From: a virus
Lineage: Duplodnaviria > Caudoviricetes
DNA: 64,000 nucleotides
Reading direction: 5' to 3' (one strand)
Virus record (IMG/VR): IMGVR_UViG_3300032007_000078
Span: 4,118 to 68,117 of that record
In this document: one piece after another, positions 1-64,000 of the stretch
Layout: each line of letters starts with the position of its first letter
How positions within the stretch are numbered: the first letter of the stretch is position 1
The notes under the pieces: generated by a model
Told to the model about the DNA's origin: nothing
Seen by the model: the letters and a program-made list of their open reading frames with translations, nothing else
Databases searched by the model: none
Made by a program: the position numbers and the translations under genes

Positions 1-8
1 ACTTAGTT

Positions 9-404
9 ATGTCGATAGTTTCTGGATCTTTATCTAAAATCTCGGCTAATGAATTAGTAAGGTCAGGAGTTCCAATGCCCCGTGAAAATTTTGGTAATCC
101 TTATCTTGAGGAAACTCTTAAGAAGCTTCATTACGTAGAAGGTTTTAACTATACTATCGGAGATAAGAGTGCCAGTGATAATTTTAGTATGGCCCAAGGT
201 AGATTTATAGTGACTATTCCTTCTGGTAGTGATTCGGAGAAAGAGATAGATAAGGCATGGAAATCTTTTAAGGGTAAGATAAATAAGTGTGTTACTGGCA
301 AGGTATCGATTTATACTTATGCCATCGAGAGTAGAAAAGATTTTGAGTTCATCTTAAAGAAATTGATGTCTACAAGAATAACTTTTAATATATTCGAAGG
401 ATGA
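9..404 (+). CDS. hypothetical protein (131 aa)
   Basis: ATG-to-TGA ORF overlapping the next start (ATGA coupling); no recognisable motif. Confidence 0.6.
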   Translation: MSIVSGSLSKISANELVRSGVPMPRENFGNPYLEETLKKLHYVEGFNYTIGDKSASDNFSMAQGRFIVTIPSGSDSEKEIDKAWKSFKGKINKCVTGKVSIYTYAIESRKDFEFILKKLMSTRITFNIFEG

Positions 405-763
405 TTGTACTCAGAACGAAAACATATTCAAGAAATGTTATGCTACAAAGAATAACAGAAAAGCTTGATAAAGAAGGAATTCAGGATTATGAGATTGGTC
501 GTAGAATTCCGAGTGATACTGTATCTATAACATCGGACTTAGGTAATTTAAGGATTAACTTACCTTTGGACAGTGAATATAGTCAGTATGATATAGATAA
601 TTTTGTAAGAAGTAAGTTTGGTAGTTTTGTAAGAACGACTACCAAGCAAGATAGAGATATTTTTGTCATGACTTTATCGACGAAGCTGAATGAGAGTCAG
701 TATTATAAGTTGGTAAAATTCCTGATAGAGATATCTGAATTTTTGGTTATACTTGAAAATTAA
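401..763 (+). CDS. hypothetical protein (120 aa)
   Basis: Translationally coupled to the previous ORF; ends TAA. Confidence 0.65.
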   Translation: MIVLRTKTYSRNVMLQRITEKLDKEGIQDYEIGRRIPSDTVSITSDLGNLRINLPLDSEYSQYDIDNFVRSKFGSFVRTTTKQDRDIFVMTLSTKLNESQYYKLVKFLIEISEFLVILEN

Positions 764-770
764 TATAGGA

Positions 771-1211
771 ATGGCAAATAATGAAGATATGGCCTCTAAA
801 CTTTTGGAGAGAGCCAATAAAATATATTCGATTGGTTTAAAAAATATAAATCTCCAAATGAAACTTCTTGGTACTGATTTTGTTGTACTCCGACCTAAGG
901 AGAATTCAAAATGGAAGAATGTTTTTGGAGGTTCATATTCTTCTGACAGTACTCTCGAGAATGATTATGAACAATTTACTACAAGATTGATCATAAACTT
1001 AAATGACATGAGAGATGTTTGGAATAGAAACCGGGATACAGTAGAGTCTTATAGCCCTGATGGTTCTCTTAAGGTAGGTGATGAATTACAGTTTACTAGA
1101 AATAAGAGAACGTATAGGTTTAAGATATCTATGAAGTAGGGTTATAGTGAAGATGCAGGAGTATTATTCACTTACACCTTATCTAGCATAATTGAAACTC
1201 TAGACGAATAA
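771..1211 (+). CDS. putative neck/head-closure protein (T4 gp14-like), TAG read as Gln
   Basis: Reading through TAG 1137-1139 extends the ORF to TAA 1209-1211, which overlaps the next ATG at 1211. LGTDFVVLRPK and position before the sheath suggest a neck protein; function is inference. Confidence 0.45.
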
Positions 1212-4200
1212 TGAATGAAGCAGATAAGTTAAGATAGGAAAGAATTGATATGCCTGGTTCTGAGAAATTTACACGTCCAGAGGAGATTAAAGCTCTTTCT
1301 AAATATCTTGGAGCCATACGAGAGACGATAGATAGTAGTATAGAATTAGAGAGTCAGCTTCTTGGTGTACCTGGGAGAACTACTGGTAAGATTCCTGAGA
1401 TTTCCAAGTTATCAGAGAAGGTAATAGAGAAACCAGATAATCAGAACCAGGAAATAAGTAATTTAGGTAAGAAGAAGGTTAAGGTATCAGATAAAGAAAT
1501 ATCGGTTCCTAAGTTATCTACAAAAAAATTAGGTATTTCTGATCTTAGAGAATTAGGTTTATCTGAGAAAATGTAGAAACTTGAAGGAACATAGGAAGTT
1601 GATTCATTACGTTCAAAGATTCTATAGTTACAAGATACAAGAGATCAAGAATTAAGTAAAACAAGACTGGACCTAGAAGATCAAAGACAAGTCGAGTTAG
1701 AAGAAAAGCGACTTGATATAAAAGATCTTCCTGATATTAGTCTTGAAGATAAAAAACTTGATCTATCTGGTATTAAAGAATCGGAATTATCAGAAAAGCG
1801 CTTAGAAATTCATGACGATAGAAAATACGGCCTCTCAGATAAACGCATAGATATTTCTGATATCCCCGAATCTAAGTTATCCGAGAAGAGATTAGATATT
1901 TCCGACCTACGAGATACAAAGTTAGGAGATAAAAAATTAGAGTTATCCGATGAGAGATAGGTAGAACTTTCAGAGAAGCGTTTAGATATTGAGGCCGAAG
2001 AAATATCGTCATTAGAAAATAAGCGCTTAGATCTCTATGAAATACCTGAGTCTAACCTGAGTGATAAAAAAATATAGATCTCAGATACTAGAGAAACAAG
2101 GCTAAGTGATAAACTTCTGAATCTATTTGATATCCCTGAACCTGAATTATCCGAGAAGAGACTAGATATTTCAGACCTACGAGAAACTGAATTATCTGAA
2201 AAAAGATTAAATATTTCAGACCTACGAGAAACTGAATTATCTGAAAAAAGATTAAATATTTCAGATCTTCGTGAAACTGAATTATCCGAGAAGAGACTAG
2301 ATATAGAAGATACTAGAGATCCTGAATTATCTGAAAAAAGATTAAATATAGAAGATACTAGGGAAACTGAGTTACCTGAAAAAAGACTAGATATTACAGA
2401 CCTTCGAGAAACTGAATTATCCGAGAAAAGATTAGATATTTCCGACCTACGAGAAACAGAGTTACCTGAGAAGAGATTAGATATAGAAGATACTAGAGAT
2501 CCTGAATTATCTGAAAAAAGATTAAATATTTTCGATCTTCGTGAACCTGAATTATCTGAAAAAAGATTAGATATAGAAGATACTAGGGAAACTGAATTAT
2601 CCGAGAAGAGATTAGATATAGAAGATACTAGAGATCCTGAATTATCTGAAAAAAGATTAGATATAGAAGATACTAGGGAAACTGAGTTATCCGAGAAAAG
2701 ATTAGATATTTCAGACCTTCGAGAAACTGAGTTATCTGAGAAGAGATTAGATATAGAAGATACTAGAGATCCTGAACTTTCCGATAAAATAATTTCTCCA
2801 GAAGGTAATTATGTAGATGTCAAGATTTCTAAGACTCTTGATGAAACAGACTAGAATTCTTTAGGTGAAATTAAACTTTCAGATGATCGGGAAATTTAGA
2901 TAGATAAAACTCTAGATGATACAGAAGAACATTCAGAAGGTAGAATTAAGTTTACTGATCTTCGTGAGTATAAGTTAAATAAAACTCTGGAAGATACTGA
3001 AAATAATTCTAAAGGTAAAATAAAACTCTCAGATATTTGGAATCCGACTGAAATTGATGAGACTCTGGAAGATACTGAGGAACATTCTAAGGGTAGAGTA
3101 AAAATTTCGGATACCAGAGAAATTTAGATAGATAAAACTCTAGACAATACAGAAGAACATTCGATAGGAAATATTAAAATTTCTGATACTCGAGAACTTT
3201 CCGAACTTGCTAGTAGTATTAAAGATCTAGGTAAAATTGAAGACACTAGGGAAGATTTAGAATTACCTTAGGATCTTGAAGATACAGAAGAAAATTCTAG
3301 GAGTAAGGTTTTTCTAGATGATACTCGGGGGAATCTAAAACTTGAGGATAATATAGAAGGTCTAACTAATAAAAATCCAGGAGGTGAAATAGAAGAGTTA
3401 CATAATTCTTTAATTGCATAGGTTGAAAATATGCATGGTACTCCTGAAGAACTATATGATTCTCTTATCTAGATGGCATCTGATTATTCTAAATGGTCAG
3501 AACTAGAGGAAGAAGATTATGAGTCTCTAAGGAAATTAACAAATAAACTTTCTGATGATGACTTATATAATGTAGCTATAACAATGGCTTCTTCTGGTGA
3601 AAGAGGTTCTGGTGATGCGTCTAGTTGGTTTTCCAAAGTATCTGCACAAATGTCTTCTTACCTAAGTAGTGCTAATGCTTCTACCGAAAGGCTTAAAGGA
3701 TTTATTGAGGCTTCTTAGAATAATGCAGAGATGGCTATTCAAGGAGCAAAAGCTATAGAACTATCTTCATATAATAATTCAGAGATTACAGAATTAGGTG
3801 ATAAAAAAGTAAATCTAGAATATAATACCTCCAAAACTAATAGTATTTGGGCAAAAGCAGCTGAGTCTACTAGTGGGATGAGTAGTATAACAAGAAGAGA
3901 TGCTATAGATAAGCTGATTATATAGATGCTTGACAATGGTAGAAGAAAAGTTAGTCTACCAGGAAATCTAGTAGATGTCAAAGGCCTTGTAGGAAATGTG
4001 ACTGGATTACTTACTGGAACTGCACAACATCCTAATCCAATAAATCATCCTTTATCTGTTGCTGGAGTAAAACTTCCTGGTGGTCCTGGTGATGCTTTTT
4101 ATCAACCCGCCAATAGTAGAATTTCATTTAATTCACCTCCCGATATTCCTGTATTCTATAATTCTTACTGGAGTTCTGAAAGTTTTAAATCTACATTATA

Positions 4201-5074
4201 TGATCTTTGTCCTGGTGCCGGTGCTGCTCCTATAGTTAGTCTTATGGAATTGAAGACTATACTTGAAGGTAGTCCGTATATTACAACTCCAGGAAGATTT
4301 TCTACAGTAACAAAGGGATTATATAAATCACAAACCCTCGATACTAATATGTATTGGGAAATTACTATAAATCCTTACTGTAGTTCAGGAGGAACCGCTG
4401 ATAATGGTGGATATTCTTATCTCCCATCAATCAGGGAAATAAATGTAGAAAATAAGAAACAACATGATATAATCACCAACTACGGATCTTGGGCACCTAT
4501 TACTGGGTTTGAACTTCAGAAGACTAAACTAAGTACAAGGAGTATACCACTATTTAATGGAGAAATTCAATTTCCAGATGGACTAGAATTTACAAATGAA
4601 CTTAGACTAACATTTGTAGATGATTCTTGGAAGTCATGGAGAAGATATTTTGAGAAGTGTGCTAAAGTAGCTGCATATAATTCTACTCCTCATATGACAG
4701 ATCATTACTTAAATCTTTATCCAGATCCTACTGAAATAGATGAGACTTTGATGATGGTAGCTCTATATAAGAATATAACTTTTGATATTACAGTATATGT
4801 TCTTAATCCTCAGTTTAATATGCTTAAGAAATATAGATTACTCTGTGTTCTTAAAGATTTTAGTGAGGATTATGTTGGTGAAATAGATGCAGGAGGAACA
4901 GATTTAACAGTTACTTTCTCTATAGTAGGTGAAAATCCAGATTCTAATTTTGTAAAAGTTTTAGATAATGCAAGTAAAGTAGTAGAATAGATAAAGGATA
5001 CTGCTATTATTGCCGCATCAGAAACTCAGAAATTAATTGTTGGTGCCGTCAGAGACAGTATAGGACTACTTTAA
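1211..5074 (+). CDS. 1287-aa virion protein: long charged repeat region plus C-terminal tail-tube-like domain (code 15)
   Basis: Track fragments 1250, 3473, 3731 and 3926 are in one frame separated only by TAG. C-terminal ELRLTFVDD resembles tube/gp48/gp54-type folds. Ends TAA 10 nt before the sheath start. Confidence 0.75.
1700..2780 (+). repeat. coding tandem repeat, 45-bp unit (15 aa, consensus SEKRLDISDLRETEL), about 24 copies
   Basis: Unit spacing seen directly (tcagacctacgagaaactga at 2171 and 2216); the later copies are near-identical and in frame. Confidence 0.95.
2828..3200 (+). repeat. degenerate coding repeat, about 75-bp unit (about 25 aa, KTLxDTEEHSxGxIKxSDxRE), about 5 copies
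   Basis: Seen on translation of the 1211 frame. Confidence 0.8.
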
Positions 5075-5083
5075 AAGATAATT

Positions 5084-7435
5084 ATGTATTTAAAACTAGG
5101 AAAACAAAACTTACAGTACTATCAGAATACTAGTGATTGGATGATAATGGCTGAAGTTGTAGATTCTAGCCTATCTTTTGAAACTCCTATACTAGTTAGA
5201 ACTACTGATGAGTTAGATATGTGGTTTGGTCGTAATTTTTCAGACTACGACTATATGAAAGAACTTATACAAAATGGAGTAGTTCTTCTATTGTATAAGC
5301 CGATCTTAACTGAAACAACAGGATCAGATGGATATGTTGATCTTTCTATGTATACAGAACTTCCTAATGTTTGGTTAAGAGATAATGAATTGGATTGGAT
5401 AACTAAAGTATTAGATAGTCCAGAAAATTGGAAATTTATTTATGATAATTCTGAAGTAGGATTTCTTTTAGATGATAATAGAAAAATTACGGAACTAACG
5501 GAAGATGTAGAGGGAAGAGAATTATGTACTCTAGATCCAGTTAGAGAAGAATTACCAGATCAAATAAAAGAAATCTATAATACTTAGAATCCTGAATTTC
5601 ATGTTTATGATTCTGAAGATCTTTGGATATTTAATGAGGGAGAAATTTTAGATGTAGAATACTTACCTCAAAACATAAATAATACTAGTAAGTCTTTTGA
5701 TAATCATGATACTTTAGTAATTTCAACTCCAGAAGAAAACATAAAATATACATATCTTGATTACTTAACTGGAGAACAATATTTAGGAATCTATAAGGAT
5801 AAATATCTAGTTTCTCAGTGTCCAGTGTTAGATCATGGATACATAGATTAGATAGATTCAGATCAAGTTGCTTCAGGTACATAGTCTTTAGTATTTTCAT
5901 ATTCAGGAGAAGGAAATAACTTAACTGACTATATAGTCATTCCTTCTGTTAGTGAGTTTGGAAAATATTACTTACTATATGGTGATGAAAATTCTGTTCC
6001 TTCAGATATACTTAGTAGATTCTAGAATAAGAAAAGAATTGATTTCCAGAGAATTAGTCAAGAGTTATAGGAATTAGGTTATAAAACAGTAACCTATAAT
6101 AATAAAATCTATACGTATTCCAATAAGATACTTCCTGTTTTGTGGTTTTATAAATCAAATACGTTTACTTATAGTCCAGAAATAGAAATTACAGAAAAAA
6201 TAATTTCAGGATATATGGAAAGTGGATTATAGGTAGTAAGTAAAACTATAGGAAGAAGTTCAGAATATGAAGATGATTTGATTAGTTTTACTATTGAAGA
6301 ATCTGACCTAGGAGAAGATTATTATAGAGTTACAGTAAGAAGATATGATTATTCCGAGATATTTGAAGGAACATTAACTCCGGTGATTGGTGAAGAAGAT
6401 AGATTAGACTTTAAAATATCCAAAAATTCTAAATTAGTTTCTTGCGAATTACTTGGAGGAGATAAACTAAGATTAGGAGAATATAAACTTAGAGGAGCAA
6501 CAATAGAAGAAACAACTCCAGAAATGTTTGTATATTCACTAGATGTAATGTTGTCTGATGATTCTTCTTATCCGGATTTCTTCTTAGTACCTGACAAATA
6601 TAAATACATTAAAAATATAGATCTTGACAATAATTATTTTGGTATATATGATAAATTCTTAAGTTATTCGAAAGATAAAAATTGTCAGTTCTTAGTTGGA
6701 AACAAGTCATTTACAGATTTATTCAATATAGTAGAAGTAGATAAATTACCTAATCCTACAAAGGAAGGTACATACTATAAGATAGGTGACAACTACTATG
6801 ATTCGAATGGAGATCTAGTAACTGATGAATGGTTCCTAAAGATGTCAGTAGATGGAGGAGATTATTCTATGAACTTATGTGAGACAGAGAATAGGCTAGT
6901 ATATTTCTTTAAAGATTTGATTGTAGGATTTAGACTTCCTAGACCTGGATACTATGCCTTCCTTCAGAGTGTCTTATTTAATGAATTTTCTATCTCTAGA
7001 AATGACCTCTACTATGATGAAGATCCAGTAGAAGATGGTTTCTTAGATTATCCGATAGAAGAAGTTTTGGAGAAATATAAATCAAACTTCTTAGTAAATA
7101 ATAATCAAGACTATTATTATAAAAAATACTTCAGTGGTTTTTCTCCGATTACTACAATATGGATGAGATTTACTTCTGGAAAAATCGAAAGGGAATTAAA
7201 GAAACATCAAGGAGAATTCATAGGTCAGAAACTATTAGGTAAAGTAAACTCCAGTATTTCAGATATTTTAAAGTCTATCGTTGATAACTTTAAGATTGTA
7301 AAAAGTTGTTAGATGACAGAATTTGAACCCTCTGGAGAAAACCTAAAAGTTACTGTTGAAACATACGTAAATGATCTAGTAGACAATCATGTCGTACTAG
7401 ACTTCACATTAAACTATATTATTAACGAAAATTAA
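5084..7435 (+). CDS. tail sheath protein (783 aa, code 15)
   Basis: N-terminal PILVRTTDELDMWFG resembles the sheath PxxxxxxxELxxxFG motif. Fragments 5084 and 6278 are in one frame joined through TAGs. Ends TAA 2 nt before the tube gene. Confidence 0.8.
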
Positions 7436-7437
7436 TT

Positions 7438-8028
7438 ATGCCTACATCAGTTAGAGATCTTGTGCGTGGTTCTGACCTGCACATGAAATTTGTTGACTAT
7501 CATGAGTCATATTGGGATGATAATAAGGAATTTCTGCGTGGTGATATGTGGCAGTTCGACTTCCTTAATCCCCCGAAGATTGTATTCTATCCTGGTGATG
7601 AGATTATTCATAAGCGTCTTAATCAAGTTAACCTGAGTATGGATACAAGTGTTAATGGTTTCGAAAAGAGAATGCGTGGTAACTATGTTATTCGTCAGCA
7701 GACAGGACAATCTACAAATGGTCAGATTACTTTGTCATTTATTGATAAAGAAGACCAGGCTATTGCTTACTTTGTTGATGACTGGAAACAGAAGATTGCA
7801 GATCGTGATACCAAATATTCTTTCCGTAAGGAGGATGTTGTTTGTGATTGCGAGATGTTTATCACTAACTCTAGCCGTATCGACGTTCGTCACCTTACTT
7901 TCTACAACTGTATTATTATGGATGCTCCACTCGATGAGAATGGTGTAGATTCAGATGGTACAGATCGTAGTGATATTCAGCTTAGTCTTGCTTTCGAGCA
8001 TTATGAGCGTGAGTTCTTGAACCTGTAA
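7438..8028 (+). CDS. tail tube protein (T4 gp19-like)
   Basis: 196 aa directly after the sheath; ITLSFIDKED and LSLAFEHY tube-like motifs; biased codon usage typical of high expression; no TAG. Confidence 0.8.
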   Translation: MPTSVRDLVRGSDLHMKFVDYHESYWDDNKEFLRGDMWQFDFLNPPKIVFYPGDEIIHKRLNQVNLSMDTSVNGFEKRMRGNYVIRQQTGQSTNGQITLSFIDKEDQAIAYFVDDWKQKIADRDTKYSFRKEDVVCDCEMFITNSSRIDVRHLTFYNCIIMDAPLDENGVDSDGTDRSDIQLSLAFEHYEREFLNL

Positions 8029-8198
8029 GATAATATTCGATAGGAAGTATGACAAAAGATCCTAAATATTAATGTAATTGATAGAAAATATATTATAATG
8101 AATCAACAATTTAGTACTAACTTAAAATGAATATTTTAGTAAGTACAAGACATTATAATATTAATCAATTATTAATTAATATTAATGTAAGCTTGGGA

Positions 8199-8275
8199 TT
8201 TTCCTGGCTCTACCAGGAAAACAAAGAGTGTACAGGGCATGTAGTTTGTCCACACATTGTGATCTTCGATCACAA
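8199..8275 (+). terminator. two hairpins after the tube gene (terminator or processing site)
   Basis: TTTTCCTGG-CTCTA-CCAGGAAAA (8199-8221) and TTGTGATC-TTC-GATCACAA (8257-8275). Confidence 0.55.
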
Positions 8276-8376
8276 GTCGAAAGTAAATTTCTATAGTTTT
8301 TCTATGAAATTTATAACTATGGGAAATAAAAAACCCATACTTCCTATCACCTTTGCAAATTTTAATGAAATGATTT

Positions 8377-9147
8377 ATGGAAATTATTAGTTCATATCTT
8401 CCAAGCGCAGGAATTGGTTATGATTTTAGTAGTATACATCTAGAACCAATGACTTTCTTAGAGATGACACAATATGTAGACGGAGTAAAAGATATTAGTG
8501 ATATAGAAAGATATTTTTATGATATAAGAATGTTAGCTCACGAAGATGCAAATATTCTTAATTGCTATATTATGGATATTGATTTCTTGATATTCTATAA
8601 AAAATTAATCTCAGTATCTGGAAATACTAATCTTACTGTATCTGTTAAATGTCCTGATTGTGGAACTATAATAAAGAAGGAAATTAGTCTTGAGAAAGAT
8701 ATTAAGTTTGAAAACATAGATGAAAAAATAATGGGTGGAGCTATTATTGATCTCGGAGGAAAAAGATATGAGACAAAAGTTCCATTAGTAAAAGATCTTC
8801 TTAAAGTATTTGATGTCTTTAAGAGATATTCTAGAGTGAGTGATCTTAAAATGATGAAGACTATCTCACTTTTTAAAGATTTTGAAACGAAAAGTCAACA
8901 GATCGAAAATGATGTATTAGGTGCTACAAGAGGTGATATTACTTTATTACTGGCACTTCGGGACCTATATTTCGATCGTGTAGAACCAGTAAAGGTATTT
9001 TGTCCTAATTGTAACAAAGGAAAATCAGTATCAGAAAGGAGGAGTATGACAGTAAGCGTTGATTCACTTATTGTCGATTTCTTTCAATCAGTCTGTCTCA
9101 ATTGCGGACTTGATGGCTCTAAAATTCTATTTAAACAAATTTCTTAA
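8377..9147 (+). CDS. tail assembly chaperone / baseplate hub assembly protein (T4 gp26-like)
   Basis: Lies between tube and tape measure genes; two CxxC motifs (CPDC, CPNC); VDFF near the C-terminus. Confidence 0.65.
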   Translation: MEIISSYLPSAGIGYDFSSIHLEPMTFLEMTQYVDGVKDISDIERYFYDIRMLAHEDANILNCYIMDIDFLIFYKKLISVSGNTNLTVSVKCPDCGTIIKKEISLEKDIKFENIDEKIMGGAIIDLGGKRYETKVPLVKDLLKVFDVFKRYSRVSDLKMMKTISLFKDFETKSQQIENDVLGATRGDITLLLALRDLYFDRVEPVKVFCPNCNKGKSVSERRSMTVSVDSLIVDFFQSVCLNCGLDGSKILFKQIS

Positions 9148-9424
9148 AGTTGACAATATAGAACAATACTCACTTTCTCAATTAGTAGAACTCAAGGATA
9201 CTTATCAGTCATTCTTAGATGATAGTGAAGGTTATGATCCAGACTTCCCGATGACTACATTTGGTGATGGTAAAGGTAAGAAAGTTGGTGGTACTAATAT
9301 TCATACAATTACTAAACCTATCGAAGCTGAGGAAAACATGGATAATATACCTAGTGCTCCTAAGAAGAAATCAGAAGATGTTAACGCTAGAGCACTTGAG
9401 TTCCTAAAAAATATGGGATTATAA
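9113..9424 (+). CDS. small tail assembly chaperone (T4 gp51-like); may be the frameshifted extension of 8377-9147
   Basis: Overlaps the upstream ORF in the +1 frame; YSLSQLVEL resembles gp51-type YSLTELE; precedes the tape measure gene. Confidence 0.55.
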   Translation: MALKFYLNKFLKVDNIEQYSLSQLVELKDTYQSFLDDSEGYDPDFPMTTFGDGKGKKVGGTNIHTITKPIEAEENMDNIPSAPKKKSEDVNARALEFLKNMGL

Positions 9425-9436
9425 AATTAATATAAC

Positions 9437-12400
9437 ATGGCAACGAATTCTAGACAAGAGTTAGATAAGAAAACGAAAAAGCTAAGTAGTTCTGGGAGAA
9501 TTGAATAGGGAAAAGAACATGCCGCATATCAAGAAACTCAGCAGCAACTATTAGCTATATAGGCCGAAAGACAGCAAAATTTGGCAGTGGCAAGAGCAGA
9601 GTCTCAGGCAGATTCAAATCTAAATCAAACTCTAGCTCAAGCTGCAGAACTCGGAGCTGTAAGTGCGGCAGAAGCAGAACAAGCAGCAATGGCAGGAGGA
9701 GAACAAACAGTAAATCCTGCCACACTTGCTGTCTTAAATAAATATGGAATGGGCAAACCTAGAATATAGAGAGCCCAATCTCACAATCAACAAGTTACCA
9801 AACAAAATATTACGATAAATAATAATAATTCGGTAACTACAAAAAATGATGTTCACGTTCCGGCAGGTATTGGTGGACCTTTACAAGGTAGACCAGTACA
9901 GTTTAGGCCTCAAGCTAAAACAGCAGATAGTACAGGAAAATTTAAGGCCTGGATATCTTCTGCATTTGCTAGATAGAAAGAGGAAGGGGCACGAAGAGAT
10001 AGAGAATATAGACATAGAGAATCAAGTCTAACTAAATCTGCTTCTAGGATGATGAAGAAACTAGAAGAGATAGGTAAGACAATCGGAACAAGAATGGATC
10101 CTAGAAAAATTGGATCAACATGGACATCACAAATTAAAACTCTTCTATTCCTTTTTGGATTTGGATATCTTGCTAATAACTGGGTAAAAATACTTGGTTG
10201 GGTTGAAAAAATTGCAGATTGGATAAAGGGTACTTGGGAATATTTTACAGATGATAGTAAAGGAGAAACAAAATTCACTGCAAAAATCAGATCTCTTCTT
10301 GGTGGAGAACAAGGAGAAACATTAGCATAGGCTTTTGGTAGATTACTTGTAGGAGAAGATGGTCTTTGGGGATTAATTAAAGCTTATTTTAATGATTTCA
10401 TAAAGGACAGGGCTGATGCTATTAAGTTAGTTAAATTTCCTGAGCTAGAGTGGTCTGATTTAGATAATCCTATAGAAGCATTTAAAAAGATATTAGGATA
10501 TTTAGGTAATCTAATAACTGTTGCTATTGGTGGATCAGAATCAGCAGAAAAGGCAATTAGTTCTCAGATAAGAAGTAATGCAGACTTAGCAGGTAGAGTT
10601 AATGCACTTGAAAGTAGTTCCGTAGTAGAAAAAACAGGAGAGTACAAAACTTCTGAGGGTGATCTAAAGGCTGACCAAGGAATAGAAAATATAATAAGAT
10701 AGAATCTTAAAGGAAACTATACCGGTATTACACATCATACATTAGATGATGATGGTAATATTAGTAGAGAATATGGAGCAGAAGCTGGATATTCTGTAAG
10801 TAGTGACATTTTAAGATTAAATAAATTAGCTGAGAGCGGAGATATAAGATCTGGTGAAATATCTAGAGATTTTGAGAGACTATATAATGCTGCCAAAGTA
10901 GAAGAGTCTGAAGGAAATACCGGTGTCGTAGTATCTAATGCTCTATTAAATAAGTACCTAAGTAATGAAGAAAAATCTCAATATATGAGAGAAAATAAAA
11001 TAAAAAATATTCAATACTTTAAGGTACTTAGAAAGAAAAATAATACAGATAAATCTTTAGAAGGAACTGATGCTGAACAAGCCCTAGTAAAAGCATTCTC
11101 TAACAAAGCTGTAGCTGATGCTATTGGAGTGGGAGATTATTCTCCAAGAACTTTAGCTACTCTTACTGGAGGTACATTAGTAGGTGCAGGTGTTGGATTA
11201 GTAGGTGGGCCTATTGGTGCATTAATTGGTGCTTATCTAGGAAAAAAAGTAGGAGATATTATTAATTCCAAAGAAGCTCGAGCTGTAATTGATTATTTAT
11301 ATACTAAATTTAAGGATATAGTATCTAATGACTACAGAGTAGAGTATGTCCGTCAATTGAGAGATGGTGATATTCCTATTCTAGATGACAAAGGAAATAA
11401 TGCAAAAACTACAGTAATAGAAGCAGGTTCTGAAGTAGTTCAATCTATGGCTAATAAGGCTGCTGGATCACAAGAACCTGTAACTGTAAGTTCCACTAAT
11501 AAGCAGTTTGTAACTTCTTTGGAAGATCAATTACGGAAACCATTAGAAACGAAATTAAAAGAAAAAGAAGAAGCTTTTAATAAAAAATATGATGGTTCTG
11601 GAAAATATGGTCAAAAAGAATTAGCAACTGCTAAGGGAGAAGAGCCTACTTGGTGGGTAGATAAAAGAAAAGTTCGTAATGCACAAGATCGAGCAGAAGT
11701 TTATAGACTACATGAAGATTATCTAAAAGAAAAAGAAGAAATAGCCACACTTAGAGAGAATTTAAACAAAAGTGATAATAACTCTCAGTTATATAGTGAA
11801 CTAGAATCTATTCAAAAATCTAGAAAACAACGCGAAGATGAATTCAATGAAAAACTTGAATCTAATCGTGTCTATAAAATGGCTAATGAATGGGAACAAA
11901 CTTTTGACGAGGTTGTAAGTCCTATTGCAAATTTAGTAACAAATGTTGGTGGTAGATCTTTTAATATAAAGGCAGATAATAAGACTGTTGATAATGCTAC
12001 TCTTAAATATAGAAAACAATATTTAATGAAAGCATTAACAGGGAAAGGCCTTAGTAAAGCCGCAGCAGCAGGAATTATAGGAAATCTAGAAGGAGAAGGT
12101 CTAAAAAATCCTACTGATAGATGGACTAGGGATCCAAATAAAGCGCATCCTGATGGAAAATCTGTTGGTATAGCACAATTTCATAATTATGGTATGTTTC
12201 CTGCATTGGAAAAATGGGCTAAAGATAGAGGAAGACGCTGGGAAGATTTTGAAACCTAGGCAGATTTTATAGCTGAACATGCTGTTACAAAGAAAATAGC
12301 AAATCTTACCAAAAACTTATCTCCACAAGACTCATTGAAAAAATCAGCTATTATCTGGGGACGTGATTTTGAAGTATTTACTGGTCATGATGCTGCAGAT

Positions 12401-13999
12401 AAAAACTATAATATTGTAGGTAGAGGAACACGTAATAGTTCTGGACAATATGGTGATGAAAATTATGCTAACCGTATAAAAATGGGTCTTACTACTTACA
12501 ATAATTATTCAAATGAAAATCTAGATAGTATTACCCTACAAACAGGAAGTGGATCTGATGGACCAGTAATACCAGGAACCGTTGATCAAAGATGGGTTAT
12601 GTGTGTTAATGATGTAACTAAATGGTACAACAAGAGCATACCTACCTATAATGGAGGAAACGGAAGTCCAAAATATTATAAATCTAAGTGGGGTGAAGTT
12701 AGAGATGATTGTTCCGGTTTAGTAAGTGTCTGTATATCTGCATATACTGAATCTTCGTTTGACTCTGACTCTACTAATCTTAGTTTTAAAGATAATGAGA
12801 TTGGTAAGAAACTAGAAGGAGCTGGATTTGGATACATTAAGTTTACTTCTTGGGGTGCTCTTAAACCTTATGATATTATAGTTTCTCAGGGTCATACAGA
12901 AATTTATGCTGGAAATATAAATGGCTAGGAATGTTCTTTCTCATGGGGTAGCTTACATAATACTAAAACTAATCCTTCAGGTCCACCTTGGCCTTCAGAT
13001 AAATCAAAAGAATATAAAGTAATCTGGAGAAACGGAAGTGGTTCCGGCCCTGACTTTATGTATAATAATGGAATTTAGAGCTTAGATAAGAAAGATAATG
13101 AGCCTACCTCTTTTATTAGCATAATGTTCAAAAGTATTACAGAATCGCTAAAGAATTTTTCTCAAGGATTAGCAGCATCTAATAATGATGTAGTCAGCGC
13201 TTTTGGAAAAGGCTTTGGTGAATTAGTAGAAAAAGCTGAATAGATAGTAGGAAAAACAGAAGAGGTTAAGGATGAAATCAAAAATAAAAAACTTCCTGAT
13301 TCTAAAACAATAAATAATACCAGTACCTCTAACGTAAAAATGGATCTTAATAACTTAACGGAAAAAGATTATACTTTACTTAGAGAATTAGTAAAAAGCC
13401 ATACTATAAATGGAATTGTTGATATTGGTGGATTTACTAAAGAACTTAATGATAAATATGGAATAGATCTAAAGAAATGGTATTAGACTGGAGATGTTGA
13501 AAAGAAAAGACAACTAATAAAAAATCTCTTTGGATTTGATCCATATAGTAATAACTTAACTCTAACTCAATCTAATATTATATCTGGACTTGAGTTACCT
13601 AAACCTTCTTTTGGTAGAGAGTATTTAGATTATCAATAGGTGACAAATGGTGATTCTGTATTACCACATATAGGTACAAATTTCGCTTCCACTTCTATTG
13701 ATAATTTCAAATTTAGTACTGATAGCCTATTTGCTCCTCCAGTATTAAATAAGGATACCTCATTTATAGATGAAGTTAATAAGAATAGAGAAGAAACTAG
13801 TGTTGCACTACAAGATAATGCTACACTTACTTCTAGAACTATTGCTGGAGGTATAGATCATTTATCTAATGTAATTTATCAAAGCGCACAGTACTAGGCA
13901 AATGTTTTTAAAGGATCTTCTAATAAGAGAGGGTAGAATTTTGTTAAAGTAGATAGCTCTATAAACCAAACAGAGGCTTAGGGTATTGGTTATAGTTAA
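9437..13999 (+). CDS. tape measure protein (1520 aa, code 15) with phage-tail-lysozyme-like and NlpC/P60-like peptidase domains
   Basis: Track fragments 9581, 10049, 10985, 12335 and 13640 share one frame. AAAGIIGNL...GIAQF...DFETQ(TAG) fits the phage lysozyme 2 family; DCSGLVS...GHTEIY fits a Cys-His peptidase. Confidence 0.8.
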
Positions 14000-14015
14000 T
14001 TAAAGTTTGAAAACT

Positions 14016-15053
14016 ATGAATGATAAAAATAAATTAAGTGGATGGTATTATGATCTTCAAACTGACTATACTGGACCAGGAAGAATGACATGTGTAACTC
14101 TTCATCCTAGTACTAAAAAACCAAAAGATGAAAATTCTGTTAAGTGGGAAAAATATGAAGGTCCTGGTGATGGAGATGATACTTTCTATCGTAAAGAACC
14201 TGTTGCTATAGCATTGATGGGAGAAGATTTTCAAGTATCTATAGCTAACTCTTGGTCTGACTTTGGAGGAGATATGATAGGATAGATGTGGGATTCTTTA
14301 AGACCTCTAGCTCCGTATGCAGGATATGCTAAAGATATGATAGATAAAATGGTATCTAACTATAAAGAAGCAGATAGGAAAGGTCTTATAAAAGAGAATT
14401 CTCTATCTAAAGCTATAGGTGGTGCTGTAGAAAAGGTTTGGAACTATTATAATAATCATACATAGAACGGTGGAATTTAGGATTACTTAAGTATGGCACT
14501 AGTTTGTATGGGTACTAGATTTTCATACTATTCAGGTACAGGTATTAGTTTTGGGAACATGGTAATGAAATACTATGTAATGCCTAAATGGGAAAACGGA
14601 AAACTTATTACTGTTAATGAATAGCTTGAAGACTTATATCCATACATAGTTGGTCACTTAATGTTAGAAAAAGATGCAGAAGGAAATAATAAGCCAGATC
14701 AATTAATTGCATGGCAACAAGCTCCTGGTGGATTTAAATCAGACTATAGGGATATAGATACTAAACAGGAGGGTACACTATTAATGAAATTTGGTGGTCT
14801 TTACTCAGTTAATAATCTTGTGGTAGAATCCGCTAATCTAGTATTTTCTAAATAGGCAATAAAATAGCCAGTAGTATCTGAAAAATTAAAACAGGCTTAT
14901 AGCCCCTTATTTTGCGAAGTGACATTACAACTAAGACCAGCATCTAAGTTTTCAGACGATCGCTTAAAAGAGTTTGTTAATAATACTGCATCATTAGCAA
15001 CAACTCATGGAGAAATAAGTACACGAATATTAAGAAAACATGTACAAGTCTAA
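14016..15053 (+). CDS. baseplate/tail-tube cap-like protein (code 15)
   Basis: One frame through several TAGs to TAA; position after the tape measure gene. Confidence 0.55.
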
Positions 15054-15345
15054 TAAATCAGTAACAAGTGGTATATGGAATCTGATTAACTATATTGATG
15101 GAATAGATATCTATAATGCTTATTTACTTCAGGAGTTATAGAGACCTGATCTTAGTAGAGAAATTTACGAGATCAAGAATTATCAATATAGACCAGATCT
15201 AATAGCCAAAGATTTTTATGGTTCTGAAAATTATTCTGGACTAATCTTATTATAGACTGGTTTGACACTTTCTAATTTCAAGCGTGGTGTAGTATTAAGT
15301 CTTATCTCAAAGGGCGACTTAGATAATTTACTTAGAAATTTGTAA
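15040..15345 (+). CDS. baseplate wedge protein, T4 gp53-like/LysM-like (101 aa, 2 TAG; absent from the ORF track)
   Basis: YRPDLIAKDFYG hallmark motif; overlaps the upstream stop and ends 1 nt before the next ATG. Confidence 0.8.
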
Positions 15346-15346
15346 T

Positions 15347-16438
15347 ATGGATAATAAAATTTATAACTCTTCTAATGTTTCTGTAGAGTTTACACCATGG
15401 ACAGATTCTGGATATAGAATTACTTCCTTGCGTCTTACAGAAAAACTTGGTGGAACAATACCTAGAGGTGAGTTAAATTTATTATTCGTAGGTAATGAAG
15501 ATATTTCTCAAGATTTTATTAGTACTCAAAACACAGGAACCATAAAATTAGTAGATGAGAAAGATATTGAAAATAGTCTTAAGTATGAATTTGATGTATT
15601 TATAACTCATCGAAAATTTTATGGTAACTATGTTGATCTCGAATTTGTCGTAACTAAAGATGTAGAATTCTTCACTAAACGAATTTCAACCTATCATTAT
15701 AAATCAGTTACTCTTAAAGATAAAATAAAGAGTCTGTTCCCTGGTGATGTAGACTTTAGAAATACTGATCCAGATGTTCCAGATATTTCTATATATCAGA
15801 ACTGTGAAACAAATTTTGAGCTTCTTACTAGATTATGTTACTCTTATAAGAAGGATTCCATATTCTGTTTCTCTTGGGATGGGCTTATTATTAAAGATTT
15901 GGTAGGACAAAGTGATCATCTAGGAAATAAAGAACCCACTATAGAATTAGATACATACAGATTAGTTCAATAGGCTTCTCCATATGAACTGAATTATGAT
16001 AAACTACAAAATCATGAACCATTTAATCCTTGGAAAAAAGGGGATGAGAATACAATGGAGAATGATTATAGTGAGTTTAAGTCTAAATATTTTTCAGTTC
16101 AAATGGATTATCAAAAATATAATGTAGTCGAAAAAGATCATGAACCATATTTAACGAATGCATTGCTTAATACTAAAAAGATGAAATATCCAGGAAATAC
16201 TTCTCTTAAGGTAGTGTCTACAGATATTCCACACTATAAGATTGGTGATGCTCTTAAGGATGTACATGAAGCTAAGAATGTATCACTTAAGATGCCATGG
16301 AAAACTTACGTCGTTTATAGTAATGAGCTTTATTATTCGGTTGATGATAATAATAAGCTTGATGAAAATGGATTTAAATTCTCTTGGACTTCATATTTTT
16401 ACGGAATAGAAGAGAGTCCATTCAACAAACAAGCTTAA
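15347..16438 (+). CDS. baseplate hub protein (gp27/gpD-like), one TAG
   Basis: Fragments 15347 and 16055 are in frame; canonical position between gp53-like and spike genes; QNCETNFELLTRL resembles hub motifs. Confidence 0.6.
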
Positions 16439-16527
16439 ACCTAATTAACCCAGAACGTCCTTAGAGACTACCCTTTAATGTGGATTCTGGGTACAATGAA
16501 ATGATTTTAACTTAAATAGAATGAATT

Positions 16528-17322
16528 ATGAGAATAGAACATAAAATCGACGTTTACATGGGGGTTGTTACTAACGTTATAAAACAACCTTCTACTAGTC
16601 TAAAAGAGTCTGGTGATTCTTTAGAAGAGGACTTAATGAAAGAAAAAGATGCTATGGAACATGTTATTATAGCGGCTGTTCCTGGAGTTTATGAGCATCT
16701 TAGAGCTTGTCCGGAGAAAAATAGTCTTGATGAACCAAAAATTGGGGATAAGGTTATAATTTATGTCTGGGATACTGTTTATAATTCTTACAATACATAC
16801 AGAAAATTAAAAGAAAATGATATTGTAGGATTCAGGGCACATGGTAAAATGGTAGATGTACATCATGATTATATAAAGATTGGTGTATTTGATGAGACTA
16901 CAGAATATAAAGAAGATGAACGTCCTGATACTCCTATTTCTCATATTATAATGGATAAGGATGGTAATATAGATGTTCATGCTTCTTAGAAAATCAATGT
17001 AGTAGGTGATTCTGATTGTGAAGTTCATATATCAGGAAATGTTAAAGTTCAGATAGATGGAAATTCTAAAGTTACTATAAATGGAGATTCTAATGTTTCT
17101 GTAAATGGTAACCTAGATGCTAAAGTAGGTGGAAATATCAATATAGAAGGTGGATCTAATATAGATATAAAATCCTCTGGAACATTAACTACAAAAGGTC
17201 CTACATGGATAGGAAATAATGGTACGGTAGCTCCAGCGACTAAAGGCCCGTTCTGTGGTATTCCAGTTTGTCCACTTACTGGTGCTCCTCATGCTGGTAA
17301 TCAATCATCAGGAGGGAGTTAA
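16528..17322 (+). CDS. baseplate central spike (gp5/gpV-like), code 15
   Basis: After TAG 16987-16989 come 8-residue VxGxxxxx beta-helix repeats and a CPLTGAPH apex motif; N-terminal OB-like region. Confidence 0.8.
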
Positions 17323-17324
17323 TC

Positions 17325-17903
17325 ATGTCAGCTATTACAATATTAGGAAGAAAGCTCGAAAGTGAATTATATTTGGCTACAGATTCTGGATATGTTAATA
17401 ATAGAATTCTGAAATGTATAGCTGATTATATAGAGGAAGAAGTAACTTTCGATGGTATTTTTAGTGGTACCAATGATTCTACTGGTCTTCCTGCTACATT
17501 TAATTTAAGTTTCAGGATAGAGACTAGAGGACTTCGTGATGATACTGTAGTTTTTCAAGATCCTTAGGGTGGAGATGGATATGACTTTTGGATAGATTGG
17601 ATAAGTTAGATATATCAGAAAATTTCATATCATTGTGGATTAAATACATCACCCTCTAATCCTCCTAGTTTTAATGGAGATCAGTATTGTTGGCAGATGG
17701 TTAGTCCTAGCTGGGGAAGAGAAGATTTATTGAGTGCTTATAAAAGTAATATCTATGATCCTTAGGGTATTTGTTTAGATACATTAGCTCGGGGTATAAT
17801 TAAGGATATGAAAATTGACTATATACCTTCAGAGTCTGGAAAAGTAAATAATGGTAGTTATACAGGAGTTTTTAGTGTAACCTAGGTAAATGCTCCAGAG
17901 TAA
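17325..17903 (+). CDS. hypothetical baseplate-associated protein (192 aa, code 15)
   Basis: Starts 2 nt after the spike stop; reads through 4 TAG to TAA. Confidence 0.6.
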
Positions 17904-18464
17904 ATTGCTGTTTTGCGCTTCTAAGACTTTGATTGACTTATATTTGGAAAATGTAATTTCTTTCTTCATAATTTTGTTTATTTTTGTTATTGTTTTTTGT
18001 TTGTTTGTGTGAGCTAGGTTAAAGGATAGATTCGTTCTTTTCCTAGCTCCTTTTTCGAAAAGTGTCCTCGTTTCTAAACGCCAGGAAATAACTGATCCGG
18101 GAAATTTTTTCAAACAAGTTGAAAAAATTCCGTATCACAATTTCTTCGAAATTGCTCTACTTCGTAAACTGAAAGAGGGAGGGAGGGAGGAAGAAAATTA
18201 TTAGGGCGAACTATGTGAGACCTAATAATTTGATGAATCTCGACCGAACTAACATAAAGATTAGTAAGTGACTACTTTTTTAGAAAGTATATTTATTTAA
18301 GGAAATAGACTAAGTTCTCAAACAAAAGTAGTCAATTTTGCTCTTCAGAAGACTTTAATTCCTTATTTCTGAATTGATAAAATTTAGAATATCATTTCAC
18401 GAAGTGAACTGAGATTGATTTCATCAATCTCGTATTTATAGGCTAAAAATAAATATGACGAATT
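17904..18464. other. structured non-coding region upstream of helicase-like gene 1
   Basis: Inverted repeats GAGCTAGG/CCTAGCTC (18011-18049), AATTTTTTCAA/TTGAAAAAATT (about 18103-18129), AATTATTAGG/CCTAATAATT (18196-18230), TGACTACTTTT/AAAAGTAGTCA (18269-18334), GAGATTGA/TCAATCTC (18411-18431). Confidence 0.75.
18355..18366 (+). promoter_or_regulatory. candidate phage promoter motif TTAATTCCTTAT
   Basis: The WWYCCTTAT core recurs upstream of six transcription units in the orientation of the downstream gene. Confidence 0.5.
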
Positions 18465-20513
18465 ATGGTCGAAATAAAGAAGAGTAAAGATGGACTAAAA
18501 AATGTCCTTGAAGTCCCTGGAGGTTATCGTTTTATTAGTGATTGGAAAGAGTATAACTTAGAGGACTTCTGTTTTCCGCATATCTTAGATAAACAGATTC
18601 CAGGTTGCGGATATACTACATATTGTTTATGGAATCAGCAAAACTTAATTCTTGTTTCTCCTAGACGAATACTCTTAGAGAATAAGGCAGAACAAACAGA
18701 ACATGTCTTCTATTTTAAGGTTAGTTCAGCTTCCTTAGATATTGACAAGGACTTAACAAAGATAACAAAGGGTAGTGCAAAGACAAAGAGTTTAAAAACT
18801 ATTGAGAAGGAGAAAGAAGAAAGACTCAAACAGGAGAAATCAATGTTTGAGCAACTAGATCAATACATTGGGAGAAGGATTACAGAGAACAGTCCAATAA
18901 AAATTCTTGTAACTTATGATTCATTCGGAAAGGTAAGACAATTCCTAACATCTCATTATCCATTTCTTACAGGATATGGAACAGGAATGGATAAATTCCA
19001 GATTGTAGTTGATGAGTTCCAGTCGATTTTTATTGATAGCAGATTCAAGTCAGATACTGAGATGGACTTACTTAGAGACCTGTACGGGATTAAGAGAGTT
19101 TGTTTTGTTAGTGCTACTCCAATGATTGATACTTATCTTAGAGAACTTTCAGAGTTTAAAGATCTCCCGTATTATGAAATGGATTGGGCTACTTTAGATC
19201 CTGGAAGAACAAGGAAACCCGACTTAGATGTTCTTCAGATTGGAATTGGAAAATCTGTAGTGACCGAGGCTAAGAAAATTATTCAGACCTACCTAGATGG
19301 AAAGTTTGAAATTCTCCCCAGCAAAGATGGATTTCCTATTCAATCTAAGGAAGCAGTATTCTATATTAATTCTGTTAACAATATTATTGGAATTATCAGG
19401 AAATGTGGTCTTCTTCCGGATCAGGTAAATATATTATGTTCGGATACAGAGCAAAATCAAAAGAGAATCCGAAATAAACTAGGTAAAGCATTTAAGATAG
19501 GTAAAGTTCCGTTGAGGGGAGAAACCCATAAGATGTTTACTTTTTGTACTAGGACCGTATATCTAGGTGCGGATTTCTACTCGACTTGTGCTAGGACTTT
19601 TATCTTAAGTGATGCTAATATCGAATCGTTGGCAGTGGATATTAGTCTCGATCTTCCTCAGATTCTAGGACGTCAGAGATTAGATGAGAATCCTTGGAAA
19701 AATAAAGCCAGATTCTATTATCGAAAACTAAGTGAAACTAAGAAAGTAGATAAGAATTTTTTCGAAGAGGAGATTGAGAGAAAGAAGAAAGAGACAAAAA
19801 ATTTGATGGATATCTTTTATAATTGTGATGAAGATAAGAGAAAATCCTTACTAAAGAAATTTACTACAGCATCTAGGGTCATTATGTATCAGGATGATTA
19901 TGTTTCAGTCAATCCTAGAGATACTGGTCATGAGGTAGTATTTAATAACTTAGTCTTAATTTCTGAACGTCGAGCATTTGATATTCAGCAGATAGATTAT
20001 AGAGATCGTTTTACTATATTTTCTGCTCTTAAGAGTTCGGAGGATGTAGAAATTACTAAGATGTCTAGATTTATTTCTGTACTTCAAGATACTAAGATTC
20101 TATTTTCGAAGAGACTTCAGCTTTTATGTGAGAATGAATTTTACTCGGAGGAAGAGAAGAAGTATATAGCTGAGAAAGTATCAGATCGTTTCAACAAGTA
20201 CTATAATATTTTAGGTCCTGCCAGAATAAAAGCAGCCGGATATAGAACAGAAATTTTAGTAAAAGAAATTTCTAATATGCTAGTCCCAGAAGATTCAATT
20301 AAGGAGAAAATATTAAGTACCTTTGAGGTTAGTAAGAAATATAAAAGAACAGATATAAAATCTAAGTTACAGGAAATATATACTGATCTTGGATTACAGA
20401 AAATAGCAAAGTCAACGGATCTAGAAGAATATTATGAAATAAAGAAAATTAGGTTTACAGATCCGGTAACAAAAACAAGAGATAATGGTTACGAGATATT
20501 AGGAATCAAGTAA
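18465..20513 (+). CDS. SF2 helicase-like / origin-binding-protein-like protein, copy 1 (682 aa, no TAG)
   Basis: Walker-B-like VVDEFQ, motif III SATP, FCTRTVYLGADFY, degenerate Walker A PGCGYT; paralogue of 54093-56159. Confidence 0.75.
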   Translation: MVEIKKSKDGLKNVLEVPGGYRFISDWKEYNLEDFCFPHILDKQIPGCGYTTYCLWNQQNLILVSPRRILLENKAEQTEHVFYFKVSSASLDIDKDLTKITKGSAKTKSLKTIEKEKEERLKQEKSMFEQLDQYIGRRITENSPIKILVTYDSFGKVRQFLTSHYPFLTGYGTGMDKFQIVVDEFQSIFIDSRFKSDTEMDLLRDLYGIKRVCFVSATPMIDTYLRELSEFKDLPYYEMDWATLDPGRTRKPDLDVLQIGIGKSVVTEAKKIIQTYLDGKFEILPSKDGFPIQSKEAVFYINSVNNIIGIIRKCGLLPDQVNILCSDTEQNQKRIRNKLGKAFKIGKVPLRGETHKMFTFCTRTVYLGADFYSTCARTFILSDANIESLAVDISLDLPQILGRQRLDENPWKNKARFYYRKLSETKKVDKNFFEEEIERKKKETKNLMDIFYNCDEDKRKSLLKKFTTASRVIMYQDDYVSVNPRDTGHEVVFNNLVLISERRAFDIQQIDYRDRFTIFSALKSSEDVEITKMSRFISVLQDTKILFSKRLQLLCENEFYSEEEKKYIAEKVSDRFNKYYNILGPARIKAAGYRTEILVKEISNMLVPEDSIKEKILSTFEVSKKYKRTDIKSKLQEIYTDLGLQKIAKSTDLEEYYEIKKIRFTDPVTKTRDNGYEILGIK

Positions 20514-20520
20514 CGAAGTG

Positions 20521-20556
20521 AAATACTAAGAGGATGAGATATTCCTTTTAGTATTT
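20521..20556 (+). terminator. hairpin after helicase-like gene 1
   Basis: AAATACTAAGAGGA-TGAGATAT-TCCTTTTAGTATTT. Confidence 0.65.
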
Positions 20557-20561
20557 AATTT

Positions 20562-20775
20562 CCACCACACCTATTTCTCATATCAATCTAAGCGCTGATC
20601 CTATGAAAATATATCTAATTGCTTCGCGGAATTCTATTTTCAGGATTATGCGCTTAAGGATTATGAGAAGTGAGGGATTTTCCAAGATATACGCACGGAG
20701 AACAAAAATAAGATACGAGAACGCTATTTTTAAGAATTTCGTGCGTAGTGTTTAGGAAAAGTATGTAAGTGGTGG
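20562..20775. other. multibranch structured non-coding element downstream of helicase-like gene 1
   Basis: Outer stem CCACCAC/GTGGTGG encloses the nested pairs TTCTCATA/TATGAGAA and TAAGCGC/GCGCTTA, plus TACGCACG/CGTGCGTA. Confidence 0.7.
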
Positions 20776-20796
20776 TTATATAAAATATAAAAGGGG

Positions 20797-21144
20797 ATGA
20801 GCAAGAAATATTTATTGAGTACGGGTAGGGTAACTGGAATGGTAGAGTATTATATTCTTGACTTATTCCGTCTTTACCTTAGTATTTATCCTGGTGACAT
20901 TCCGGGAGCTAGTTAGATTGGATTTGACTTTACAATTACTGATACATTCAAAGCAAATCTAGAAGATACAGTAAAAAGTAGAGTTGATTCATTAGTTAAG
21001 AAAATATCAGATCAATTTTCTCCTAGTCTTAAAATTAATCTAGAGAGTTGTGATTTGATAGATGATAAGTACGCCAAAGTTGTAGTATCTTGTAATGGTG
21101 TACGTGGAGAAGAGATAACAATAAATCTCTATAACGATTATTAA
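20797..21144 (+). CDS. baseplate wedge protein, gp25-like (115 aa, 1 TAG; absent from the ORF track)
   Basis: YPGDIPGASQIGFDF resembles the gp25 motif; size and position before the gp6-like gene fit. Confidence 0.65.
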
Positions 21145-21164
21145 TAATTTGGCTTTTACATATT

Positions 21165-22682
21165 ATGAAGAGTAAACAGAATTATATTGATATTTACCGT
21201 GGAATAACTAATGGTCTAAATATAACTGGTGAGGGAGCTGAGTTATTAATACAGTTATTAGCGGAAGCGACATATATAAGTGAAGTTGAGTAGGTTACAA
21301 TATCTTAGGAATCTAGTCTTGAGAAATGTACTTTAATGAACTCTAAGATTCAGCACTGTATGAATGATATGTATAGTGTTTATCGTGGAAATTGTCCTCG
21401 TGTTATTCTTAGATTTCGTCCTACCAGTTATTTTGATCTTAAGCCATTCGATACTATAGCTGTCGGAAATAATTATAAGGTTTATTATCTTGGTTACTGG
21501 ACGGGATCGGAAGGTGGAGAATCTAAGAGTTCAGAGACGGATTATATACCTTTGATGGATGGTTTTGTATATGGTCCTAAGATAATACCTCCTTCGATAA
21601 GTGGTTCCGAGTCTGAGGTATATACGATAATAGGAATTCTAGCTCAGACAGAATATCGTCAAACTTTCAAGACAGATTTTTAGAATACTTATTATGTAGA
21701 GTGTACTGAAGAAGACCTAAGTTGTGATATGTGGGTAAAGATAGAAGACCAGTATGTTTCGGTGACTCGTATTTTTGCTGATCACGTAATGAATCGTTCT
21801 GTCTTCGATATGACAATTCCTTCTTTTGGTTCACGTCTTTATCTTGCCGATATCTTAAGAACAGGAAAGGTAAGTAGAGATAGTGTGATAAGCTAGGAGA
21901 ATGTTAATGTAGAAGCTTGTTGGTATAAATATAGTTATCTTAGTTCTTATCCTGAAAATGAGTTACGTAGAATTAACATAAAAGGTGCAGTATTAGTTCC
22001 TTTCGAAGATAATATGTTCCATGGTATTCAGGAGTTGACTACAGGAGTTGTAACTATTGAGGAGAGTTCAAGGGATACTATTTCAACAATACACTACAAA
22101 GCAAATCGAGATAGATATGTAAATAGTATTATTCGCACAAACAGTGATATAGGTAACATTCTTGAGGAAACATATCCAGAAAACATCAAGATTGGTGGAA
22201 CAAGTTATAAATTTAATTCATCTATAACTGGATCTAGCTTAGTATTATATTATGTTCCTCAAGATATAAATAATCTCTTAACATCAGACTAGGTAGAAGA
22301 TTTTAGACAAACAAAATCTGGATATTATATAACTGATAATATTACTATACTACCTGGAACAAAATATACTGCTGTTTTCAACTTAGATGTTATACTTTAT
22401 CAATCAGGCTCTATAGATTCTGAAGTATCTGACATTCTATTATAGTATGAAGATAAATTTAATATAGATTTCAGATCTTTAGGGGGTGAAATTTAGAGCT
22501 TAGTTAGTAAGATATCTAATGTAAAGGAGATATCTAGTTTCAGTATAGATTATATTTCTGATAATGGGATTATAAAATCTCAAGAGGAACTAGATGATAT
22601 GTATGATAACCTATATATGTCATACTATAAAGTTAATTATGTAATTAATAGTAGTATAGTTCAATCTACTGGAAAATTTTAA
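21165..22682 (+). CDS. baseplate wedge protein, gp6/baseplate J-like (505 aa, code 15)
   Basis: Fragments 21336 and 22014 are in frame; QESSLEKCTLMNSKIQHC resembles the gp6 N-terminal pattern. Confidence 0.7.
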
Positions 22683-22685
22683 ATT

Positions 22686-23219
22686 ATGAATATATACATT
22701 CCACCTCATCTCAGGAAAATTGGAATCCTGAAGAATTTATGTGACATTATTACAGAGTATTCTAAGAATTACGTAAATACAGGTTCGTCTTTTGATGATT
22801 ACCAGACTTACCTAAAGATTGATCCAGTTCTGAGATTTATATCTTTATGTATTCCTGAAAGTGGGGTGGAACAAGATTATAAAACCTCCTTAAACTATCT
22901 CACTCATCTGTTCTATAGTGTCAAAGGTACTACTAAGGTATTTGATTATATGAAAAATTTCCTTGGCTTAGAGTTTGAAGGAGATATTGTATATACTTCA
23001 AAGAATCTTAGTTTCTCATTATCCGGTATTAAGGGATCGGATGCATCGTTATTTAATAATTATCTTAAAGATTTCTTAGATTCTTTGTTATACTTTGAGA
23101 CTATAGATTATAAACTTTCTGAAATTTCGATAATCATAGAATCAGATACAGAAGTTTTTACTAACAGTGATATTATAACATATAAACGTTTTAAAGACAT
23201 TACGATTTATGAGAGTTAA
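22686..23219 (+). CDS. baseplate protein (gp7/P2 gpI-like)
   Basis: YSVKGTTKVFDYMKNFLG resembles the gpI-type KGT motif; follows the gp6-like gene. Confidence 0.55.
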   Translation: MNIYIPPHLRKIGILKNLCDIITEYSKNYVNTGSSFDDYQTYLKIDPVLRFISLCIPESGVEQDYKTSLNYLTHLFYSVKGTTKVFDYMKNFLGLEFEGDIVYTSKNLSFSLSGIKGSDASLFNNYLKDFLDSLLYFETIDYKLSEISIIIESDTEVFTNSDIITYKRFKDITIYES

Positions 23220-25017
23220 TATAATAAATGAAGAGTTTTCAGATCTTACTACAGCTATTCTTAGTGATGGGAGTTAGATCTACAAGGCTTCTACATCTTG
23301 GTTACCTTCCGGAGATTTTATTCAGACGGGATTTGATTGGTTTCCAGATAAGATTAAGTTTACTGACTCTCTTAAGATATCTGATTTAGACTTAGAGAGT
23401 TCGGAACTTATAGGAAATGAATTACCAGACCTAGAGAGAACAGAACTTACTTTATTTCCTACATTATCGAGTGAATCTGGAAATAATAATAAATTCTTTG
23501 GTTCTTTCTTAGATCAATCATTAGAGACTTTTGGATTTAGTTTCGGAAGTGGTATAGAGTGGGCCAAGATATATGAAGATTCTGGGGATGAGGAATATTC
23601 TATAATGATTTAGTTTGATGATTCTGAGATAGATTCTGAAAAATTAGTATTTATTATAGTTTCATCTATCGAATCTTAGTCTGTAAAAATAAGCTATAAT
23701 CTTTGGTTGTCAGATAATAATGGTAACTATAAGATGAAGGATCTAGTATTACGAAATGATGACTTCAGAGAAAAAGTTCCTCTTACTATAGATGATGAGA
23801 TGACTAATTTCTCTTTCTCTAGTATATCAGGATCTTTGGTTGGGACAAAAAATATAACAGATCATCCTATTTTTGATAATAGAAATAAACTTAAGAAAGA
23901 AAAAAATATTTGGTGTCCTACTAGGGTTTATGGTTTAGGAGAGAAAGTAAAATTAGGTAAAGATCAGAAAGTTTATGAATCTATTTTATCTAGAAATCTT
24001 GGTAATCATCCCTGTACTTCTGGAGCATGGATAGAGAGTGGATTTATTGAGAGATGTCTAAATAGAACTGCTCAGGTTGTTGTAGATTATAAGACGAATC
24101 CTGGTACGATAAGTCCATATGGTATTATCAACTATCCATATAATATAACAGATTCTAGTGTTCTTTTCTCTAAGACATTTGATTATACAGAGAGTACAGG
24201 TTATTAGCTTAAGGGTGTCTCGATAGATGGTGAACACTTAGTTGGTCCAGAGGGCTACTATATAAATACAACTTCGAATAAGATAGTTGTAAATAAACCT
24301 GTCTTTACTTCAATAATTAATTCTGGTTATCTATATTTCTTATTCTCTAAGATAATTGGAAAGATAAAATTATTTGCTATCGAGACAGGAGAAGATACAA
24401 GTTATATTGAGATAGAGAACTTATTAGAAAGAAGTGATTGGAAAAATATAATAACAGATCCTTACACTTTAGTTCAAGATATTAGGTATACTACCGGAGA
24501 ACCAATTAGTATAGAAGAAGCTTTTGATACAGAAACAGAAACTGGAATAGAGCTTGGAAAGTCTATAGAGCTAAAGGAAAAATACGTAGGAGAAGAAGAA
24601 CTTAAGTTATCTAGAATCTTAGTAAAGTATTCTGAGGATAAGACATAGAAAGTTAGAGAAATAACTGACTACTATACTGAGGAAGATAGTATAATAAAAT
24701 TAATAGATAGTTTTGAATATACTACAGAAACAGATGGTAGTGAAGTTTTATATCCTCAGTACTATTTCTACTATGATCCTATGACTTATAAGATCTTAGT
24801 TTATCCTGGTTATGGTATAGAGGTTTCTGTTGATTCTGTAACTGTTAATTCTGGATCTTCATTTGATCTATATTTCTACACAACAGTATCAGGAGAACCA
24901 GTTATAGAAATAGATGGAGGATCGTATTAGATTTCTGAGATATCTTCTGGGAATTACAAAATAAGTTTAGAAAATATTAGAAGTAATATAGGAGTAACTA
25001 TTTATGTTAATCAATAA
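23209..25017 (+). CDS. hypothetical virion protein (602 aa, code 15)
   Basis: One frame through TAGs, overlapping both neighbours. Confidence 0.65.
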
Positions 25018-26131
25018 TAAACACGTACAAGGAATTTTTCTATATACGGAAAATTCTAGTTAGGTTGAGTTTGAGAAGAATGATTTTGTAGTTTCCGGAG
25101 ATTGTATTTACTTATGTACTGCGGAGAATCCAACAAATAAGGTCAATAATACTGTTTCAGGTATTGATCCCGCCGATGATCTTAGATATGAAAATTTTAA
25201 ACCATATCCTGGAGAAAGAGCAATTACAGCTGAAGAATATTTCAAGGCTATAAGTAGTGGATCTGATGTAGAGGATAAGTATATTTCTAGTCAAGCACTT
25301 CTAGGAATTCTTCAGAGATATAATTTTGGATTATCTATGACGGGAATTATAAAAGACTACATAAAAGAAGGAGAGACAAGTTTAGTTTTAGGCTATGATA
25401 CTTCTTCTCCATTAGATGACCTTATTCTGACAAAGGATTTAAATAATGGTGTAGTTTATGTAGATCCCGCCTTAGAGCAAATACAAAATGGAGTAACCTA
25501 CAACGGAAGTAAATTTTCTGTATTATTTGGATTCTCTGAAAATACAAGAGTAAAGGATTCAGAATATAATTTAATTCTCAGACAATATACTTATTAGGCC
25601 ACAGATACAATAAAAACAAGAGTACAAGAGTTAGTAAATCCTTTTGATGCTGTTGTTGTATTTAGATATATCACATGGGAAAACGATGATTTTCCTGGAG
25701 ATATATCATCTATTAGTGGTTGGAAAAGTTCTTATTCATATTCTAAAGCAATCAAAGATAAAATAAATACCTTAGAGTTATTTTATCAAGATTCTCAAAA
25801 TCAATGGGAATCTAAGTTTAATACTCTAGCCGGTATGTTTAGATTTAAGAAAGAGATAGTTATAGATGAGACTTATTCAGATTTAGAGGAAGGAATTTAT
25901 ACTGTATCTGTTTCTAAGACAGAGAATAACGGTATGATTTGCACAGATACTATTACTGTTTAGATTAATCCTTCTATAACTGGTCAGAAGTATTGTATAT
26001 CATCATTTGGTCCCTCTTATTATGTAGAGATTGAGGCATTAGGTACTTAGGGTTTAGCTAGACTTAAGGTAGGGAGGGACTCAATGTTGTTTAAGATAGT
26101 AGAAGTATACGGGAGAAAAGAATATGAGTAA
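25004..26131 (+). CDS. hypothetical virion protein (375 aa, code 15)
   Basis: One frame through TAGs, overlapping both neighbours. Confidence 0.65.
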
Positions 26132-27017
26132 TGGATTAAGAATTATAACCTCAGATATTCCAGAAAGAGAGAATGAACTTTATATCTCTTCTGAAAATAC
26201 TGAATATTCTTATCTTGCCTATAAAAATGAAGCTGGAAGTATAGTTGGTTTGTTATCTGACGGAAATCAAAAAACTAGACCTATTCATTGTACAGAGATG
26301 AAAAACATGTTAGATCAATGTGGAACTCTAACTGGTGGATTAGTTTTTATGTATCCAATAATAAGAGGAAATGATATTACAAATATTATTCCTCACTATG
26401 CTCCTCCAGTTTTAGGTATTAATTCTGAAATATCTATAATCCCAAGAATCTCACCAAACGAAATTAATCGCTTAGAAGTAAATTCATATACTAGAGCTGG
26501 AGTTAGTAATATAGATCTAGCTACAGTTAATTCTAGTATTAGGTTATGTGATTCTTGGACTACTGATGAAGAATAGGACATTGATGAAAACTATATAACT
26601 CCAATTTATCAGGAACATATAGGTAATAGTGGAAAAGTAATTACCGGACTATCAGGAAATTATAGTTCAGATTTAGAAAATTATTACTCTACTATATCAT
26701 TAATTTCAAATTCTGACTATACCGACACATTAGATATTTCAGGATATATAAAAAATATATAGTTACCTGAGATATCTGGCAAGATTGATATAGGAATCTC
26801 ATACTACAAAGATAATGAGATTTACTTAAGCACAAAGACTTTCAGCGCATTTAATTATTCTTCTCTAAATTATCTGAATATACCTAATTATATAGTAAAC
26901 ATAAATTCAGATATTAGGTTAGAGTATTTAGATGGCGTGATTAAGTTATATTCTCTGAAAAATACAATCTCAGAGTATATTATAAACGATTGTATATTAA
27001 CTTATGGAAATCTCTAA
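26124..27017 (+). CDS. hypothetical virion protein (297 aa, code 15)
   Basis: Reads through 2 TAG to TAA; overlaps the next start. Confidence 0.65.
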
Positions 27018-28509
27018 TTTAGGTTATACAAACTTTATCATTGGATCTGTAAAGACGATTACAGATAGCTTATAGATTATATTGTATAGTAAATCCACAT
27101 TTTCCACAAGAATTTCATTATATAATCTAAATAGTTTTTATCTTACTCACTTATCTGGACCCGACTCTACTAATCATGTAAGACTAAGTAGGTCCAGTAA
27201 TAAAGAGTATTTTGAATATAATAAAAATTTAGAAAACGGATTTGATGTTATTGTTTATATAAGCTCTTCATTAAATACTCCAGTAGGTTATACAGAGTTC
27301 AATAATATACAAGGAATAGGTATTTATATTAATATAGGATTAGATTTTGAAAGAACTAGTGATAGCAGAGATACATTAAGTATTGATACTTCTGTTTATA
27401 CTAGTGGAAATTCATTGGTAAAAAATTTAGGTGGTAATGAGTTAGATCAGTATACAAGAGTTCAAGATCTACCTAAGTCTTATCAAAATCCATTCACTAC
27501 AAGTTTAAGTAGGATAGAGACAGATCCTTTTAGTTATATTTTATCTAGAGATTTTATTATTGGAAATGGAGAATTTAAAAGATTAGGGATAAATAAAAAT
27601 ATAAATGTAGATCCTTATAATATTGGATTTACAAAACATGATATCTGTTTTTATAATGGTGATCTAGTTGTAGTATCTTGGAATAATACAAAATATAGTG
27701 TTATATCTTTAACTCGTACAAATTCTTTCGGTCTTCCTGTAACATATGTAAAACCGGGAGAAGAGCTAGTAGATGAAATAGAAAGTCTAGGTAGTAGATA
27801 CTATTATAGTAAGTCTGGAAGATTAATAGATATAATTACTCGAGAAGAATATATAAAATCTAAAAAAGATAATATTCTAGTATCTGATAAAATTGACTCA
27901 AAAGGAATTGTATATGAGTTGCCAACATTTTTCTAGAAGAAAGATGCATTAGAGTATATTCCTGAAATTAATAATATTTACCTCGATCTTGATTATTACT
28001 TTGAGTCTTATCAGCTTACTATATTTAGAAAAATAGGTTCCTGGTTTATACTAAGATAGAAATACTCAGGAAAATATTTATATCTAGCAGTATCTTCAGT
28101 TTGTTCAGTATATTTTGATTATACCGATCTTGAGAATATTATGTTTGTAAATGATCAGACAATAATACTTAAGGAGGATGATTACTATATGATTTATAAC
28201 AGACCTGGGGAGACTTATTATTCTGAGAAGGCTAGATTAATTGTTGAAGGTGGAAAATTAAACAGTTATGATGAAACAGGGATCTTAATGTGTATAACGG
28301 GAAACTCGGAGTATGATGAAAATCATTATCTGGAATATTATGGAAGTCAAAAAATTTCTGTTATATTTAAATATGAAGATCTCTATAAAACAAAATTAAA
28401 TTCTTATAGAAGAGGTATCTATCCTAATAAAAATGGAATTCCTGATTTAGTTTGTTCTATAGGAGGATTAATATTCTATAAGATTGATTCTATAATTAAT
28501 TATTTATAA
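27004..28509 (+). CDS. hypothetical virion protein (501 aa, code 15)
   Basis: Fragments 27082 and 28141 are in frame; the stop overlaps the next ATG. Confidence 0.65.
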
Positions 28510-31500
28510 TGAGAATAGTATTTGAATCATCTTTTCTCCAAGACTTAAGGAGAACTGACAATATAATTGAAATGAATAAATACAGTTACTCAGAGATAGA
28601 AACTGTATATGAGTCTGCTATTATCATATTTGAAAGTGAAACAAAAATTCTTAAGCTTAACCTAGATGATGATGCAGATAAATCAAATGTATCGACAATA
28701 AGTTTTTACTATAAACAAAAAGGAGTTGAAGGTGATTCGAAATTGGCTTTTACTATATATCTTGATGGTTCTATACTAAATCCAAAGAAAAATATATTCG
28801 AAGTTTCATTGGATTTTGAAAGAACTATATATAATGAGCCAATGGATTTTACACCAGAAACCAAGGTAATAATATCAGGAGAAAAATTTCAGATAGGATG
28901 TAAAGATAAAATAATTCTCTATAATGAACTCTCTGAGGAAGAAAATTATATAAAGATTACTACATCCGATGAAATTCTTTTTGAAGGTATTCCAGAAAGT
29001 AATATGATTCTTGATTATAATGAGAAAATAAATCAAAGAGGTATAGTTATTACTGGAAATAATTTTAGATTAGATAAAATAAAACTTGATCTAGAAAATT
29101 CAGTAAAGTCTACATTCTTCTGTCCCTCTCTAAATCAAGATAATAAATTTCTGTTACAACCTTCAGATTATGGAACAAGCTTGTATAAAGATTTTAAGAT
29201 AATAGAGACTAAATTAGTATGGAAAGATTCTTATAAAAAATATGCTAACACTGAAGGACTAAATTCTGAAAGTGATGCTAAAATTATGGAATCTAGATAG
29301 GGAAATTTTATAACACCTTCCAGATTTATTAGGTCTTATTCTAATCTTAGTCTTTATACTCAGGGAATGGGTTTAGATGGTATAAATGAAGTAATCAAAG
29401 TACAGGAAGATCAAATTTCGGAAATGCCAGAAAATATATATCATTGTTGGGATTCTCCGATGATCGATAGTATAGAAACTGAAGAAATTCCAGTATGTAT
29501 TGAGAAGTATGATAAATTTCTAAATCCAAATGAAGTATTCTATGGTAATCCTGATACTAATTACCTACAATATCTAAAAATAGAAGATCCTGAAGTTTAT
29601 GCTATAAAGGTAATAGGTCTTCCAAACTCTATCATTGAATTTAGATTTAACAAAGAATCTGATAAAGGAGATTATATAAGTAAATAGATAACTCTTGATG
29701 AAAATGGTGAGGGTAAAGTAGATATTGATAAACTGGATTTCGTTCATCTAAATAATATAAGAACTATAACAACTAATAAAATTAAGAGCATCTATTTTGT
29801 AACCAAGATAGAAGTTGATAAAGTTATATTTGTTCCGACAGGTGAAGGAAATATATATTTAAAAGATGTAAGTGTCGATACAGAATTCCTAAACATTAAT
29901 GGAAGCTGTGATTATATAGAATATGAGATACAAGGAGATACAATTAAAGAACATAGTAGAGGAAGTATATCTGTAAGTTCTATACCTGAAGTTAATATAG
30001 AATTAATAGAATTTGGAGAACTTAACTATACTATAGATCGTCTTTTTAAGAGAATTAATCTCAGTCCTTCTATTACATCTGGTACAATTCCATATGCTAT
30101 ATTTAGACTTTCGATAGATAATAACTATGTATACGATGGAGTTGAACTTAAGACAGAAAAATTAACATCCGATATAAATTTAAAGATTAGATAGCTAGTT
30201 GAAGTAGATGTATATTGGAAGTTAAATTCTGTACCTGATTATTATGAACAAGAAAAAGGATTATTTATATTAGAAAATTAGATAATAAAAGAAAAAATAA
30301 TATATCTAGAAACAAATGATCCTAATCTATTATTGAATCGAGAACTCCTAAAGATAGATTCGACATATACAGATCAAGAAGTCCTAGATACATTTAATAT
30401 AGAAATAGATATAGTAAATATAGTCTACTCTGAATCTAAATACCTAATACCTATAAGAGTAATCCCAAAAACTATAAATCAATCTCCTAGTTGGATTCCT
30501 TCGATATCTGGCATTCCTGGTTTACTATGTTTTTCTTACTAGGATAATATACTCTCAGGTTGTCAGTTTTATCTAGTACAAAAACCAACAACAGAAAGCT
30601 TATAGATTTGGGATTGTATAACTGGTGACTCTTATTCTAGTTGCTATAATGAATCTCTTGATGCTTATAGAATAGAATTAACACCATCCGAAACTTATAG
30701 AAAATTTATAATAGTTTCTGATAATTCTTCTTTAGATAGTCAAACTTGGTATCATATCAAGAGTAGTTCTAGTGATTTTGAAATTAGATAGAATGATATA
30801 ACACCAGATATAAAAACTAGAGGTACTATAATTTATAATGCCTATGGTTCTGATATTATTCATCTTTCTGATAGTAGTGCTAGAAGTTATCTTTTCTGTG
30901 GTCTAGAAGTAACAGAGGATTTGGAAATTGGAACATTCGAAATTTCTACTTCTTCTGTTAGTAGTGGTTGGAGATCTATTGTAATGTCTAATAATGTAAA
31001 AGTTAGTGTATTCAGAACTGCTCAAGAAAATCAATTCTCTGCAACATCACTTTTAGTTAATGGAATTGGTGTCTACTCTTCTGAGGTATATACTAATTTT
31101 AAATTCAGAGCTCATTGTTCAGAAGATAGCGGCATTAAGATTTTTACAGACCCTAATACTCTATCTAACGATGCATATTATTCTGAACTTCTCTATGATG
31201 GATATTTTGTTATTAGATTTGCAGTAACTAAATGGCCAATAGATATACCAGAAAATGACTACTTAATAAAAATATATAACACTGATTCTGATATTGCTTT
31301 TACAGGAATTGATATTATTGGTGAAGATTCAGAATTAACTTAGAATTATATAGACTCAGATAAAACTATTTCTAGAAGATTGTTTTTCTTAGATAATGAT
31401 AATTCTATTTCAAATCAGATAGAAACAGAAATTGTAAGTAATAGAACACCAGATTTTGATTTCTTAGATAATCCATATTCTTCTGTAATATCTGGTTTCT

Positions 31501-34500
31501 TACAGTATGCAACATTTACAGAGTATACATATAGAAAACATAATATTAGATTTAACTTAAGTAGACCAAGTAATAGTATTTATAATTCTTATTTCCCAGT
31601 CTCTAAGTTTTCATCGATAGTTAGTAATTAGGAGGGACTTAAGTTTTATACATACGTTAAAGGATTTACTAATAAAGTTTGGACAGATGATATAACAGAA
31701 TATACGGGTACAGATAATGATAAACTAGAATCTTCGTTACTTAATAAAAAGAATACAGAGTTTAATGCTTATTTTGAATACAATGAAGGATCAGAGAGGA
31801 TAATACGTGTTTTCTCCAGATATATAACTTCATGGGATAGTATTTGGAAATTTGAGGACTCTTCTTTCTTTATGTTAGGTAATGAACATGTGAGACTAGA
31901 AGATTATAGTAGAGATTGGTAGTATTTTAGTAATTCAGATACAGATTTTACTAGATACTATAAAGATTATAAATTAGTAACCCTTCAAGATAACCTAGGA
32001 GGAGATGCTATTTATATGGGATCTGTTACTCTAATCTCTATGGTAAATTATGATAATCTTCAGAATAACATACAATCTTATCTATTACAAGAGAATGATG
32101 AACTTGTTAGTGATGAAGATATAGATATTAATTATGCTAAAAATAATATCTTACCTGTATCAATTGAAAATATAAAAATTAATTTCTATCAACTTGGTAA
32201 ATTAGATAGAATTGAAGTAGAAGATTTAACTCCATTTAATGCTGTCGGAGAAAGAAGACAAGTTGCAGTTACAGGAAGTACTAGTGTTACTGTACTTAAT
32301 GCTACACCATCACAAACTCAAAATTGTAGTGTAGAAAGTCAAATTTCTTCAGGTAGATTAAACTTATCTATCGTTACCTATCCTAGAGTTAGTAGTGGAA
32401 TCTTAACAAATAATTTTAATAGCTTAGTTCAGTATATTGATAGTTAGGCTGTAGGTTTTAAGATTAACATCACTTATAAAAACTCGGTAGGAAAAATAAG
32501 GTATTATGAAAAATTACTGGAGACAACACAAAGCGGATTTTCACAGGTTTTAATGGTTAGGTCTGGGTCAGGTGTTACTTACTATGCTATCGGTCCTTCA
32601 GAAGATACTACAATCGATATCTTAGAAGTAGTACGACCTGAAGGAGATACAGTAGAACTTTTATGTGGTATTGTAGAAGTTAATAGACAAGGACCAATAC
32701 AAGGAACATACATAAAAGAACCTGATGTAACTTGGATAAAGAATAGTGCAAGTTATCAATTTAGTACTAGCACATATTCTGACTCCGCCACAAACCTTAC
32801 TATTAATTTCCCGGCTAGAGACATAGGAGACTCGGTACTAAAAGAATATATAGTAAGGTTAGATGATCCAGATGAAAGATTTAATACTTCAGGATTTAGA
32901 ATTAGATTTGTTCAAGGTGGTGTAAGTTATTATGCTAACTTTGAAAGTTCTGAGGTCGATGTTCTTTCTGATGGTACAGTCAATGGTAATGCTGGATATA
33001 TCTATTTCACAACTAATATTCAAGAGTATAATGTAAGTAATATTGTCTTCGAGTCAGATACACTTGAAATAGTCGACTGGAATGATCCTATTAAGATTAC
33101 AAGACAAAGATATGGAGTTAAAATTTGGTTTACCCCTAATGGATCTGGTAATTTTAAATATGGATCTCTTAGAATAAACTATCTTGATAATATACTGGGC
33201 TCTACAATGGCAGTACAAGGTCATTTCTCTCTAAGGCTCAAACCATATGAAGCATCTTATAGTTTAGTACCTGTAGATAAACAGAGGGTATATCATGACT
33301 TAGATCTACATAATTTTATAGCTATAGATGAGGATGTAAACTATATAACAAGTACTGATAATCCGGTAATGACAGTATTTGATAGTAATGATAACTTAGG
33401 AATATCTATAGGACTTACTTCTTAGGTATCTGGTGGAAATCTTTATTATCCTACTTCTCAAGACGTAAATTTAATAACAGTAATTAAATATATTAGTGAT
33501 TCTACCGAATATATAACAGAAAGTTCAGGAAAAGATCATCTTGTTGCATTAGATCCTGAAAAGTATATCGAGTCAGTAGAAATATTAGCTAAATCTGGAT
33601 GGGAAGGAGACTCACTTGCTGTAACATTCGGAGATCTTGAACTAAATTATGAACCTGACTTAGTATATTCTGATTTTGTATTACCTCCAGGATCTACTTC
33701 AACTTGGTAGACTGGAATATTAGATGTACCTTCAGGAGTGACAGAAACTTTGACGTTTACTTCTCCAGATTACCTAAATTATTGTGGAGATAAATTAACG
33801 TTTACTACACTAAATCCGACTAAATTTAATATAGTAGTAACTTATAAAGATGGAATGGTTGATAGTAAGGTAGAAGATACGGCACTCAGAGAACATTCAA
33901 TAATTCTCAGTAACAAAAAATTCATAAGTAATATTAGATTAGAAAACTTAGTTGGTAATATATCATTTACAGATATAGAATTACTGAAAAATGATACAAC
34001 ACTTAGTCTTTCTGAATTTATTGCTGTCGGAGATGAAGTTACATGGGATTCTAGTAGATATATTCTGAGAACTTATAGTCTTTCTGATTATATATACATT
34101 GATTTAGGTAACAATTCTAAGTATGAAGGAAAGTATATATAGAATCAGGTTTATCTTGAGACTACTGAAAAAACTAGACTTCATGTTGTAATAGAATATG
34201 TAGAGTCTAATGAAATTACAGATTATACAGATTCTACTTCTACATACTATCATCATATATCTATACCTAGCTTAACAAAGATTTCTAGTATAAAAATCTA
34301 TAATGAAGTAGTAGGAAGAATTCAATTCTCTAAAGATATAGAACTTAACCCTATCGAATATAATCCACAAGTCATTTATGAAACCAATCTAAATGATCCA
34401 GGACTCGATATTGTATATGCATCTACTTCTGAAACACCTAATATCTCTTCAGTTACGCATACAGTTCCTTGTAAGACAGAAAAAGATAATGGTTCTAGTA

Positions 34501-34922
34501 TTTATAAAATCACTAGAAAAATATTTTATCCAGATCTATTATTACAAGAACCAGGAGACTCAAGTGTAATAAGCTTAAGAGATGAAGGTTTGGTAAGTGG
34601 AAATTGGGTATTAGATGAAGTAACTTGGGAAAATAACTCTGGAAAAACATTAGTATCTGAATTCTTTGATGCTTATGGTGGAGTTTTAGTAACTGAATCC
34701 TCTGAAAAAGATTATGTATACTCTAAGAATATTCCATATTTTGAGAGTACATATGTTGCTAAAAGTGAGTATATTCCTATTAGTGTTACCGTTACATCAA
34801 TATTTAAAGTTATAGTAAAAAATACAAATTCAAGACATGATTATCAGCATCTTGGATCTAATAATACTCAAACCTTTAGATTCGGATATAAACTTGAAAA
34901 AGCTGCTGAACAACTAACTTAA
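28509..34922 (+). CDS. very large beta-rich tail/baseplate protein (2137 aa, code 15)
   Basis: Nine track fragments (28509, 29367, 30333, 30921, 31380, 32016, 32553, 33738, 34590) share one frame; eight end in TAG and the last in TAA. Not every gap was read codon by codon. Confidence 0.7.
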
Positions 34923-34941
34923 ATAAAGTCTATACGATAAA

Positions 34942-35634
34942 ATGTTTTTAGAACACATTAAAGATCTGACAGAATCATTTATAAAACTTGATAAGAAAAT
35001 TGGTTTCGTCGGTCTTATTAAGTATTCTCTATTAATTCTAGTCATTTTTTGTATATTCAATTTTAAAGCGGTTATTAAGGGTGGGATTGAGATAGTTAAT
35101 GATATCCAAGAAGAAATTCATAAAGAAAAGATAGAAAAGAGGGATCAACTGTTGGCAGAAATGATCCCTCTTCTAACAGAATTTCGAGCAGAATTGGAAG
35201 CTGACCGAATCTTATATTTTGAATATCATAATACAAAAGAAAATCTTATTGGAATTCCTTTTAAGTTTATAGATCTAGTTCTTTAGAATAACCGTTATGG
35301 AGTCCAACCTATTCCAAATCCAACTTATAGAGATATTAGTGCTGGAGTCTTAACGGATATATATGAAGTTATTAAAGATGGAAAAGCTATCTACTGTGAA
35401 GGAAAAGACGATACTGAATTTAAAATAGAACATCCAGGAGCTTATCAACTTTTTATAAATGATCTTGATGGTTCTTCTCATTAGTTATTTATAAGCCTAC
35501 CTGGAATTAATCAACCAATTGGTCTCATCGTTATAGAATGGATACATAAACCTACCGAAGACCCTGAGGAGATTAAGAAAATCTATAGATCATATATACC
35601 AAGAATAAACGGACTTATTCTATCTAAACAATAA
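34942..35634 (+). CDS. putative holin (T4 gpT-like: one N-terminal TM segment plus soluble domain), 2 TAG
   Basis: Hydrophobic segment LIKYSLLILVIFCIFNF, then RAELEADRILYFEYHN and a GAF-like IGLIVIEW ending; TAGs at 35284 and 35482. Confidence 0.55.
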
Positions 35635-35647
35635 ATTGATTTTAACT

Positions 35648-36085
35648 ATGGAAGAAATTTTTGAAGACGTTACTTGGGGACCTATCGGAAAAGATATAGT
35701 TCCTTCACCAATCTATCAGGTTTATAGAGTTAAAGGAACCTGGATTGGAGACGATGAATCACTTTGGTATTCATTTGAACCCGGTGATGATCTGGAACCT
35801 TCTGAAATCGCAATTGTAGATAAAGATAATCCAGAAATTACTTATACTAAAATTGAAGCTAATAAGTACGGAATAACTGATAACAATGAGATTATTCTTG
35901 TAACTATCACACCATCTTCTCAATTGGCAGAGCTTTATCCTGCTGCTATTGTAAAGGTCGATGGTAAGAATTTCGATCTGGCTCTTCTTAATAAAAATCT
36001 CGAATTCTTTATGAACAAAAATCATAGAGTTAGTATCGAGTGGACAGAAGATTTAGTAGAAACATTTAGGATTATTAAAGCGTAA
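35648..36085 (+). CDS. hypothetical protein
   Basis: TAG-free ORF ending TAA. Confidence 0.7.
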   Translation: MEEIFEDVTWGPIGKDIVPSPIYQVYRVKGTWIGDDESLWYSFEPGDDLEPSEIAIVDKDNPEITYTKIEANKYGITDNNEIILVTITPSSQLAELYPAAIVKVDGKNFDLALLNKNLEFFMNKNHRVSIEWTEDLVETFRIIKA

Positions 36086-36112
36086 GTGGGCAAAAACGCG
36101 CTTTAAAGAGTC

Positions 36113-36124
36113 TTAAATCCTTAT
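36113..36124 (+). promoter_or_regulatory. candidate phage promoter motif TTAAATCCTTAT, followed by a long hairpin
   Basis: Same core as 18355, 54026, 61935, 53112 and 61647; stem GAGAGAATAGAT/ATCTATTCTCTC (about 36129-36200) follows. Confidence 0.5.
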
Positions 36125-36221
36125 ATTGGAGAGAGAATAGATTTTGAAAACTAATAGAGATACTAGTGAATAAGGGTAATACCACAAGATCTATTCTCTC
36201 TTTTAAAACCTTAAGATATTT

Positions 36222-37709
36222 ATGGCTGATATAATTAGAATTGCTCGTTCTAGTGTCATTAAAAATACTAGAAAAGATGCTATACTGTTCTTAGATAAAT
36301 GTAATCATCTTATAGGTCAATAGTGGCAAGTTAGATATTATAGTAATGAAGAACAGAATGAAATTGATACCGTTGTAGCGATTGGAGTTAAAAATGGTAC
36401 AGGAAATGATTGCTATAGGGTAATATCTTATGGTACAAGAACAGCAATCGTTTCAGTTACAGATATAATTCCTGACGTTTCGGAACTAGCTCATGGAGAA
36501 GTTGCCGTTGTAAAAATTGATGACGAATGGTACTATGTTACTGTTACCGATAATACAAGACACTTCGATAAAATCACTGGAGGACCTTATGTTTACTATT
36601 GTTTGAGTGATGGATACCTTTGGTTCTATAATGAAGGAGTACTAAGAAGAGAAGACGACTTCTATACAAGGGAAGAACTAGAAGATACGTTTGTAGGGAT
36701 TAAAGATAAACTCGACGCTATTGATTCTGAACTACTTAGAATTAATGACGTCCTCTCTGATTACTCAAATATACTCAGAGAACATACTGAATTATTATAG
36801 GAACATAGTGAGAAACTAAAAGAACTTGAGAATACTTGTTTCCCACTTGTAATTAGCTATAATACAACTCCTACCTCGACTATATTTGCTTCAGGTACTA
36901 CTAATGAAATAACAATTGACTTCTAGGCTAAAAAACTTCAGTCTGATGGTATAACTTATTTAGATGTTAGTGATATCTGTAAGTTCTATTATAAAAAAAG
37001 TACAGAAGAAGAATATACTTTAGCTACTAATCCTCTGACTCTTGAAGTTACTGGTGAAAATGAAGATGTTGTTTATAATATCATAGGTGGTAATGAAGAA
37101 ACATTTGGAAGTCTTAGGAGAGCTGAAGATTTAACTTTAACTTTTGGATATAGAGTTTTCTCTGGTGTTACCTCTGGTGAAATAGAAGATTTTAGTGATC
37201 TATTACCATCTGATCCTAGAAAATAGGATATCTACTATGATATTACTATAACTTCTGGAATCAATAATTATACTACTTTCGCACTTCCTACAGTTTGGGG
37301 AGATGTATATAAGATAACAGATAATTGTGGTACAGTAGATTATACAGAATCTTTTGAAAAATTATCTCAAACTTATACTGTCTTAGTTGATGGTATAGAA
37401 GTAGAATATACTGTTTATAGATGGTGTTCTAAGCCAACAGTTTTGAGTAGTTTTACCTACAGATTTTATAATAAATTAGGTGATTCTTCTGAAGAACCTG
37501 AATATATACCTACAGAGTTCGATGAGCTTAAGAGAAGAGTAGATATTCTTGATTCTGGTGTAGATACTGAAGGATCTGTTAAATATCAAGTTGAAGAGGC
37601 TAAGAGAGATCTTATCGGTAAAATCGTAGATCCTTCCGACTTAGATACAATTAATGCTTCTAAGAACTTGGTAGATGAATCACTGACATTTATTGAATTC
37701 ACAGATTAA
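36222..37709 (+). CDS. tail fibre-associated protein (495 aa, code 15)
   Basis: Fragments 36603 and 37443 are in frame; C-terminal module shared with 41375-41809. Confidence 0.7.
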
Positions 37710-37723
37710 AATTTCTTGATAAT

Positions 37724-39625
37724 ATGGCAGTAAAAATTGCTGATCAAATAAAATTAAGACAGGAAAATTTTCTCGATGATAGATAGGGCTTAGCTACTTC
37801 AACAGATATTCTATTAAACTGGGATTTCACTAAGATACCTATTCCAGAAGGTTTTCAAGTCTTTTTATTAGGTGACTGGTATATTTATAAAAGCAGTTTT
37901 ACTCCGGATAATGTTACTGGATATTTTAGAAAATATTCAGAAGATCTTGGTATAAAAAATATTGAGGAGATTGAAGAGGATAGCATATATAGTAGATTCG
38001 ACCTATCTAGATGCTATACTGCTAAATTCTCAGATATCCTTGATCCTTTATTCTGGGTTGACTCCTTATAGATAAATCATGCTAGACCTGGTAAAATTGT
38101 AACCATAATTGATGATAACGATAATAATGGTGTCTGGATTCTGTTAGATTTCGACTATACAAATCCTGAAAATTGGCATAGAATTCCTTGTTCCTGGAGA
38201 AATGAAACTATAAACGGAACATGGACCTTTGCTGATGCTACAATCTTTAGTAGAGATCTTATTGCTAAACATATAAGTCTTGGTGATAATAGCTATGTAG
38301 ATGTAGATACCGAAGGAAAAGCTACGGCAAAATTCGATAAAATTATAGCAGAAGCATCAGATATTCAGGACATAGATAGCGTTTTGGAATCTAAGATAGG
38401 TTTGTTTGGTATAGGTAATCTACTTGTTAACACCTCTTTTGAAGGACAACATAATAGTAGAGACTTGACCAATGAAACTAATCTATATTATACTTCTGAA
38501 ATCTATTCCGATAAGAAAGAAGGATGGAGCATGACAACTAGAGATTGGACTATTATAGAAGATCCAAGCTCAGTTACAGGTTATATCTTATACCTTCCTG
38601 ATTCTAACTCGGAGATAGCACAAGAATCATTAACGGTACTAGTAGAAAATAGTAGGTATGTTTTGTCTTGGAAGTAGAGAGGAAAACTTACCGTAATGAT
38701 TGATGATGTAGAAATTGAACCTATCCGATCTAAAGTTTCCGAAGGAGCAGGAGAAGATGACCTAATTCAGTACTACTATAAAATTAAAACTGAAGTAACT
38801 AAGAAAATTTCAGTTAGATTTATAGGTGGACCAGGTTATCTATGTGAAGTTAAGCTAGAGTCTGGATTAGTTCCTACTACCTGGTCTCCTAGTTTTAAAG
38901 ACACTGATCCTGTTGCTGATATTGCTAATAGTTACGAATTCCTAAAAACAGCATTTAAAGAATATTCACTAGATGGAACTGTATCTAGTCTTTTCCTGAA
39001 GAACTAGATAAAAGTTGGTGATATTGCTAATGATCAGGTAGAATCTATTTATGGTGGTCTGTCTGGTATTTTTAGCTCTCCAGAAGATATAATGTTTTGG
39101 TCTGGTTCTACTTATGAAAAAGCACAAGATCTGATAGTCGAGGTAATGAGAAATCCTAATTACCTAGATCGAATTAGCTATACAGAATTACAAAAACTAA
39201 CTAGACTCATTATTACGTTTAACTATAAAACAATAATGACAGATCTTTATGCAGTTGGTAAGTTTAAAGGAGAACATCTAGACTATAGCGGAAATCAAAT
39301 GAGATCTTTCGATTCTATCTCTGGAAATATACCCTGCTTTGATGGTTCAGAATTTATTAGCGTAAAATTCAATTGTGGTATACTTGATGTCGAAAAATAT
39401 GATGATCTCCCAACTAATATAAAATTCTATGAAGAAGATGGTACTAACTACACTGAATTAGAATTTCAAGATGGAAGATTAGTTGATAGATCAGATGTTT
39501 CTTATAAAATCTGGGTTGGTAATGAAATAAATTCAGAGATAACACATCTTTGTCTCAGATTTCATGATGGATACCTAGTAAAAGTAAGTCAGACATTAGA
39601 TAACTCTACATATTATTGGTACTAA
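37724..39625 (+). CDS. tail fibre-associated protein (633 aa, code 15)
   Basis: Fragments 38384, 38696 and 39092 are in frame; ends TAA, followed by a hairpin at about 39628-39669. Confidence 0.65.
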
Positions 39626-39687
39626 TCTAGAAAAGTCATGTAGGGAAATAAAATCTCTACGTGACTTTCTAAATAAAAATAAAACAT

Positions 39688-40065
39688 ATGAAATTAAATA
39701 CTATTGGGGAAGGTTATTGGAGTTCAATAGCTAATTACCTAAACTATAATTTTAATAAGCTCAGTGTTACTACCAATAAATATGGTAAAGTTGGAATTAC
39801 TAATATACACCACAAAGGAGTATTTATTAATGAGTCTGAGCTTAAAACTAAATTCCCAAATCCTGTAAGTGGAGATTTTGCATTTGTTATAGGAGACGAC
39901 CAAACTCCTGAATCGAAAATAGAATTCTGGGTATATGTTGTGAGAAATAACTTTTGGTATAAACTCAATGAAAAATATATGCCACCAGTATCCTAGGAGA
40001 AATATATAGAATCTGAAGAAACTATACCTCTTGGCGGATTCTTAGATGACCTTAACAGAGAATAA
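39688..40065 (+). CDS. small virion protein, paralogue 1 of 3 (1 TAG)
   Basis: W...N.NF and KGVF...L...FPNP..G.FA motifs shared with the next two genes. Confidence 0.7.
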
Positions 40066-40067
40066 AA

Positions 40068-40844
40068 ATGAGAGAAAATCTAAAAAATATTTCTAGAATC
40101 GGCGAATGGACTAACTCTGTTGATGATATTAATCGTAATTTTACTATACTTAATGATATAATCAATGAGTTCGATTTTAGATCCGAACGCTGTAAAGGTT
40201 TATTTCCAAGTGTCTCTCGACTCTATGAACTATTCCCTAATCCTGGTGAAGGAACATGGGCATTAATTGGAGAGGAATTTCCAGGAGTCATCTATATTTT
40301 CGATGATACTAACGGAGAATGGATTTCTACTGGCTATACCGCTGGAGATGAAACCCTTGATATAAAAGAATTATATACAAACTCCGTTATTCTTGATTAT
40401 CCTATCGAATATCTATTTAGACCTAGAGCTACATGGATTTATACAGATAATCATGGAGGAGACTGGAGAACATATAACAATGGAATTAAACTTATTGACC
40501 CAGATGATGTAACTTATACTGTCCGTCTTAAAAGTTTACTCGTAGGTGATGATGTAGAATTGCTTGAACAAACAATTACTGATCCTTATCTCTGGGAATT
40601 TAATATAGGACAGACAGAACATTTTATATCCGCAACAATAAAAAGTAATGATAATATAACTAAACATTTCACAACACCTTATCTTAGCTGGAATATAGAT
40701 AGCACTTATTATAAAAGAATTATTAATAATAAGCCATATAGACGAGTACCAGTTGAGGGAGATCTTTTCAATATTAATATGCATTTCGCTGATAATGAGG
40801 GAAAAGAGAAAATATTATCAAGTACTTTTTGTTTTATTTTATAA
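40068..40844 (+). CDS. virion protein, paralogue 2 of 3
   Basis: KGLFPSVSRLYELFPNPGEGTWALIG. Confidence 0.75.
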   Translation: MRENLKNISRIGEWTNSVDDINRNFTILNDIINEFDFRSERCKGLFPSVSRLYELFPNPGEGTWALIGEEFPGVIYIFDDTNGEWISTGYTAGDETLDIKELYTNSVILDYPIEYLFRPRATWIYTDNHGGDWRTYNNGIKLIDPDDVTYTVRLKSLLVGDDVELLEQTITDPYLWEFNIGQTEHFISATIKSNDNITKHFTTPYLSWNIDSTYYKRIINNKPYRRVPVEGDLFNINMHFADNEGKEKILSSTFCFIL

Positions 40845-40846
40845 TT

Positions 40847-41185
40847 ATGGACTTAAAAGCTATTTAGAAAGTAACGACATGGGGTAAAGCTGCTAGTGAC
40901 ATTAATAGCAATTTTAATGCTATAAATGAAGCTATTGAGTCTGGTAATAAAGAATTGTCACTAGCTCTAGGTTTCTTCTTAAGCCTAGAAAACCTCAGAA
41001 CATTTTGCCCTAATCCAGAAATCGGAAACTGGGCTTATGTTGGAACAAGTTTTCCTGCCAATTACTATACTTGGGATGGAACCTCTTGGATTATAAGCGA
41101 AGAGAAGAAACATCCAGAAACTATAAGCTTAATAGACTATATAGAGTCTGAAGAAGTTTCTGATCCAAGCATTATTTTAAATTAA
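40847..41185 (+). CDS. small virion protein, paralogue 3 of 3 (1 TAG)
   Basis: True start is ATG 40847 if TAG at codon 7 is read through; GFFLSLENLRTFCPNPEIGNWAYVG. Confidence 0.7.
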
Positions 41186-41202
41186 TCTTAATAATTAAAA
41201 AG

Positions 41203-41373
41203 ATGGCAGCAAAACTATTTACATTAAAACGAGCAGGAATACCAGTATTTCCTGTGACTACAACTGACGCCATTGTTGATCCTAGAAGTTTAAAGACACT
41301 GACAACTATCCTAGAAGAAACTTTGGAAAGACTTAGAGCTCTTGAAGATCAACCTGGAATACTTTGGGGTTAA
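41203..41373 (+). CDS. 56-aa protein resembling the N-terminus of fibre 44767
   Basis: LFTLKRAGIPVFPVTTTDAIVDP versus IHKLTKNGSTIFPASTTDAIVHP. Confidence 0.6.
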   Translation: MAAKLFTLKRAGIPVFPVTTTDAIVDPRSLKTLTTILEETLERLRALEDQPGILWG

Positions 41374-41374
41374 A

Positions 41375-41809
41375 ATGCTTAGAAGTAAAAAAATTTCAGA
41401 AGCCTCACCTCTTGAGAAAATAGAGGTATCCCCATCAGTACTAGTCCCGGCTTATGATGGAACCGATAATCCAAGAAGTTTATCAGTCTCCGTTTTTCAA
41501 GAAACAGTCTTAGAAGAAGTTATTAAATCTGATCTTCTTGTTAAAGTAAGTGACCTACAAGAAAATTACTATAACAAACAAGAAGTTGATGACCTAATAG
41601 CTCCACTACAACCAGAAAAAGTAAATGAACTTATTTAGATTGTAGATAGACTAGATGGTGATGTGGATAGAGAAGGATCTGTTAAATTTCAGATCAATGA
41701 GGCAAAACAAGACTTGATAGGTACATCAGGAGACCAGTCAAGTCAAGACACGATTAATGCAGCTAAAAATTTAGTTGCAGATTCATTACAATTTATAATT
41801 TATAATTAA
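41375..41809 (+). CDS. tail fibre-associated protein (144 aa, 1 TAG)
   Basis: The post-TAG segment EGSVKFQINEAKQDLIG...DTINAAKNLV matches the C-terminus of 36222-37709. Confidence 0.7.
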
Positions 41810-41814
41810 ATCTT

Positions 41815-43263
41815 ATGGCTGATTTAAGAATTTTTGTTGAATGTTCAACTAAGGCAGTTTTTGACGCACAGCTCGATGCTGGTAACATTACTAACAGACA
41901 CCTCGTTCTTATTAAGAGCACAAACCAGATTTATCATAATGGTGTTTACTATGGCTTGAGCGCAGCTGATGCTGAGAAGCTTTCTGCCGTTTATAACCGT
42001 AAGGAGTTTGGTTATGTATCTGACGGTACAAATACATACCGTTCTAGCGCTGCCGAAGGTACTCTGACTATTACCGAGAGCTCAGAGACAGGTGAAGTAC
42101 TTGATGTTACCGTTGGTGCTAGCGGTGTTACCATTAAGTTGGTTGCTACTACAGGTACTACCAATGGTACTATCTCTCTGAACGGTACTGAGGTTGCTGT
42201 TGCTGGTCTTGGTAGTGCAGCTTTCACTGAGACAAGTGCTTATGCTACTGCTGCTCAGGGTACCAAGGCTGACAATGCCGTTCCTAATACAAGAACCGTT
42301 AATGGTCATGAACTTAGCGCAGACGTAACTGTTACAAAGGGTGACGTTGGTTTGGGTAATGTTGACAATGAGAGCAAGGCTACAATGTTCACAAGCCCTG
42401 AGTTCACTGGCACACCTATTGCTCCTACCGCAGCTCTTGGTACTAACACAACTCAAATCGCTACCACAGCTTTCGTAAAGGCTGAGATCAACGACGTTCT
42501 GGCTGCTGCCGACGCTCTCGTATTTAAGGGAACTGTTAACACAACTGATGGTCTGCCCGCTAACCACACTCTTGGTTGGACTTACATCGTAGCTGAGGCT
42601 GGTACATATGCTGGTCAAGTTTGCGAAGTTGGTGACATGATCGTTTGTAAGGCTACTGGTACAGTTGCTTCTAATTCTGACTGGACTGTAGTTCAGACAA
42701 ATATCAATGGTGCCGTTACTGGTCCTGCTAGTGCTGTAGATGGCAACGTTGCTATCTTCAATGGTACAACAGGTAAGATCATCGCTGACTCTGGTTTGAC
42801 ACTTGGTAAGAGCGTTCCTTCTACTGGTGTATTCGATGACCACAAGTATACCTTTGCTTCTGGTACAGATGGTAGCTTTACTGTAACTGAAGACGTTGAT
42901 GGTGAGAATTCTTCAACTGGTTCTCCTCAGACTATTTCTATCGGTAAGCCCTCTACCGCTGGCACAGCTGATCAGGTTGGTCACGATCTGTCTATTACCC
43001 TTGGTGCTGCTGGTACAGCTCAGACCTTCGACGGTTCTGCTGACCTGAGCGTTACTGTAACTCCTTCTGCTATTGGTGCAGCCGAGGCTGTTCACACCCA
43101 CTCTGCAGACGAGGTTACTGCTATGGGTACAGTTTCTAATCCTTATAGCAAGCCCAGTTCTGTAGCTGCTGCTATTTCTAATAGCGATAGCCTGCAGACT
43201 GCAATTGGTAAGCTCGAGGCTATGTTTGACTGGGTAGTTTATAACGCTGAACCAGAGCCCTAA
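41815..43263 (+). CDS. tail fibre protein
   Basis: SPEFTGTPIAPTAALGTNTTQIATTAFV fibre repeat, VTKGDVGLGNVDN motif, Ala/Thr/Gly-rich; no TAG. Confidence 0.85.
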   Translation: MADLRIFVECSTKAVFDAQLDAGNITNRHLVLIKSTNQIYHNGVYYGLSAADAEKLSAVYNRKEFGYVSDGTNTYRSSAAEGTLTITESSETGEVLDVTVGASGVTIKLVATTGTTNGTISLNGTEVAVAGLGSAAFTETSAYATAAQGTKADNAVPNTRTVNGHELSADVTVTKGDVGLGNVDNESKATMFTSPEFTGTPIAPTAALGTNTTQIATTAFVKAEINDVLAAADALVFKGTVNTTDGLPANHTLGWTYIVAEAGTYAGQVCEVGDMIVCKATGTVASNSDWTVVQTNINGAVTGPASAVDGNVAIFNGTTGKIIADSGLTLGKSVPSTGVFDDHKYTFASGTDGSFTVTEDVDGENSSTGSPQTISIGKPSTAGTADQVGHDLSITLGAAGTAQTFDGSADLSVTVTPSAIGAAEAVHTHSADEVTAMGTVSNPYSKPSSVAAAISNSDSLQTAIGKLEAMFDWVVYNAEPEP

Positions 43264-43285
43264 ACATTAATTAATTATCTAGAAA

Positions 43286-44674
43286 ATGAAACGATATAGA
43301 TGGTTTATACATAATAGTACTTTTGAAACTGCTCGGCAAAATGGAGAAGTTGGCATTGATGATATTTGTTTCATTCTAGATAAATTAAGAATTTATACAA
43401 GATCTAATAGTTTTACATTTTCAAATCGACCTATATACCAGGGGGAAAATTCCAGTGAAGTAGCTGGTACCTGGACTGCCTCAATTGATGGTATCACAGA
43501 AATCTCAGAAGGATTATCTATTAAAGTAAAAGTAGGACAACTCGCAGCTACTACTTCTTACAATACCCTCAATGTAAACAGTCTAGGTAATCTCCCTGTC
43601 TGGTATAGATATGGAGTACCTCTTACTAAAAGTGATACCCCGGTTCAAGATAATGCAGAACTATTACTGACCTATAGAGCAAATGCTAGTTCCTCCTCTA
43701 TTACGGTAGGCGGAACTAGCTACTCTAGAGGCTGGGTCGTTTCTGGTGCTAATCCTAAATATGGTGAAGGATTAAAAAATACAACAGGAACTATCGAACT
43801 TGATTATGGTAACGTAGACTCGGCGAATACTACTAAACCAGTCACAGGTAAATCTGTTAGAGATGCAATTCCCAGTACAATACTTACTAACGCATCTGTT
43901 TCAGGCACTACCCTGACAATAACACCATCTAGTGGTTCGAATATTATATATTCACACCCGACAAATACAGCAACTACAATTACTACTACAGATGGACATG
44001 CACTTGGTAGTATAACTGTAGATGGACTGGGACACGTTACCTCAGTGGTTGATAAAACATTAGCCGCTACAGATATTCCTAATTTATCTTGGAGTAAAAT
44101 TACATCTGGAACGCCGACTACTATTTCTGGATATGGAATTACAGACGCTAAAATAGAAAGTGGCGCTATAACTATCGGTGCATCTACAATAGGCAATGAA
44201 ACAGCTATTTCCGGAGGCACAACTACTTCTTTAGTAACTACCGGAGAAAAATATACTTGGAATAATAAACAAGGTACTGTCTCAATACTCGGAAGTACTA
44301 CTAAACCAGTATATACCTCAGCTGCCGGAACTTTTTCTGAATGCTCTGATTATGCAGGAGGTACAGCTATTACATTGAATGGAACCTCTAAAGCAGCAGA
44401 TACCGCTTCTTTGTATGCACCTGTTACTTCAGGTACGGCAGGACAAGTTCTTAAATCTTCAGGAACAGGTACTGCACCTTACTGGGATAGCAGCAGCGTT
44501 GTAGCTACTTATACTCATGTTTATACCGCAGTTACTGATACTACTGGTAAAAATCCTGCTTCTGAAGGGTGGTATGAACTTGTAGATGGATCTTATGTAC
44601 TAACAGAAGATACAACTCCAGCATCCGGAAAAACTTATTACATACAAGAATCTTATTACGAGATGACTTTCTAA
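43286..44674 (+). CDS. tail fibre protein
   Basis: WSKITSGTPTTISGYGITDA fibre repeat; Thr/Ser/Gly-rich; no TAG. Confidence 0.8.
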   Translation: MKRYRWFIHNSTFETARQNGEVGIDDICFILDKLRIYTRSNSFTFSNRPIYQGENSSEVAGTWTASIDGITEISEGLSIKVKVGQLAATTSYNTLNVNSLGNLPVWYRYGVPLTKSDTPVQDNAELLLTYRANASSSSITVGGTSYSRGWVVSGANPKYGEGLKNTTGTIELDYGNVDSANTTKPVTGKSVRDAIPSTILTNASVSGTTLTITPSSGSNIIYSHPTNTATTITTTDGHALGSITVDGLGHVTSVVDKTLAATDIPNLSWSKITSGTPTTISGYGITDAKIESGAITIGASTIGNETAISGGTTTSLVTTGEKYTWNNKQGTVSILGSTTKPVYTSAAGTFSECSDYAGGTAITLNGTSKAADTASLYAPVTSGTAGQVLKSSGTGTAPYWDSSSVVATYTHVYTAVTDTTGKNPASEGWYELVDGSYVLTEDTTPASGKTYYIQESYYEMTF

Positions 44675-44766
44675 GTGTAGAGTCCTAAATAAAAATATTG
44701 GAAATACCCGGGGCTCTTCAGATAAGAATATAAACTCTGGGTATCTCCAAATTTATACATTATACT

Positions 44767-46170
44767 ATGTCAGCAATACATAAACTTACTAAGAACGGAA
44801 GCACTATATTTCCCGCCTCAACTACAGATGCTATCGTACATCCTTCTGTAGCAGCTTCCGTTACTGACATGATTAAAGAATATAATGTATCTGAATTATT
44901 TCCTACAGAAGGAATTGATGATGGAACAGTATATACTCTTGATCTAGCTATCTCTGTACTTGGTGCTCATCTCAGAGATTCGGAAAAATGTGGCGGTATA
45001 AAATTAATCTTCCTTGAAAGAACTAAAGATAAGTTTAATACCTATATCTTGGTTAGTTCACAATGGTCAGATGATCCTAATGACTGGAATCAAGTACCTT
45101 CTAGCGTAGTACAAGGTCTTGGAACATCTACCGTTGAAGTAATGTCACAAAACGCAGTTAATGACGCTCTGATCGAATTTAGAGAAGAACTTAATAGAAG
45201 AATTGATGAAATTGAACCAACTATTGTAGAAGGTGACGTTACTAATGCAGCCGATGAGGAAGATCTTACAGATAAAGATTCGGTTCTAAAGTTTAAAGAT
45301 AAAGATTATAATCCCTTAGTATATTCAGGACTTGGACGTGTTTATATTAGGAAAAATATAGTAGATGGAGTAAATCTTCTTACCCAGTCTATGTTCCTCA
45401 AAGAAAATACAGTATACTATATTCAATATGATTATACTGTTGTCGATGTTGGTATACAAATTCCAAGCGGCTGTATACTTAACTTCATAGGTGGTAAACT
45501 ACAAGGCGGACCATTAGTAAGTAATAGCACCATAATAATTGATAGCTATAATACTAAACCTATTGAGAATATCGACATTTACGGATATTTTAAATATTAT
45601 AGTATCTTCGACTGCTATACTAAAGAAGAAATATCCGAATTCATATATAATAAAGAGGAAATCGACCAACTTATAGGATATGTTGTCTCTCTTGATTCTA
45701 AACCTACCAGAGATACACTTACGTTTGTTAATGATAAAGGAGAAACTATCAACTTTAAATTGGGAGATAGAGTGAGAGTTAAAGATACTATCGTAGGACT
45801 CGAAGATACTAATTACTATGTATACTACGAACTCTACGATATCGATAATAATGAAGCCTATTGGAGAATTTACTCACCTGTAGATCTAACTGAAAACGCA
45901 TTCATACACGATACAGGATATGGAAGCTCTGGCACTAAAAAGTATATTACTAGCTACGACAAAACCAATATCTTCCCGTATACTAAAGATGATGCTGTTC
46001 TAGATCAAGATGGGGTAAGTCTTCAAACCAGATATAGAAAACTGGTAAGCACCGATGAAACCTCTTTTAGCGATGCACAAAAATCACAAGCTAGAACTAA
46101 CATCGATGCAGCTAAAAATCCAGAATTCACACAGGTAGAAGGCAAAAGTTATTATGAAGCTAATTTTTAA
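44767..46170 (+). CDS. tail fibre/spike-associated protein
   Basis: VVQGLGTSTVEVMSQNAV and QKSQARTNID motifs that I recall from Bacteroidota phage fibres; no TAG. Confidence 0.7.
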   Translation: MSAIHKLTKNGSTIFPASTTDAIVHPSVAASVTDMIKEYNVSELFPTEGIDDGTVYTLDLAISVLGAHLRDSEKCGGIKLIFLERTKDKFNTYILVSSQWSDDPNDWNQVPSSVVQGLGTSTVEVMSQNAVNDALIEFREELNRRIDEIEPTIVEGDVTNAADEEDLTDKDSVLKFKDKDYNPLVYSGLGRVYIRKNIVDGVNLLTQSMFLKENTVYYIQYDYTVVDVGIQIPSGCILNFIGGKLQGGPLVSNSTIIIDSYNTKPIENIDIYGYFKYYSIFDCYTKEEISEFIYNKEEIDQLIGYVVSLDSKPTRDTLTFVNDKGETINFKLGDRVRVKDTIVGLEDTNYYVYYELYDIDNNEAYWRIYSPVDLTENAFIHDTGYGSSGTKKYITSYDKTNIFPYTKDDAVLDQDGVSLQTRYRKLVSTDETSFSDAQKSQARTNIDAAKNPEFTQVEGKSYYEANF

Positions 46171-46221
46171 AAATATAGTATAGGTAGGATAAAATCTTAC
46201 CTATACTTAAGTAAATAAATT

Positions 46222-46878
46222 ATGGCTTATAACGAAGAACTTATTAAAAAACTGGGGGAAGAAGAAAGAATTGAGAAAAATCCAATATGTATACTAATAG
46301 CTCTACATAAAAAAACTAAACCCTCAGAAAAAATTGCTGTCGAGGTAAGTAAGTTCGGGAAATATAAAAGAAGCTATGCAGTCGATGGTGTAGCTCTTTA
46401 TGATGAACAACTAGGTATTAAACTCCTAATTGCACTGAATGAAGAAAATAAAACCTTCGGAATAGGACCCAACGATATACCAGAAACAGCACCTTCCAGA
46501 CAAAATTATAAAAATCCTACCATGAAAAATCTTGATGGACAATGGAGAACTAATTGGCTTCTGGAACACGAAACACAAATAAATGATGGAGCTGTTATGT
46601 ATTGTAAAACCTACGGAGATAATTATTGGCTTCCTAGCGGCGGAGAAATGTCATATATCCAAAGCTGTAAAAACGAAATAAATGAAGCCCTTAAAAAAGT
46701 AGGAGGAACAATAATAGAAGATGAATACTATTGGACTTCATCTAAATTTAATAACAATTATGCTTGGTCTCTTAATATTGGTACAGGAGAATTCGCTTTC
46801 TGGAAAAGTAAAAAAACTATGATGAAAGTAAGACCTGTAACTACACTCGAAGACTATAAAATCATAAAGGAGGATTAA
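46222..46878 (+). CDS. DUF1566-like C-type-lectin-fold protein
   Basis: WLPSGGEM...YYWTSS...AWSLNI...KVRPV pattern. Confidence 0.7.
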   Translation: MAYNEELIKKLGEEERIEKNPICILIALHKKTKPSEKIAVEVSKFGKYKRSYAVDGVALYDEQLGIKLLIALNEENKTFGIGPNDIPETAPSRQNYKNPTMKNLDGQWRTNWLLEHETQINDGAVMYCKTYGDNYWLPSGGEMSYIQSCKNEINEALKKVGGTIIEDEYYWTSSKFNNNYAWSLNIGTGEFAFWKSKKTMMKVRPVTTLEDYKIIKED

Positions 46879-46881
46879 TTT

Positions 46882-48345
46882 ATGGCAGAACTCGCGAAAA
46901 TTAATGGCTATGATATAAGAGATAAAAAACTAGCCGACGAAGGAACCGTAACGGATGCTGGTTCCACTGACTACGTGCTCCTGGAAGATACTAATGGAAA
47001 TTATCAGAAAATCTCTAAAAGTAACTTCACAGAAGCTATCCGTAATACATTAGGTGAAATCCTGATGACTAATGATAAAGGAACTTCTATTACTAGCGTT
47101 CCTGTGATCTCCGGAGACGGTACTTCACTCGATCCATATGACCTCGGAAGTGCTACAACTGAAAATTTGGCATCAGTTCTGGGCGGAAGTATGTCTGCTG
47201 GAGAGCTTGTAAATATAAGTCTAGTTACAAATCAAAGCTCCTCTTCCTATGATTCTGATTTAATTGGTGCTACTATTACTATTACAGACAACACAGAATC
47301 TACAATTTTACTTAATACAACTTGGGATGGAACAGATATAAGCTTTGAGATACCTGTTCCTGTAAACTATACTATTTCTGTTGGGTCTATTACCGGATAT
47401 AAGACACCTAGTTCTATTACTTATGATTCTAGAACAGGTCGTAATAGAAATTTAGAATTTCAATATTAGACTGAAGTAGTAACTGTTAATTGTTCAGCTA
47501 GCAATGGTTCTTCTGTAGCAGGACAAAAGGTAACAGTTTATGGTACTCAATATACATTAGATGCTACTGGAATAATTACTACAAACATCGCATACAGTAC
47601 TTCTTATTCTGTTATTGCTGGTTCATGGGATGGGTATGATTCTCCTGCTAATTAGACATTTACTGCAGGTCAAACTACAAGATCAGTAAATGTAGTCTGG
47701 AAATATAATCCGATAGCTGTTGATATGGGTCTACCATCTGGAGTAAAATGGGCAAAAATGAATATTGATGTTACTAGACCTAATAAATTTGCAGCGTCAG
47801 AATATCAATATGAATGCAGTTTTTTTAGTTGGGGTAATGTTTAGGGGCATAATCCAACGTCAGAGTCTGCTTTTAGTTATGATTGGGGAACTAGTAATGA
47901 TGGCGCACCTTATGTTTCTACTACAGGACATTCATTAACTGGAGATATTCCAGTAAGTGCAACTTATGATGCAGCTAGAGCAAATTGTGGCGCACCTTGG
48001 CGTATGCCTACTGCTACAGAATTCCAAGAATTAATAGATAATTGTGATTTTATTAATCCAGATGGATCTGTAATTCCTACATCTACAGCTAATAAACTTG
48101 TTACTGTTAATGGTATTGTAGGTATCTATTTAAAATCTAAAAATAATAGTAATAGGTTATTCTTTGCTTGCTCTGGTAGCGGTTACCAGACTTCTTGGAG
48201 CAATCGTACTACCTACGGTAACTACTGGTCTTCCACTCTCTATTCTGCTACTTTTGGTGAGTTCTTGTACTTCTACTCAGGTGGTGTTTATCCTTAGCAC
48301 TACAACGTTCGGTTCCTCGGCTTTACGGTTAGGCCAGTTCAGTAA
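46882..48345 (+). CDS. DGR target: tail fibre tip adhesin with C-terminal CLec (Fibrobacter major paralogous domain-like) fold, 487 aa, 4 TAG
   Basis: AVDMGLPSGVKWA, FFSWG, YDAARANCGAPWRMPTATEFQEL, GNYWSST, VRPVQ; VR at the 3' end. Confidence 0.92.
48159..48342 (+). repeat. DGR variable repeat (VR)
   Basis: Matches TR 49163-49346; encodes FFACSGSGYQTSWSNRTTYGNYWSSTLYSATFGEFLYFYSGGVYPQ(TAG)HYNVRFLGFTVRPVQ. Confidence 0.97.
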
Positions 48346-48377
48346 CTTCCTCTACCAACCTATTAACCACCAAACCA

Positions 48378-48429
48378 AATTTGTGCCACAAACCCGCTCT
48401 CTCAAAGAGCGTGGTACAAGGCACAAATT
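48378..48429. promoter_or_regulatory. hairpin/cruciform downstream of VR (DGR target-recognition element)
   Basis: AATTTGTGCC/GGCACAAATT outer stem with inner CGCTCT-CTCAA-AGAGCG; position matches known DGR homing hairpins. Confidence 0.7.
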
Positions 48430-48461
48430 CTATAAAATTAAATAATAATATATAATAGTAT

Positions 48462-49022
48462 ATGACAATAACAGAAATTATTGACATTGAGAATAATAGA
48501 AAATAGCCAGATCAATTTGGAATTATTCACCTAATAAAAGAAGGTAATTTTTATAGAGCACATGATTGGAGTGCTTGGTTAATGACTACTTTTCCAATAG
48601 GTGAAGCTATTAATACTCCTTTAAAAATATCAGCTAAGAAATTGAAAGATGGTTATGTTGAAGCTTGGGTAGGGTTTCCTGTAACTTCAATATAGAAATA
48701 TATACCTAGTGATGACTCTGTTGTATTTAAACCTATTTCCGAAAATTAGATAGATGTACATATTCCATTACCCGAAGAATATCTATAGTAGAATTTTGAT
48801 AATATTAGAAATTCTATAGATAAATGGAAAAATTAGTTACCTATTTTGGATAATAAGAAATCTAAAAGAGAAGATCATGAAATTTAGGAAATAGGTCCAC
48901 GGATTACTAGGATAACTGACATTGTTGGTAGTATTCTTTCATTTTCTTTGGTAGAATCTTCCCCATTAGATGCTTGGGAATTTATTAGAAAACTATAGAA
49001 ATAGATATCTATATTATTTTAA
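48462..49022 (+). CDS. DGR accessory protein, MutS domain I-like (MSL), 186 aa, 9 TAG; absent from the ORF track
   Basis: IIHLIKEGNFYRAHDWSAWL resembles MutS-I; lies between VR and TR where accessory genes sit; ends TAA. Confidence 0.75.
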
Positions 49023-49162
49023 ATTTAGGTTAGTTCGAAAGGAAGTTCATAGGATATACGTCCTTCACTAATTATAATAAATAGTGCGGGAAAAATTAAA
49101 GATATTAGATGGTTTTATTAAATTAATCCCTTCTTCTTTTCGTAAAAGGATATATCCGAAAG

Positions 49163-49346
49163 ATTCTTTGCTTGCTCTGGTAACGGTAACCAGACTTCTT
49201 GGAACAATCGTACTACGAACGGTAACTACTGGTCTTCCACTCTCAATTCTGCTACTAATGGTAAGAACTTGAACTTCAACTCAGGTGGTGTTAATCCTTA
49301 GAACAACAACAATCGGTTCAACGGCTTAACGGTTAGGCCAGTTCAG
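49163..49346 (+). ncRNA. DGR template repeat (TR)
   Basis: 17 AAY codons plus one AAG and one TAG in the target frame; adenine-specific divergence from VR. Confidence 0.97.
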
Positions 49347-49373
49347 CACTCAACTTCGAACTATTATTGTAAT

Positions 49374-50624
49374 ATGATAATAACCAGAAATTAGTTATTA
49401 ATTGATCTATATTCTGCATATTATGATGCCCGACGCCATAAGACTAAAAGATCTTATGTTAAATAGTGGGAATCAAACTTAAAAGATAATATGGAGAATC
49501 TTTGTGATGAACTATTAAATAGAAACTATAAACCACTTCCATCAAAGTGTTTTATTATAGATTATCCTAAAAAACGTGAAATATTTGCTGCTAGATTTAA
49601 AGATAGAATTGTTCATCATTTATACTTTAATTATACTCATTAGCTATTTGAGAGAACATTTATTTAGGACTCATATAGCTGTATTAAAGAGCGCGGAACT
49701 CATTATGGTATCAATAGAATAACAACTTTCTGCAGAAAAGAATCACAAAATTGGTAGAGAAAGTGTTATGGACTACATCTTGATATTCGTGGCTATTTTA
49801 TGCATATTGTTAGAAATAAACTACTAACAATTGCAATCAATACCTTGAGAAAAATGTCTACACACCGTATCAATAAACATTCCTCAACTCAATGGTAGGA
49901 TATTTTAGATATGAATTTTATATATTGGCTAACAAAAGAAATTATTTCGGTAGATCCTAGAATAAATTGTATTATGTTAGGAAATTTATCTGATTGGGAT
50001 AGTTTAGATCCGGAAAAATCCATGTTAAAACTTAAAGATGGATTAGGATTGCCAATAGGAAATTTAACTTCTCAATTATTTTCTAATGTTTATTTAAATC
50101 CTCTAGATCAATTTATAAAACGTTCATTGAAATGTAAAAATTATGGTAGATATGTAGATGATGCTATTATAATTAGTCATAGTAAATCTTATCTATTAAA
50201 ACAAGTACCTATGATTAAAGATTTCTTAAAGAACGAATTAGGATTGGATTTACACTTAGGAAAATTAAGAATTAGTGAAGTACATAAAGGTATAGAATTT
50301 TTAGGAGTATTTATAAAACCTTATAGAATTTATACTTCGCGAAAAACCCTAAGTCGTATTGAATAGAAATTAGATCTTTTAGATTTTAAAAAGCCATAGA
50401 AAGTTATTAGAAGCGTTAATTCATATTTAGGAATATTTTAGCATACGGCATCATTCAATATTAGACGAAAGCTATTTCTAAAGAAAGAGTATTTAAGGCT
50501 TGGCGTATTTAATGTTGATATGACAAAAATAGTAGATAGAAAATTCTTTTATACATTAAATTCTAAAAATCATGAGAAAAGTATCAGGTCAAATAGACGA
50601 CTTTGCTTATATTAGCGAAGATGA
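49374..50624 (+). CDS. DGR reverse transcriptase (416 aa, 10 TAG)
   Basis: KRE..AA.F.DRIVHH, DSYSCIKERGTH, LDIRGYFMHI, DGR-type GLPIGNLTSQ and RYVDD; only continuous if TAG is sense. Confidence 0.95.
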
Positions 50625-51102
50625 GAGCAGAATTATTATTGGTTATGATTTAAAACAAGTAGAAAAAACCAATATATATGAATGGTATGAAATATATTTT
50701 TACAAGAAATAGATAAACTCTATCAATTTTCAACTTGTAAAAGATGCCATTATTGATGATATAAATATTAGAACAGATTATAATATTCTTACTGGATTCG
50801 TTTGGAAAGATATAAATGTATATCTATCTCCTGAAAACCAAAGAAATTTTTCAGAAGCTCAAAGAATGGCTGAGAAATATGGTGAATCAGTTCTTCCGCT
50901 TAGATTTAAATTAGGAGAGGATGAAAATAAAAATCCTGTATATTATATATTTGAAACTATAGAAGACTTAGATGAGTTTTATAACTTAGCTTTCTCTTAT
51001 ATAAATACTTGTCTTAATGATGGCTGGCAAATTAAAGACACTATAGACTGGGAACCTTACTAGGAGTATTTTCCAGAACCAGAAAATCCAGAATAGGAAT
51101 AA
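50572..51102 (+). CDS. putative tail fibre assembly protein (DUF4376-like), code 15
   Basis: GFVWKDINVYLSPENQRNF...CLNDGWQIKDTIDW pattern; follows the RT; 3 TAG. Confidence 0.6.
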
Positions 51103-51120
51103 TAAATAATTTGATTTTAA

Positions 51121-51149
51121 GGAAACACTAGAGATAGTGTTTCCTTTTT
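51121..51149 (+). terminator. Rho-independent terminator ending the late operon
   Basis: GGAAACACTA-GAGA-TAGTGTTTCC followed by TTTTT. Confidence 0.8.
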
Positions 51150-51360
51150 GTTCTGGGCGAATATTCATCTCTGAAATTATTTGCTATTTAACTATAGTTT
51201 CTTCCAAAAATACTCTTTATATTGTAGTTTGGTACTATGGAATATAGATATGATAGTGTTACTCTTACAATAATAGAACACAATGGAATATTACTAGATG
51301 AATTATAAATAGGGTAACATTATTTATGGGATTATATATTTTTGGTAGTAGGATAAAAAT

Positions 51361-51389
51361 AAGGTAGAACGTTTTAATTGTTCTACCTT
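51361..51389. terminator. hairpin terminator for the convergent minus-strand genes
   Basis: AAGGTAGAAC-GTTTTAATT-GTTCTACCTT flanked by A/T tracts. Confidence 0.65.
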
Positions 51390-51483
51390 TATTTCTTTTT
51401 AATTATAGTACCAATCTCAACTTTTTCAAACGATTCAATATTATTCAATCTAATCGTTTAAACAATTTCAAATTAACAAAACA

Positions 51484-52086
51484 TCATCGTCTTTTTAATT
51501 CACCAATTCGTTTCCCTATCTTCGGAAACCAATCTTCATCTTGAGGGTGCCATAATTCTGGATGACCTTTTATAAACTCAAACATCCACTCTGCTGCGGA
51601 AAGCCAATCTGAAGTAATGTCATCTGGAAGGCAACAAAGCTTAGAATAGTTTGATAATCCGTAATATCCAAACCCATAAAAATGTCTAACCTCTGGATAA
51701 TTTTCTTTCTGATGAGGTTCTAAGTCTACCATTCTTTCAGAGACACGTAGGATCAAAGATATATCCTCGTTCAAGCTACTATAAAGTTTCTTATTATACT
51801 CGATTAAGTTTTCTTCTGTATCCTCTGATCGTAATGCAAATACGGCTGCCTCTAATCTACAAACCACCGTATTCTCTAGTAACTTGTATCTCAGAACTCG
51901 TCCAACTGCTTCCTTTAGTGTCGGAACTTTATCTGGATCCTCGGTAAATAATTCTACTAGCTCTCCATTCTTCCACTCATAACCATTTCCGTTAACACAG
52001 AATAAATGATCATAGGCATCTAGGGCATTTAAAGTAATTCCCGGATATAACAGGAGCATTCGTCTGATAGTATCTTGTACGTTCAT
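51484..52086 (-). CDS. hypothetical protein (200 aa)
   Basis: Coupled to the upstream ORF; no TAG. Confidence 0.75.
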   Translation of the reverse strand: MNVQDTIRRMLLLYPGITLNALDAYDHLFCVNGNGYEWKNGELVELFTEDPDKVPTLKEAVGRVLRYKLLENTVVCRLEAAVFALRSEDTEENLIEYNKKLYSSLNEDISLILRVSERMVDLEPHQKENYPEVRHFYGFGYYGLSNYSKLCCLPDDITSDWLSAAEWMFEFIKGHPELWHPQDEDWFPKIGKRIGELKRR

Positions 52087-52535
52087 ATTATTTTTCCTTC
52101 AAATTCCTCCAGGTAATCAATATTTCTCTGGAGTTTTTTTATACATCCAATCTGATTTCTCTTTTGACGAACTATATACGATCTAACCGAATGTTTCATC
52201 ACTGTCTCGTCGGAAAAGAATCGTATCCTCCTGTATTTCTTTGTACATACTATCTTGGCTCCTTCCGGATATTGGCTTAGTGTTACCTGAAAATCATTAT
52301 CCTTCCACCACCAACATGAATATCTTCTCCAACCAGGTCCTTCTATCGAATAATCTTTAATCAACTCTAGCTCGTATAAGAAGAAATCATTATCCTTCGA
52401 GTTTCTGATCCTTTTTAATTTATACTTTCCGATGTTTGGGTGTTTACTATACTCGACTGCCCATACTAAATCTCCTACACTCAAATCTGTTATCTGTCGA
52501 GGCTCTGGATATCTCTTGTATAGATTATTTCTCAT
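52083..52535 (-). CDS. hypothetical protein (150 aa)
   Basis: Overlapping starts and stops with both neighbours. Confidence 0.75.
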   Translation of the reverse strand: MRNNLYKRYPEPRQITDLSVGDLVWAVEYSKHPNIGKYKLKRIRNSKDNDFFLYELELIKDYSIEGPGWRRYSCWWWKDNDFQVTLSQYPEGAKIVCTKKYRRIRFFSDETVMKHSVRSYIVRQKRNQIGCIKKLQRNIDYLEEFEGKII

Positions 52536-53109
52536 CCTTAAATTGTTTTTCTATGTCTAAAAGGGTTCCGGTTTCCAGTTTTGACCACTTTTCCCACGTC
52601 TCGATGAACCTTGAATTCTTTCCGTTATTCTCTAAGTATCCAACTATCTGCCACTCATTATCGGTTAAGTCTAGGAAAATTGTCAGTGGCTCCTTCCTAG
52701 AATCATACCTTACCTCTGTTCCCAATCTAACTTGCTCGGACTCATTTTTCTTCTTACTATGAGCAACAAAGACGAGATATTTATAGGACATCGATAGGTA
52801 CTTCAAATCAATCTCTACTCGATACGCTTCCTCCGAGACAAGATGTAAAAGACGTATATGAGAATCTTCGACGTTCTTGTTTCCGTAGTATAAAGTATCA
52901 ATCCATTCCCACTCCTTCGAATATACCAGAACCGAAATCTCTAAGGAATCGGATCTTGTAAATATACCTTTCATCGGATCAAATATTTTCTCTTCTCGAT
53001 ACGGGCCGATCCTAAAAATTCTCTGTAGTAGGTTTCCCGTATAAACTTTTCTTGTAATACCTAGATCTAAACTCTTTCTGGTCTCTAAATAAAAATCTAC
53101 TTTCATCAT
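52525..53109 (-). CDS. degenerate TerD-like protein
   Basis: LEISVLVY...IDTLYYGNKNVEDSHIRL...VEIDLKYL...LVFVA follows the TerD pattern but lacks the acidic GDxxxGxxxDDE loop. Confidence 0.45.
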   Translation of the reverse strand: MMKVDFYLETRKSLDLGITRKVYTGNLLQRIFRIGPYREEKIFDPMKGIFTRSDSLEISVLVYSKEWEWIDTLYYGNKNVEDSHIRLLHLVSEEAYRVEIDLKYLSMSYKYLVFVAHSKKKNESEQVRLGTEVRYDSRKEPLTIFLDLTDNEWQIVGYLENNGKNSRFIETWEKWSKLETGTLLDIEKQFKDEK

Positions 53110-53111
53110 CT

Positions 53112-53123
53112 ATAAGGGAAACG
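53112..53123 (-). promoter_or_regulatory. candidate promoter motif CGTTTCCCTTAT (minus strand)
   Basis: Same core, pointing at the 53109 start 2 nt downstream. Confidence 0.4.
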
Positions 53124-53129
53124 ACGGGA

Positions 53130-54092
53130 CCTCAAAACTTTATATATGGAGGAGGATAGGCCAATAATGAAAGATAGTATTTTATAAATAATATTGATGT
53201 TTTGCGGATATCTTAGAGTAGGAAAATAATATGTTAAATTAAAGATTATTATTTTTAGATATTAACCGAAAAGAAAAAGATATCCGATCGTACTAGTTTC
53301 TTAGATACATATCCTCCCAATCCTTAGTGAATCCCCCAACTTCAACGTAGTACTGAGGTCTAGAGCACTAAAGATGTGACTAATCGGGGGCTGAAAAATT
53401 TGATGGGTTAGTAGTTGATGGGAATTATAACCCTGAGAATGAACAACATCTTAAAGTATTGGTATGTCAGGAAGAACCGGATTTATCTAGTTCCTCTCTG
53501 ATGAATTTTTTTTTTGCTCCCACGTTTTAGGTCCCCTTCATAGCGCAGAAGTGAAAACGCCAAGCAGTTAGGAGTTTCCCAGGTTATCCTCTTTTAAGCT
53601 AGGTTTCTGTATATTCTGGAGCGAGACTTGCGAGCGACGAATATAGAAGGGGAATAGCTTAGGTACCGGACATGAACCGACCCCGACCTTACGTTCCTTT
53701 GTCACTCCAGGTCGGGTTCCCTTGTTCTTTCTTGGACAGAAAGAACAAGATACTATAAGTTTTTTAATATTATTTGCCGACGCGAAGCGATCGGCAACAT
53801 ATTATATTTTCCTTGATACCTTAATTTCTGGAGATATATCCTGAGGCTCGGCCGAAGGGATATCGGAAGAAATACTGAGATGAAGTCGGAACTGAGTTTC
53901 ACGAGGTTTCGGCTTTATCGATAGTCAAAGTTTCATTTATTTTTTCCCAAAATTTCTATCAGAATACTTATATTAGGTATATCGATTCTGTTATGTTCAA
54001 ATTGGGAAAATGCTCCTAACTGCACCTGAAACCCTTATCCATGAAATGAACGAGAAAAGGAAACTCGAAACTAACTTAAAATTATTAATATT
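53130..54092. other. about 1-kb structured divergent intergenic region upstream of helicase-like gene 2
   Basis: CTTGTTCTTTCT-TGGAC-AGAAAGAACAAG (53721-53749), TGCCGA-CGCGAAGCG-A-TCGGCA (53775-53796), ATGAAGTCGGAAC/GTTTCGGCTTTAT (53880-53918, 3 G-T pairs), TTCCCAA/TTGGGAA. Confidence 0.75.
54026..54038 (+). promoter_or_regulatory. candidate promoter motif CTGAAACCCTTAT
   Basis: Near-identical to CTGAAATCCTTAT at 61647-61659 (minus strand). Confidence 0.5.
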
Positions 54093-56159
54093 ATGGATAA
54101 GAAAAGATTAGAAATACCTGCTGGAGTTAGGTATATAACAGAATGGGATGGATATAATTTGAATGATTATGCCTTCCCTCATATTTTGAATAAAGTACTT
54201 ACGGGATGTGGATTTACAGAATATTGCTTAAGGAATCAACAGAACATAATTCTCCTAAGCCCTCGTAAGTTCCTCTTAGAAAATAAAGAGGATCAGCATA
54301 AAGAAGATGTACTTTATGTTAAGAATGAATTTGGTGCTATCGTAGATTATGAACGAAATATAAGTGATAGCAGAAAGAAAGGCAAACAGAAAGAGCCGCC
54401 TAAACTTTCAGATGAAGAAATAAAATCCGGTATCTCTAAGATGAAAGGAGATATTCGAGATTATTGTAGGAAGAGATTTTCGGAGGGACGTAAACCTTGT
54501 AAAATCCTGGTAACATATGATTCATTCCGTCACGTCAAGGAAACTTTGCAGGAGATGGGAATTTTTCAGGGATTTCAGGTTGTAGTTGATGAGTTCCAGT
54601 CGATTTTCATAGATTCACGCTTCAAGAGTTCAACGGAGATGGAGCTACTTTACTATCTTAGAGACGTACAGAAGTTATGTTTCGTTTCAGCTACTCCTAT
54701 GTTAGATAAGTACCTAGAAATGTTGGATGAATTTAAAAATCTTCCTTACCTTGAATTTGACTGGATAACAAAAGATCCTGGGAGAGTAAAGAGACCACAA
54801 TTAGAGATTAAGTTTACAAAACGATCTCTTAATGAGGAAGCAGGTCAAGTTATTCAGAACTATAAGAAGGGTAATTTTGAACAGCGCTTAGATTCAGGAA
54901 CAGGAGGTATTATAGAATCTCATGAAGCTGTAATTTTCATGAATTCTGTATCTAATATTTGTCAGGTCATCCGTTCAAATAACTTACATGTTGAAGAGTG
55001 TAATGTACTTTGTGCTCGGACGGAAGAAAACAGCAAAGAGGTAAAGAAAGCATTTAATGAAGTCTTACGAAGAGAAAGTGAGGGATTTGAAAAACCGTTA
55101 AGTCTTCCGAGAGGTTATGATGTTATCGGTAGAATCCCAGGAAGAGGCGAAAAGCATAAGATGTTTACTTTCTGCACTCGAACTGTATATCTCGGAGCGG
55201 ATTTCTATAGTACGAATGCAAGAACCTTTATATTCAGTGATGCTAATATAGAGTGCTTAGCTGTAGATATTGGGATAGATCTGGAGCAAATATTAGGTAG
55301 ACAAAGACTAGATGAGAACCCTTGGAAGAACTCGGCTAACTTATATGTGAAAACTCTGACAGGAAAGAATTCATTTACCAAGGAAGAGTTTGATAATATA
55401 CTAGCCGAAAAAATAAAGAGTACTCAAAATCTCTTGAATGTTTATGAAAAGGGATCTCTAGAAGAAAAGGCAGATTTAGCAAAGAATTATGAGTTTGTAG
55501 CTAAGCATAATTATTACAAGGATGATTATGTTTCTGTCAATCATCACGCAGGAAAGAGTCTTAAACCTGTCTTCAATAATCTAGTTCTTGTATCGGAGAT
55601 GAGAACGTTCGAAGTACAACAGATTGATTATAAGGATAGATTTTCTGTATTTTCAACTTTGCGAGATGAAGGTATGAACTATGAAGATAATAATATTTCT
55701 CAGGTAGTAGAACAATTTAATGAAGTTAAGACAACAACAGAGAAACTTAAATTTTTGGTTAAGTATACTACAGAAACATCAGGAGTAACTGAAAGAGATA
55801 TTAAGACTTTTATTTCAATGATTCCTGGTAAGTATGGAGATTATTATTATCTATTAGGTCCGGACAGAATCAAAGCAAACAGTTATCACGAATCAGAACT
55901 AAGAAAAGAGTGGATAAAAATGCATTCGGAGGTAAAGGTAGAGGATGAAATGATATCAGAAATTTATAGTACTTTTAGTGTATCGAAGAAGTATGGTAAA
56001 TCTGAAATAAAACAAATCCTAAAAGAAATTTATGGGAGATATAATTTTGAAAGAACAGCGAAAGCTTCGGACTTATCAGAATATTTTATTATAAAAGGAA
56101 TTAAACTTTTAGATTCAGGTAAGTGGATCCATGGATTCGAAATATTAGGAAAAAGATAA
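54093..56159 (+). CDS. SF2 helicase-like / origin-binding-protein-like protein, copy 2 (688 aa, no TAG)
   Basis: TGCGFT, VVDEFQSIFIDSRFKS, SATP, MFTFCTRTVYLGADFYS shared with 18465-20513. Confidence 0.75.
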   Translation: MDKKRLEIPAGVRYITEWDGYNLNDYAFPHILNKVLTGCGFTEYCLRNQQNIILLSPRKFLLENKEDQHKEDVLYVKNEFGAIVDYERNISDSRKKGKQKEPPKLSDEEIKSGISKMKGDIRDYCRKRFSEGRKPCKILVTYDSFRHVKETLQEMGIFQGFQVVVDEFQSIFIDSRFKSSTEMELLYYLRDVQKLCFVSATPMLDKYLEMLDEFKNLPYLEFDWITKDPGRVKRPQLEIKFTKRSLNEEAGQVIQNYKKGNFEQRLDSGTGGIIESHEAVIFMNSVSNICQVIRSNNLHVEECNVLCARTEENSKEVKKAFNEVLRRESEGFEKPLSLPRGYDVIGRIPGRGEKHKMFTFCTRTVYLGADFYSTNARTFIFSDANIECLAVDIGIDLEQILGRQRLDENPWKNSANLYVKTLTGKNSFTKEEFDNILAEKIKSTQNLLNVYEKGSLEEKADLAKNYEFVAKHNYYKDDYVSVNHHAGKSLKPVFNNLVLVSEMRTFEVQQIDYKDRFSVFSTLRDEGMNYEDNNISQVVEQFNEVKTTTEKLKFLVKYTTETSGVTERDIKTFISMIPGKYGDYYYLLGPDRIKANSYHESELRKEWIKMHSEVKVEDEMISEIYSTFSVSKKYGKSEIKQILKEIYGRYNFERTAKASDLSEYFIIKGIKLLDSGKWIHGFEILGKR

Positions 56160-56161
56160 AT

Positions 56162-56193
56162 GAAAGTAAAGGATGAAATACTCCTTTACTTTC
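56162..56193 (+). terminator. hairpin after helicase-like gene 2
   Basis: GAAAGTAAAGGA-TGAAATAC-TCCTTTACTTTC; loop nearly identical to the hairpin after copy 1. Confidence 0.65.
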
Positions 56194-56214
56194 TCTAATT
56201 TTAATTTTTGTATT

Positions 56215-57240
56215 ATGGTGTATATAATTTAGACTGCTCAATATGATAAAGAGCATAATTTGTGTGAAGTTATTAAGATAGGTTATACTTAGAATTGGGA
56301 AAAGAGATTAAGTACTTATGAGTGTTATTGTCACCACTTAATTGTACTTAAAATTTATGATGAAGGGACTTTAGAGGATGAAACCAAACTTAAGAAATAT
56401 TTCAAAGATAAGGTAGTTTATAAGGATGAGTGGATAAGTTATACAGAAGATATACTAAAGTTTTTCAAAGAGAATGATACATTAGAAAAACTCAGAGAAT
56501 CATTGAAAGAAATAAATCCAATTTAGCCATCAAAATATATAAGAAAACAATAGGTAAATAGATTTCTTGTGGAGTATATTTATAATAATTTTTGCGACCC
56601 TATTTCTGATCTTTTAGAAAGAGTTAATAAAAAGAAAGAAATAGAAAAAGAGTTATATTTAATACCAGAAAGTAAACATATTAGTTATGTCAGCAATAAG
56701 TATTCAATACCAGCTGAAGAAATAACATCAGGTATTAATTTATTAATGAATAATTTTATAAAAACTACAGATAAAGTATATATTGCAATAAAAGAGTTTA
56801 ATAGTTTAAGTTCAGTTAAAGAAAAATTTAAATATTTAGTTATGCTTGATAGTAAGATAGAAAATATAACCGAAGAGGATATTAATAACTTTCTAGCCCA
56901 AATTCCTTCAAAATACGAGGATTATTATCGTTTACTAGGACCTGAAAGAATAAAGGCTAATAGTTTTCAAGAATCTAGAATTAAGAGTGAGTGGTTAAAA
57001 ATTCATTCCGGAGTAGATGTAGATAATGGAATGATATCTAAGATTTATGAGACATTCAAGGTAGGAGAAAAATATGGTAAATCCTCTATTAAATCTACCC
57101 TAAAAGAAATTTATCTGAACTATAATTACAATAAAACGGCTAAAGCTTCAGATCTTCAAGAATATTTTGTACTTAAGTCGACTAGAGCATTAGAAGAAGG
57201 TGTCTGGGTAAATGGTTTTGAAATTCTCGGAAAACGGTAA
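56215..57240 (+). CDS. GIY-YIG/T5orf172-like nuclease fused to the helicase-like proteins' C-terminal domain (341 aa, 4 TAG)
   Basis: MVYIIQ...IKIGYTQNWEKRL...E..LKKYF...EW appears only if TAGs 56230, 56290, 56524 and 56551 are read through; C-terminus GPERIKANS...TAKASDL.EYF...GFEILGKR matches copy 2. Confidence 0.75.
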
Positions 57241-57253
57241 GGGAGCAAAAAAA

Positions 57254-57282
57254 GAGTATAGATATAAAAATTCTATACTCTT
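57254..57282. terminator. bidirectional hairpin terminator
   Basis: AGAGTATAGA-TATAAAAAT-TCTATACTCT between convergent genes. Confidence 0.7.
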
Positions 57283-57305
57283 CTTTCTTTTTAGATTTTC
57301 TTACT

Positions 57306-58808
57306 CTAATACACTCGGGTTAGTCCTAATTTTTCTTGGACTGTTTCGATTCGTTTGATAGTCCAATTATTCGGGTTCTCTAAGATCTTCTCTCCGTCAC
57401 GCATACACCAGAACAATTTTGCTAGTGCTCTTTCGCATGCTTCAGAACGGTTTGCTTCGATACTATAGATATTGTCTGCCTCCGATATTTCCGACGCTAC
57501 TTTAACTGAGAGGTCGGGAAATCTGGATTGTATCTCCGAGAGTGTCATGTGTAAGCGAATAAAGATAGTTTCGGTTATTTTGGACGCCTCATATTTAAAG
57601 TAGAGATCGCCGAGCATAACCTCCGAGCCGATAACTATACCTTCTCGTTCGACTTTCCAGATTCCTCTAAATTGTTTCTCGCCGATCTCTCCTATAAGTT
57701 GTTTAAGTTCGGCGATTCCAAGTTCTGTGAATCTATGTCTCTTTATTCCGTTTTGTATATCGATGTAGCTAAAATACGTACCTCTTTTTGTTTGTCCGGC
57801 TCGATATATTTCCTCGGCCAACAACGCTTTACTCCATCTTGTCTTAGTATTTTCGTAATAAGACGTAGGAGTATCGATTTTGGTGTATGTATTTTTTCCT
57901 ACTACCGGAGATGTCACTATAATTCTGCTTTTTGGTTTTGGCAGGTCTGGTTGTGATTTCTCCAGTACAATTTTCGGTTCCTTCTCTTCCTTTGGTTCTT
58001 CCGGTTTTGGTTTCGGTTTTTCTGCCTCTACCTTTTTCTTAAGTTCCGGATTTTCGATAAGAGAGAAAACGTCGCTAATTTTTGAGTCCAGTATTCCCAG
58101 ATCGCCCTTGAAGGTTACTGTTTTCTTTAGTACCACTTCAATCGGGTCTTTCATATCCAGGAACTGTGTACAAACTGCATTAGCTTCTTGATATATAGTA
58201 TACTGAGTTCCGCCGCAAGCTCTCTGATTTTTCCAGCCATTCTTTTTCTTGATTTCCATTATAAGTTTGGCTTCACATTTTCCAGAGTGTTCTTTCAGTG
58301 CTCCCAGTAAGTAATAAGTCTTCAAGAGAGCCTCATCATCTGGGAAGCTCTTCTTTTTCTTGATTTTGATGGATGTTCCTGTTTCCTCTGGTCGTACTTC
58401 TTCAGGGATATAGTATTTCTCGTAATCCTTTTTCTTTGGTACTTCCGGTTTAGGTTCCATCTTTTTTCCTGTCTTCGCGTAATAAACGATCTCTTCCACC
58501 GTTACATTTGGTTTTTTGGTATAGAATCGATCTTTCCCCGCAAATCTAATGTTAACAAAATCTCGTACTCTTTTCTCGAAGCTCTTGAGGAGTAATCCAA
58601 AAGACACTTCGTTAGTTTTGTACTGTTTTGCACCTTTCAATCCTGCCACGGAATTTACGGTTTTCACCAACATGACGGGATTAATTTCCTTAGTCCAATC
58701 CAGCGTTTCGACTAGTTTCGTAAAGTCGACTTGCTCTTCCGGGTTGAACGTAATTTCTTTTCTCTTGTCCATTTTTGTTTTGTTTTTTTTATCGTTAAAA
58801 TACTTCAT
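57306..58808 (-). CDS. hypothetical protein (about 500 aa; alternative start 58772); ends in TAG
   Basis: Long Lys/Glu-rich ORF with no internal TAG; PKPEEPKEEKEPK linker; TAA lies 5 codons after the TAG. Confidence 0.8.
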   Translation of the reverse strand: MKYFNDKKNKTKMDKRKEITFNPEEQVDFTKLVETLDWTKEINPVMLVKTVNSVAGLKGAKQYKTNEVSFGLLLKSFEKRVRDFVNIRFAGKDRFYTKKPNVTVEEIVYYAKTGKKMEPKPEVPKKKDYEKYYIPEEVRPEETGTSIKIKKKKSFPDDEALLKTYYLLGALKEHSGKCEAKLIMEIKKKNGWKNQRACGGTQYTIYQEANAVCTQFLDMKDPIEVVLKKTVTFKGDLGILDSKISDVFSLIENPELKKKVEAEKPKPKPEEPKEEKEPKIVLEKSQPDLPKPKSRIIVTSPVVGKNTYTKIDTPTSYYENTKTRWSKALLAEEIYRAGQTKRGTYFSYIDIQNGIKRHRFTELGIAELKQLIGEIGEKQFRGIWKVEREGIVIGSEVMLGDLYFKYEASKITETIFIRLHMTLSEIQSRFPDLSVKVASEISEADNIYSIEANRSEACERALAKLFWCMRDGEKILENPNNWTIKRIETVQEKLGLTRVY

Positions 58809-59181
58809 GTTTCTTGACTATCAGATTACAAGCTTTCGGTAGCTCTGGGTAATCTGAAAAATCACGTAAAGCTTTCTTGTCAAGGCCTTCAACGAAAATA
58901 GAGAATATAGTATCTCCTCGTGTTGCCTTGAATTCATCTTTTCTTTCCCCGGTGATACCCATTTTCTTTAAGGTACCCCGAAGCGCATTGTTTTTGATTG
59001 AGTTATAGAGATTTCCTGCTCCCCTTAACTCCTCGATGCTAGAATCGCTAGACTCTATAGTATATCGGTCAAGTTGGCTCGATATCATAGACTCCATAAA
59101 TTTAGCTACGATAAAAAATCTCTTTTCTTCCATTTTTTCATTAGGTTTTTGTTCATAATTTTCCTGAGACTGCTTTCCCAA
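58795..59181 (-). CDS. hypothetical protein (start uncertain)
   Basis: ORF in a co-oriented cluster. Confidence 0.65.
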   Translation of the reverse strand: MGKQSQENYEQKPNEKMEEKRFFIVAKFMESMISSQLDRYTIESSDSSIEELRGAGNLYNSIKNNALRGTLKKMGITGERKDEFKATRGDTIFSIFVEGLDKKALRDFSDYPELPKACNLIVKKHEVF

Positions 59182-59425
59182 GTTGATAGCTAAGGTTTTC
59201 GTTATCTCGTCCCAGTTTCTTTAATTGTTTCTCATATGCACGAACCTGTCCTAGCAAGAACGATTCGTCATCTAGTACGCGCCCTAATTCATTGTCTATG
59301 GCGCAAGCTCTGTGATGCTGCTGGAGTCCATAAATAAGACTACCAATTGCTGCAGCACCCAATCCAATTTCCAGGGCATGTCGTTTAAGCCATCCCCATT
59401 TACTTTTGTTCTCTTTTTGTTCCAT
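59153..59425 (-). CDS. small protein with an N-terminal TM segment and coiled coil
   Basis: ALEIGLGAAAIGSLIYGL followed by a heptad-like region. Confidence 0.7.
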   Translation of the reverse strand: MEQKENKSKWGWLKRHALEIGLGAAAIGSLIYGLQQHHRACAIDNELGRVLDDESFLLGQVRAYEKQLKKLGRDNENLSYQLGKAVSGKL

Positions 59426-59623
59426 AATTTATTTTTTCATATTTGTTAATGTTATTAAAAATTTTGTTTCGAATCAAAGTCCAGGTCGTAAACTTTAGTT
59501 ACAGTTAGCGACTAAGCTGTTTCGTCTATATATTAAGACTCATCAGGATAGGTTTTATTAATTTCCTATCTACAGCTGGAAAATTAAAGGGAAAGTTCTT
59601 AATTTCTTTCCCAATAATTTCTT

Positions 59624-59818
59624 CTAAAATTTGTAACCCATCCCTTCTCTGAGAAAGGTTTTAATGTCTTTCCAATTGTTTGAGACCATCTGAATGATCC
59701 ACACAACAAATACTGCCAGGCTAAACCATTTACAATTTCCACCTAACATACCACTCATGCCAATTGTAAGCATGAAAAACATCACTAAAAATGTGATGAA
59801 AAATACATCTTTTTTCAT
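59624..59818 (-). CDS. small two-TM membrane protein
   Basis: Two hydrophobic segments; A-rich leader. Confidence 0.65.
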   Translation of the reverse strand: MKKDVFFITFLVMFFMLTIGMSGMLGGNCKWFSLAVFVVWIIQMVSNNWKDIKTFLREGMGYKF

Positions 59819-59858
59819 ATTGTTATTGTTTTTGTTATTCTATGTCGGGAGGAGTTGG

Positions 59859-60041
59859 TTAGATCTCCTCCAATTTATATTTAATTTGCATAGCCGCTGC
59901 CAAAGGGGCCACACAAATTGTTAAACACACGGCGATCAATCTCACTAAGAAATTCTCACCATTACTAATCACTAATGTTACTAAGATCTCCTTCAGTATA
60001 AGTGCTACCGAGAAAATCCATATTGAAATAATTAGTTCCAT
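59859..60041 (-). CDS. small two-TM membrane protein (MELII paralogue A)
   Basis: Hydrophobic; A-rich leader. Confidence 0.65.
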   Translation of the reverse strand: MELIISIWIFSVALILKEILVTLVISNGENFLVRLIAVCLTICVAPLAAAMQIKYKLEEI

Positions 60042-60100
60042 AATTTGTCCGTTATTTGTTTGTTATTGTTCTCTAAAGTTTTGGTTTATGGGTACTAGGA

Positions 60101-60253
60101 TTAACCGTTCCCCATTTTATTGAGTAACCTTATATAGTTTTGATACTCTTTCCTGTTTTCCTCCGTCTCATTTCGGGTAGGATAAATTTCTAGGAGTATC
60201 GACTTAATTTCGGCTCTACTCAATTTTTTCTTTCTTCTTCTAAATATTGTCAT
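60101..60253 (-). CDS. small basic protein (MTIFRRRKKKLS...)
   Basis: Internal ATG of track ORF 60101-60337. Confidence 0.5.
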   Translation of the reverse strand: MTIFRRRKKKLSRAEIKSILLEIYPTRNETEENRKEYQNYIRLLNKMGNG

Positions 60254-60281
60254 TATCTTATAAAATTTTGTGTCGAGAGTC

Positions 60282-60488
60282 CTATGGTTTTGAGGACTCT
60301 TCTTGTTTCTTCTGTTCTTCTCTAATTTTGAAGTCAAGGTAATTTATCTTCCTCCTGAGCTCCAAGATAATTTCCTGTCCCTCCTGATTGTGTTCCAGGT
60401 TATCTTTATTTGAGCTGATGAAGTCAATAATTCTCTTGTAGAATTCTTTGTTTTCTTTGTAAACTGCTTCTGAATACAACTTTGCCAT
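60282..60488 (-). CDS. small helical protein; ends in TAG
   Basis: A-rich leader; 68 aa. Confidence 0.65.
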   Translation of the reverse strand: MAKLYSEAVYKENKEFYKRIIDFISSNKDNLEHNQEGQEIILELRRKINYLDFKIREEQKKQEESSKP

Positions 60489-60540
60489 AATTCATTCCTT
60501 TCTTTTTTGTTTGTTAATACTTTTTATGTCGCCAGGGAGT

Positions 60541-60753
60541 TTATGTTGCTTCTCCCCTAATGGTTTCCTTAAATGCTCCGTACAAGAAAAGTATCGGAGA
60601 CAGGAGTACTATTACTGTCGATATAAAGACCGTCAGTATATAATTCAAGTAACTCTGGCGATATCCCTTTCTGAACATCACCGTAAACTCTGGGTGTACT
60701 ATCAATGTTATCAGGACTAGCAACACCCACACTAATGTAATTATAAGTTCCAT
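60541..60753 (-). CDS. small two-TM membrane protein (MELII paralogue B)
   Basis: Hydrophobic; A-rich leader AAAACAAAAATAAACAAACT. Confidence 0.65.
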   Translation of the reverse strand: MELIITLVWVLLVLITLIVHPEFTVMFRKGYRQSYLNYILTVFISTVIVLLSPILFLYGAFKETIRGEAT

Positions 60754-60798
60754 AGTTTGTTTATTTTTGTTTTGAAGGGAAGTTATAATTCAGCTTCC

Positions 60799-60951
60799 CT
60801 ACTTGGTTTGTTGGTCTCTGTTCTTATTTACAAAAATCTCCACCATATCTTTAGTGAAGTCAAGAAACAGAAACAATGTCATAAAACTTACTATCGGATG
60901 ATCCTCTATGAATTTTCCGATTGCGCTTTGTTTTTGTGATTTCTCTTCCAT
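60799..60951 (-). CDS. 50-aa protein with one hydrophobic segment; ends in TAG (absent from the ORF track)
   Basis: MEEKSQKQSAIGKFIEDHPIVSFMTLFLFLDFTKDMVEIFVNKNRDQQTK; a GGGAAG/CTTCCC hairpin follows at the stop. Confidence 0.55.
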   Translation of the reverse strand: MEEKSQKQSAIGKFIEDHPIVSFMTLFLFLDFTKDMVEIFVNKNRDQQTK

Positions 60952-61061
60952 ATCTATAAAAATTAGTTGTGTCTTAAAGTTTAAATTTTTGGTATTTTAC
61001 CTATGGTTTCTCTCCTTAGGATTTTTATATGATAGGTCGTTAGATTTCGGTCCGGCATTCT

Positions 61062-61295
61062 TCACACCTTCCCTAGGACCTCACGGATTCTGCCTGTATG
61101 CTTCCTCGTTCCTATCATGCATCCCTTTGTCAGGTCTTGTAATACAGTACTAGACTTAACTCTGGTTCGTCCTGATATCAAGACTACATGCTTTGTCAGA
61201 TCTCTATAGTTACTCTTCTGCAGGGTAACATCAATCTGCAGGTCTGAGACGTTTTCGATCTCAGAATTCTTATATTTCAATTTATTTTTATACAA
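61062..61295 (-). CDS. hypothetical protein
   Basis: TTG-start ORF in the cluster orientation; no motif. Confidence 0.35.
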   Translation of the reverse strand: MYKNKLKYKNSEIENVSDLQIDVTLQKSNYRDLTKHVVLISGRTRVKSSTVLQDLTKGCMIGTRKHTGRIREVLGKV

Positions 61296-61646
61296 TTTCC
61301 TTTTTGTTTCTTATAAACATAAAATTGTATCTCATTTTGTGTCAAACCATTTTTACTTTCCGCTCCCAGCCTATAATTAGTGACATCGCTGGCTGAATTA
61401 ACAACACTTCAGCAATTTATGAGTTTCACTATCCACCCATAAATTTCTCTAATCCTATATCATTTTAAAGTCGCCGGGACGACTATCGGTAACATTACTT
61501 CCGATACTTCGGTAATACACTTCCAATATAGCACCTCCTCGAAATGTATTACTTAAGTCAGGTTCCTATAAGGTTCCTGACATGTTGAAAAAATCAAACT
61601 CCCAAAGAATATTTCATCTTTAGGAGTTGTTATTTTTATCTCATAT

Positions 61647-61659
61647 ATAAGGATTTCAG
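61647..61659 (-). promoter_or_regulatory. candidate promoter motif CTGAAATCCTTAT (minus strand)
   Basis: Points into the minus-strand cluster; followed by the hairpin at 61597-61628. Confidence 0.5.
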
Positions 61660-61934
61660 CCTTCCAGAGACGGTGTAAATTTTTGCGCTTCTCTTTACTT
61701 CACACACCTTAGGATTTCCGAATTTAGTTTCTGAGAGCAAGGGAAATAAAAATAAAATTAGGTGTTTCACAAGATTTATATTTTTAGATTTTAGCTCTCA
61801 GATTTTCAAATTCGTCTTACCTCTCGTTTTTCTTCTTAAGTTCGTGTCTTTAAATTTATGCGAAGCCCTAATTTATATTCCGAACTTATTTTTATCTACG
61901 AGAGGGGAAGAATGGTGTGTAGAAGTCTGAAGCG

Positions 61935-61945
61935 CTATTCCTTAT
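61935..61945 (+). promoter_or_regulatory. candidate promoter motif CTATTCCTTAT
   Basis: 4 nt upstream of GTG 61950. Confidence 0.45.
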
Positions 61946-61949
61946 AAGT

Positions 61950-62291
61950 GTGAAAGTGTATGATGTAAAGTGGATAGATCCCGGAAAAGGAATATTTAAG
62001 ATACGATACGCCTTAGGAAAAAGAAGATCGGTATACTATAAGATTCTACACGATGATATGATAAATGGGTGTGACAAGTGTATGACAAAGAATGGTACCA
62101 GGAAGATAAGACCGGAGCGATGGAAACTCTTAGGGAAAGGAAAGGGACCTAATTTTTGTGATGTGTGTAATGGGTTTGGTAGGTGTCCGGAAGTTCAAGA
62201 GTTTATAAAGAAAAACAACCTTGACTCTTATTCCATGACTTACCCGATATTTGATAAAACATATGTACGAACTTTTTTACTTGGATGGTAA
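61950..62291 (+). CDS. small Cys-rich protein, paralogue 1
   Basis: KWIDPGKGIFKI; CDKC and CDVC...C. Confidence 0.7.
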   Translation: MKVYDVKWIDPGKGIFKIRYALGKRRSVYYKILHDDMINGCDKCMTKNGTRKIRPERWKLLGKGKGPNFCDVCNGFGRCPEVQEFIKKNNLDSYSMTYPIFDKTYVRTFLLGW

Positions 62292-62644
62292 CCGGAATTG
62301 AATGGGTAGATCAAGAGGAAAGAATATTTAAAGTCCTCCTCGGCAATCATAAGAAAAAGCCACTCGAGTTATGGTTTAAAGATTTGTTCCTGGCCGGAGA
62401 AGAACTGGAAGATTTTTATTGTCGAGATTATTGTTGTTTCTATAATAAATGCTGTATCGAGGAAATAGATTTTAAAACTTATAGGATCTTATATAATTAT
62501 ACTCTTAGTGAATTTTGCATAAACCTAGATGATATTGTAGAGACCGTAAAGAAATTTTTTGAAGAGAACTCGATAGATAGGCGATGTATCTATATGGTTC
62601 CGAAAGGTTATGGCAGAGATAGCGAGAATAGAAATAGTAAGTAA
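62285..62644 (+). CDS. small Cys-rich protein, paralogue 2
   Basis: EWVDQEERIFKV...LELWFK...CRDYCCFYNKCC. Confidence 0.75.
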   Translation: MVTGIEWVDQEERIFKVLLGNHKKKPLELWFKDLFLAGEELEDFYCRDYCCFYNKCCIEEIDFKTYRILYNYTLSEFCINLDDIVETVKKFFEENSIDRRCIYMVPKGYGRDSENRNSK

Positions 62645-62930
62645 GGAAGATAAGATTTTTCGGATTTGTTTTAAGAGTAGGAAAAGAAAATCTCTCGAAC
62701 TCTACTATAAATATGCCGATAAAGCATTAGATATGGGGTGTGAAAAATACTGTATACTTTGGAACTTATGTAACTCAGAGAAACAGATTAGCTTAGTTTC
62801 TTGTGATCTCGAGAATTTTTGTTGTGTAAGACTTCAGTATATGAAAGAGATTGATGATGTACTTAAGGAACTAGGAAAACCAGGAGATGGATTAGGTGGA
62901 TTTTATATAGCCGAAATAAAAAGAAGATAG
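62610..62930 (+). CDS. small Cys-rich protein, paralogue 3; ends in TAG
   Basis: EIVSKEDKIFRI...LELYYK...CEKYCILWNLC; the TAG lies inside the terminator stem 62922-62949. Confidence 0.75.
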   Translation: MAEIARIEIVSKEDKIFRICFKSRKRKSLELYYKYADKALDMGCEKYCILWNLCNSEKQISLVSCDLENFCCVRLQYMKEIDDVLKELGKPGDGLGGFYIAEIKRR

Positions 62931-62959
62931 AACTTAATGTCTATCTTCTATTTTTTTAT

Positions 62960-63970
62960 TTAACACCATACATCTTGATCATAATATCCCTTTTCTATTG
63001 CACCTATATAAAAGAATAAATCATCTTGACTCATTGGTGTAAAATTATTGCAATCAACTCCAACATCAACACCCTTCCAAGACTTTACTTTCTGACGTCC
63101 ATGAATATGTCCGAAAGCAACTGGAATTATGTCGTCTGGTGTTGATTTCTTTTTCTGAATTTCCAAGGCTTTTGTAGGTTCATGTGCCATAATAAGTCTT
63201 GGTTTTTTATTATCTTTGAGTACTAGAGATTCTCCATCCCCATAAATAGTTACGCCAGGTGGAATTTCTGATTTTCCATCACGTTCGTAGTTTCCTTTTA
63301 TGAAGACAATATTTCCATTCAGATAATCGATTGGCCAAGATTCTCCGAAATCTCCAAGATGATAAACAGTATCCTCCGGTCCCACCACAGAATTCCATCT
63401 ATCAATCATCGTCCAGTCCATTTCTTCGACTGTCTTAAATGGTCGCTTACTTAATTCTCTAGCTCTATCTTGCGAGAAATGTGTATCAGAAGTAAAGAAG
63501 TTTTTAGCCTCTTTTTTCTTCTCAACAAGTTCTTTAATTTTCTTAATACAGTCATCTAGGTTATTATAAACTTCACCTGCACCATATTCATTCATCTTAT
63601 TAATGAAATACTGTCTACCATTATAGTTATCATATATACCAACTACGATAGGTTTATTTTGGCGACCTAAGTTTTCACCAAATTCAATACGTGTTGTTTG
63701 TGCATAACCTCTACCTGGAATGTCTTTTTCAGGTTCCGGAATCCAGAATAGAATAATATCTGCAATTCTCAATCCAACTGTTTCCCATGTAGTTTGTTGA
63801 TCATAGTCGAAGTTATCATAAGAATTTCGTCTAGGTGATATCCAAGTAACTCCGTCTATGTCTGGCATATTATATTGCCAAGATGGTGCTCCCTGAATAG
63901 GTCCTGCACAGAAAACTTTAATTTGATGATTAAGTCCTTTTAAAGACTCTGGACATTTAATTGTACTCAT
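62960..63970 (-). CDS. nucleoside 2-deoxyribosyltransferase-like domain fused to a calcineurin-like metallophosphoesterase
   Basis: N-terminus VFCAGPIQGAPSWQ...WETVGLRIADIILFWIP...TTRIEFG; C-terminus SDTHF, HLGDF, GNYE, HEP, GHIHG. Confidence 0.8.
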   Translation of the reverse strand: MSTIKCPESLKGLNHQIKVFCAGPIQGAPSWQYNMPDIDGVTWISPRRNSYDNFDYDQQTTWETVGLRIADIILFWIPEPEKDIPGRGYAQTTRIEFGENLGRQNKPIVVGIYDNYNGRQYFINKMNEYGAGEVYNNLDDCIKKIKELVEKKKEAKNFFTSDTHFSQDRARELSKRPFKTVEEMDWTMIDRWNSVVGPEDTVYHLGDFGESWPIDYLNGNIVFIKGNYERDGKSEIPPGVTIYGDGESLVLKDNKKPRLIMAHEPTKALEIQKKKSTPDDIIPVAFGHIHGRQKVKSWKGVDVGVDCNNFTPMSQDDLFFYIGAIEKGYYDQDVWC

Positions 63971-64000
63971 AATTTAAATATTATTTTTAATTTCTTTTAT

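Follow-up and report, generated by a model that had tools for sequence, protein, structure and literature searches.

In archaeal chromosomes with multiple origins of replication, an Orc1/Cdc6 or WhiP gene lies beside each origin. Pairs of helicase and nuclease genes, on the other hand, are common in defence systems. Replication genes of recoded phages keep the standard code (Borges et al., 10.1101/2021.08.26.457843). ICP1 encodes Odn (Gp88), a T5orf172 nuclease that carries the DNA-binding domain of a replication initiator and cuts the origin (PMC8263062). T5orf172 genes of ICP1 phages are also reported to be homing endonucleases located at exchange boundaries (PMC10448857; PMC8263062). Here, a stretch of 64,000 nt (the window; positions 4,118 to 68,117 of IMG/VR record IMGVR_UViG_3300032007_000078) was analyzed for a unit that shares traits with several of these systems. 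The sequence fits a separately transcribed, long-resident helicase-like gene (copy 1) at the tail-hub/baseplate border of a rumen giant phage. We tentatively interpret the unit as an early, standard-code DNA-transaction module of the origin/initiator type, long resident and not a transposon, and hold this with somewhat less than even confidence. The features are listed in Table 1.

Table 1. Features of the helicase-like unit and of its paralogue, in window coordinates.
Feature	Position	Strand	Basis or remark
Distal non-coding part: T-rich tract, four local hairpins, GGGAGGGAGGGAGG run	17904..18334	+	no ORF in either code
Distal look-alike of the promoter-like motif, TTTTGC-N-TTTGA-N-CTTAT	17909..17948	+	regex; direct repeat
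Promoter/operator-like motif, ATTTTGC-N12-TTTAA-NN-CCTTAT-NNN-TGA	18335..18376	+	~130 nt before ATG; PWM
5' leader hairpin (GAGATTGAT/ATCAATCTC)	18410..18432	+	inverted repeat; terminator/hairpin scan
Helicase-like gene, 682 aa, TAG-free (copy 1)	18465..20513	+	open under table 11
C-terminal domain, residues 525-682: helical bundle and winged helix	20037..20510	+	alignment; AF2 pLDDT 93
Post-stop hairpin, core AGGATGAGATATTCCTT	20515..20562	+	20-bp A+T-rich stem, then TTTAATTT
215-nt element of two long, irregular hairpins; closing stem CCACCAC/GTGGTGG	20562..20775	+	folding z-score
Promoter-like motif variant upstream of paralogue	54009..54041	+	regex match
Paralogue, 688 aa, TAG-free (copy 2)	54093..56159	+	44% identity to copy 1, 35 kb away
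Paralogue post-stop hairpin, core AGGATGAAATACTCCTT	56163..56193	+	just after the stop codon
T5orf172/MUG113 (GIY-YIG clan) nuclease-like gene, 4 TAG	56173..57240	+	Pfam; real start may be 56215

The genes flanking copy 1 require translation of TAG as glutamine, whereas the reading frame of copy 1 does not. Late genes between 14007 and 26131 contain 32 in-frame TAG codons per 3042 aligned codons, against zero in the 1366 codons of the two helicase-like copies combined (Poisson probability of zero: copy 1, 7.7e-4; both copies, 5.7e-7). This bears out an earlier note on this DNA, which had pointed to a TAG-free gene of 682 codons amid TAG-dependent neighbours. TAG is entirely unused in relatives, which indicates that the helicase-like gene retained the ancestral code while its neighbours switched. 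A gene without amber codons amid recoded late genes would carry a natural timing label, as it is readable before the code switch, and this label makes the hypothesis testable in metatranscriptomes. No tRNA or tmRNA was found in the window. The nearest protein relative of copy 1 (92% identity) is encoded on a contig of 156,891 nt; beyond it, scans of viral and metagenome sequences gave no match above ~51% identity.

Searches of Pfam, PHROG, NCBIfam and PADLOC with the 682-aa protein yielded no match, Pfam hits up to an E-value of 1 were noise only, and the PDB sequence search returned nothing. While sequence profiles are silent, the label helicase-like is supported by the predicted fold. The AlphaFold (AF2) model (pLDDT 80) shows two tandem RecA-like domains that form an SF2 core. 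In VIA-align comparisons this core matched eIF4A (Z 19.0, rmsd 3.9, 317 residues aligned), Prp2 (Z 18.8) and DbpA (Z 18.4). Foldseek related the model to Brr2, BLM and WRN (E ~1e-8) and, among viral models, to herpes UL9 and giant-virus proteins named 'replication origin-binding protein' (E 1e-11 to 1e-8). Motif I reads PGCGYT in copy 1 and PGCG[YF]T across the aligned family members and thus departs from the Walker A consensus GxGK[ST], as Tyr or Phe replaces the lysine; G47, C48, G49 and T51 are invariant in the alignment, and so is K43 upstream of the motif. SF2 motifs II (DEFQ; D183, E184, Q186), III (SAT; S216, A217, T218) and VI (GRQR; G402, R403, Q404, R405), which were located by eye rather than by structural superposition, likewise fall on invariant columns. 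In total, more than 100 columns are invariant among 28 family sequences aligned at ~48% identity, and in distant relatives the helicase-like protein is better conserved than the gp6-like protein. The best fold matches of the C-terminal domain are both weak (RFX DNA-binding domain, Z 6.7; P4 origin-binding domain, Z 4.6), and all structural matches of the winged helix lie below Z 8. The proteins make up a large phage-only family of more than 5300 clusters, for which Pfam has neither a name nor a model, and their P-loop is unusual in having no canonical lysine. In Acinetobacter phage Phab24, the gene for a distant homologue follows ~930 nt of non-coding DNA and is the first of its operon.

With eIF4A, Prp2 and DbpA, the core is matched best by DEAD/DEAH RNA helicases in RNA-bound form. 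They would suit an RNA helicase or RNA-binding protein that acts with, or is autoregulated by, the upstream structured RNA, either as a long leader or as a small RNA that starts at the distal motif, in early RNA metabolism or gene expression. We consider such a role unlikely. RNA and DNA helicases of SF2 have similar Z-scores, so that the core fold favours neither, and the winged helix of the tail, which recurs in a nuclease-family protein, points to DNA.

The structured regions around the gene bear on the same question. The upstream non-coding region comprises 561 nt and contains 16 inverted-repeat pairs. The inverted repeats noted earlier over about 560 nt are thus present, but the region folds just moderately better than shuffled sequences (z -3.1 on the + strand, -3.7 on the - strand). 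A T-rich tract occupies 17970-18012, and no 8-10-nt word occurs three times in the flanks. The proposed promoter-like motif of copy 1 was confirmed and is deeply conserved in the family. It is the sole PWM match in the window (37 bits), is visible by eye in orthologues and is family-specific: of 106 + strand matches in related loci that total 1.68 Mb, 89 lie 100-200 nt upstream of the ATG of a family member. The distal look-alike, which scores under the PWM threshold, lies 426 nt upstream of this copy and could be the source of the small RNA in the RNA-centred reading. A leader hairpin is found at an equal position in relatives, with a different sequence. Upstream of family genes in two related clades, stems covary and include G-U pairs on the sense strand of the gene. 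As these stems are RNA-like, they also fit an RNA-centred role. However, the upstream elements differ among clades and none of them has an Rfam match. A covariance model of the relatives' element scored 5.8 bits in the window (E 0.17 over 1.4 kb, not significant) and had no significant match outside one clade.

Downstream, the hairpin core AGGATGARATAYTCCTT is found exactly at 20531 and 56170, immediately after the stop codon of either copy, as the earlier note had stated. A terminator scan that needs at least three G-C pairs leaves the hairpin at 20515-20562 uncalled. An 88-codon ORF (20534-20800) for which no homologue was found overlaps it. The multibranch structure of about 215 nt that had been described behind the hairpin was recovered with a z-score of -7.0 on the + strand and -6.1 on the - strand. 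Its better folding on the + strand (-72.5 against -60.8 kcal/mol) and its 10 G-U pairs out of 77 are again compatible with a function as RNA. The same applies to RNA-library contigs, a weak line of evidence, which match the distal non-coding part exactly and in one case continue through the hairpin into the 215-nt element. In X3 RNA-library contigs the nominal depth over the unit exceeds that over the flanking late genes and X17 contigs cover the gene only, but libraries seen as Logan contigs are silent on transcription, strand, starts and levels. The 215-nt element has no Rfam match, and blastn against the copies and ~160 related loci revealed no counterpart. It is particular to this lineage, and the corresponding sites of relatives hold a gene or almost nothing. 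The segment 20514-20796 was also considered as a relic of a nuclease gene; tblastn with eight partner proteins matched the helicase tail alone.

The earlier note had described the unit as interrupting the baseplate operon. This is overstated, as the junction recurs in relatives: at least 17 related contigs have a family member between the same tail-hub and gp25-like genes, and the members from the six nearest contigs join copy 1 in one clade (support 0.99). In terms of annotation, the helicase-like unit is no insertion that disrupts baseplate genes. The gp25 and gp6 labels of the flanking genes found no support in PHROG, Pfam or PDB sequence searches, and the tail-hub gene alone among the labelled neighbours had profile support. 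The comparison for an empty site, which the note had advised, did reveal one among the many occupied slots, in relative G002, whose gp6-like protein is 50% identical. Distant slot copies cluster in the tree with paralogues from their own genome. Paralogues also cluster by genome lineage: all seven G002 copies group together (support 1.0), and so do 13 ODJE-type copies (support 1.0). The empty slot and the polyphyly of distant slot copies show that the units do turn over. The note had named a fixed locus with vertical phylogeny and no conserved pairing in the flanks as evidence against its proposals. The first part agrees with the kept junction and the orthology of the near clade, but not with the empty slot and the polyphyletic distant copies, and the covarying upstream pairing in two clades departs from the last part.

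These data largely refute one of the two origins proposed in the note, an undescribed and recently mobile cassette made of a helicase-like protein and folded ends that excises from or copies into the baseplate operon, and we regard it as highly improbable. Its foreign-looking code usage, its own promoter and terminator-like hairpin, the structured flanks and the second copy within the window had made it attractive. However, expression timing accounts for the difference in code, and relatives are not recoded. Besides the occupied slots and the orthology within the near clade, blastn detected no flank sequence shared between copy 1, copy 2 and ~160 related loci, and the structured element at the 3' side is unique to the lineage. 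Within one genome, DNA homology between paralogues starts ~130-400 nt upstream and stops at the stop codon, so that a 3' end element is lacking. The repeats around copy 1 are local hairpins and terminal repeats were not found. We agree with the note that target-site duplications, a transposase and an integrase are absent, as no Pfam or PHROG recombinase was matched and the helicase-like gene is the only ORF in the unit. A group I or II intron with an internal ORF was rejected too: there was no Rfam match at gathering threshold or at E-values up to 10, and each flanking gene is a complete ORF with a start and a stop codon of its own rather than part of a split gene.

Long non-coding upstream gaps are a family-wide feature, and the number and placement of the copies are informative as well. 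Two near-complete genomes, on which the spacing statistics rest, contain seven evenly spaced copies in 367 kb (p = 4e-4) and six in 305 kb (p = 6e-3). Paralogous units in phage genomes of 300-400 kb are separated by ~35-90 kb. In the 367-kb genome all seven copies lie behind gaps that rank among the 35 longest of 451 (p ~1e-8). Even spacing argues for selection on position and is hard to account for with an RNA factor. The upstream gaps are no AT-richer than other gaps. GC skew, which had been suggested as an origin check, follows gene orientation only and is uninformative for this reason.

The window contains a full-length paralogue of copy 1 as described in the note, but its setting is not similar: it lies in a divergent accessory region, is followed by a nuclease gene and falls outside the copy 1 clade. 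The nuclease-like gene matches MUG113 (PF13455; 26.8 bits, cut-off 22.3) and T5orf172 (PF10544; 21.7 bits, cut-off 20) and ends in the same C-terminal domain as the helicase-like proteins. This tail shares 55% identity with the tail of the adjacent paralogue and at most 40% with other family tails. Seven of 10 genes downstream of family members in relatives also match T5orf172-type Pfam models, and in six of 12 loci the own partner is the best match of the nuclease tail. The shared tail domain implies that the nucleases should aim at the same sites as the helicase-like proteins. A T5orf172 gene is often found behind family members, is absent after copy 1 and many other units, and varies in presence among orthologous slots.

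Such a distribution could also result from a selfish, recombination-driven family, whose units spread and replace each other by duplication and gene conversion with the aid of a T5orf172 homing-type nuclease. The helicase-like gene would then be host, cargo or inter-phage weapon, and copy 1 would have lost its nuclease. Multiple copies that group by genome lineage, the empty slot in G002, the mutually closest tails of many partners and the ICP1 homing endonucleases mentioned above are in line with this. So is one DNA run in which contigs of the late-gene flanks match the window at 99.4-99.5% identity, those of the helicase gene at only 93-95%, and none was placed on the upstream region. The strong constraint on the protein, which exceeds that on the gp6-like protein in distant relatives, the conserved promoter motif, the even spacing, the orthology of copy 1 across its clade and the lack of terminal repeats or target duplications speak against this scenario, and we consider it improbable. 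A phage-borne helicase-nuclease pair for defence or counter-defence, such as superinfection exclusion or anti-host immunity, would agree with the typical pairing of these genes in defence systems, with presumed early expression and with a partner nuclease that carries the same targeting domain. It is very unlikely, since PADLOC matches neither protein, many units, including copy 1, have no nuclease, and six to seven evenly spaced copies per genome are unlike known defence loci.

A duplicated origin or origin-binding module, the other proposal of the earlier note, is the best-fitting reading and gained support from the SF2 core with its winged helix, the even spacing, the long gaps and the standard code; origin activity itself is putative. 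Under this origin/initiator reading, the family-specific promoter/operator ~130 nt upstream would drive a standard-code mRNA with a hairpin-bearing leader that ends near the post-stop hairpin. In the predicted product, a helical linker would join an SF2 motor with a rewired P-loop to a winged helix at the C-terminus, which most likely recognizes a particular nucleic-acid site. Produced early, from codons that the host can read, the protein would bind near its own gene via the winged helix and open or remodel the local DNA, possibly aided by transcription of the structured upstream region. Several paralogous units would be kept at regular intervals, each downstream of a structured non-coding gap that ranks among the longest. 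Many would be followed by a T5orf172 gene, which at copy 1 appears to be replaced by the folded 215-nt spacer. Some observations do not favour this reading. There are no iteron-like repeated words, and neither GC skew nor the AT content of the gaps is remarkable. The P-loop lysine is missing, so that ATPase activity is putative, and the best core matches among solved structures are RNA helicases. In addition, the structured elements of relatives are not detectable in the window and the 215-nt element has no counterpart. More generally, it is conceivable, although doubtful, that giant gut and rumen phages possess several evenly spaced origins, each specified by a neighbouring initiator paralogue (SF2 core and winged helix, expressed early) together with a structured region that is transcribed, and that T5orf172 nucleases have repeatedly captured the recognition domain of the initiators to target these origins. 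If true, no layout with multiple origins and multiple initiators would have been described in a phage before.

Compared to described systems, copy 1 resembles the standard-code early genes of recoded phages (10.1101/2021.08.26.457843) in that it is free of the reassigned stop and has standard-code close relatives, but it sits within a late structural block and not in a replication module. Free-standing homing endonucleases (T4 seg/mob; ICP1 T5orf172, PMC10448857) have their own promoters and are intergenic and patchy like the T5orf172 partner genes. The helicase-like gene, in contrast, has no nuclease domain, is strongly conserved, orthologous within its clade and evenly spaced. Herpesvirus UL9 and giant-virus origin-binding proteins (PF02399) likewise combine an SF2 core of two RecA domains with a C-terminal sequence-reading domain and a long non-coding neighbour. 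Copy 1 differs from them in the absence of a Pfam match to PF02399 or any helicase family, in the replaced Walker A lysine, in a tail that is a small winged helix instead of the UL9 C-terminal domain, and in the presence of several diverged copies per genome. UL9-type origin binding and ATP-driven unwinding by the helicase-like protein are putative, based on architecture and fold matches. The archaeal multi-origin chromosomes offer a possible analogy, as dispersed winged-helix initiator paralogues lie by their own non-coding region and are spaced around the replicon, as proposed here; with AAA+ proteins there and SF2 proteins here, it is architectural only. In the system of ICP1 Odn and PLE RepA (PMC8263062), cleavage and iterons are described, the two genes do not lie side by side in one phage, and the shared domain is RepA_N, whereas here it is a C-terminal winged helix and copy 1 has no nuclease partner. 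In both systems a T5orf172 nuclease shares its recognition domain, there with a replication initiator, at whose origin it is thereby aimed, and here with an adjacent helicase-like gene. The tail domain common to helicase-like and T5orf172 genes would thus represent the second case, after ICP1 Odn, of a borrowed initiator-type recognition domain.

The record behind the window is 68 kb long and 18% complete by CheckV estimate, so the full genome is probably near 380 kb; DNA and RNA runs containing the window sequence derive from gut samples of bovine, goat and sheep origin. Under translation table 11 the genes of the region are fragmented, and reading TAG as glutamine gives long abutting ORFs. 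The helicase-like gene under study (copy 1; 18465-20513, 682 aa) is open without this reading. The late genes at 14007-26131 contain 32 in-frame TAG per 3042 aligned codons, whereas copy 1 and its paralogue (54093-56159, 35.6 kb away) contain none in 1366 codons (Poisson P 5.7e-7 for both, 7.7e-4 for copy 1 alone). The earlier note was thus right about a TAG-free gene amid TAG-dependent neighbours and about a second full-length copy. The same late genes have no in-frame TAG in six contigs sharing the gene order (L085, L086, L091, L107, L108 and L113), whose gp6-like proteins are 55-61% identical to that of the window. This indicates that the phage is a recoded branch within a standard-code group and that TAG-to-Gln recoding is confined to its branch. 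To judge by these sequences, copy 1 has retained the ancestral, host-readable code and the neighbouring genes have drifted. Replication genes of recoded phages show the same standard-code pattern, which was read as expression early, ahead of the code switch (10.1101/2021.08.26.457843). We put the code contrast down to expression timing, not to foreign origin; the copy 1 unit would be expressed early.

The copy 1 protein matched none of the Pfam, PHROG, NCBIfam and PADLOC models, and its family comprises more than 5300 clusters in a large protein collection, all of them lacking both a Pfam domain and an informative name. The label 'helicase-like' is supported by an AlphaFold model (28 family members as input, pLDDT 80), which predicts a two-RecA SF2 core resembling eIF4A and Prp2 in VIA-align (Z 19.0 and 18.8) and Brr2, BLM and WRN in Foldseek (E ~1e-8). 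Foldseek matches among viral models include 'replication origin-binding proteins' of giant viruses and herpesvirus. Motifs II (DEFQ), III (SAT) and VI (GRQR) are invariant in the family; motif I (PGCG[YF]T) lacks the canonical lysine, and position 43 is an invariant lysine. Residues 525-682 (pLDDT 93) are modelled as a helical bundle and a winged helix, for which the best solved match is the RFX DNA-binding domain (Z 6.7, weak), with lower-ranking weak matches to the P4 origin-binding domain and Cdc6/Orc1 winged helices. This tail would confer site-specific binding. Cultured Acinetobacter phage Phab24 (L084, MZ477002.1, 40139-42004) encodes one distant homologue, annotated as hypothetical (24% identity across 98% of the query); it directly follows a ~930-nt non-coding divergent region and could serve as a tractable model for the family.

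The upstream flank had been described as structured. Inverted repeats and hairpins do occur throughout 17904-18464, which contains no ORF, but the region folds only moderately better than shuffled sequences (z -3.1 and -3.7). The promoter-like motif proposed for the gene is specific to family starts: a weight matrix gave 106 plus-strand matches in 1.68 Mb of related loci, 89 of them 100-200 nt 5' of a family start, and the sole match within the window is the one before copy 1. As the matrix was trained on the same kind of site, the weight of this result rests on specificity, not on presence. The motif is kept upstream of family members in phages with a gp6-like identity of just 31-60%. A purine run, GGGAGGGAGGGAGGAAGAAAA, is located on the sense strand at 18176-18198, ~250 nt 3' of the distal promoter-like motif, and RNA-library contigs break over it (18166-18202). 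Throughout the family the gene nearly always lies behind a long stretch of non-coding DNA, typically 420-1290 nt, and in the near-complete relative genome G002 all seven such gaps rank within the 35 longest of 451. Upstream gaps are not AT-richer than other gaps, and the window's flanks contain no iteron-like words.

Conserved pairing of the upstream flank was found in relatives. In the nearest of them, an 84-nt three-way junction 5' of the gene comprises 23 pairs, seven with double (compensatory) changes among four sequences; it has no Rfam match and is preceded by a second CCTTAT-type promoter-like box. A larger, different element in a clade of 370-kb phages comprises 28 pairs, six with double changes, and several of its pairs alternate between G-U and C-G on the sense strand of the gene; 5' of it lies an additional, obviously covarying hairpin. 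Compensatory changes therefore occur in two related clades, but matches to the covariance model of the 84-nt junction are confined to the nearest-relative clade, with none in the window.

Downstream, the hairpin core AGGATGARATAYTCCTT recurs exactly behind the paralogue's stop, as had been noted. A third near-match, with two mismatches, lies in the minus-strand accessory region (61604-61620, minus strand). The multibranch structure described next to the hairpin was also confirmed: this 215-nt element consists of two long irregular hairpins with the closing stem CCACCAC/GTGGTGG (77 pairs, 10 of them G-U) and folds well beyond shuffles (z -7.0 on the plus strand, -6.1 on the minus strand). It matched no Rfam family, and a comparison that took in copy 2 as well as some 160 related loci revealed no copy elsewhere. 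A relic of a nuclease gene as its source was rejected by comparison with the nuclease-like partner proteins encoded 3' of some family members. As a guess, the element may be an RNA-level spacer, e.g. a processing site that separates the late operon from the early unit. An RNA-centred role of the whole unit is one of two main rivals to the origin/initiator-type module that we tentatively favour, and is itself unlikely.

Positions of features in the window and in related loci (L-numbers)
Feature	Position	Remarks
Post-stop hairpin of copy 1	20515-20562	20-bp stem, A+T-rich
Promoter-like motif	18335 (matrix match)	ATTTTGC-N12-TTTAA-NN-CCTTAT-NNN-TGA, 40 nt; ~130 nt before copy 1 ATG
Look-alike of promoter-like motif	17909-17948	426 nt farther upstream
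84-nt three-way junction	L086:3772-3855; L113:2636-2720; L091:2358-2442; L085:4563-4645; L107:2641-2725	
Larger structured element, 370-kb clade	L011:5590-5850	Equivalents in L017, L029, L038, L047, L050, L057, L059
Nuclease-like gene 3' of paralogue	56173-57240	4 TAG; N-terminal T5orf172/MUG113 domain, GIY-YIG clan

The mobile cassette with folded ends suggested in the earlier note was not borne out. The two copies and about 160 related loci have no flank sequence in common, and in one 375-kb genome DNA homology between paralogues begins ~130-400 nt upstream and ends at the stop codon, indicating a duplicated unit made up of leader and gene and lacking a 3' end. A transposon-like cassette is largely excluded. 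The slot of copy 1, between the tail-hub gene and the gp25-like/gp6-like pair, holds a family member in at least 17 related contigs, and two trees group copy 1 with the six nearest slot copies (support 0.99), separate from the window's paralogue. This indicates long residence with vertical descent for copy 1. Fixation at the locus does not extend to all relatives, however. G002 (367 kb; gp6-like 50% identical) has just ~0.8 kb from hub to gp25-like with no helicase-like gene between, and L089 is arranged similarly. Two further clades are made up of slot copies from more distant phages; one of them is nested among paralogues from the same genomes. The seven G002 copies likewise form a single clade (support 1.0). 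Empty slots and within-genome clustering indicate that the slot itself is maintained, whereas the gene in it undergoes loss, regain or homogenisation by recombination. A recombination-driven selfish family is the other main rival, and no more probable than an RNA-centred role. The stretch separating the gene from gp25-like varies among loci, both in length (80 nt to 1.9 kb) and in content: it harbors the nuclease gene or a small ORF, and in the case of the window the folded element. In DNA run X4 (window 16203-23000) late-gene contigs on either side are 99.4-99.5% identical to the window, those across the helicase-like gene and the 215-nt element 93-95%, and 17937-18470 is uncovered at 88% likeness. 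This drop suggests an exchange island with bounds near 17.9 and 20.74 kb; a metagenome strain mixture is the alternative.

Counting copies gave evenly spaced paralogues. G002 (the record behind L024; loci L170-L188) has copies at 21.7, 75.3, 132.0, 199.7, 240.6, 295.5 and 351.0 kb with a smallest gap of 38-41 kb (simulated p = 4e-4 for a minimum that large), and G003 (305 kb) has six, none closer together than 35 kb (p = 6e-3). The strand order in G002 is strictly - + - + - + -, for six of the seven copies a divergent strand switch is at most ~6 kb away, and the genome's mosaic of strand blocks could have been shaped by inversion between copies of opposite orientation. GC skew, suggested as a test for an origin, tracks the strand of the genes and shows no signal of an origin. 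We take as established the SF2 fold with winged-helix tail, the standard code in a recoded late block, the private promoter-like motif, the long structured upstream regions, the even spacing, the long residence of copy 1 and the tail common to T5orf172 genes; the units would have a positional DNA function.

The nuclease-like gene 3' of the paralogue ends in the same tail domain as the helicase-like proteins. Its listed ATG lies in the loop of the hairpin that follows the paralogue's stop, and the copy 1 hairpin has an ATG at the equivalent place (20534); since the T5orf172 match starts only at residue 15, 56215 may be the true start. In related loci the nuclease-like gene often lies 2 nt behind the helicase-like gene, or the stops overlap, and 7 of 10 tested downstream genes carry a T5orf172-type Pfam domain. 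The nuclease tail is closest to that of the adjacent helicase-like gene in 6 of 12 non-redundant loci (mean identity 58% to the neighbour, 42% for other pairs). In ICP1 Odn a T5orf172 domain is fused to a copy of a replication initiator's DNA-binding domain, and the protein cuts that initiator's origin (PMC8263062). We take Odn as a precedent for the domain sharing seen here.

Follow-up and report, generated by a model that had tools for sequence, protein, structure and literature searches.

The prototype diversity-generating retroelement (DGR) is that of the Bordetella phage BPP-1 (mtd-avd-TR-brt). The locus described here shares with it the adenine-specific flow from a template repeat (TR) to a variable repeat (VR), an AAY-rich template, a C-terminal VR in a receptor-binding protein (here a putative one, with a putative lectin fold), a hairpin downstream of the VR and a reverse transcriptase (RT) with a GxxxSQ-type motif. 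It differs from BPP-1 in lacking Avd, in carrying an acidic, putatively MutS-domain-I-like accessory protein, in reading TAG as glutamine where BPP-1 uses the standard code, and in the position of its hairpin, which begins ~35 nt past the stop codon.

Recoded DGR RTs have already been published (Lou et al, 2023, 10.1101/2023.08.07.552389; zeta crAss-like phages 2025, PMC12386605). In these crAss-like code-15 DGRs (I57/I79/I123_PsAC1 in Lou et al; zeta in PMC12386605), as here, TAG encodes glutamine, the RT carries multiple TAGs and lies beside a recoded tail-protein target, and the VR is 3'-terminal and varies in natural populations. The present RT is only ~31% identical to the crAss RTs, however, and its phage is a different, rumen-type one. 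Its cassette includes a MutS-I-like accessory and a DUF4376 gene, whereas the crAss-like elements have either no accessory or Avd. Moreover, the gain of ambers can here be polarised against ~60 standard-code homologues, and the template contains both TAG and AAG. Another crAss-like record, MW067003, was considered as a second recoded RT and rejected, as the unannotated RT there uses the standard code. What is new in the present cassette is that the RT and accessory are the most TAG-loaded genes, that the template holds TAG and AAG, and that a covarying hairpin follows the VR.

Genetic code of the source phage

The window, a stretch of 64,000 nucleotides, covers positions 4,118 to 68,117 of the IMG/VR record IMGVR_UViG_3300032007_000078 (Caudoviricetes). 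The source is a large, rumen-type phage that reads TAG as glutamine. CheckV estimates the 68,117-bp contig to be 18% complete, and near-identical copies of the cassette target sit on contigs of 141-157 kb (ENA/Logan); the phage genome is at least 157 kb and the present contig a fragment. No nucleotide match turned up when 24 kb were compared with the phage collection by megablast.

With TAG read as glutamine, ORFs of at least 100 aa cover 91% of the contig, compared with 57% under code 11, and neither TGA=W nor TAA=Q rescued coding density. The contig holds 158 in-frame TAGs, and 40 of its 63 ORFs contain at least one and depend on TAG suppression. At more than 10 of the TAG sites, 26-91% of relatives carry glutamine in the aligned position; the background is about 3-5%. 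Recoding of TAG to glutamine (genetic code 15) is therefore well supported for this phage.

Anatomy and natural diversification of the cassette

The cassette is a complete, intact DGR at the distal end of a tail-fibre operon, in the order target with VR, hairpin, MutS-domain-I-like accessory, TR, RT and DUF4376-like gene. Its features are as follows (window coordinates):

46882..48345, plus strand: DGR target gene, 487 aa, last of the tail-fibre gene run
48159..48342, plus strand: VR, target codons 427-487
48295..48297, plus strand: in-frame TAG (Gln472) within the VR; TR counterpart at 49299-49301
48378..48429, plus strand: composite hairpin, rich in GC, past the target stop and ahead of the accessory gene
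48462..49022, plus strand: accessory gene, 186 aa, acidic, with a probable N-terminal MutS-domain-I-like fold
49163..49346, plus strand: TR, with 51 adenines; read in frame with the VR, 15 of its codons are AAY
49374..50624, plus strand: DGR RT, 416 aa from the ATG at 49374
50572..51102, plus strand: downstream gene, 176 aa, acidic, DUF4376-like, phrog_19239, 3 TAGs
51119..51146, plus strand: terminator-like hairpin with a T-run, after the last cassette gene

Genes upstream of the target match tail-fibre PHROGs. The C-terminal ~210 aa of the target form a putative lectin-like domain that is common to the targets of related cassettes (44-67% identity over residues 278-487); Pfam matches to Fib_succ_major (E 7.5e-4) and Lcl_C are both weak and below cut-off. 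The target is probably a lectin-type protein that binds the receptor. It contains four in-frame TAGs (codons 196, 258, 321 and 472).

VR and TR are 184 nt each and 89% identical, and the VR ends one codon ahead of the TAA stop of the target. Recomputation reproduced the 21 mismatches of the first-pass annotation, 20 of them at adenines of the TR (14 A>T, 4 A>G, 2 A>C); the single remaining C/G mismatch is synonymous. The exact 30-mer flanking the TR is absent from viral contigs. By this reading, the RT would reverse-transcribe the RNA of the TR, making errors specifically at adenines, and the resulting cDNA would replace the last 61 codons of the target.

Natural populations bear this out. Other samples yielded four target proteins that are nearly identical (94-95% identity overall). 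In these, variation falls on 23 of the 29 TR-adenine codons and on only 7 of 426 positions outside the VR (Fisher p = 2e-27), which shows that the DGR is active in nature and diversifies its VR there. An invariant VR had been named beforehand as grounds for giving up the initial reading; among near-identical natural phages the VR in fact varies strongly. Adenine bias, ~80 homologous loci and natural VR variation all agree, placing the identification as a DGR far beyond chance.

Reading TAG as glutamine is what makes the cassette coding. Ten of the glutamine codons in the RT are TAG (the first at codon 7), five are CAA and none is CAG, and the protein matches PF00078 (6e-12) and phrog_1423 (3e-85) only with TAG readthrough. 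With TAG as glutamine, its GxxxSQ and YVDD motifs are intact, a check that had been proposed at the outset; the homologue alignment shows no variation in IGNLTSQ or YVDD, more than 160 invariant columns are kept, and identity to phage DGR RTs is about 30-36%. In the accessory, TAG accounts for 9 of the 10 glutamine codons, beginning at codon 15. These counts, like those for the target, match the first-pass annotation, which had also called the DGR complete; anatomy, RT motifs and adenine-biased repeats are indeed all present. Its statement that standard-code translation is impossible stands as well, with the RT stopping at codon 7 and the accessory at codon 15. None of the four cassette proteins can be made without amber suppression, which restricts the element to times when TAG=Gln translation is in force.

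Under table 11 the cassette region breaks into fragments, as would be expected if the RT and accessory were pseudogenes and the TR/VR differences fossil. We reject this reading, whose probability we regard as vanishingly small: the four cassette proteins contain 26 TAGs yet no TAA or TGA over 1,265 codons, all RT motifs and invariant columns are kept, TAG aligns with glutamine, and near-identical natural genomes are hypervariable in the VR exactly at TR-adenine codons.

Gln472 is unchanged among the natural target variants, and the residue aligned to it is glutamine in 16 of 24 relatives. Besides the TAG at 49299-49301, the TR holds one AAG (49263-49265), a combination found only in the window among cassette relatives. 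No codon of this TR can yield TAA or TGA; the usual avoidance of TAG-producing codons is lost. Outcomes of the template TAG (Gln, Leu, Ser and Trp), together with the AAG, may give access to residues beyond the reach of the canonical stop-safe AAY design.

The hairpin after the VR has a DNA fold z-score of -6.3. Its architecture recurs in 18 relatives, with compensatory changes in 9 of 14 pairs, and Rfam gave no match in 46000-54200, this hairpin included. This conserved structured element is a candidate for a role in homing. The hairpin at 51119..51146 likely marks the end of the transcription unit, and the cassette is probably co-transcribed with the fibre operon; sigma-70 and terminator scans were overall at chance level.

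Accessory and downstream proteins

The accessory protein has a pI of 5.6 and an alpha/beta N-domain. It has 966 homologues with no Pfam family, and sequence searches of Pfam, PHROGs and PDB profiles found no match. In its AF2 model (pLDDT 82), residues 1-95 superimpose on MutS residues 12-112 with a VIA Z of 6.1, below the threshold of 8 (rmsd 3.0 over 79-82 residues). The top 34 rows of the VIA ranking are all MutS or MSH proteins, the next unrelated row reaching Z 3.6, while the MutS match in Foldseek is weak (E 0.02). The evidence thus leans towards a MutS-domain-I-like protein, with fold comparison as the sole pointer, and the MutS-like label of the first-pass annotation carries over to the N-terminus at that strength.

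The downstream gene overlaps the 3' end of the RT gene with its 5' part and is conserved in the cassette family. It encodes an alpha/beta protein (family range pI 4.3-5.1, 162-208 aa) whose model is confident (pLDDT 93.8); Foldseek was uninformative, and in a wide VIA search the matches were all of a generic helical kind (Z at most 5.2).

Two described accessory classes invite comparison. MSL accessories are recognised by MutS fold similarity and are reported always together with avd, and CH1 accessories are acidic (pI about 4.7), motif-free proteins of 160-169 aa (Wu et al, 2018, PMC5758913). Compared by description only, both classes are small, non-basic DGR accessories like those seen here, and CH1 resembles the downstream protein in pI and length. 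In contrast to MSL cassettes, no avd was found: the cassette contains no Avd-like ORF, and neither cassette ORF matched the Avd family (Pfam, E<=5). As Avd is missing from many DGRs (PMC5758913), its absence is compatible with DGR membership.

Origin and consequences of the amber codons

Relatives of the cassette were collected from 28 viral and 53 metagenome loci, ~60 of them distinct. All use the standard code (GC 40-59%, two stray in-frame TAGs in total), and their TR/VR mismatches are adenine-specific, the repeats being as mutagenised as those of the window. Judging from these loci, the cassette family is common among standard-code rumen-type phages. In an RT tree obtained by a quick search, the window RT is nested among 42 standard-code RTs (enclosing clade SH-aLRT 96%); its sister is the locus L034, with a pairing support of only 87%, and the window branch is 2.3 times longer. 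This nesting indicates that the ambers were secondarily acquired, and on sequence evidence the amberisation of the cassette is a derived state.

The amber load is uneven. TAG makes up 67% of glutamine codons in the RT and 90% in the accessory, compared with 22% in the rest of the contig (p = 3.5e-8); these two genes are the most TAG-loaded on the contig and also its lowest in GC (0.28). The two RT glutamines conserved without exception, Q234 (of GxxxSQ) and Q246, are still CAA, and four other conserved glutamine sites are TAG. The cassette copy is a derived branch that gained its 26 ambers after settling in a recoded, AT-rich genome, through CAG>TAG at conserved glutamine sites and, where a site had held Lys, Glu, Trp, Ser or Arg, through a single-step change. 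Very probably, then, this is an active DGR in a recoded phage, whose ambers are secondary to its entry and whose dependence on them is not built-in.

The first-pass annotation had gone further, proposing that receptor diversification is translationally locked to the recoded phase. The dependence is real, but it is generic and not a DGR-specific design, as 40 of the 63 ORFs need TAG=Gln. The view of it as a special DGR feature fails against the standard-code relatives, which are equally adenine-mutagenised and among which the window RT is nested. The further claim, that the element could not pass intact to a genome with the standard code, holds trivially for this copy. Late-phase timing of the DGR would follow from what is hypothesised for recoded phages in general (PMC9523058).

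A stronger form of the lock holds that selection favoured the ambers of the RT and accessory genes as a means of gating or throttling a mutagenic enzyme, confining hypermutation to the time after suppressor expression, alongside progeny genome synthesis. The RT and accessory rank first and second for TAG share of glutamine codons, their first ambers (codons 7 and 15) leave no partial product, CAA at Q234 and Q246 would fit imperfect suppression tolerated at non-critical sites only, and proteomics of other phages supports the late-switch model (PMC9523058). However, the same dependence extends across most of the contig's ORFs, and the amber-free cassette works in ~60 relatives. The low GC and long branch make fast AT-driven evolution a sufficient cause, TAG-bearing genes being simply faster-evolving according to Lou et al (10.1101/2023.08.07.552389), and the four tail-fibre genes directly upstream, late by function, are without TAG. 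We therefore consider selection for such a lock somewhat unlikely. The TAG excess in RT and accessory is nevertheless not obviously predicted by pure drift, which leaves room for selection. A combined proposal, that this amber load was selected as a gate or dosage limiter and that the template exploits the new code, strikes us as unlikely; if true, this would be the first DGR whose template design rules shift with the genetic code.

There might, conversely, be no temporal gate. If TAG were read as glutamine throughout infection, whether through an immediately expressed suppressor or through a host able to tolerate or decode the codon, the DGR would face no restriction beyond that in a standard-code phage. 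In line with this, the 68-kb contig (18% complete) shows neither a release factor nor any other code-switch gene and no tRNA, CUA suppressor included, and the candidate promoter motif WWYCCTTAT occurs no more often than chance predicts (13 found, 15.4 expected). The missing suppressor, release-factor and code-switch genes weigh likewise against the reading of an active DGR with secondary ambers. Against it, the 23 TAG-free ORFs, helicase-like genes among them, produce the two-class pattern typical of recoded phages. In published proteomics of other phages, too, structural proteins yielded code-15 peptides, and proteins of the fraction expected for intracellular, early-infection phage proteins yielded none (PMC9523058). 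On balance, constant TAG=Gln decoding seems unlikely.

The preferred reading, secondary ambers in an active DGR, involves no new principle in the underlying biology. It does show that entry into a recoded genome need not disable a mobile hypermutation cassette, which can come to depend on that genome's code and still function. As the cassette now depends fully on the new code, its entry looks one-way, and given the many standard-code relatives, each amber is traceable to its ancestral codon. Pipelines that assume code 11 would miss such DGRs, and the cassette offers a compact system in which to test the late-switch hypothesis.

Cassette anatomy and the reading of TAG

A single family of direct repeats is present in the 44-53 kb region (48159-48342 and 49163-49346; 184 nt, 89% identity). 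Compared base by base, the two copies differ at 21 positions; at 20 of them the base of the downstream copy is A (14 A/T, 4 A/G, and 2 A/C), the remaining one being a synonymous C/G mismatch. Because of this A bias in the downstream copy, we assigned the upstream copy as the variable repeat (VR) and the downstream one as the template repeat (TR) of a diversity-generating retroelement (DGR). The surrounding region is broken into pieces under code 11, and with TAG read as Gln (TAG=Q) it resolves into four adjoining plus-strand ORFs:

46882-48345, +, target gene with the VR; 487 aa, in-frame TAG at codons 196, 258, 321, and 472
48462-49022, +, accessory gene; 186 aa, 9 TAG, the first at codon 15
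49374-50624, +, reverse transcriptase (RT) gene; 416 aa, 10 TAG, the first at codon 7, with 5 CAA and no CAG
50572-51102, +, downstream gene; 3 TAG

The RT ORF as called begins with a TTG within the TR, and we took the ATG at 49374 as its real start. On recomputation, the repeat length, mismatch pattern, and TAG counts reported in the first-pass annotation were all correct.

Across the 68,117-bp record, ORFs of at least 100 aa cover 57% of the sequence under code 11, 91% with TAG=Q, 61% with TGA=W, and 69% with TAA=Q; 158 in-frame TAGs occur, and 40 of 63 ORFs contain at least one. With its TAGs read through, the RT matches PF00078 (6e-12) and phrog_1423 (3e-85) and shares 31-36% identity with the RTs of many DGR-bearing phages. 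Its IGNLTSQ and YVDD motifs are retained in the alignment with relatives; the motif integrity under TAG=Gln that the first-pass annotation had proposed as a check is thus borne out. To examine the TAG sites, we aligned the four cassette proteins to 23-27 homologues that use the standard code. At more than 10 sites (e.g., RT 7, 90, 98, 128, and 356; accessory 96, 142, and 181; target 472; downstream gene 47), Gln is aligned in 26-91% of relatives, compared with a background Gln frequency of 3-5%. At the other sites, relatives have residues such as Lys, Glu, Trp, Ser, and Arg, and in many cases the residue has a codon a single change away from TAG. None of the cassette reading frames contains an internal TAA or TGA, which, together with the alignment of TAG sites with Gln, excludes the reading of the cassette as a pseudogene remnant.

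Natural variation and template design

The exact target protein is found in a large protein collection, and other assemblies supply four full-length variants of it (94-95% identity overall), some of them on contigs of 141,514 and 156,891 bp. Variation was counted over four sequences, leaving out one variant that runs into TR-encoded sequence at its C-terminus, probably through assembly collapse. Ahead of the VR, 7 of 426 positions are variable; of the 29 TR codons whose first or second base is A, 23 are variable (Fisher test, VR TR-adenine codons versus positions before the VR, p = 2e-27). Just one further VR codon varies, TTA, in which the A is at position 3. Codon 472 (TAG) corresponds to Gln in all four variants, and codon 460 (AAG) to Lys or Glu. 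The adenine-directed VR variation set as a test by the first-pass annotation is therefore present in nature, which shows that the TAG-laden RT and accessory proteins function.

A protein from the target cluster, P0138 (3,714-bp Logan contig), switches inside the VR to the exact TR-encoded sequence and continues into residues encoded past the TR. Most likely the assembler jumped from one repeat to the other, a real VR/TR recombinant being the less probable reading.

In the VR frame, the TR contains 15 AAY codons, one AAG, and one TAG. Under code 11, this TAG is a stop and the AAG is mutable to one; with TAG=Q, TAA and TGA are out of reach for every codon. Among 39 TRs of relatives, none has a TAG codon and one has AAG; a TAA is shown in one, in a short and possibly mis-framed alignment. 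Since the TR carries TAG and AAG but has no route to TAA or TGA, the amber constraint has been lifted and the ochre and opal constraint kept. At the codon level, the template design is independent evidence for translation of the target with TAG as a sense codon.

Origin and consequences of the amber codons

Using the RT and an alignment of accessory proteins as queries, we collected related loci from viral contigs (28) and metagenomes (53). They have in common a block of the target C-terminal domain, accessory gene, TR, RT, and usually the downstream gene, with unrelated flanks. All are standard-code, with a GC content of 40-59% (0.28 in the RT and accessory genes of the window) and two stray in-frame TAGs in cassette genes over all loci. 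Nearly all mismatches in their 39 distinct TR/VR pairs fall at TR adenines; because adenine-specific mismatches occur in standard-code relatives as well, the cassette family is active in both codes.

In a quick-search RT tree, the window is nested in a clade of 42 standard-code sequences (SH-aLRT of the enclosing clade, 96%), with the related locus L034 as its sister (87% support, 72% identity) and a terminal branch of 0.56 versus 0.24 for L034. This nesting indicates that the amber codons are derived; a standard-code cassette entered a recoded, AT-rich lineage and was then amberised. RT codon 414, the last TAG, coincides with the TAG stop of the related locus L002 and is followed by two more codons and then TGA, the stretch from this TAG to the TGA being 50613-50624. 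As a former amber stop turned sense, it fits derived amberisation.

TAG makes up 90% of Gln codons in the accessory gene and 67% in the RT gene, the highest shares of all genes, compared with 22% elsewhere (RT and accessory versus rest, p = 3.5e-8; whole cassette versus rest, p = 4.6e-6). This excess leaves room for selection. RT codons 234 (Q of GxxxSQ) and 246 (Q of DQF), both in the catalytic region, where Gln is invariant in 27 of 27 relatives, are CAA, and four less strictly conserved Gln sites are now TAG; small as these numbers are, the retention of CAA suggests imperfect suppression. Drift is nevertheless the more likely cause of the TAG loading, because the RT and accessory genes are the most AT-rich, the RT lies on a long branch, and TAG-bearing genes are reported to be simply the faster-evolving ones (Lou et al., 10.1101/2023.08.07.552389).

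The first-pass annotation had proposed that the DGR is locked to a late, recoded phase. The sequence itself shows that this copy cannot function under the standard code, but such dependence is shared by 40 of the 63 contig ORFs and is not specific to the DGR. The relatives' cassettes run without any amber. Late timing would follow only from the general late-switch model of recoded phages, which has metaproteomic support in other phages (PMC9523058). No suppressor tRNA was found on the 68,117-bp fragment, the record being ~18% complete.

Just upstream of the DGR, four consecutive genes (41815-46878) contain 36 Gln codons, none of them TAG; two match tail-fibre PHROGs, and GC at 42-44 kb is 43% versus ~32% elsewhere. 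They resemble standard-code fibre modules acquired recently, contrasting with the adjoining, fully amberised DGR. Several otherwise TAG-free ORFs (57291-58808, -; 26393-26581, -; 60511-60735, +) have their sole TAG in the last few codons, where it may be the real stop of early-type genes.

Accessory components and relation to known DGRs

The accessory protein is acidic. Its family comprises at least 966 cluster representatives, has no Pfam domain, and shows invariant motifs (window 48462-49022 and proteins P0004-P0122) that include FYRAHDWSAW and VGFP. In its AF2 model (pLDDT 82), residues 1-95 resemble MutS domain I (Z 6.1, rmsd 3.0, 79-82 residues aligned); MutS/MSH proteins fill the first 34 places, and the unrelated match that comes next has a Z of 3.6. 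Foldseek alone is weak (E 0.02), so that the earlier designation as MutS-like is moderately supported by the predicted fold. This cassette has no Avd, in contrast to the MSL cassettes that Wu et al. described (PMC5758913).

The downstream protein (DUF4376-like, phrog_19239, ~176 aa, acidic) is encoded after, and overlapping, the RT in most cassettes of the family (homologues in loci L002-L079). Comparison of its alpha/beta model (pLDDT 93.8) with PDB structures gave no informative match. Its properties resemble those of the CH1 accessory class of Wu et al.; its possible roles are those of another DGR accessory or of a fibre chaperone.

A composite hairpin after the VR (48378-48429; z -6.3) recurs in 18 relatives, with compensatory changes in 9 of 14 pairs and no match in Rfam. 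A terminator-like hairpin with a T-run (51119-51146) follows the last cassette gene. The candidate phage promoter motif WWYCCTTAT occurs 13 times in the whole window versus 15.4 expected from shuffles, and the bare pattern is thus not enriched.

Code-15 crAss-like phages carry DGRs with multiply amber-interrupted RTs, recoded tail targets, and VRs that change over time (10.1101/2023.08.07.552389), and the DGR of the window belongs to this already described kind of amber-recoded phage DGR. To this kind, our analysis adds the polarity of amberisation, an adaptation at the level of the template, the accessory fold, and a conserved hairpin.

Follow-up and report, generated by a model that had tools for sequence, protein, structure and literature searches.

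A 64,000-nucleotide stretch of phage DNA (hereafter the window) carries what is most probably a canonical, active DGR of a large, AT-rich rumen phage in which TAG stands for Gln. The template repeat (TR) of this DGR contains a TAG and an AAG codon in the frame of the target gene. We attribute both codons, with the same degree of confidence, to recoding acting together with AT pressure, and regard the freedom from stops of the sequence library that the template can produce as a by-product.

The window encodes a complete DGR

The locus is a complete DGR, comprising a target gene that ends in the variable repeat (VR), a hairpin, an accessory gene, the TR and a reverse transcriptase (RT) gene. Its features are as follows.

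46882-48345, plus strand: DGR target gene, 487 aa, with four in-frame TAG codons; the ORF stays open only when TAG is read as sense (Gln)
48159-48342, plus strand: VR, the final 61 codons of the target gene, from the repeat search and TR/VR comparison
48259-48261, plus strand: GAG (Glu) codon of the VR, derived from the TR AAG, from the TR/VR comparison
48295-48297, plus strand: in-frame TAG of the VR, read as Gln 472 of the target protein, from the target frame
48378-48429, plus strand: perfect 10-nt inverted repeat, AATTTGTGCC / GGCACAAATT, with arms 32 nt apart, 33 nt past the target stop
48462-49022, plus strand: accessory gene between VR and TR, 186 aa, with nine in-frame TAG codons; ORF under TAG as Gln
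49163-49346, plus strand: TR, with 51 adenines and 17 AAY codons in the target frame, from the repeat search
49263-49265, plus strand: AAG (Lys) codon of the TR, from the target frame
49299-49301, plus strand: TAG codon of the TR, from the target frame
49374-50624, plus strand: DGR RT gene, 416 aa, with 10 in-frame TAG codons and a TGA stop, from Pfam, PHROG, motifs and alignment

The repeat search returned a single pair (48159-48342 and 49163-49346), 184 nt long and 89% identical. Twenty of the 21 differences between the two copies fall at TR adenines, with A>T the most frequent change in the VR (14 of 20); the sole difference at another base is a synonymous G>C (ACG>ACC) at 49217 of the TR and 48213 of the VR. 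At this position the four other sequencing runs described below all have G, as in the TR, and the C is private to the window. Three features show that the pair is not a chance repeat: the adenine specificity of its mismatches, the DGR-type RT immediately downstream and the layout that it shares with 33 homologous cassettes. In 23 related cassettes, TR and VR likewise differ at TR adenines.

The target gene stands at the end of a block of tail-fibre genes, and the genes upstream of it match PHROG tail-fibre families. Towards its C terminus (residues 333-486) the target protein has weak matches to the Pfam families Fib_succ_major and Lcl_C, below the curated cut-offs. A protein search returned 204 homologues at E<=1e-10, and homologues of the target carry PF09603, PF07603 and PF26707, weakly suggesting that the C terminus may form a C-type-lectin-like domain that holds the VR. 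Another tail-fibre gene of the window (41815-43263) is free of TAG and has a GC content of 46%, where the window has ~33%; its Lys codons are 17 AAG and 0 AAA and its Gln codons 8 CAG and 2 CAA, the reverse of the rest of the genome. Its GC content and codon usage suggest that this fibre gene may have been acquired recently.

The RT gene product matches Pfam RVT_1 (8.8e-12) and PHROG 1423 (2.8e-85), has the motifs LPIGNLTSQ and YVDD in an alignment with the RTs of two related loci, L004 and L005, and is 67% and 61% identical to these, respectively. A tblastn search of the RT against GenBank phages matched phage DGR RTs, in single unbroken pieces only and at no more than 36% identity; a nucleotide search of the cassette against the same phages gave no match. 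The accessory gene has a homologue at the equivalent position in L004 and L005, and its 186-aa product has no Pfam or PHROG match. The TR is non-coding and ends 27 nt upstream of the RT gene, the reading frame of which is open upstream as far as a TTG at 49269, inside the TR.

Homology between TR and VR stops at ...GTTCAG, after which the VR has TAA and the TR has CAC; the same is true of all relatives. The inverted repeat at 48378-48429 occupies the same position as the hairpin/cruciform that marks DGR target sites (PMC3240598). We regard the end of homology and the downstream inverted repeat as putative target-site signals of the DGR. The AT-rich spacer from the hairpin to the start of the accessory gene (48429-48462) shows many indels of 1-5 nt between samples, and several unrelated contigs start or end in it.

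Evidence for TAG as a Gln codon

Treating TAG as a sense codon raised the summed length of ORFs of at least 100 aa from 16,991 to 25,328 residues and gave continuous same-strand genes of up to 2,137 aa. All 32 tabulated ORFs terminate in TAA (31) or TGA (the RT gene, the only one to do so) and none in TAG. When the DGR proteins were aligned, window TAGs stood opposite Q in both L004 and L005 at RT positions 7, 98 and 128, target position 472 and accessory position 181, and opposite Q in one of the two at RT position 90 and accessory position 96. These alignments and reading frames indicate that TAG is a translated Gln codon in this phage. Across the 32 ORFs, Gln is encoded by TAG 132 times, CAA 242 times and CAG 120 times, giving TAG 132 of 494 Gln codons (27%); in the three DGR genes it accounts for 23 of 38 (61%).

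We infer that a suppressor tRNA (anticodon CUA), presumably encoded elsewhere in the genome, decodes TAG and that the TAG of the VR would be translated as Gln by this route. A tRNA search of the window and of the remaining 4.1 kb of the 68,117-bp IMG/VR contig gave no hit; as CheckV rates the contig only 18% complete, the whole genome being estimated at roughly 370 kb, this absence is not evidence against a suppressor.

The TAG of the VR is codon 472 of the target gene and the TAA is codon 488, with 15 codons between them. A standard-code gene caller ends a fragment at the TAG (P0004, 97 aa, ...GGVYP), as would be the case if the codon were a true stop that ended the target protein at Pro471 and left the last 48 nt of the VR as an untranslated repeat. 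We give this reading almost no credence. The conserved C-terminal 15 residues (...RFxGFTVRPVQ) come after the TAG: the 15 codons encode the family-wide ...R-F-x-G-F-x-V-R-P-V-Q, and the TAA lies exactly where all relatives end. Beyond the TAG, the TR adenines still follow the AAY pattern of the reading frame, with mutations at the first and second positions of codons, and the target has three more TAGs upstream, with 10 in the RT gene and nine in the accessory gene. Under the standard code, DGR finders and gene callers truncate the target 15 codons early and miss the RT and accessory genes.

Stops reachable from the template

In the target frame the TR has 61 codons, including 12 AAC and 5 AAT (17 AAY in all), one AAG (GAG in the VR) and one TAG (TAG also in the VR). 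An earlier, sequence-only reading of the window had placed these codons, counted AAY, AAG and TAG, put the TAG 15 codons before the TAA and estimated a library of ~15^17 variants; a recount confirmed all of this, the 17 AAY codons giving 15^17 = 9.85e19 variants.

That AAY cannot yield a stop is the standard rule for templates (bioRxiv 10.1101/2024.11.15.621889; PMC5758913). Enumerating all substitutions at TR adenines, we found that TAG is the only reachable stop, obtained from AAG and from TAG itself, and that no TR codon reaches TAA or TGA. From AAG, mutation to NNG makes 13 residues reachable, with TAG the sole stop. The enumeration thus upholds the proposal that a library free of stops requires TAG to be a sense codon.

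The two template codons in related DGRs

An RT-profile scan of IMG/VR identified 35 loci (L004-L038), and in 33 of these a homologous TR-like repeat immediately precedes the RT gene; L016 and L018 resemble VR copies rather than TRs. The RT genes beside all 33 repeats have 0 in-frame TAGs, except for L038, where the RT coordinates do not give one open frame.

The repeats of the relatives share the template motif ...GGVNP-Q-NNNN-R.... At the site of the window's TAG, 28 of the 33 repeats have CAG and five have GCC, GCG or ACG; of 93 homologous variable proteins in public data, 80 have Q and five have R at this residue. The sequence-only reading had put PQNNNNR at this position in related templates and proposed aligning homologous TRs at the PQN; both the CAG count and the 80 of 93 proteins with Gln bear this out. 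At the AAG site, the repeats have CGG (18), CGC (3), CGT (1) or AGG (2), that is, Arg in 24 of 33, and TAC in the other 9, and the 93 proteins have R in 66 and K in 4. AAG is unusual in a TR: in-frame AAG is absent at every codon of the relatives' 33 repeats, in keeping with the strong depletion of AAG, AGA and AAA reported for natural TRs (bioRxiv 10.1101/2025.03.24.644984).

These comparisons indicate that the TR TAG arose synonymously from CAG at a conserved Gln, is borne by the TR and was copied into the VR, and that the TR AAG encodes a Lys in place of a conserved Arg. The CAG-to-TAG change must reside in the TR because retrohoming overwrites the VR and would erase a change made there only, which supports the suggestion that it spread to the VR by retrohoming. 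The locus also provides a clean internal proof that TAG is Gln, in that the CAG of 28 of 33 relatives became TAG inside a conserved fold.

Exact-pattern scans for TAG or AAG at the two sites yielded no second recoded member of the family. Two candidates for a family template with TAG at the Gln site, L040 (from viral_contigs) and L041 (from metagenome_contigs), proved to be chance matches and not TRs, and four pattern matches in viral_contigs for AAG at the Arg/Lys site were also chance matches. A protein search for VR alleles of the same phage returned only the window's own 97-aa fragment P0004, all other hits being no more than 68% identical.

Variation at the two sites in natural populations

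The DGR locus was present in 20 ruminant gut runs from 12 studies, and contigs from four independent runs (X3, X4, X5 and X8) were compared with the window locus. The VR differences listed for these runs are all at TR-adenine positions, except for 48213, and the VR is also where assemblies break. X4 and, for 49226-49400, X3 have the same TR sequence as the window; the X4 contig that spans the locus has all of its 19 differences between 48437 and 48845. The DGR is diversifying its VR in natural populations now, and the TR is constant.

All of the relatives found are standard-code, with a GC content of 39-59% at the locus against 33% in the window, a pattern that would suit a cassette taken over from a standard-code phage not long ago and no longer working, its TAG a nonsense mutation. 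Such decay is extremely improbable, given that VRs differ among independent samples at TR-adenine sites while the TR stays constant, that the locus persists in 12 studies, and that the RT and accessory genes are fully ameliorated in composition (27-28% GC) and heavily furnished with TAG at conserved Gln sites.

The two codons of interest vary little. The VR codon derived from AAG remains AAG in two contigs of X4, in X5 and in X8, the window alone having GAG, and no TAG, Met or Trp allele was seen there among the VR alleles of X4, X5, X8 and the window. Among the differences listed for X3, X4, X5 and X8 there is no change at the VR TAG (48295-48297), which is likely to be retained in other samples.

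In run X5 (and also X8), short contigs corresponding to 49257-49353 of the window have a depth of ~48-940x versus 19x for the phage and are 85-93% identical to the 3' half of the TR; the loose ends of these contigs resemble an L025-type template. Their depth implies that, in the same sheep sample, related standard-code DGR phages greatly outnumber the phage of the window.

Across 24 non-redundant TR/VR pairs, AAY was changed in 304 of 397 cases (77%), CAG in 2 of 47, AGN in 1 of 38 and AGA in 0 of 4. At the conserved Gln site in particular, CAG was changed in the VRs of two of 20 relatives, to CGG in L035 and to TTG in L036. The assertion that the TAG site samples Gln, Ser, Trp and Leu is formally true but finds little echo in a family that changes the homologous CAG in only 2 of 20 VRs, compared with 77% of AAY codons. 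In L036 the TR (3281-3465) has CAG and the VR (~2236-2418) TTG, which needs a C>T besides the A>T, a non-adenine change beside a mutated adenine. L035 has two VR-like copies (1329-1511 and 2265-2447) upstream of one TR (3285-3467) and thus probably has two targets.

With the Bordetella RT, a G at +1 of an adenine lowers misincorporation and skews it to A>G (bioRxiv 10.1101/2025.03.24.644984). The rarity of change at CAG and AGN fits this context effect, although purifying selection at structural residues would look alike. As template adenines before G were almost never changed in VRs, the theoretical diversity from codons with a single A is overstated. In practice the AAG and TAG sites are mostly kept, as Lys and Gln.

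Proposed origin of the two codons

Third codon positions of the TR are 5% A and 44% T; third-position A amounts to 31-40% in neighbouring genes and third-position T to 23% in the relatives' TRs. The TR has no AAA and no AGA, for which ~1.9 and ~0.9 would be expected from the target gene's own usage, and CGG makes up 10 of the 608 Arg codons of the window. TAG being a common Gln codon in both the window and the DGR genes, its single occurrence among the three Gln codons of the TR needs no special explanation. To say, as the sequence-only reading did, that the template has adopted the recoded code was an overstatement, since a single TAG is to be expected when 27% of the window's Gln codons, and 61% of those of the DGR genes, are TAG.

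We propose that AT mutation pressure acts on a template that is selected against new adenines. The pressure would then be channelled to T and not to A, because new template adenines would become hypermutable. CAG>TAG is the AT-ward synonymous change of a Gln codon that brings no extra adenine, whereas CAG>CAA would add one even though CAA is the favourite Gln codon of the genome; recoding renders the C>T silent. The AAG probably arose by an Arg-to-Lys replacement, CGG>AGG>AAG, at the conserved basic position, which made that position mutable. The usual cost of AAG in a template is removed, because TAG, its only stop product, is harmless in code 15. On this scheme, the stop-free library would be a by-product of recoding rather than a demonstrated adaptation, and the locus shows two constraints, AT pressure and adenine avoidance, acting jointly on a non-coding template, with recoding silencing the C>T.

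The same codons could instead have been selected, the phage exploiting its recoding to widen the DGR repertoire by using AAG and TAG as diversification codons with stop-free access to Gln, Glu, Lys, Met and Trp, beyond what AAY can give. AAG does open 13 residues with TAG as the only stop, and the window VR has Glu at this site, which lies beyond the reach of AAY and shows that the site is used at least sometimes. AAG occurs in none of the 33 standard-code relatives, which fits a real constraint that has been lifted in this phage. Stop-capable codons are reported to be strongly depleted in natural TRs (bioRxiv 10.1101/2025.03.24.644984), and this TR lacks AAA and AGA, the codons able to reach real stops. 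With A>T the commonest VR change (14 of 20), TAG would also arise often from AAG, at a cost under the standard code. We nevertheless consider selection for diversification unlikely. We have one instance only; elsewhere in the family the AAG site holds a conserved Arg, and in this phage it is Lys in four of the five VR alleles seen, compared with 77% change for AAY, and TAG, Met and Trp are unseen among those five. Conservation of the amino acids shared with the relatives, plus general adenine avoidance, can account for the missing AAA and AGA. Standard-code phages, moreover, tolerate stop-capable codons in their templates: seven of the 33 repeats carry an in-frame AGA, adenine mutation of which can give TGA, contrary to the idea that such a codon requires recoding. 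What stands of the suggestion that AAG is a stop-free route to Gln, Glu, Lys, Met and Trp is its stop logic, which the enumeration supports; its diversifying use does not, with AAG at a conserved Arg site and unmutated in X4, X5 and X8.

A general form of the argument, that TAG-to-Gln recoding relaxes stop avoidance in templates and lets code-15 phages as a class use AAG and amber template codons to reach Glu, Lys, Gln, Met and Trp, seems to us equally doubtful. Were it true, such a relaxed template rule would link recoding and hypermutation functionally, beyond their mere co-residence. The wider idea, that recoding may enlarge the range of codons a DGR can produce without harm, is open to testing.

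Comparison with known DGRs

The prototype, the DGR of Bordetella phage BPP-1 (mtd-avd-TR-brt), resembles the window cassette in the common orientation of its target, accessory gene, TR and RT and in a VR at the C-terminal end of the target, within a lectin fold that is putative in the window, together with adenine-specific TR-to-VR differences, a hairpin after the VR and a tail-fibre target. It differs in that the three protein genes of the window all need TAG to be Gln, that the window template holds TAG and AAG, and that the window's accessory protein has no Avd Pfam match.

Much closer are the DGRs of the standard-code rumen and gut phages (L004-L038), with RTs 56-70% identical to that of the window, a homologous 184-nt TR/VR with the same 16-18 AAY positions and a common template, ...GGVNP-Q-NNNN-R-F-N-G-F-x-V-R-P-V-Q. 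These have CAG in place of the window's TAG, Arg codons or TAC in place of its AAG, and RTs without in-frame TAG.

DGR RT genes that contain amber codons are known from Zeta crAss-like phages (PMC12386605) and from code-15 persister phages of the infant gut (bioRxiv 10.1101/2023.08.07.552389). The DGRs of both share with the window the amber-bearing RT gene, the diversification of a tail fibre with a C-type-lectin domain (putative in the window) and code 15, but the phages belong to another lineage and habitat, the window phage being a giant phage of the rumen. We found no statement in either paper on TAG inside the TR or VR or on AAG template codons, and our literature search found no paper reporting a recoded stop codon inside a TR.

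In the DGRec system (bioRxiv 10.1101/2025.03.24.644984), low mutation before G parallels the rare change of CAG and AGN in the window's family. DGRec operates in the standard code and with the Bordetella RT, so its context rule comes from that RT and not from the window's, whereas in the window the TAG product is a sense codon. Set beside these systems, the window locus is that of an ordinary, active DGR belonging to a giant phage with code 15, and its template codons are a consequence of recoding that calls for no new mechanism.
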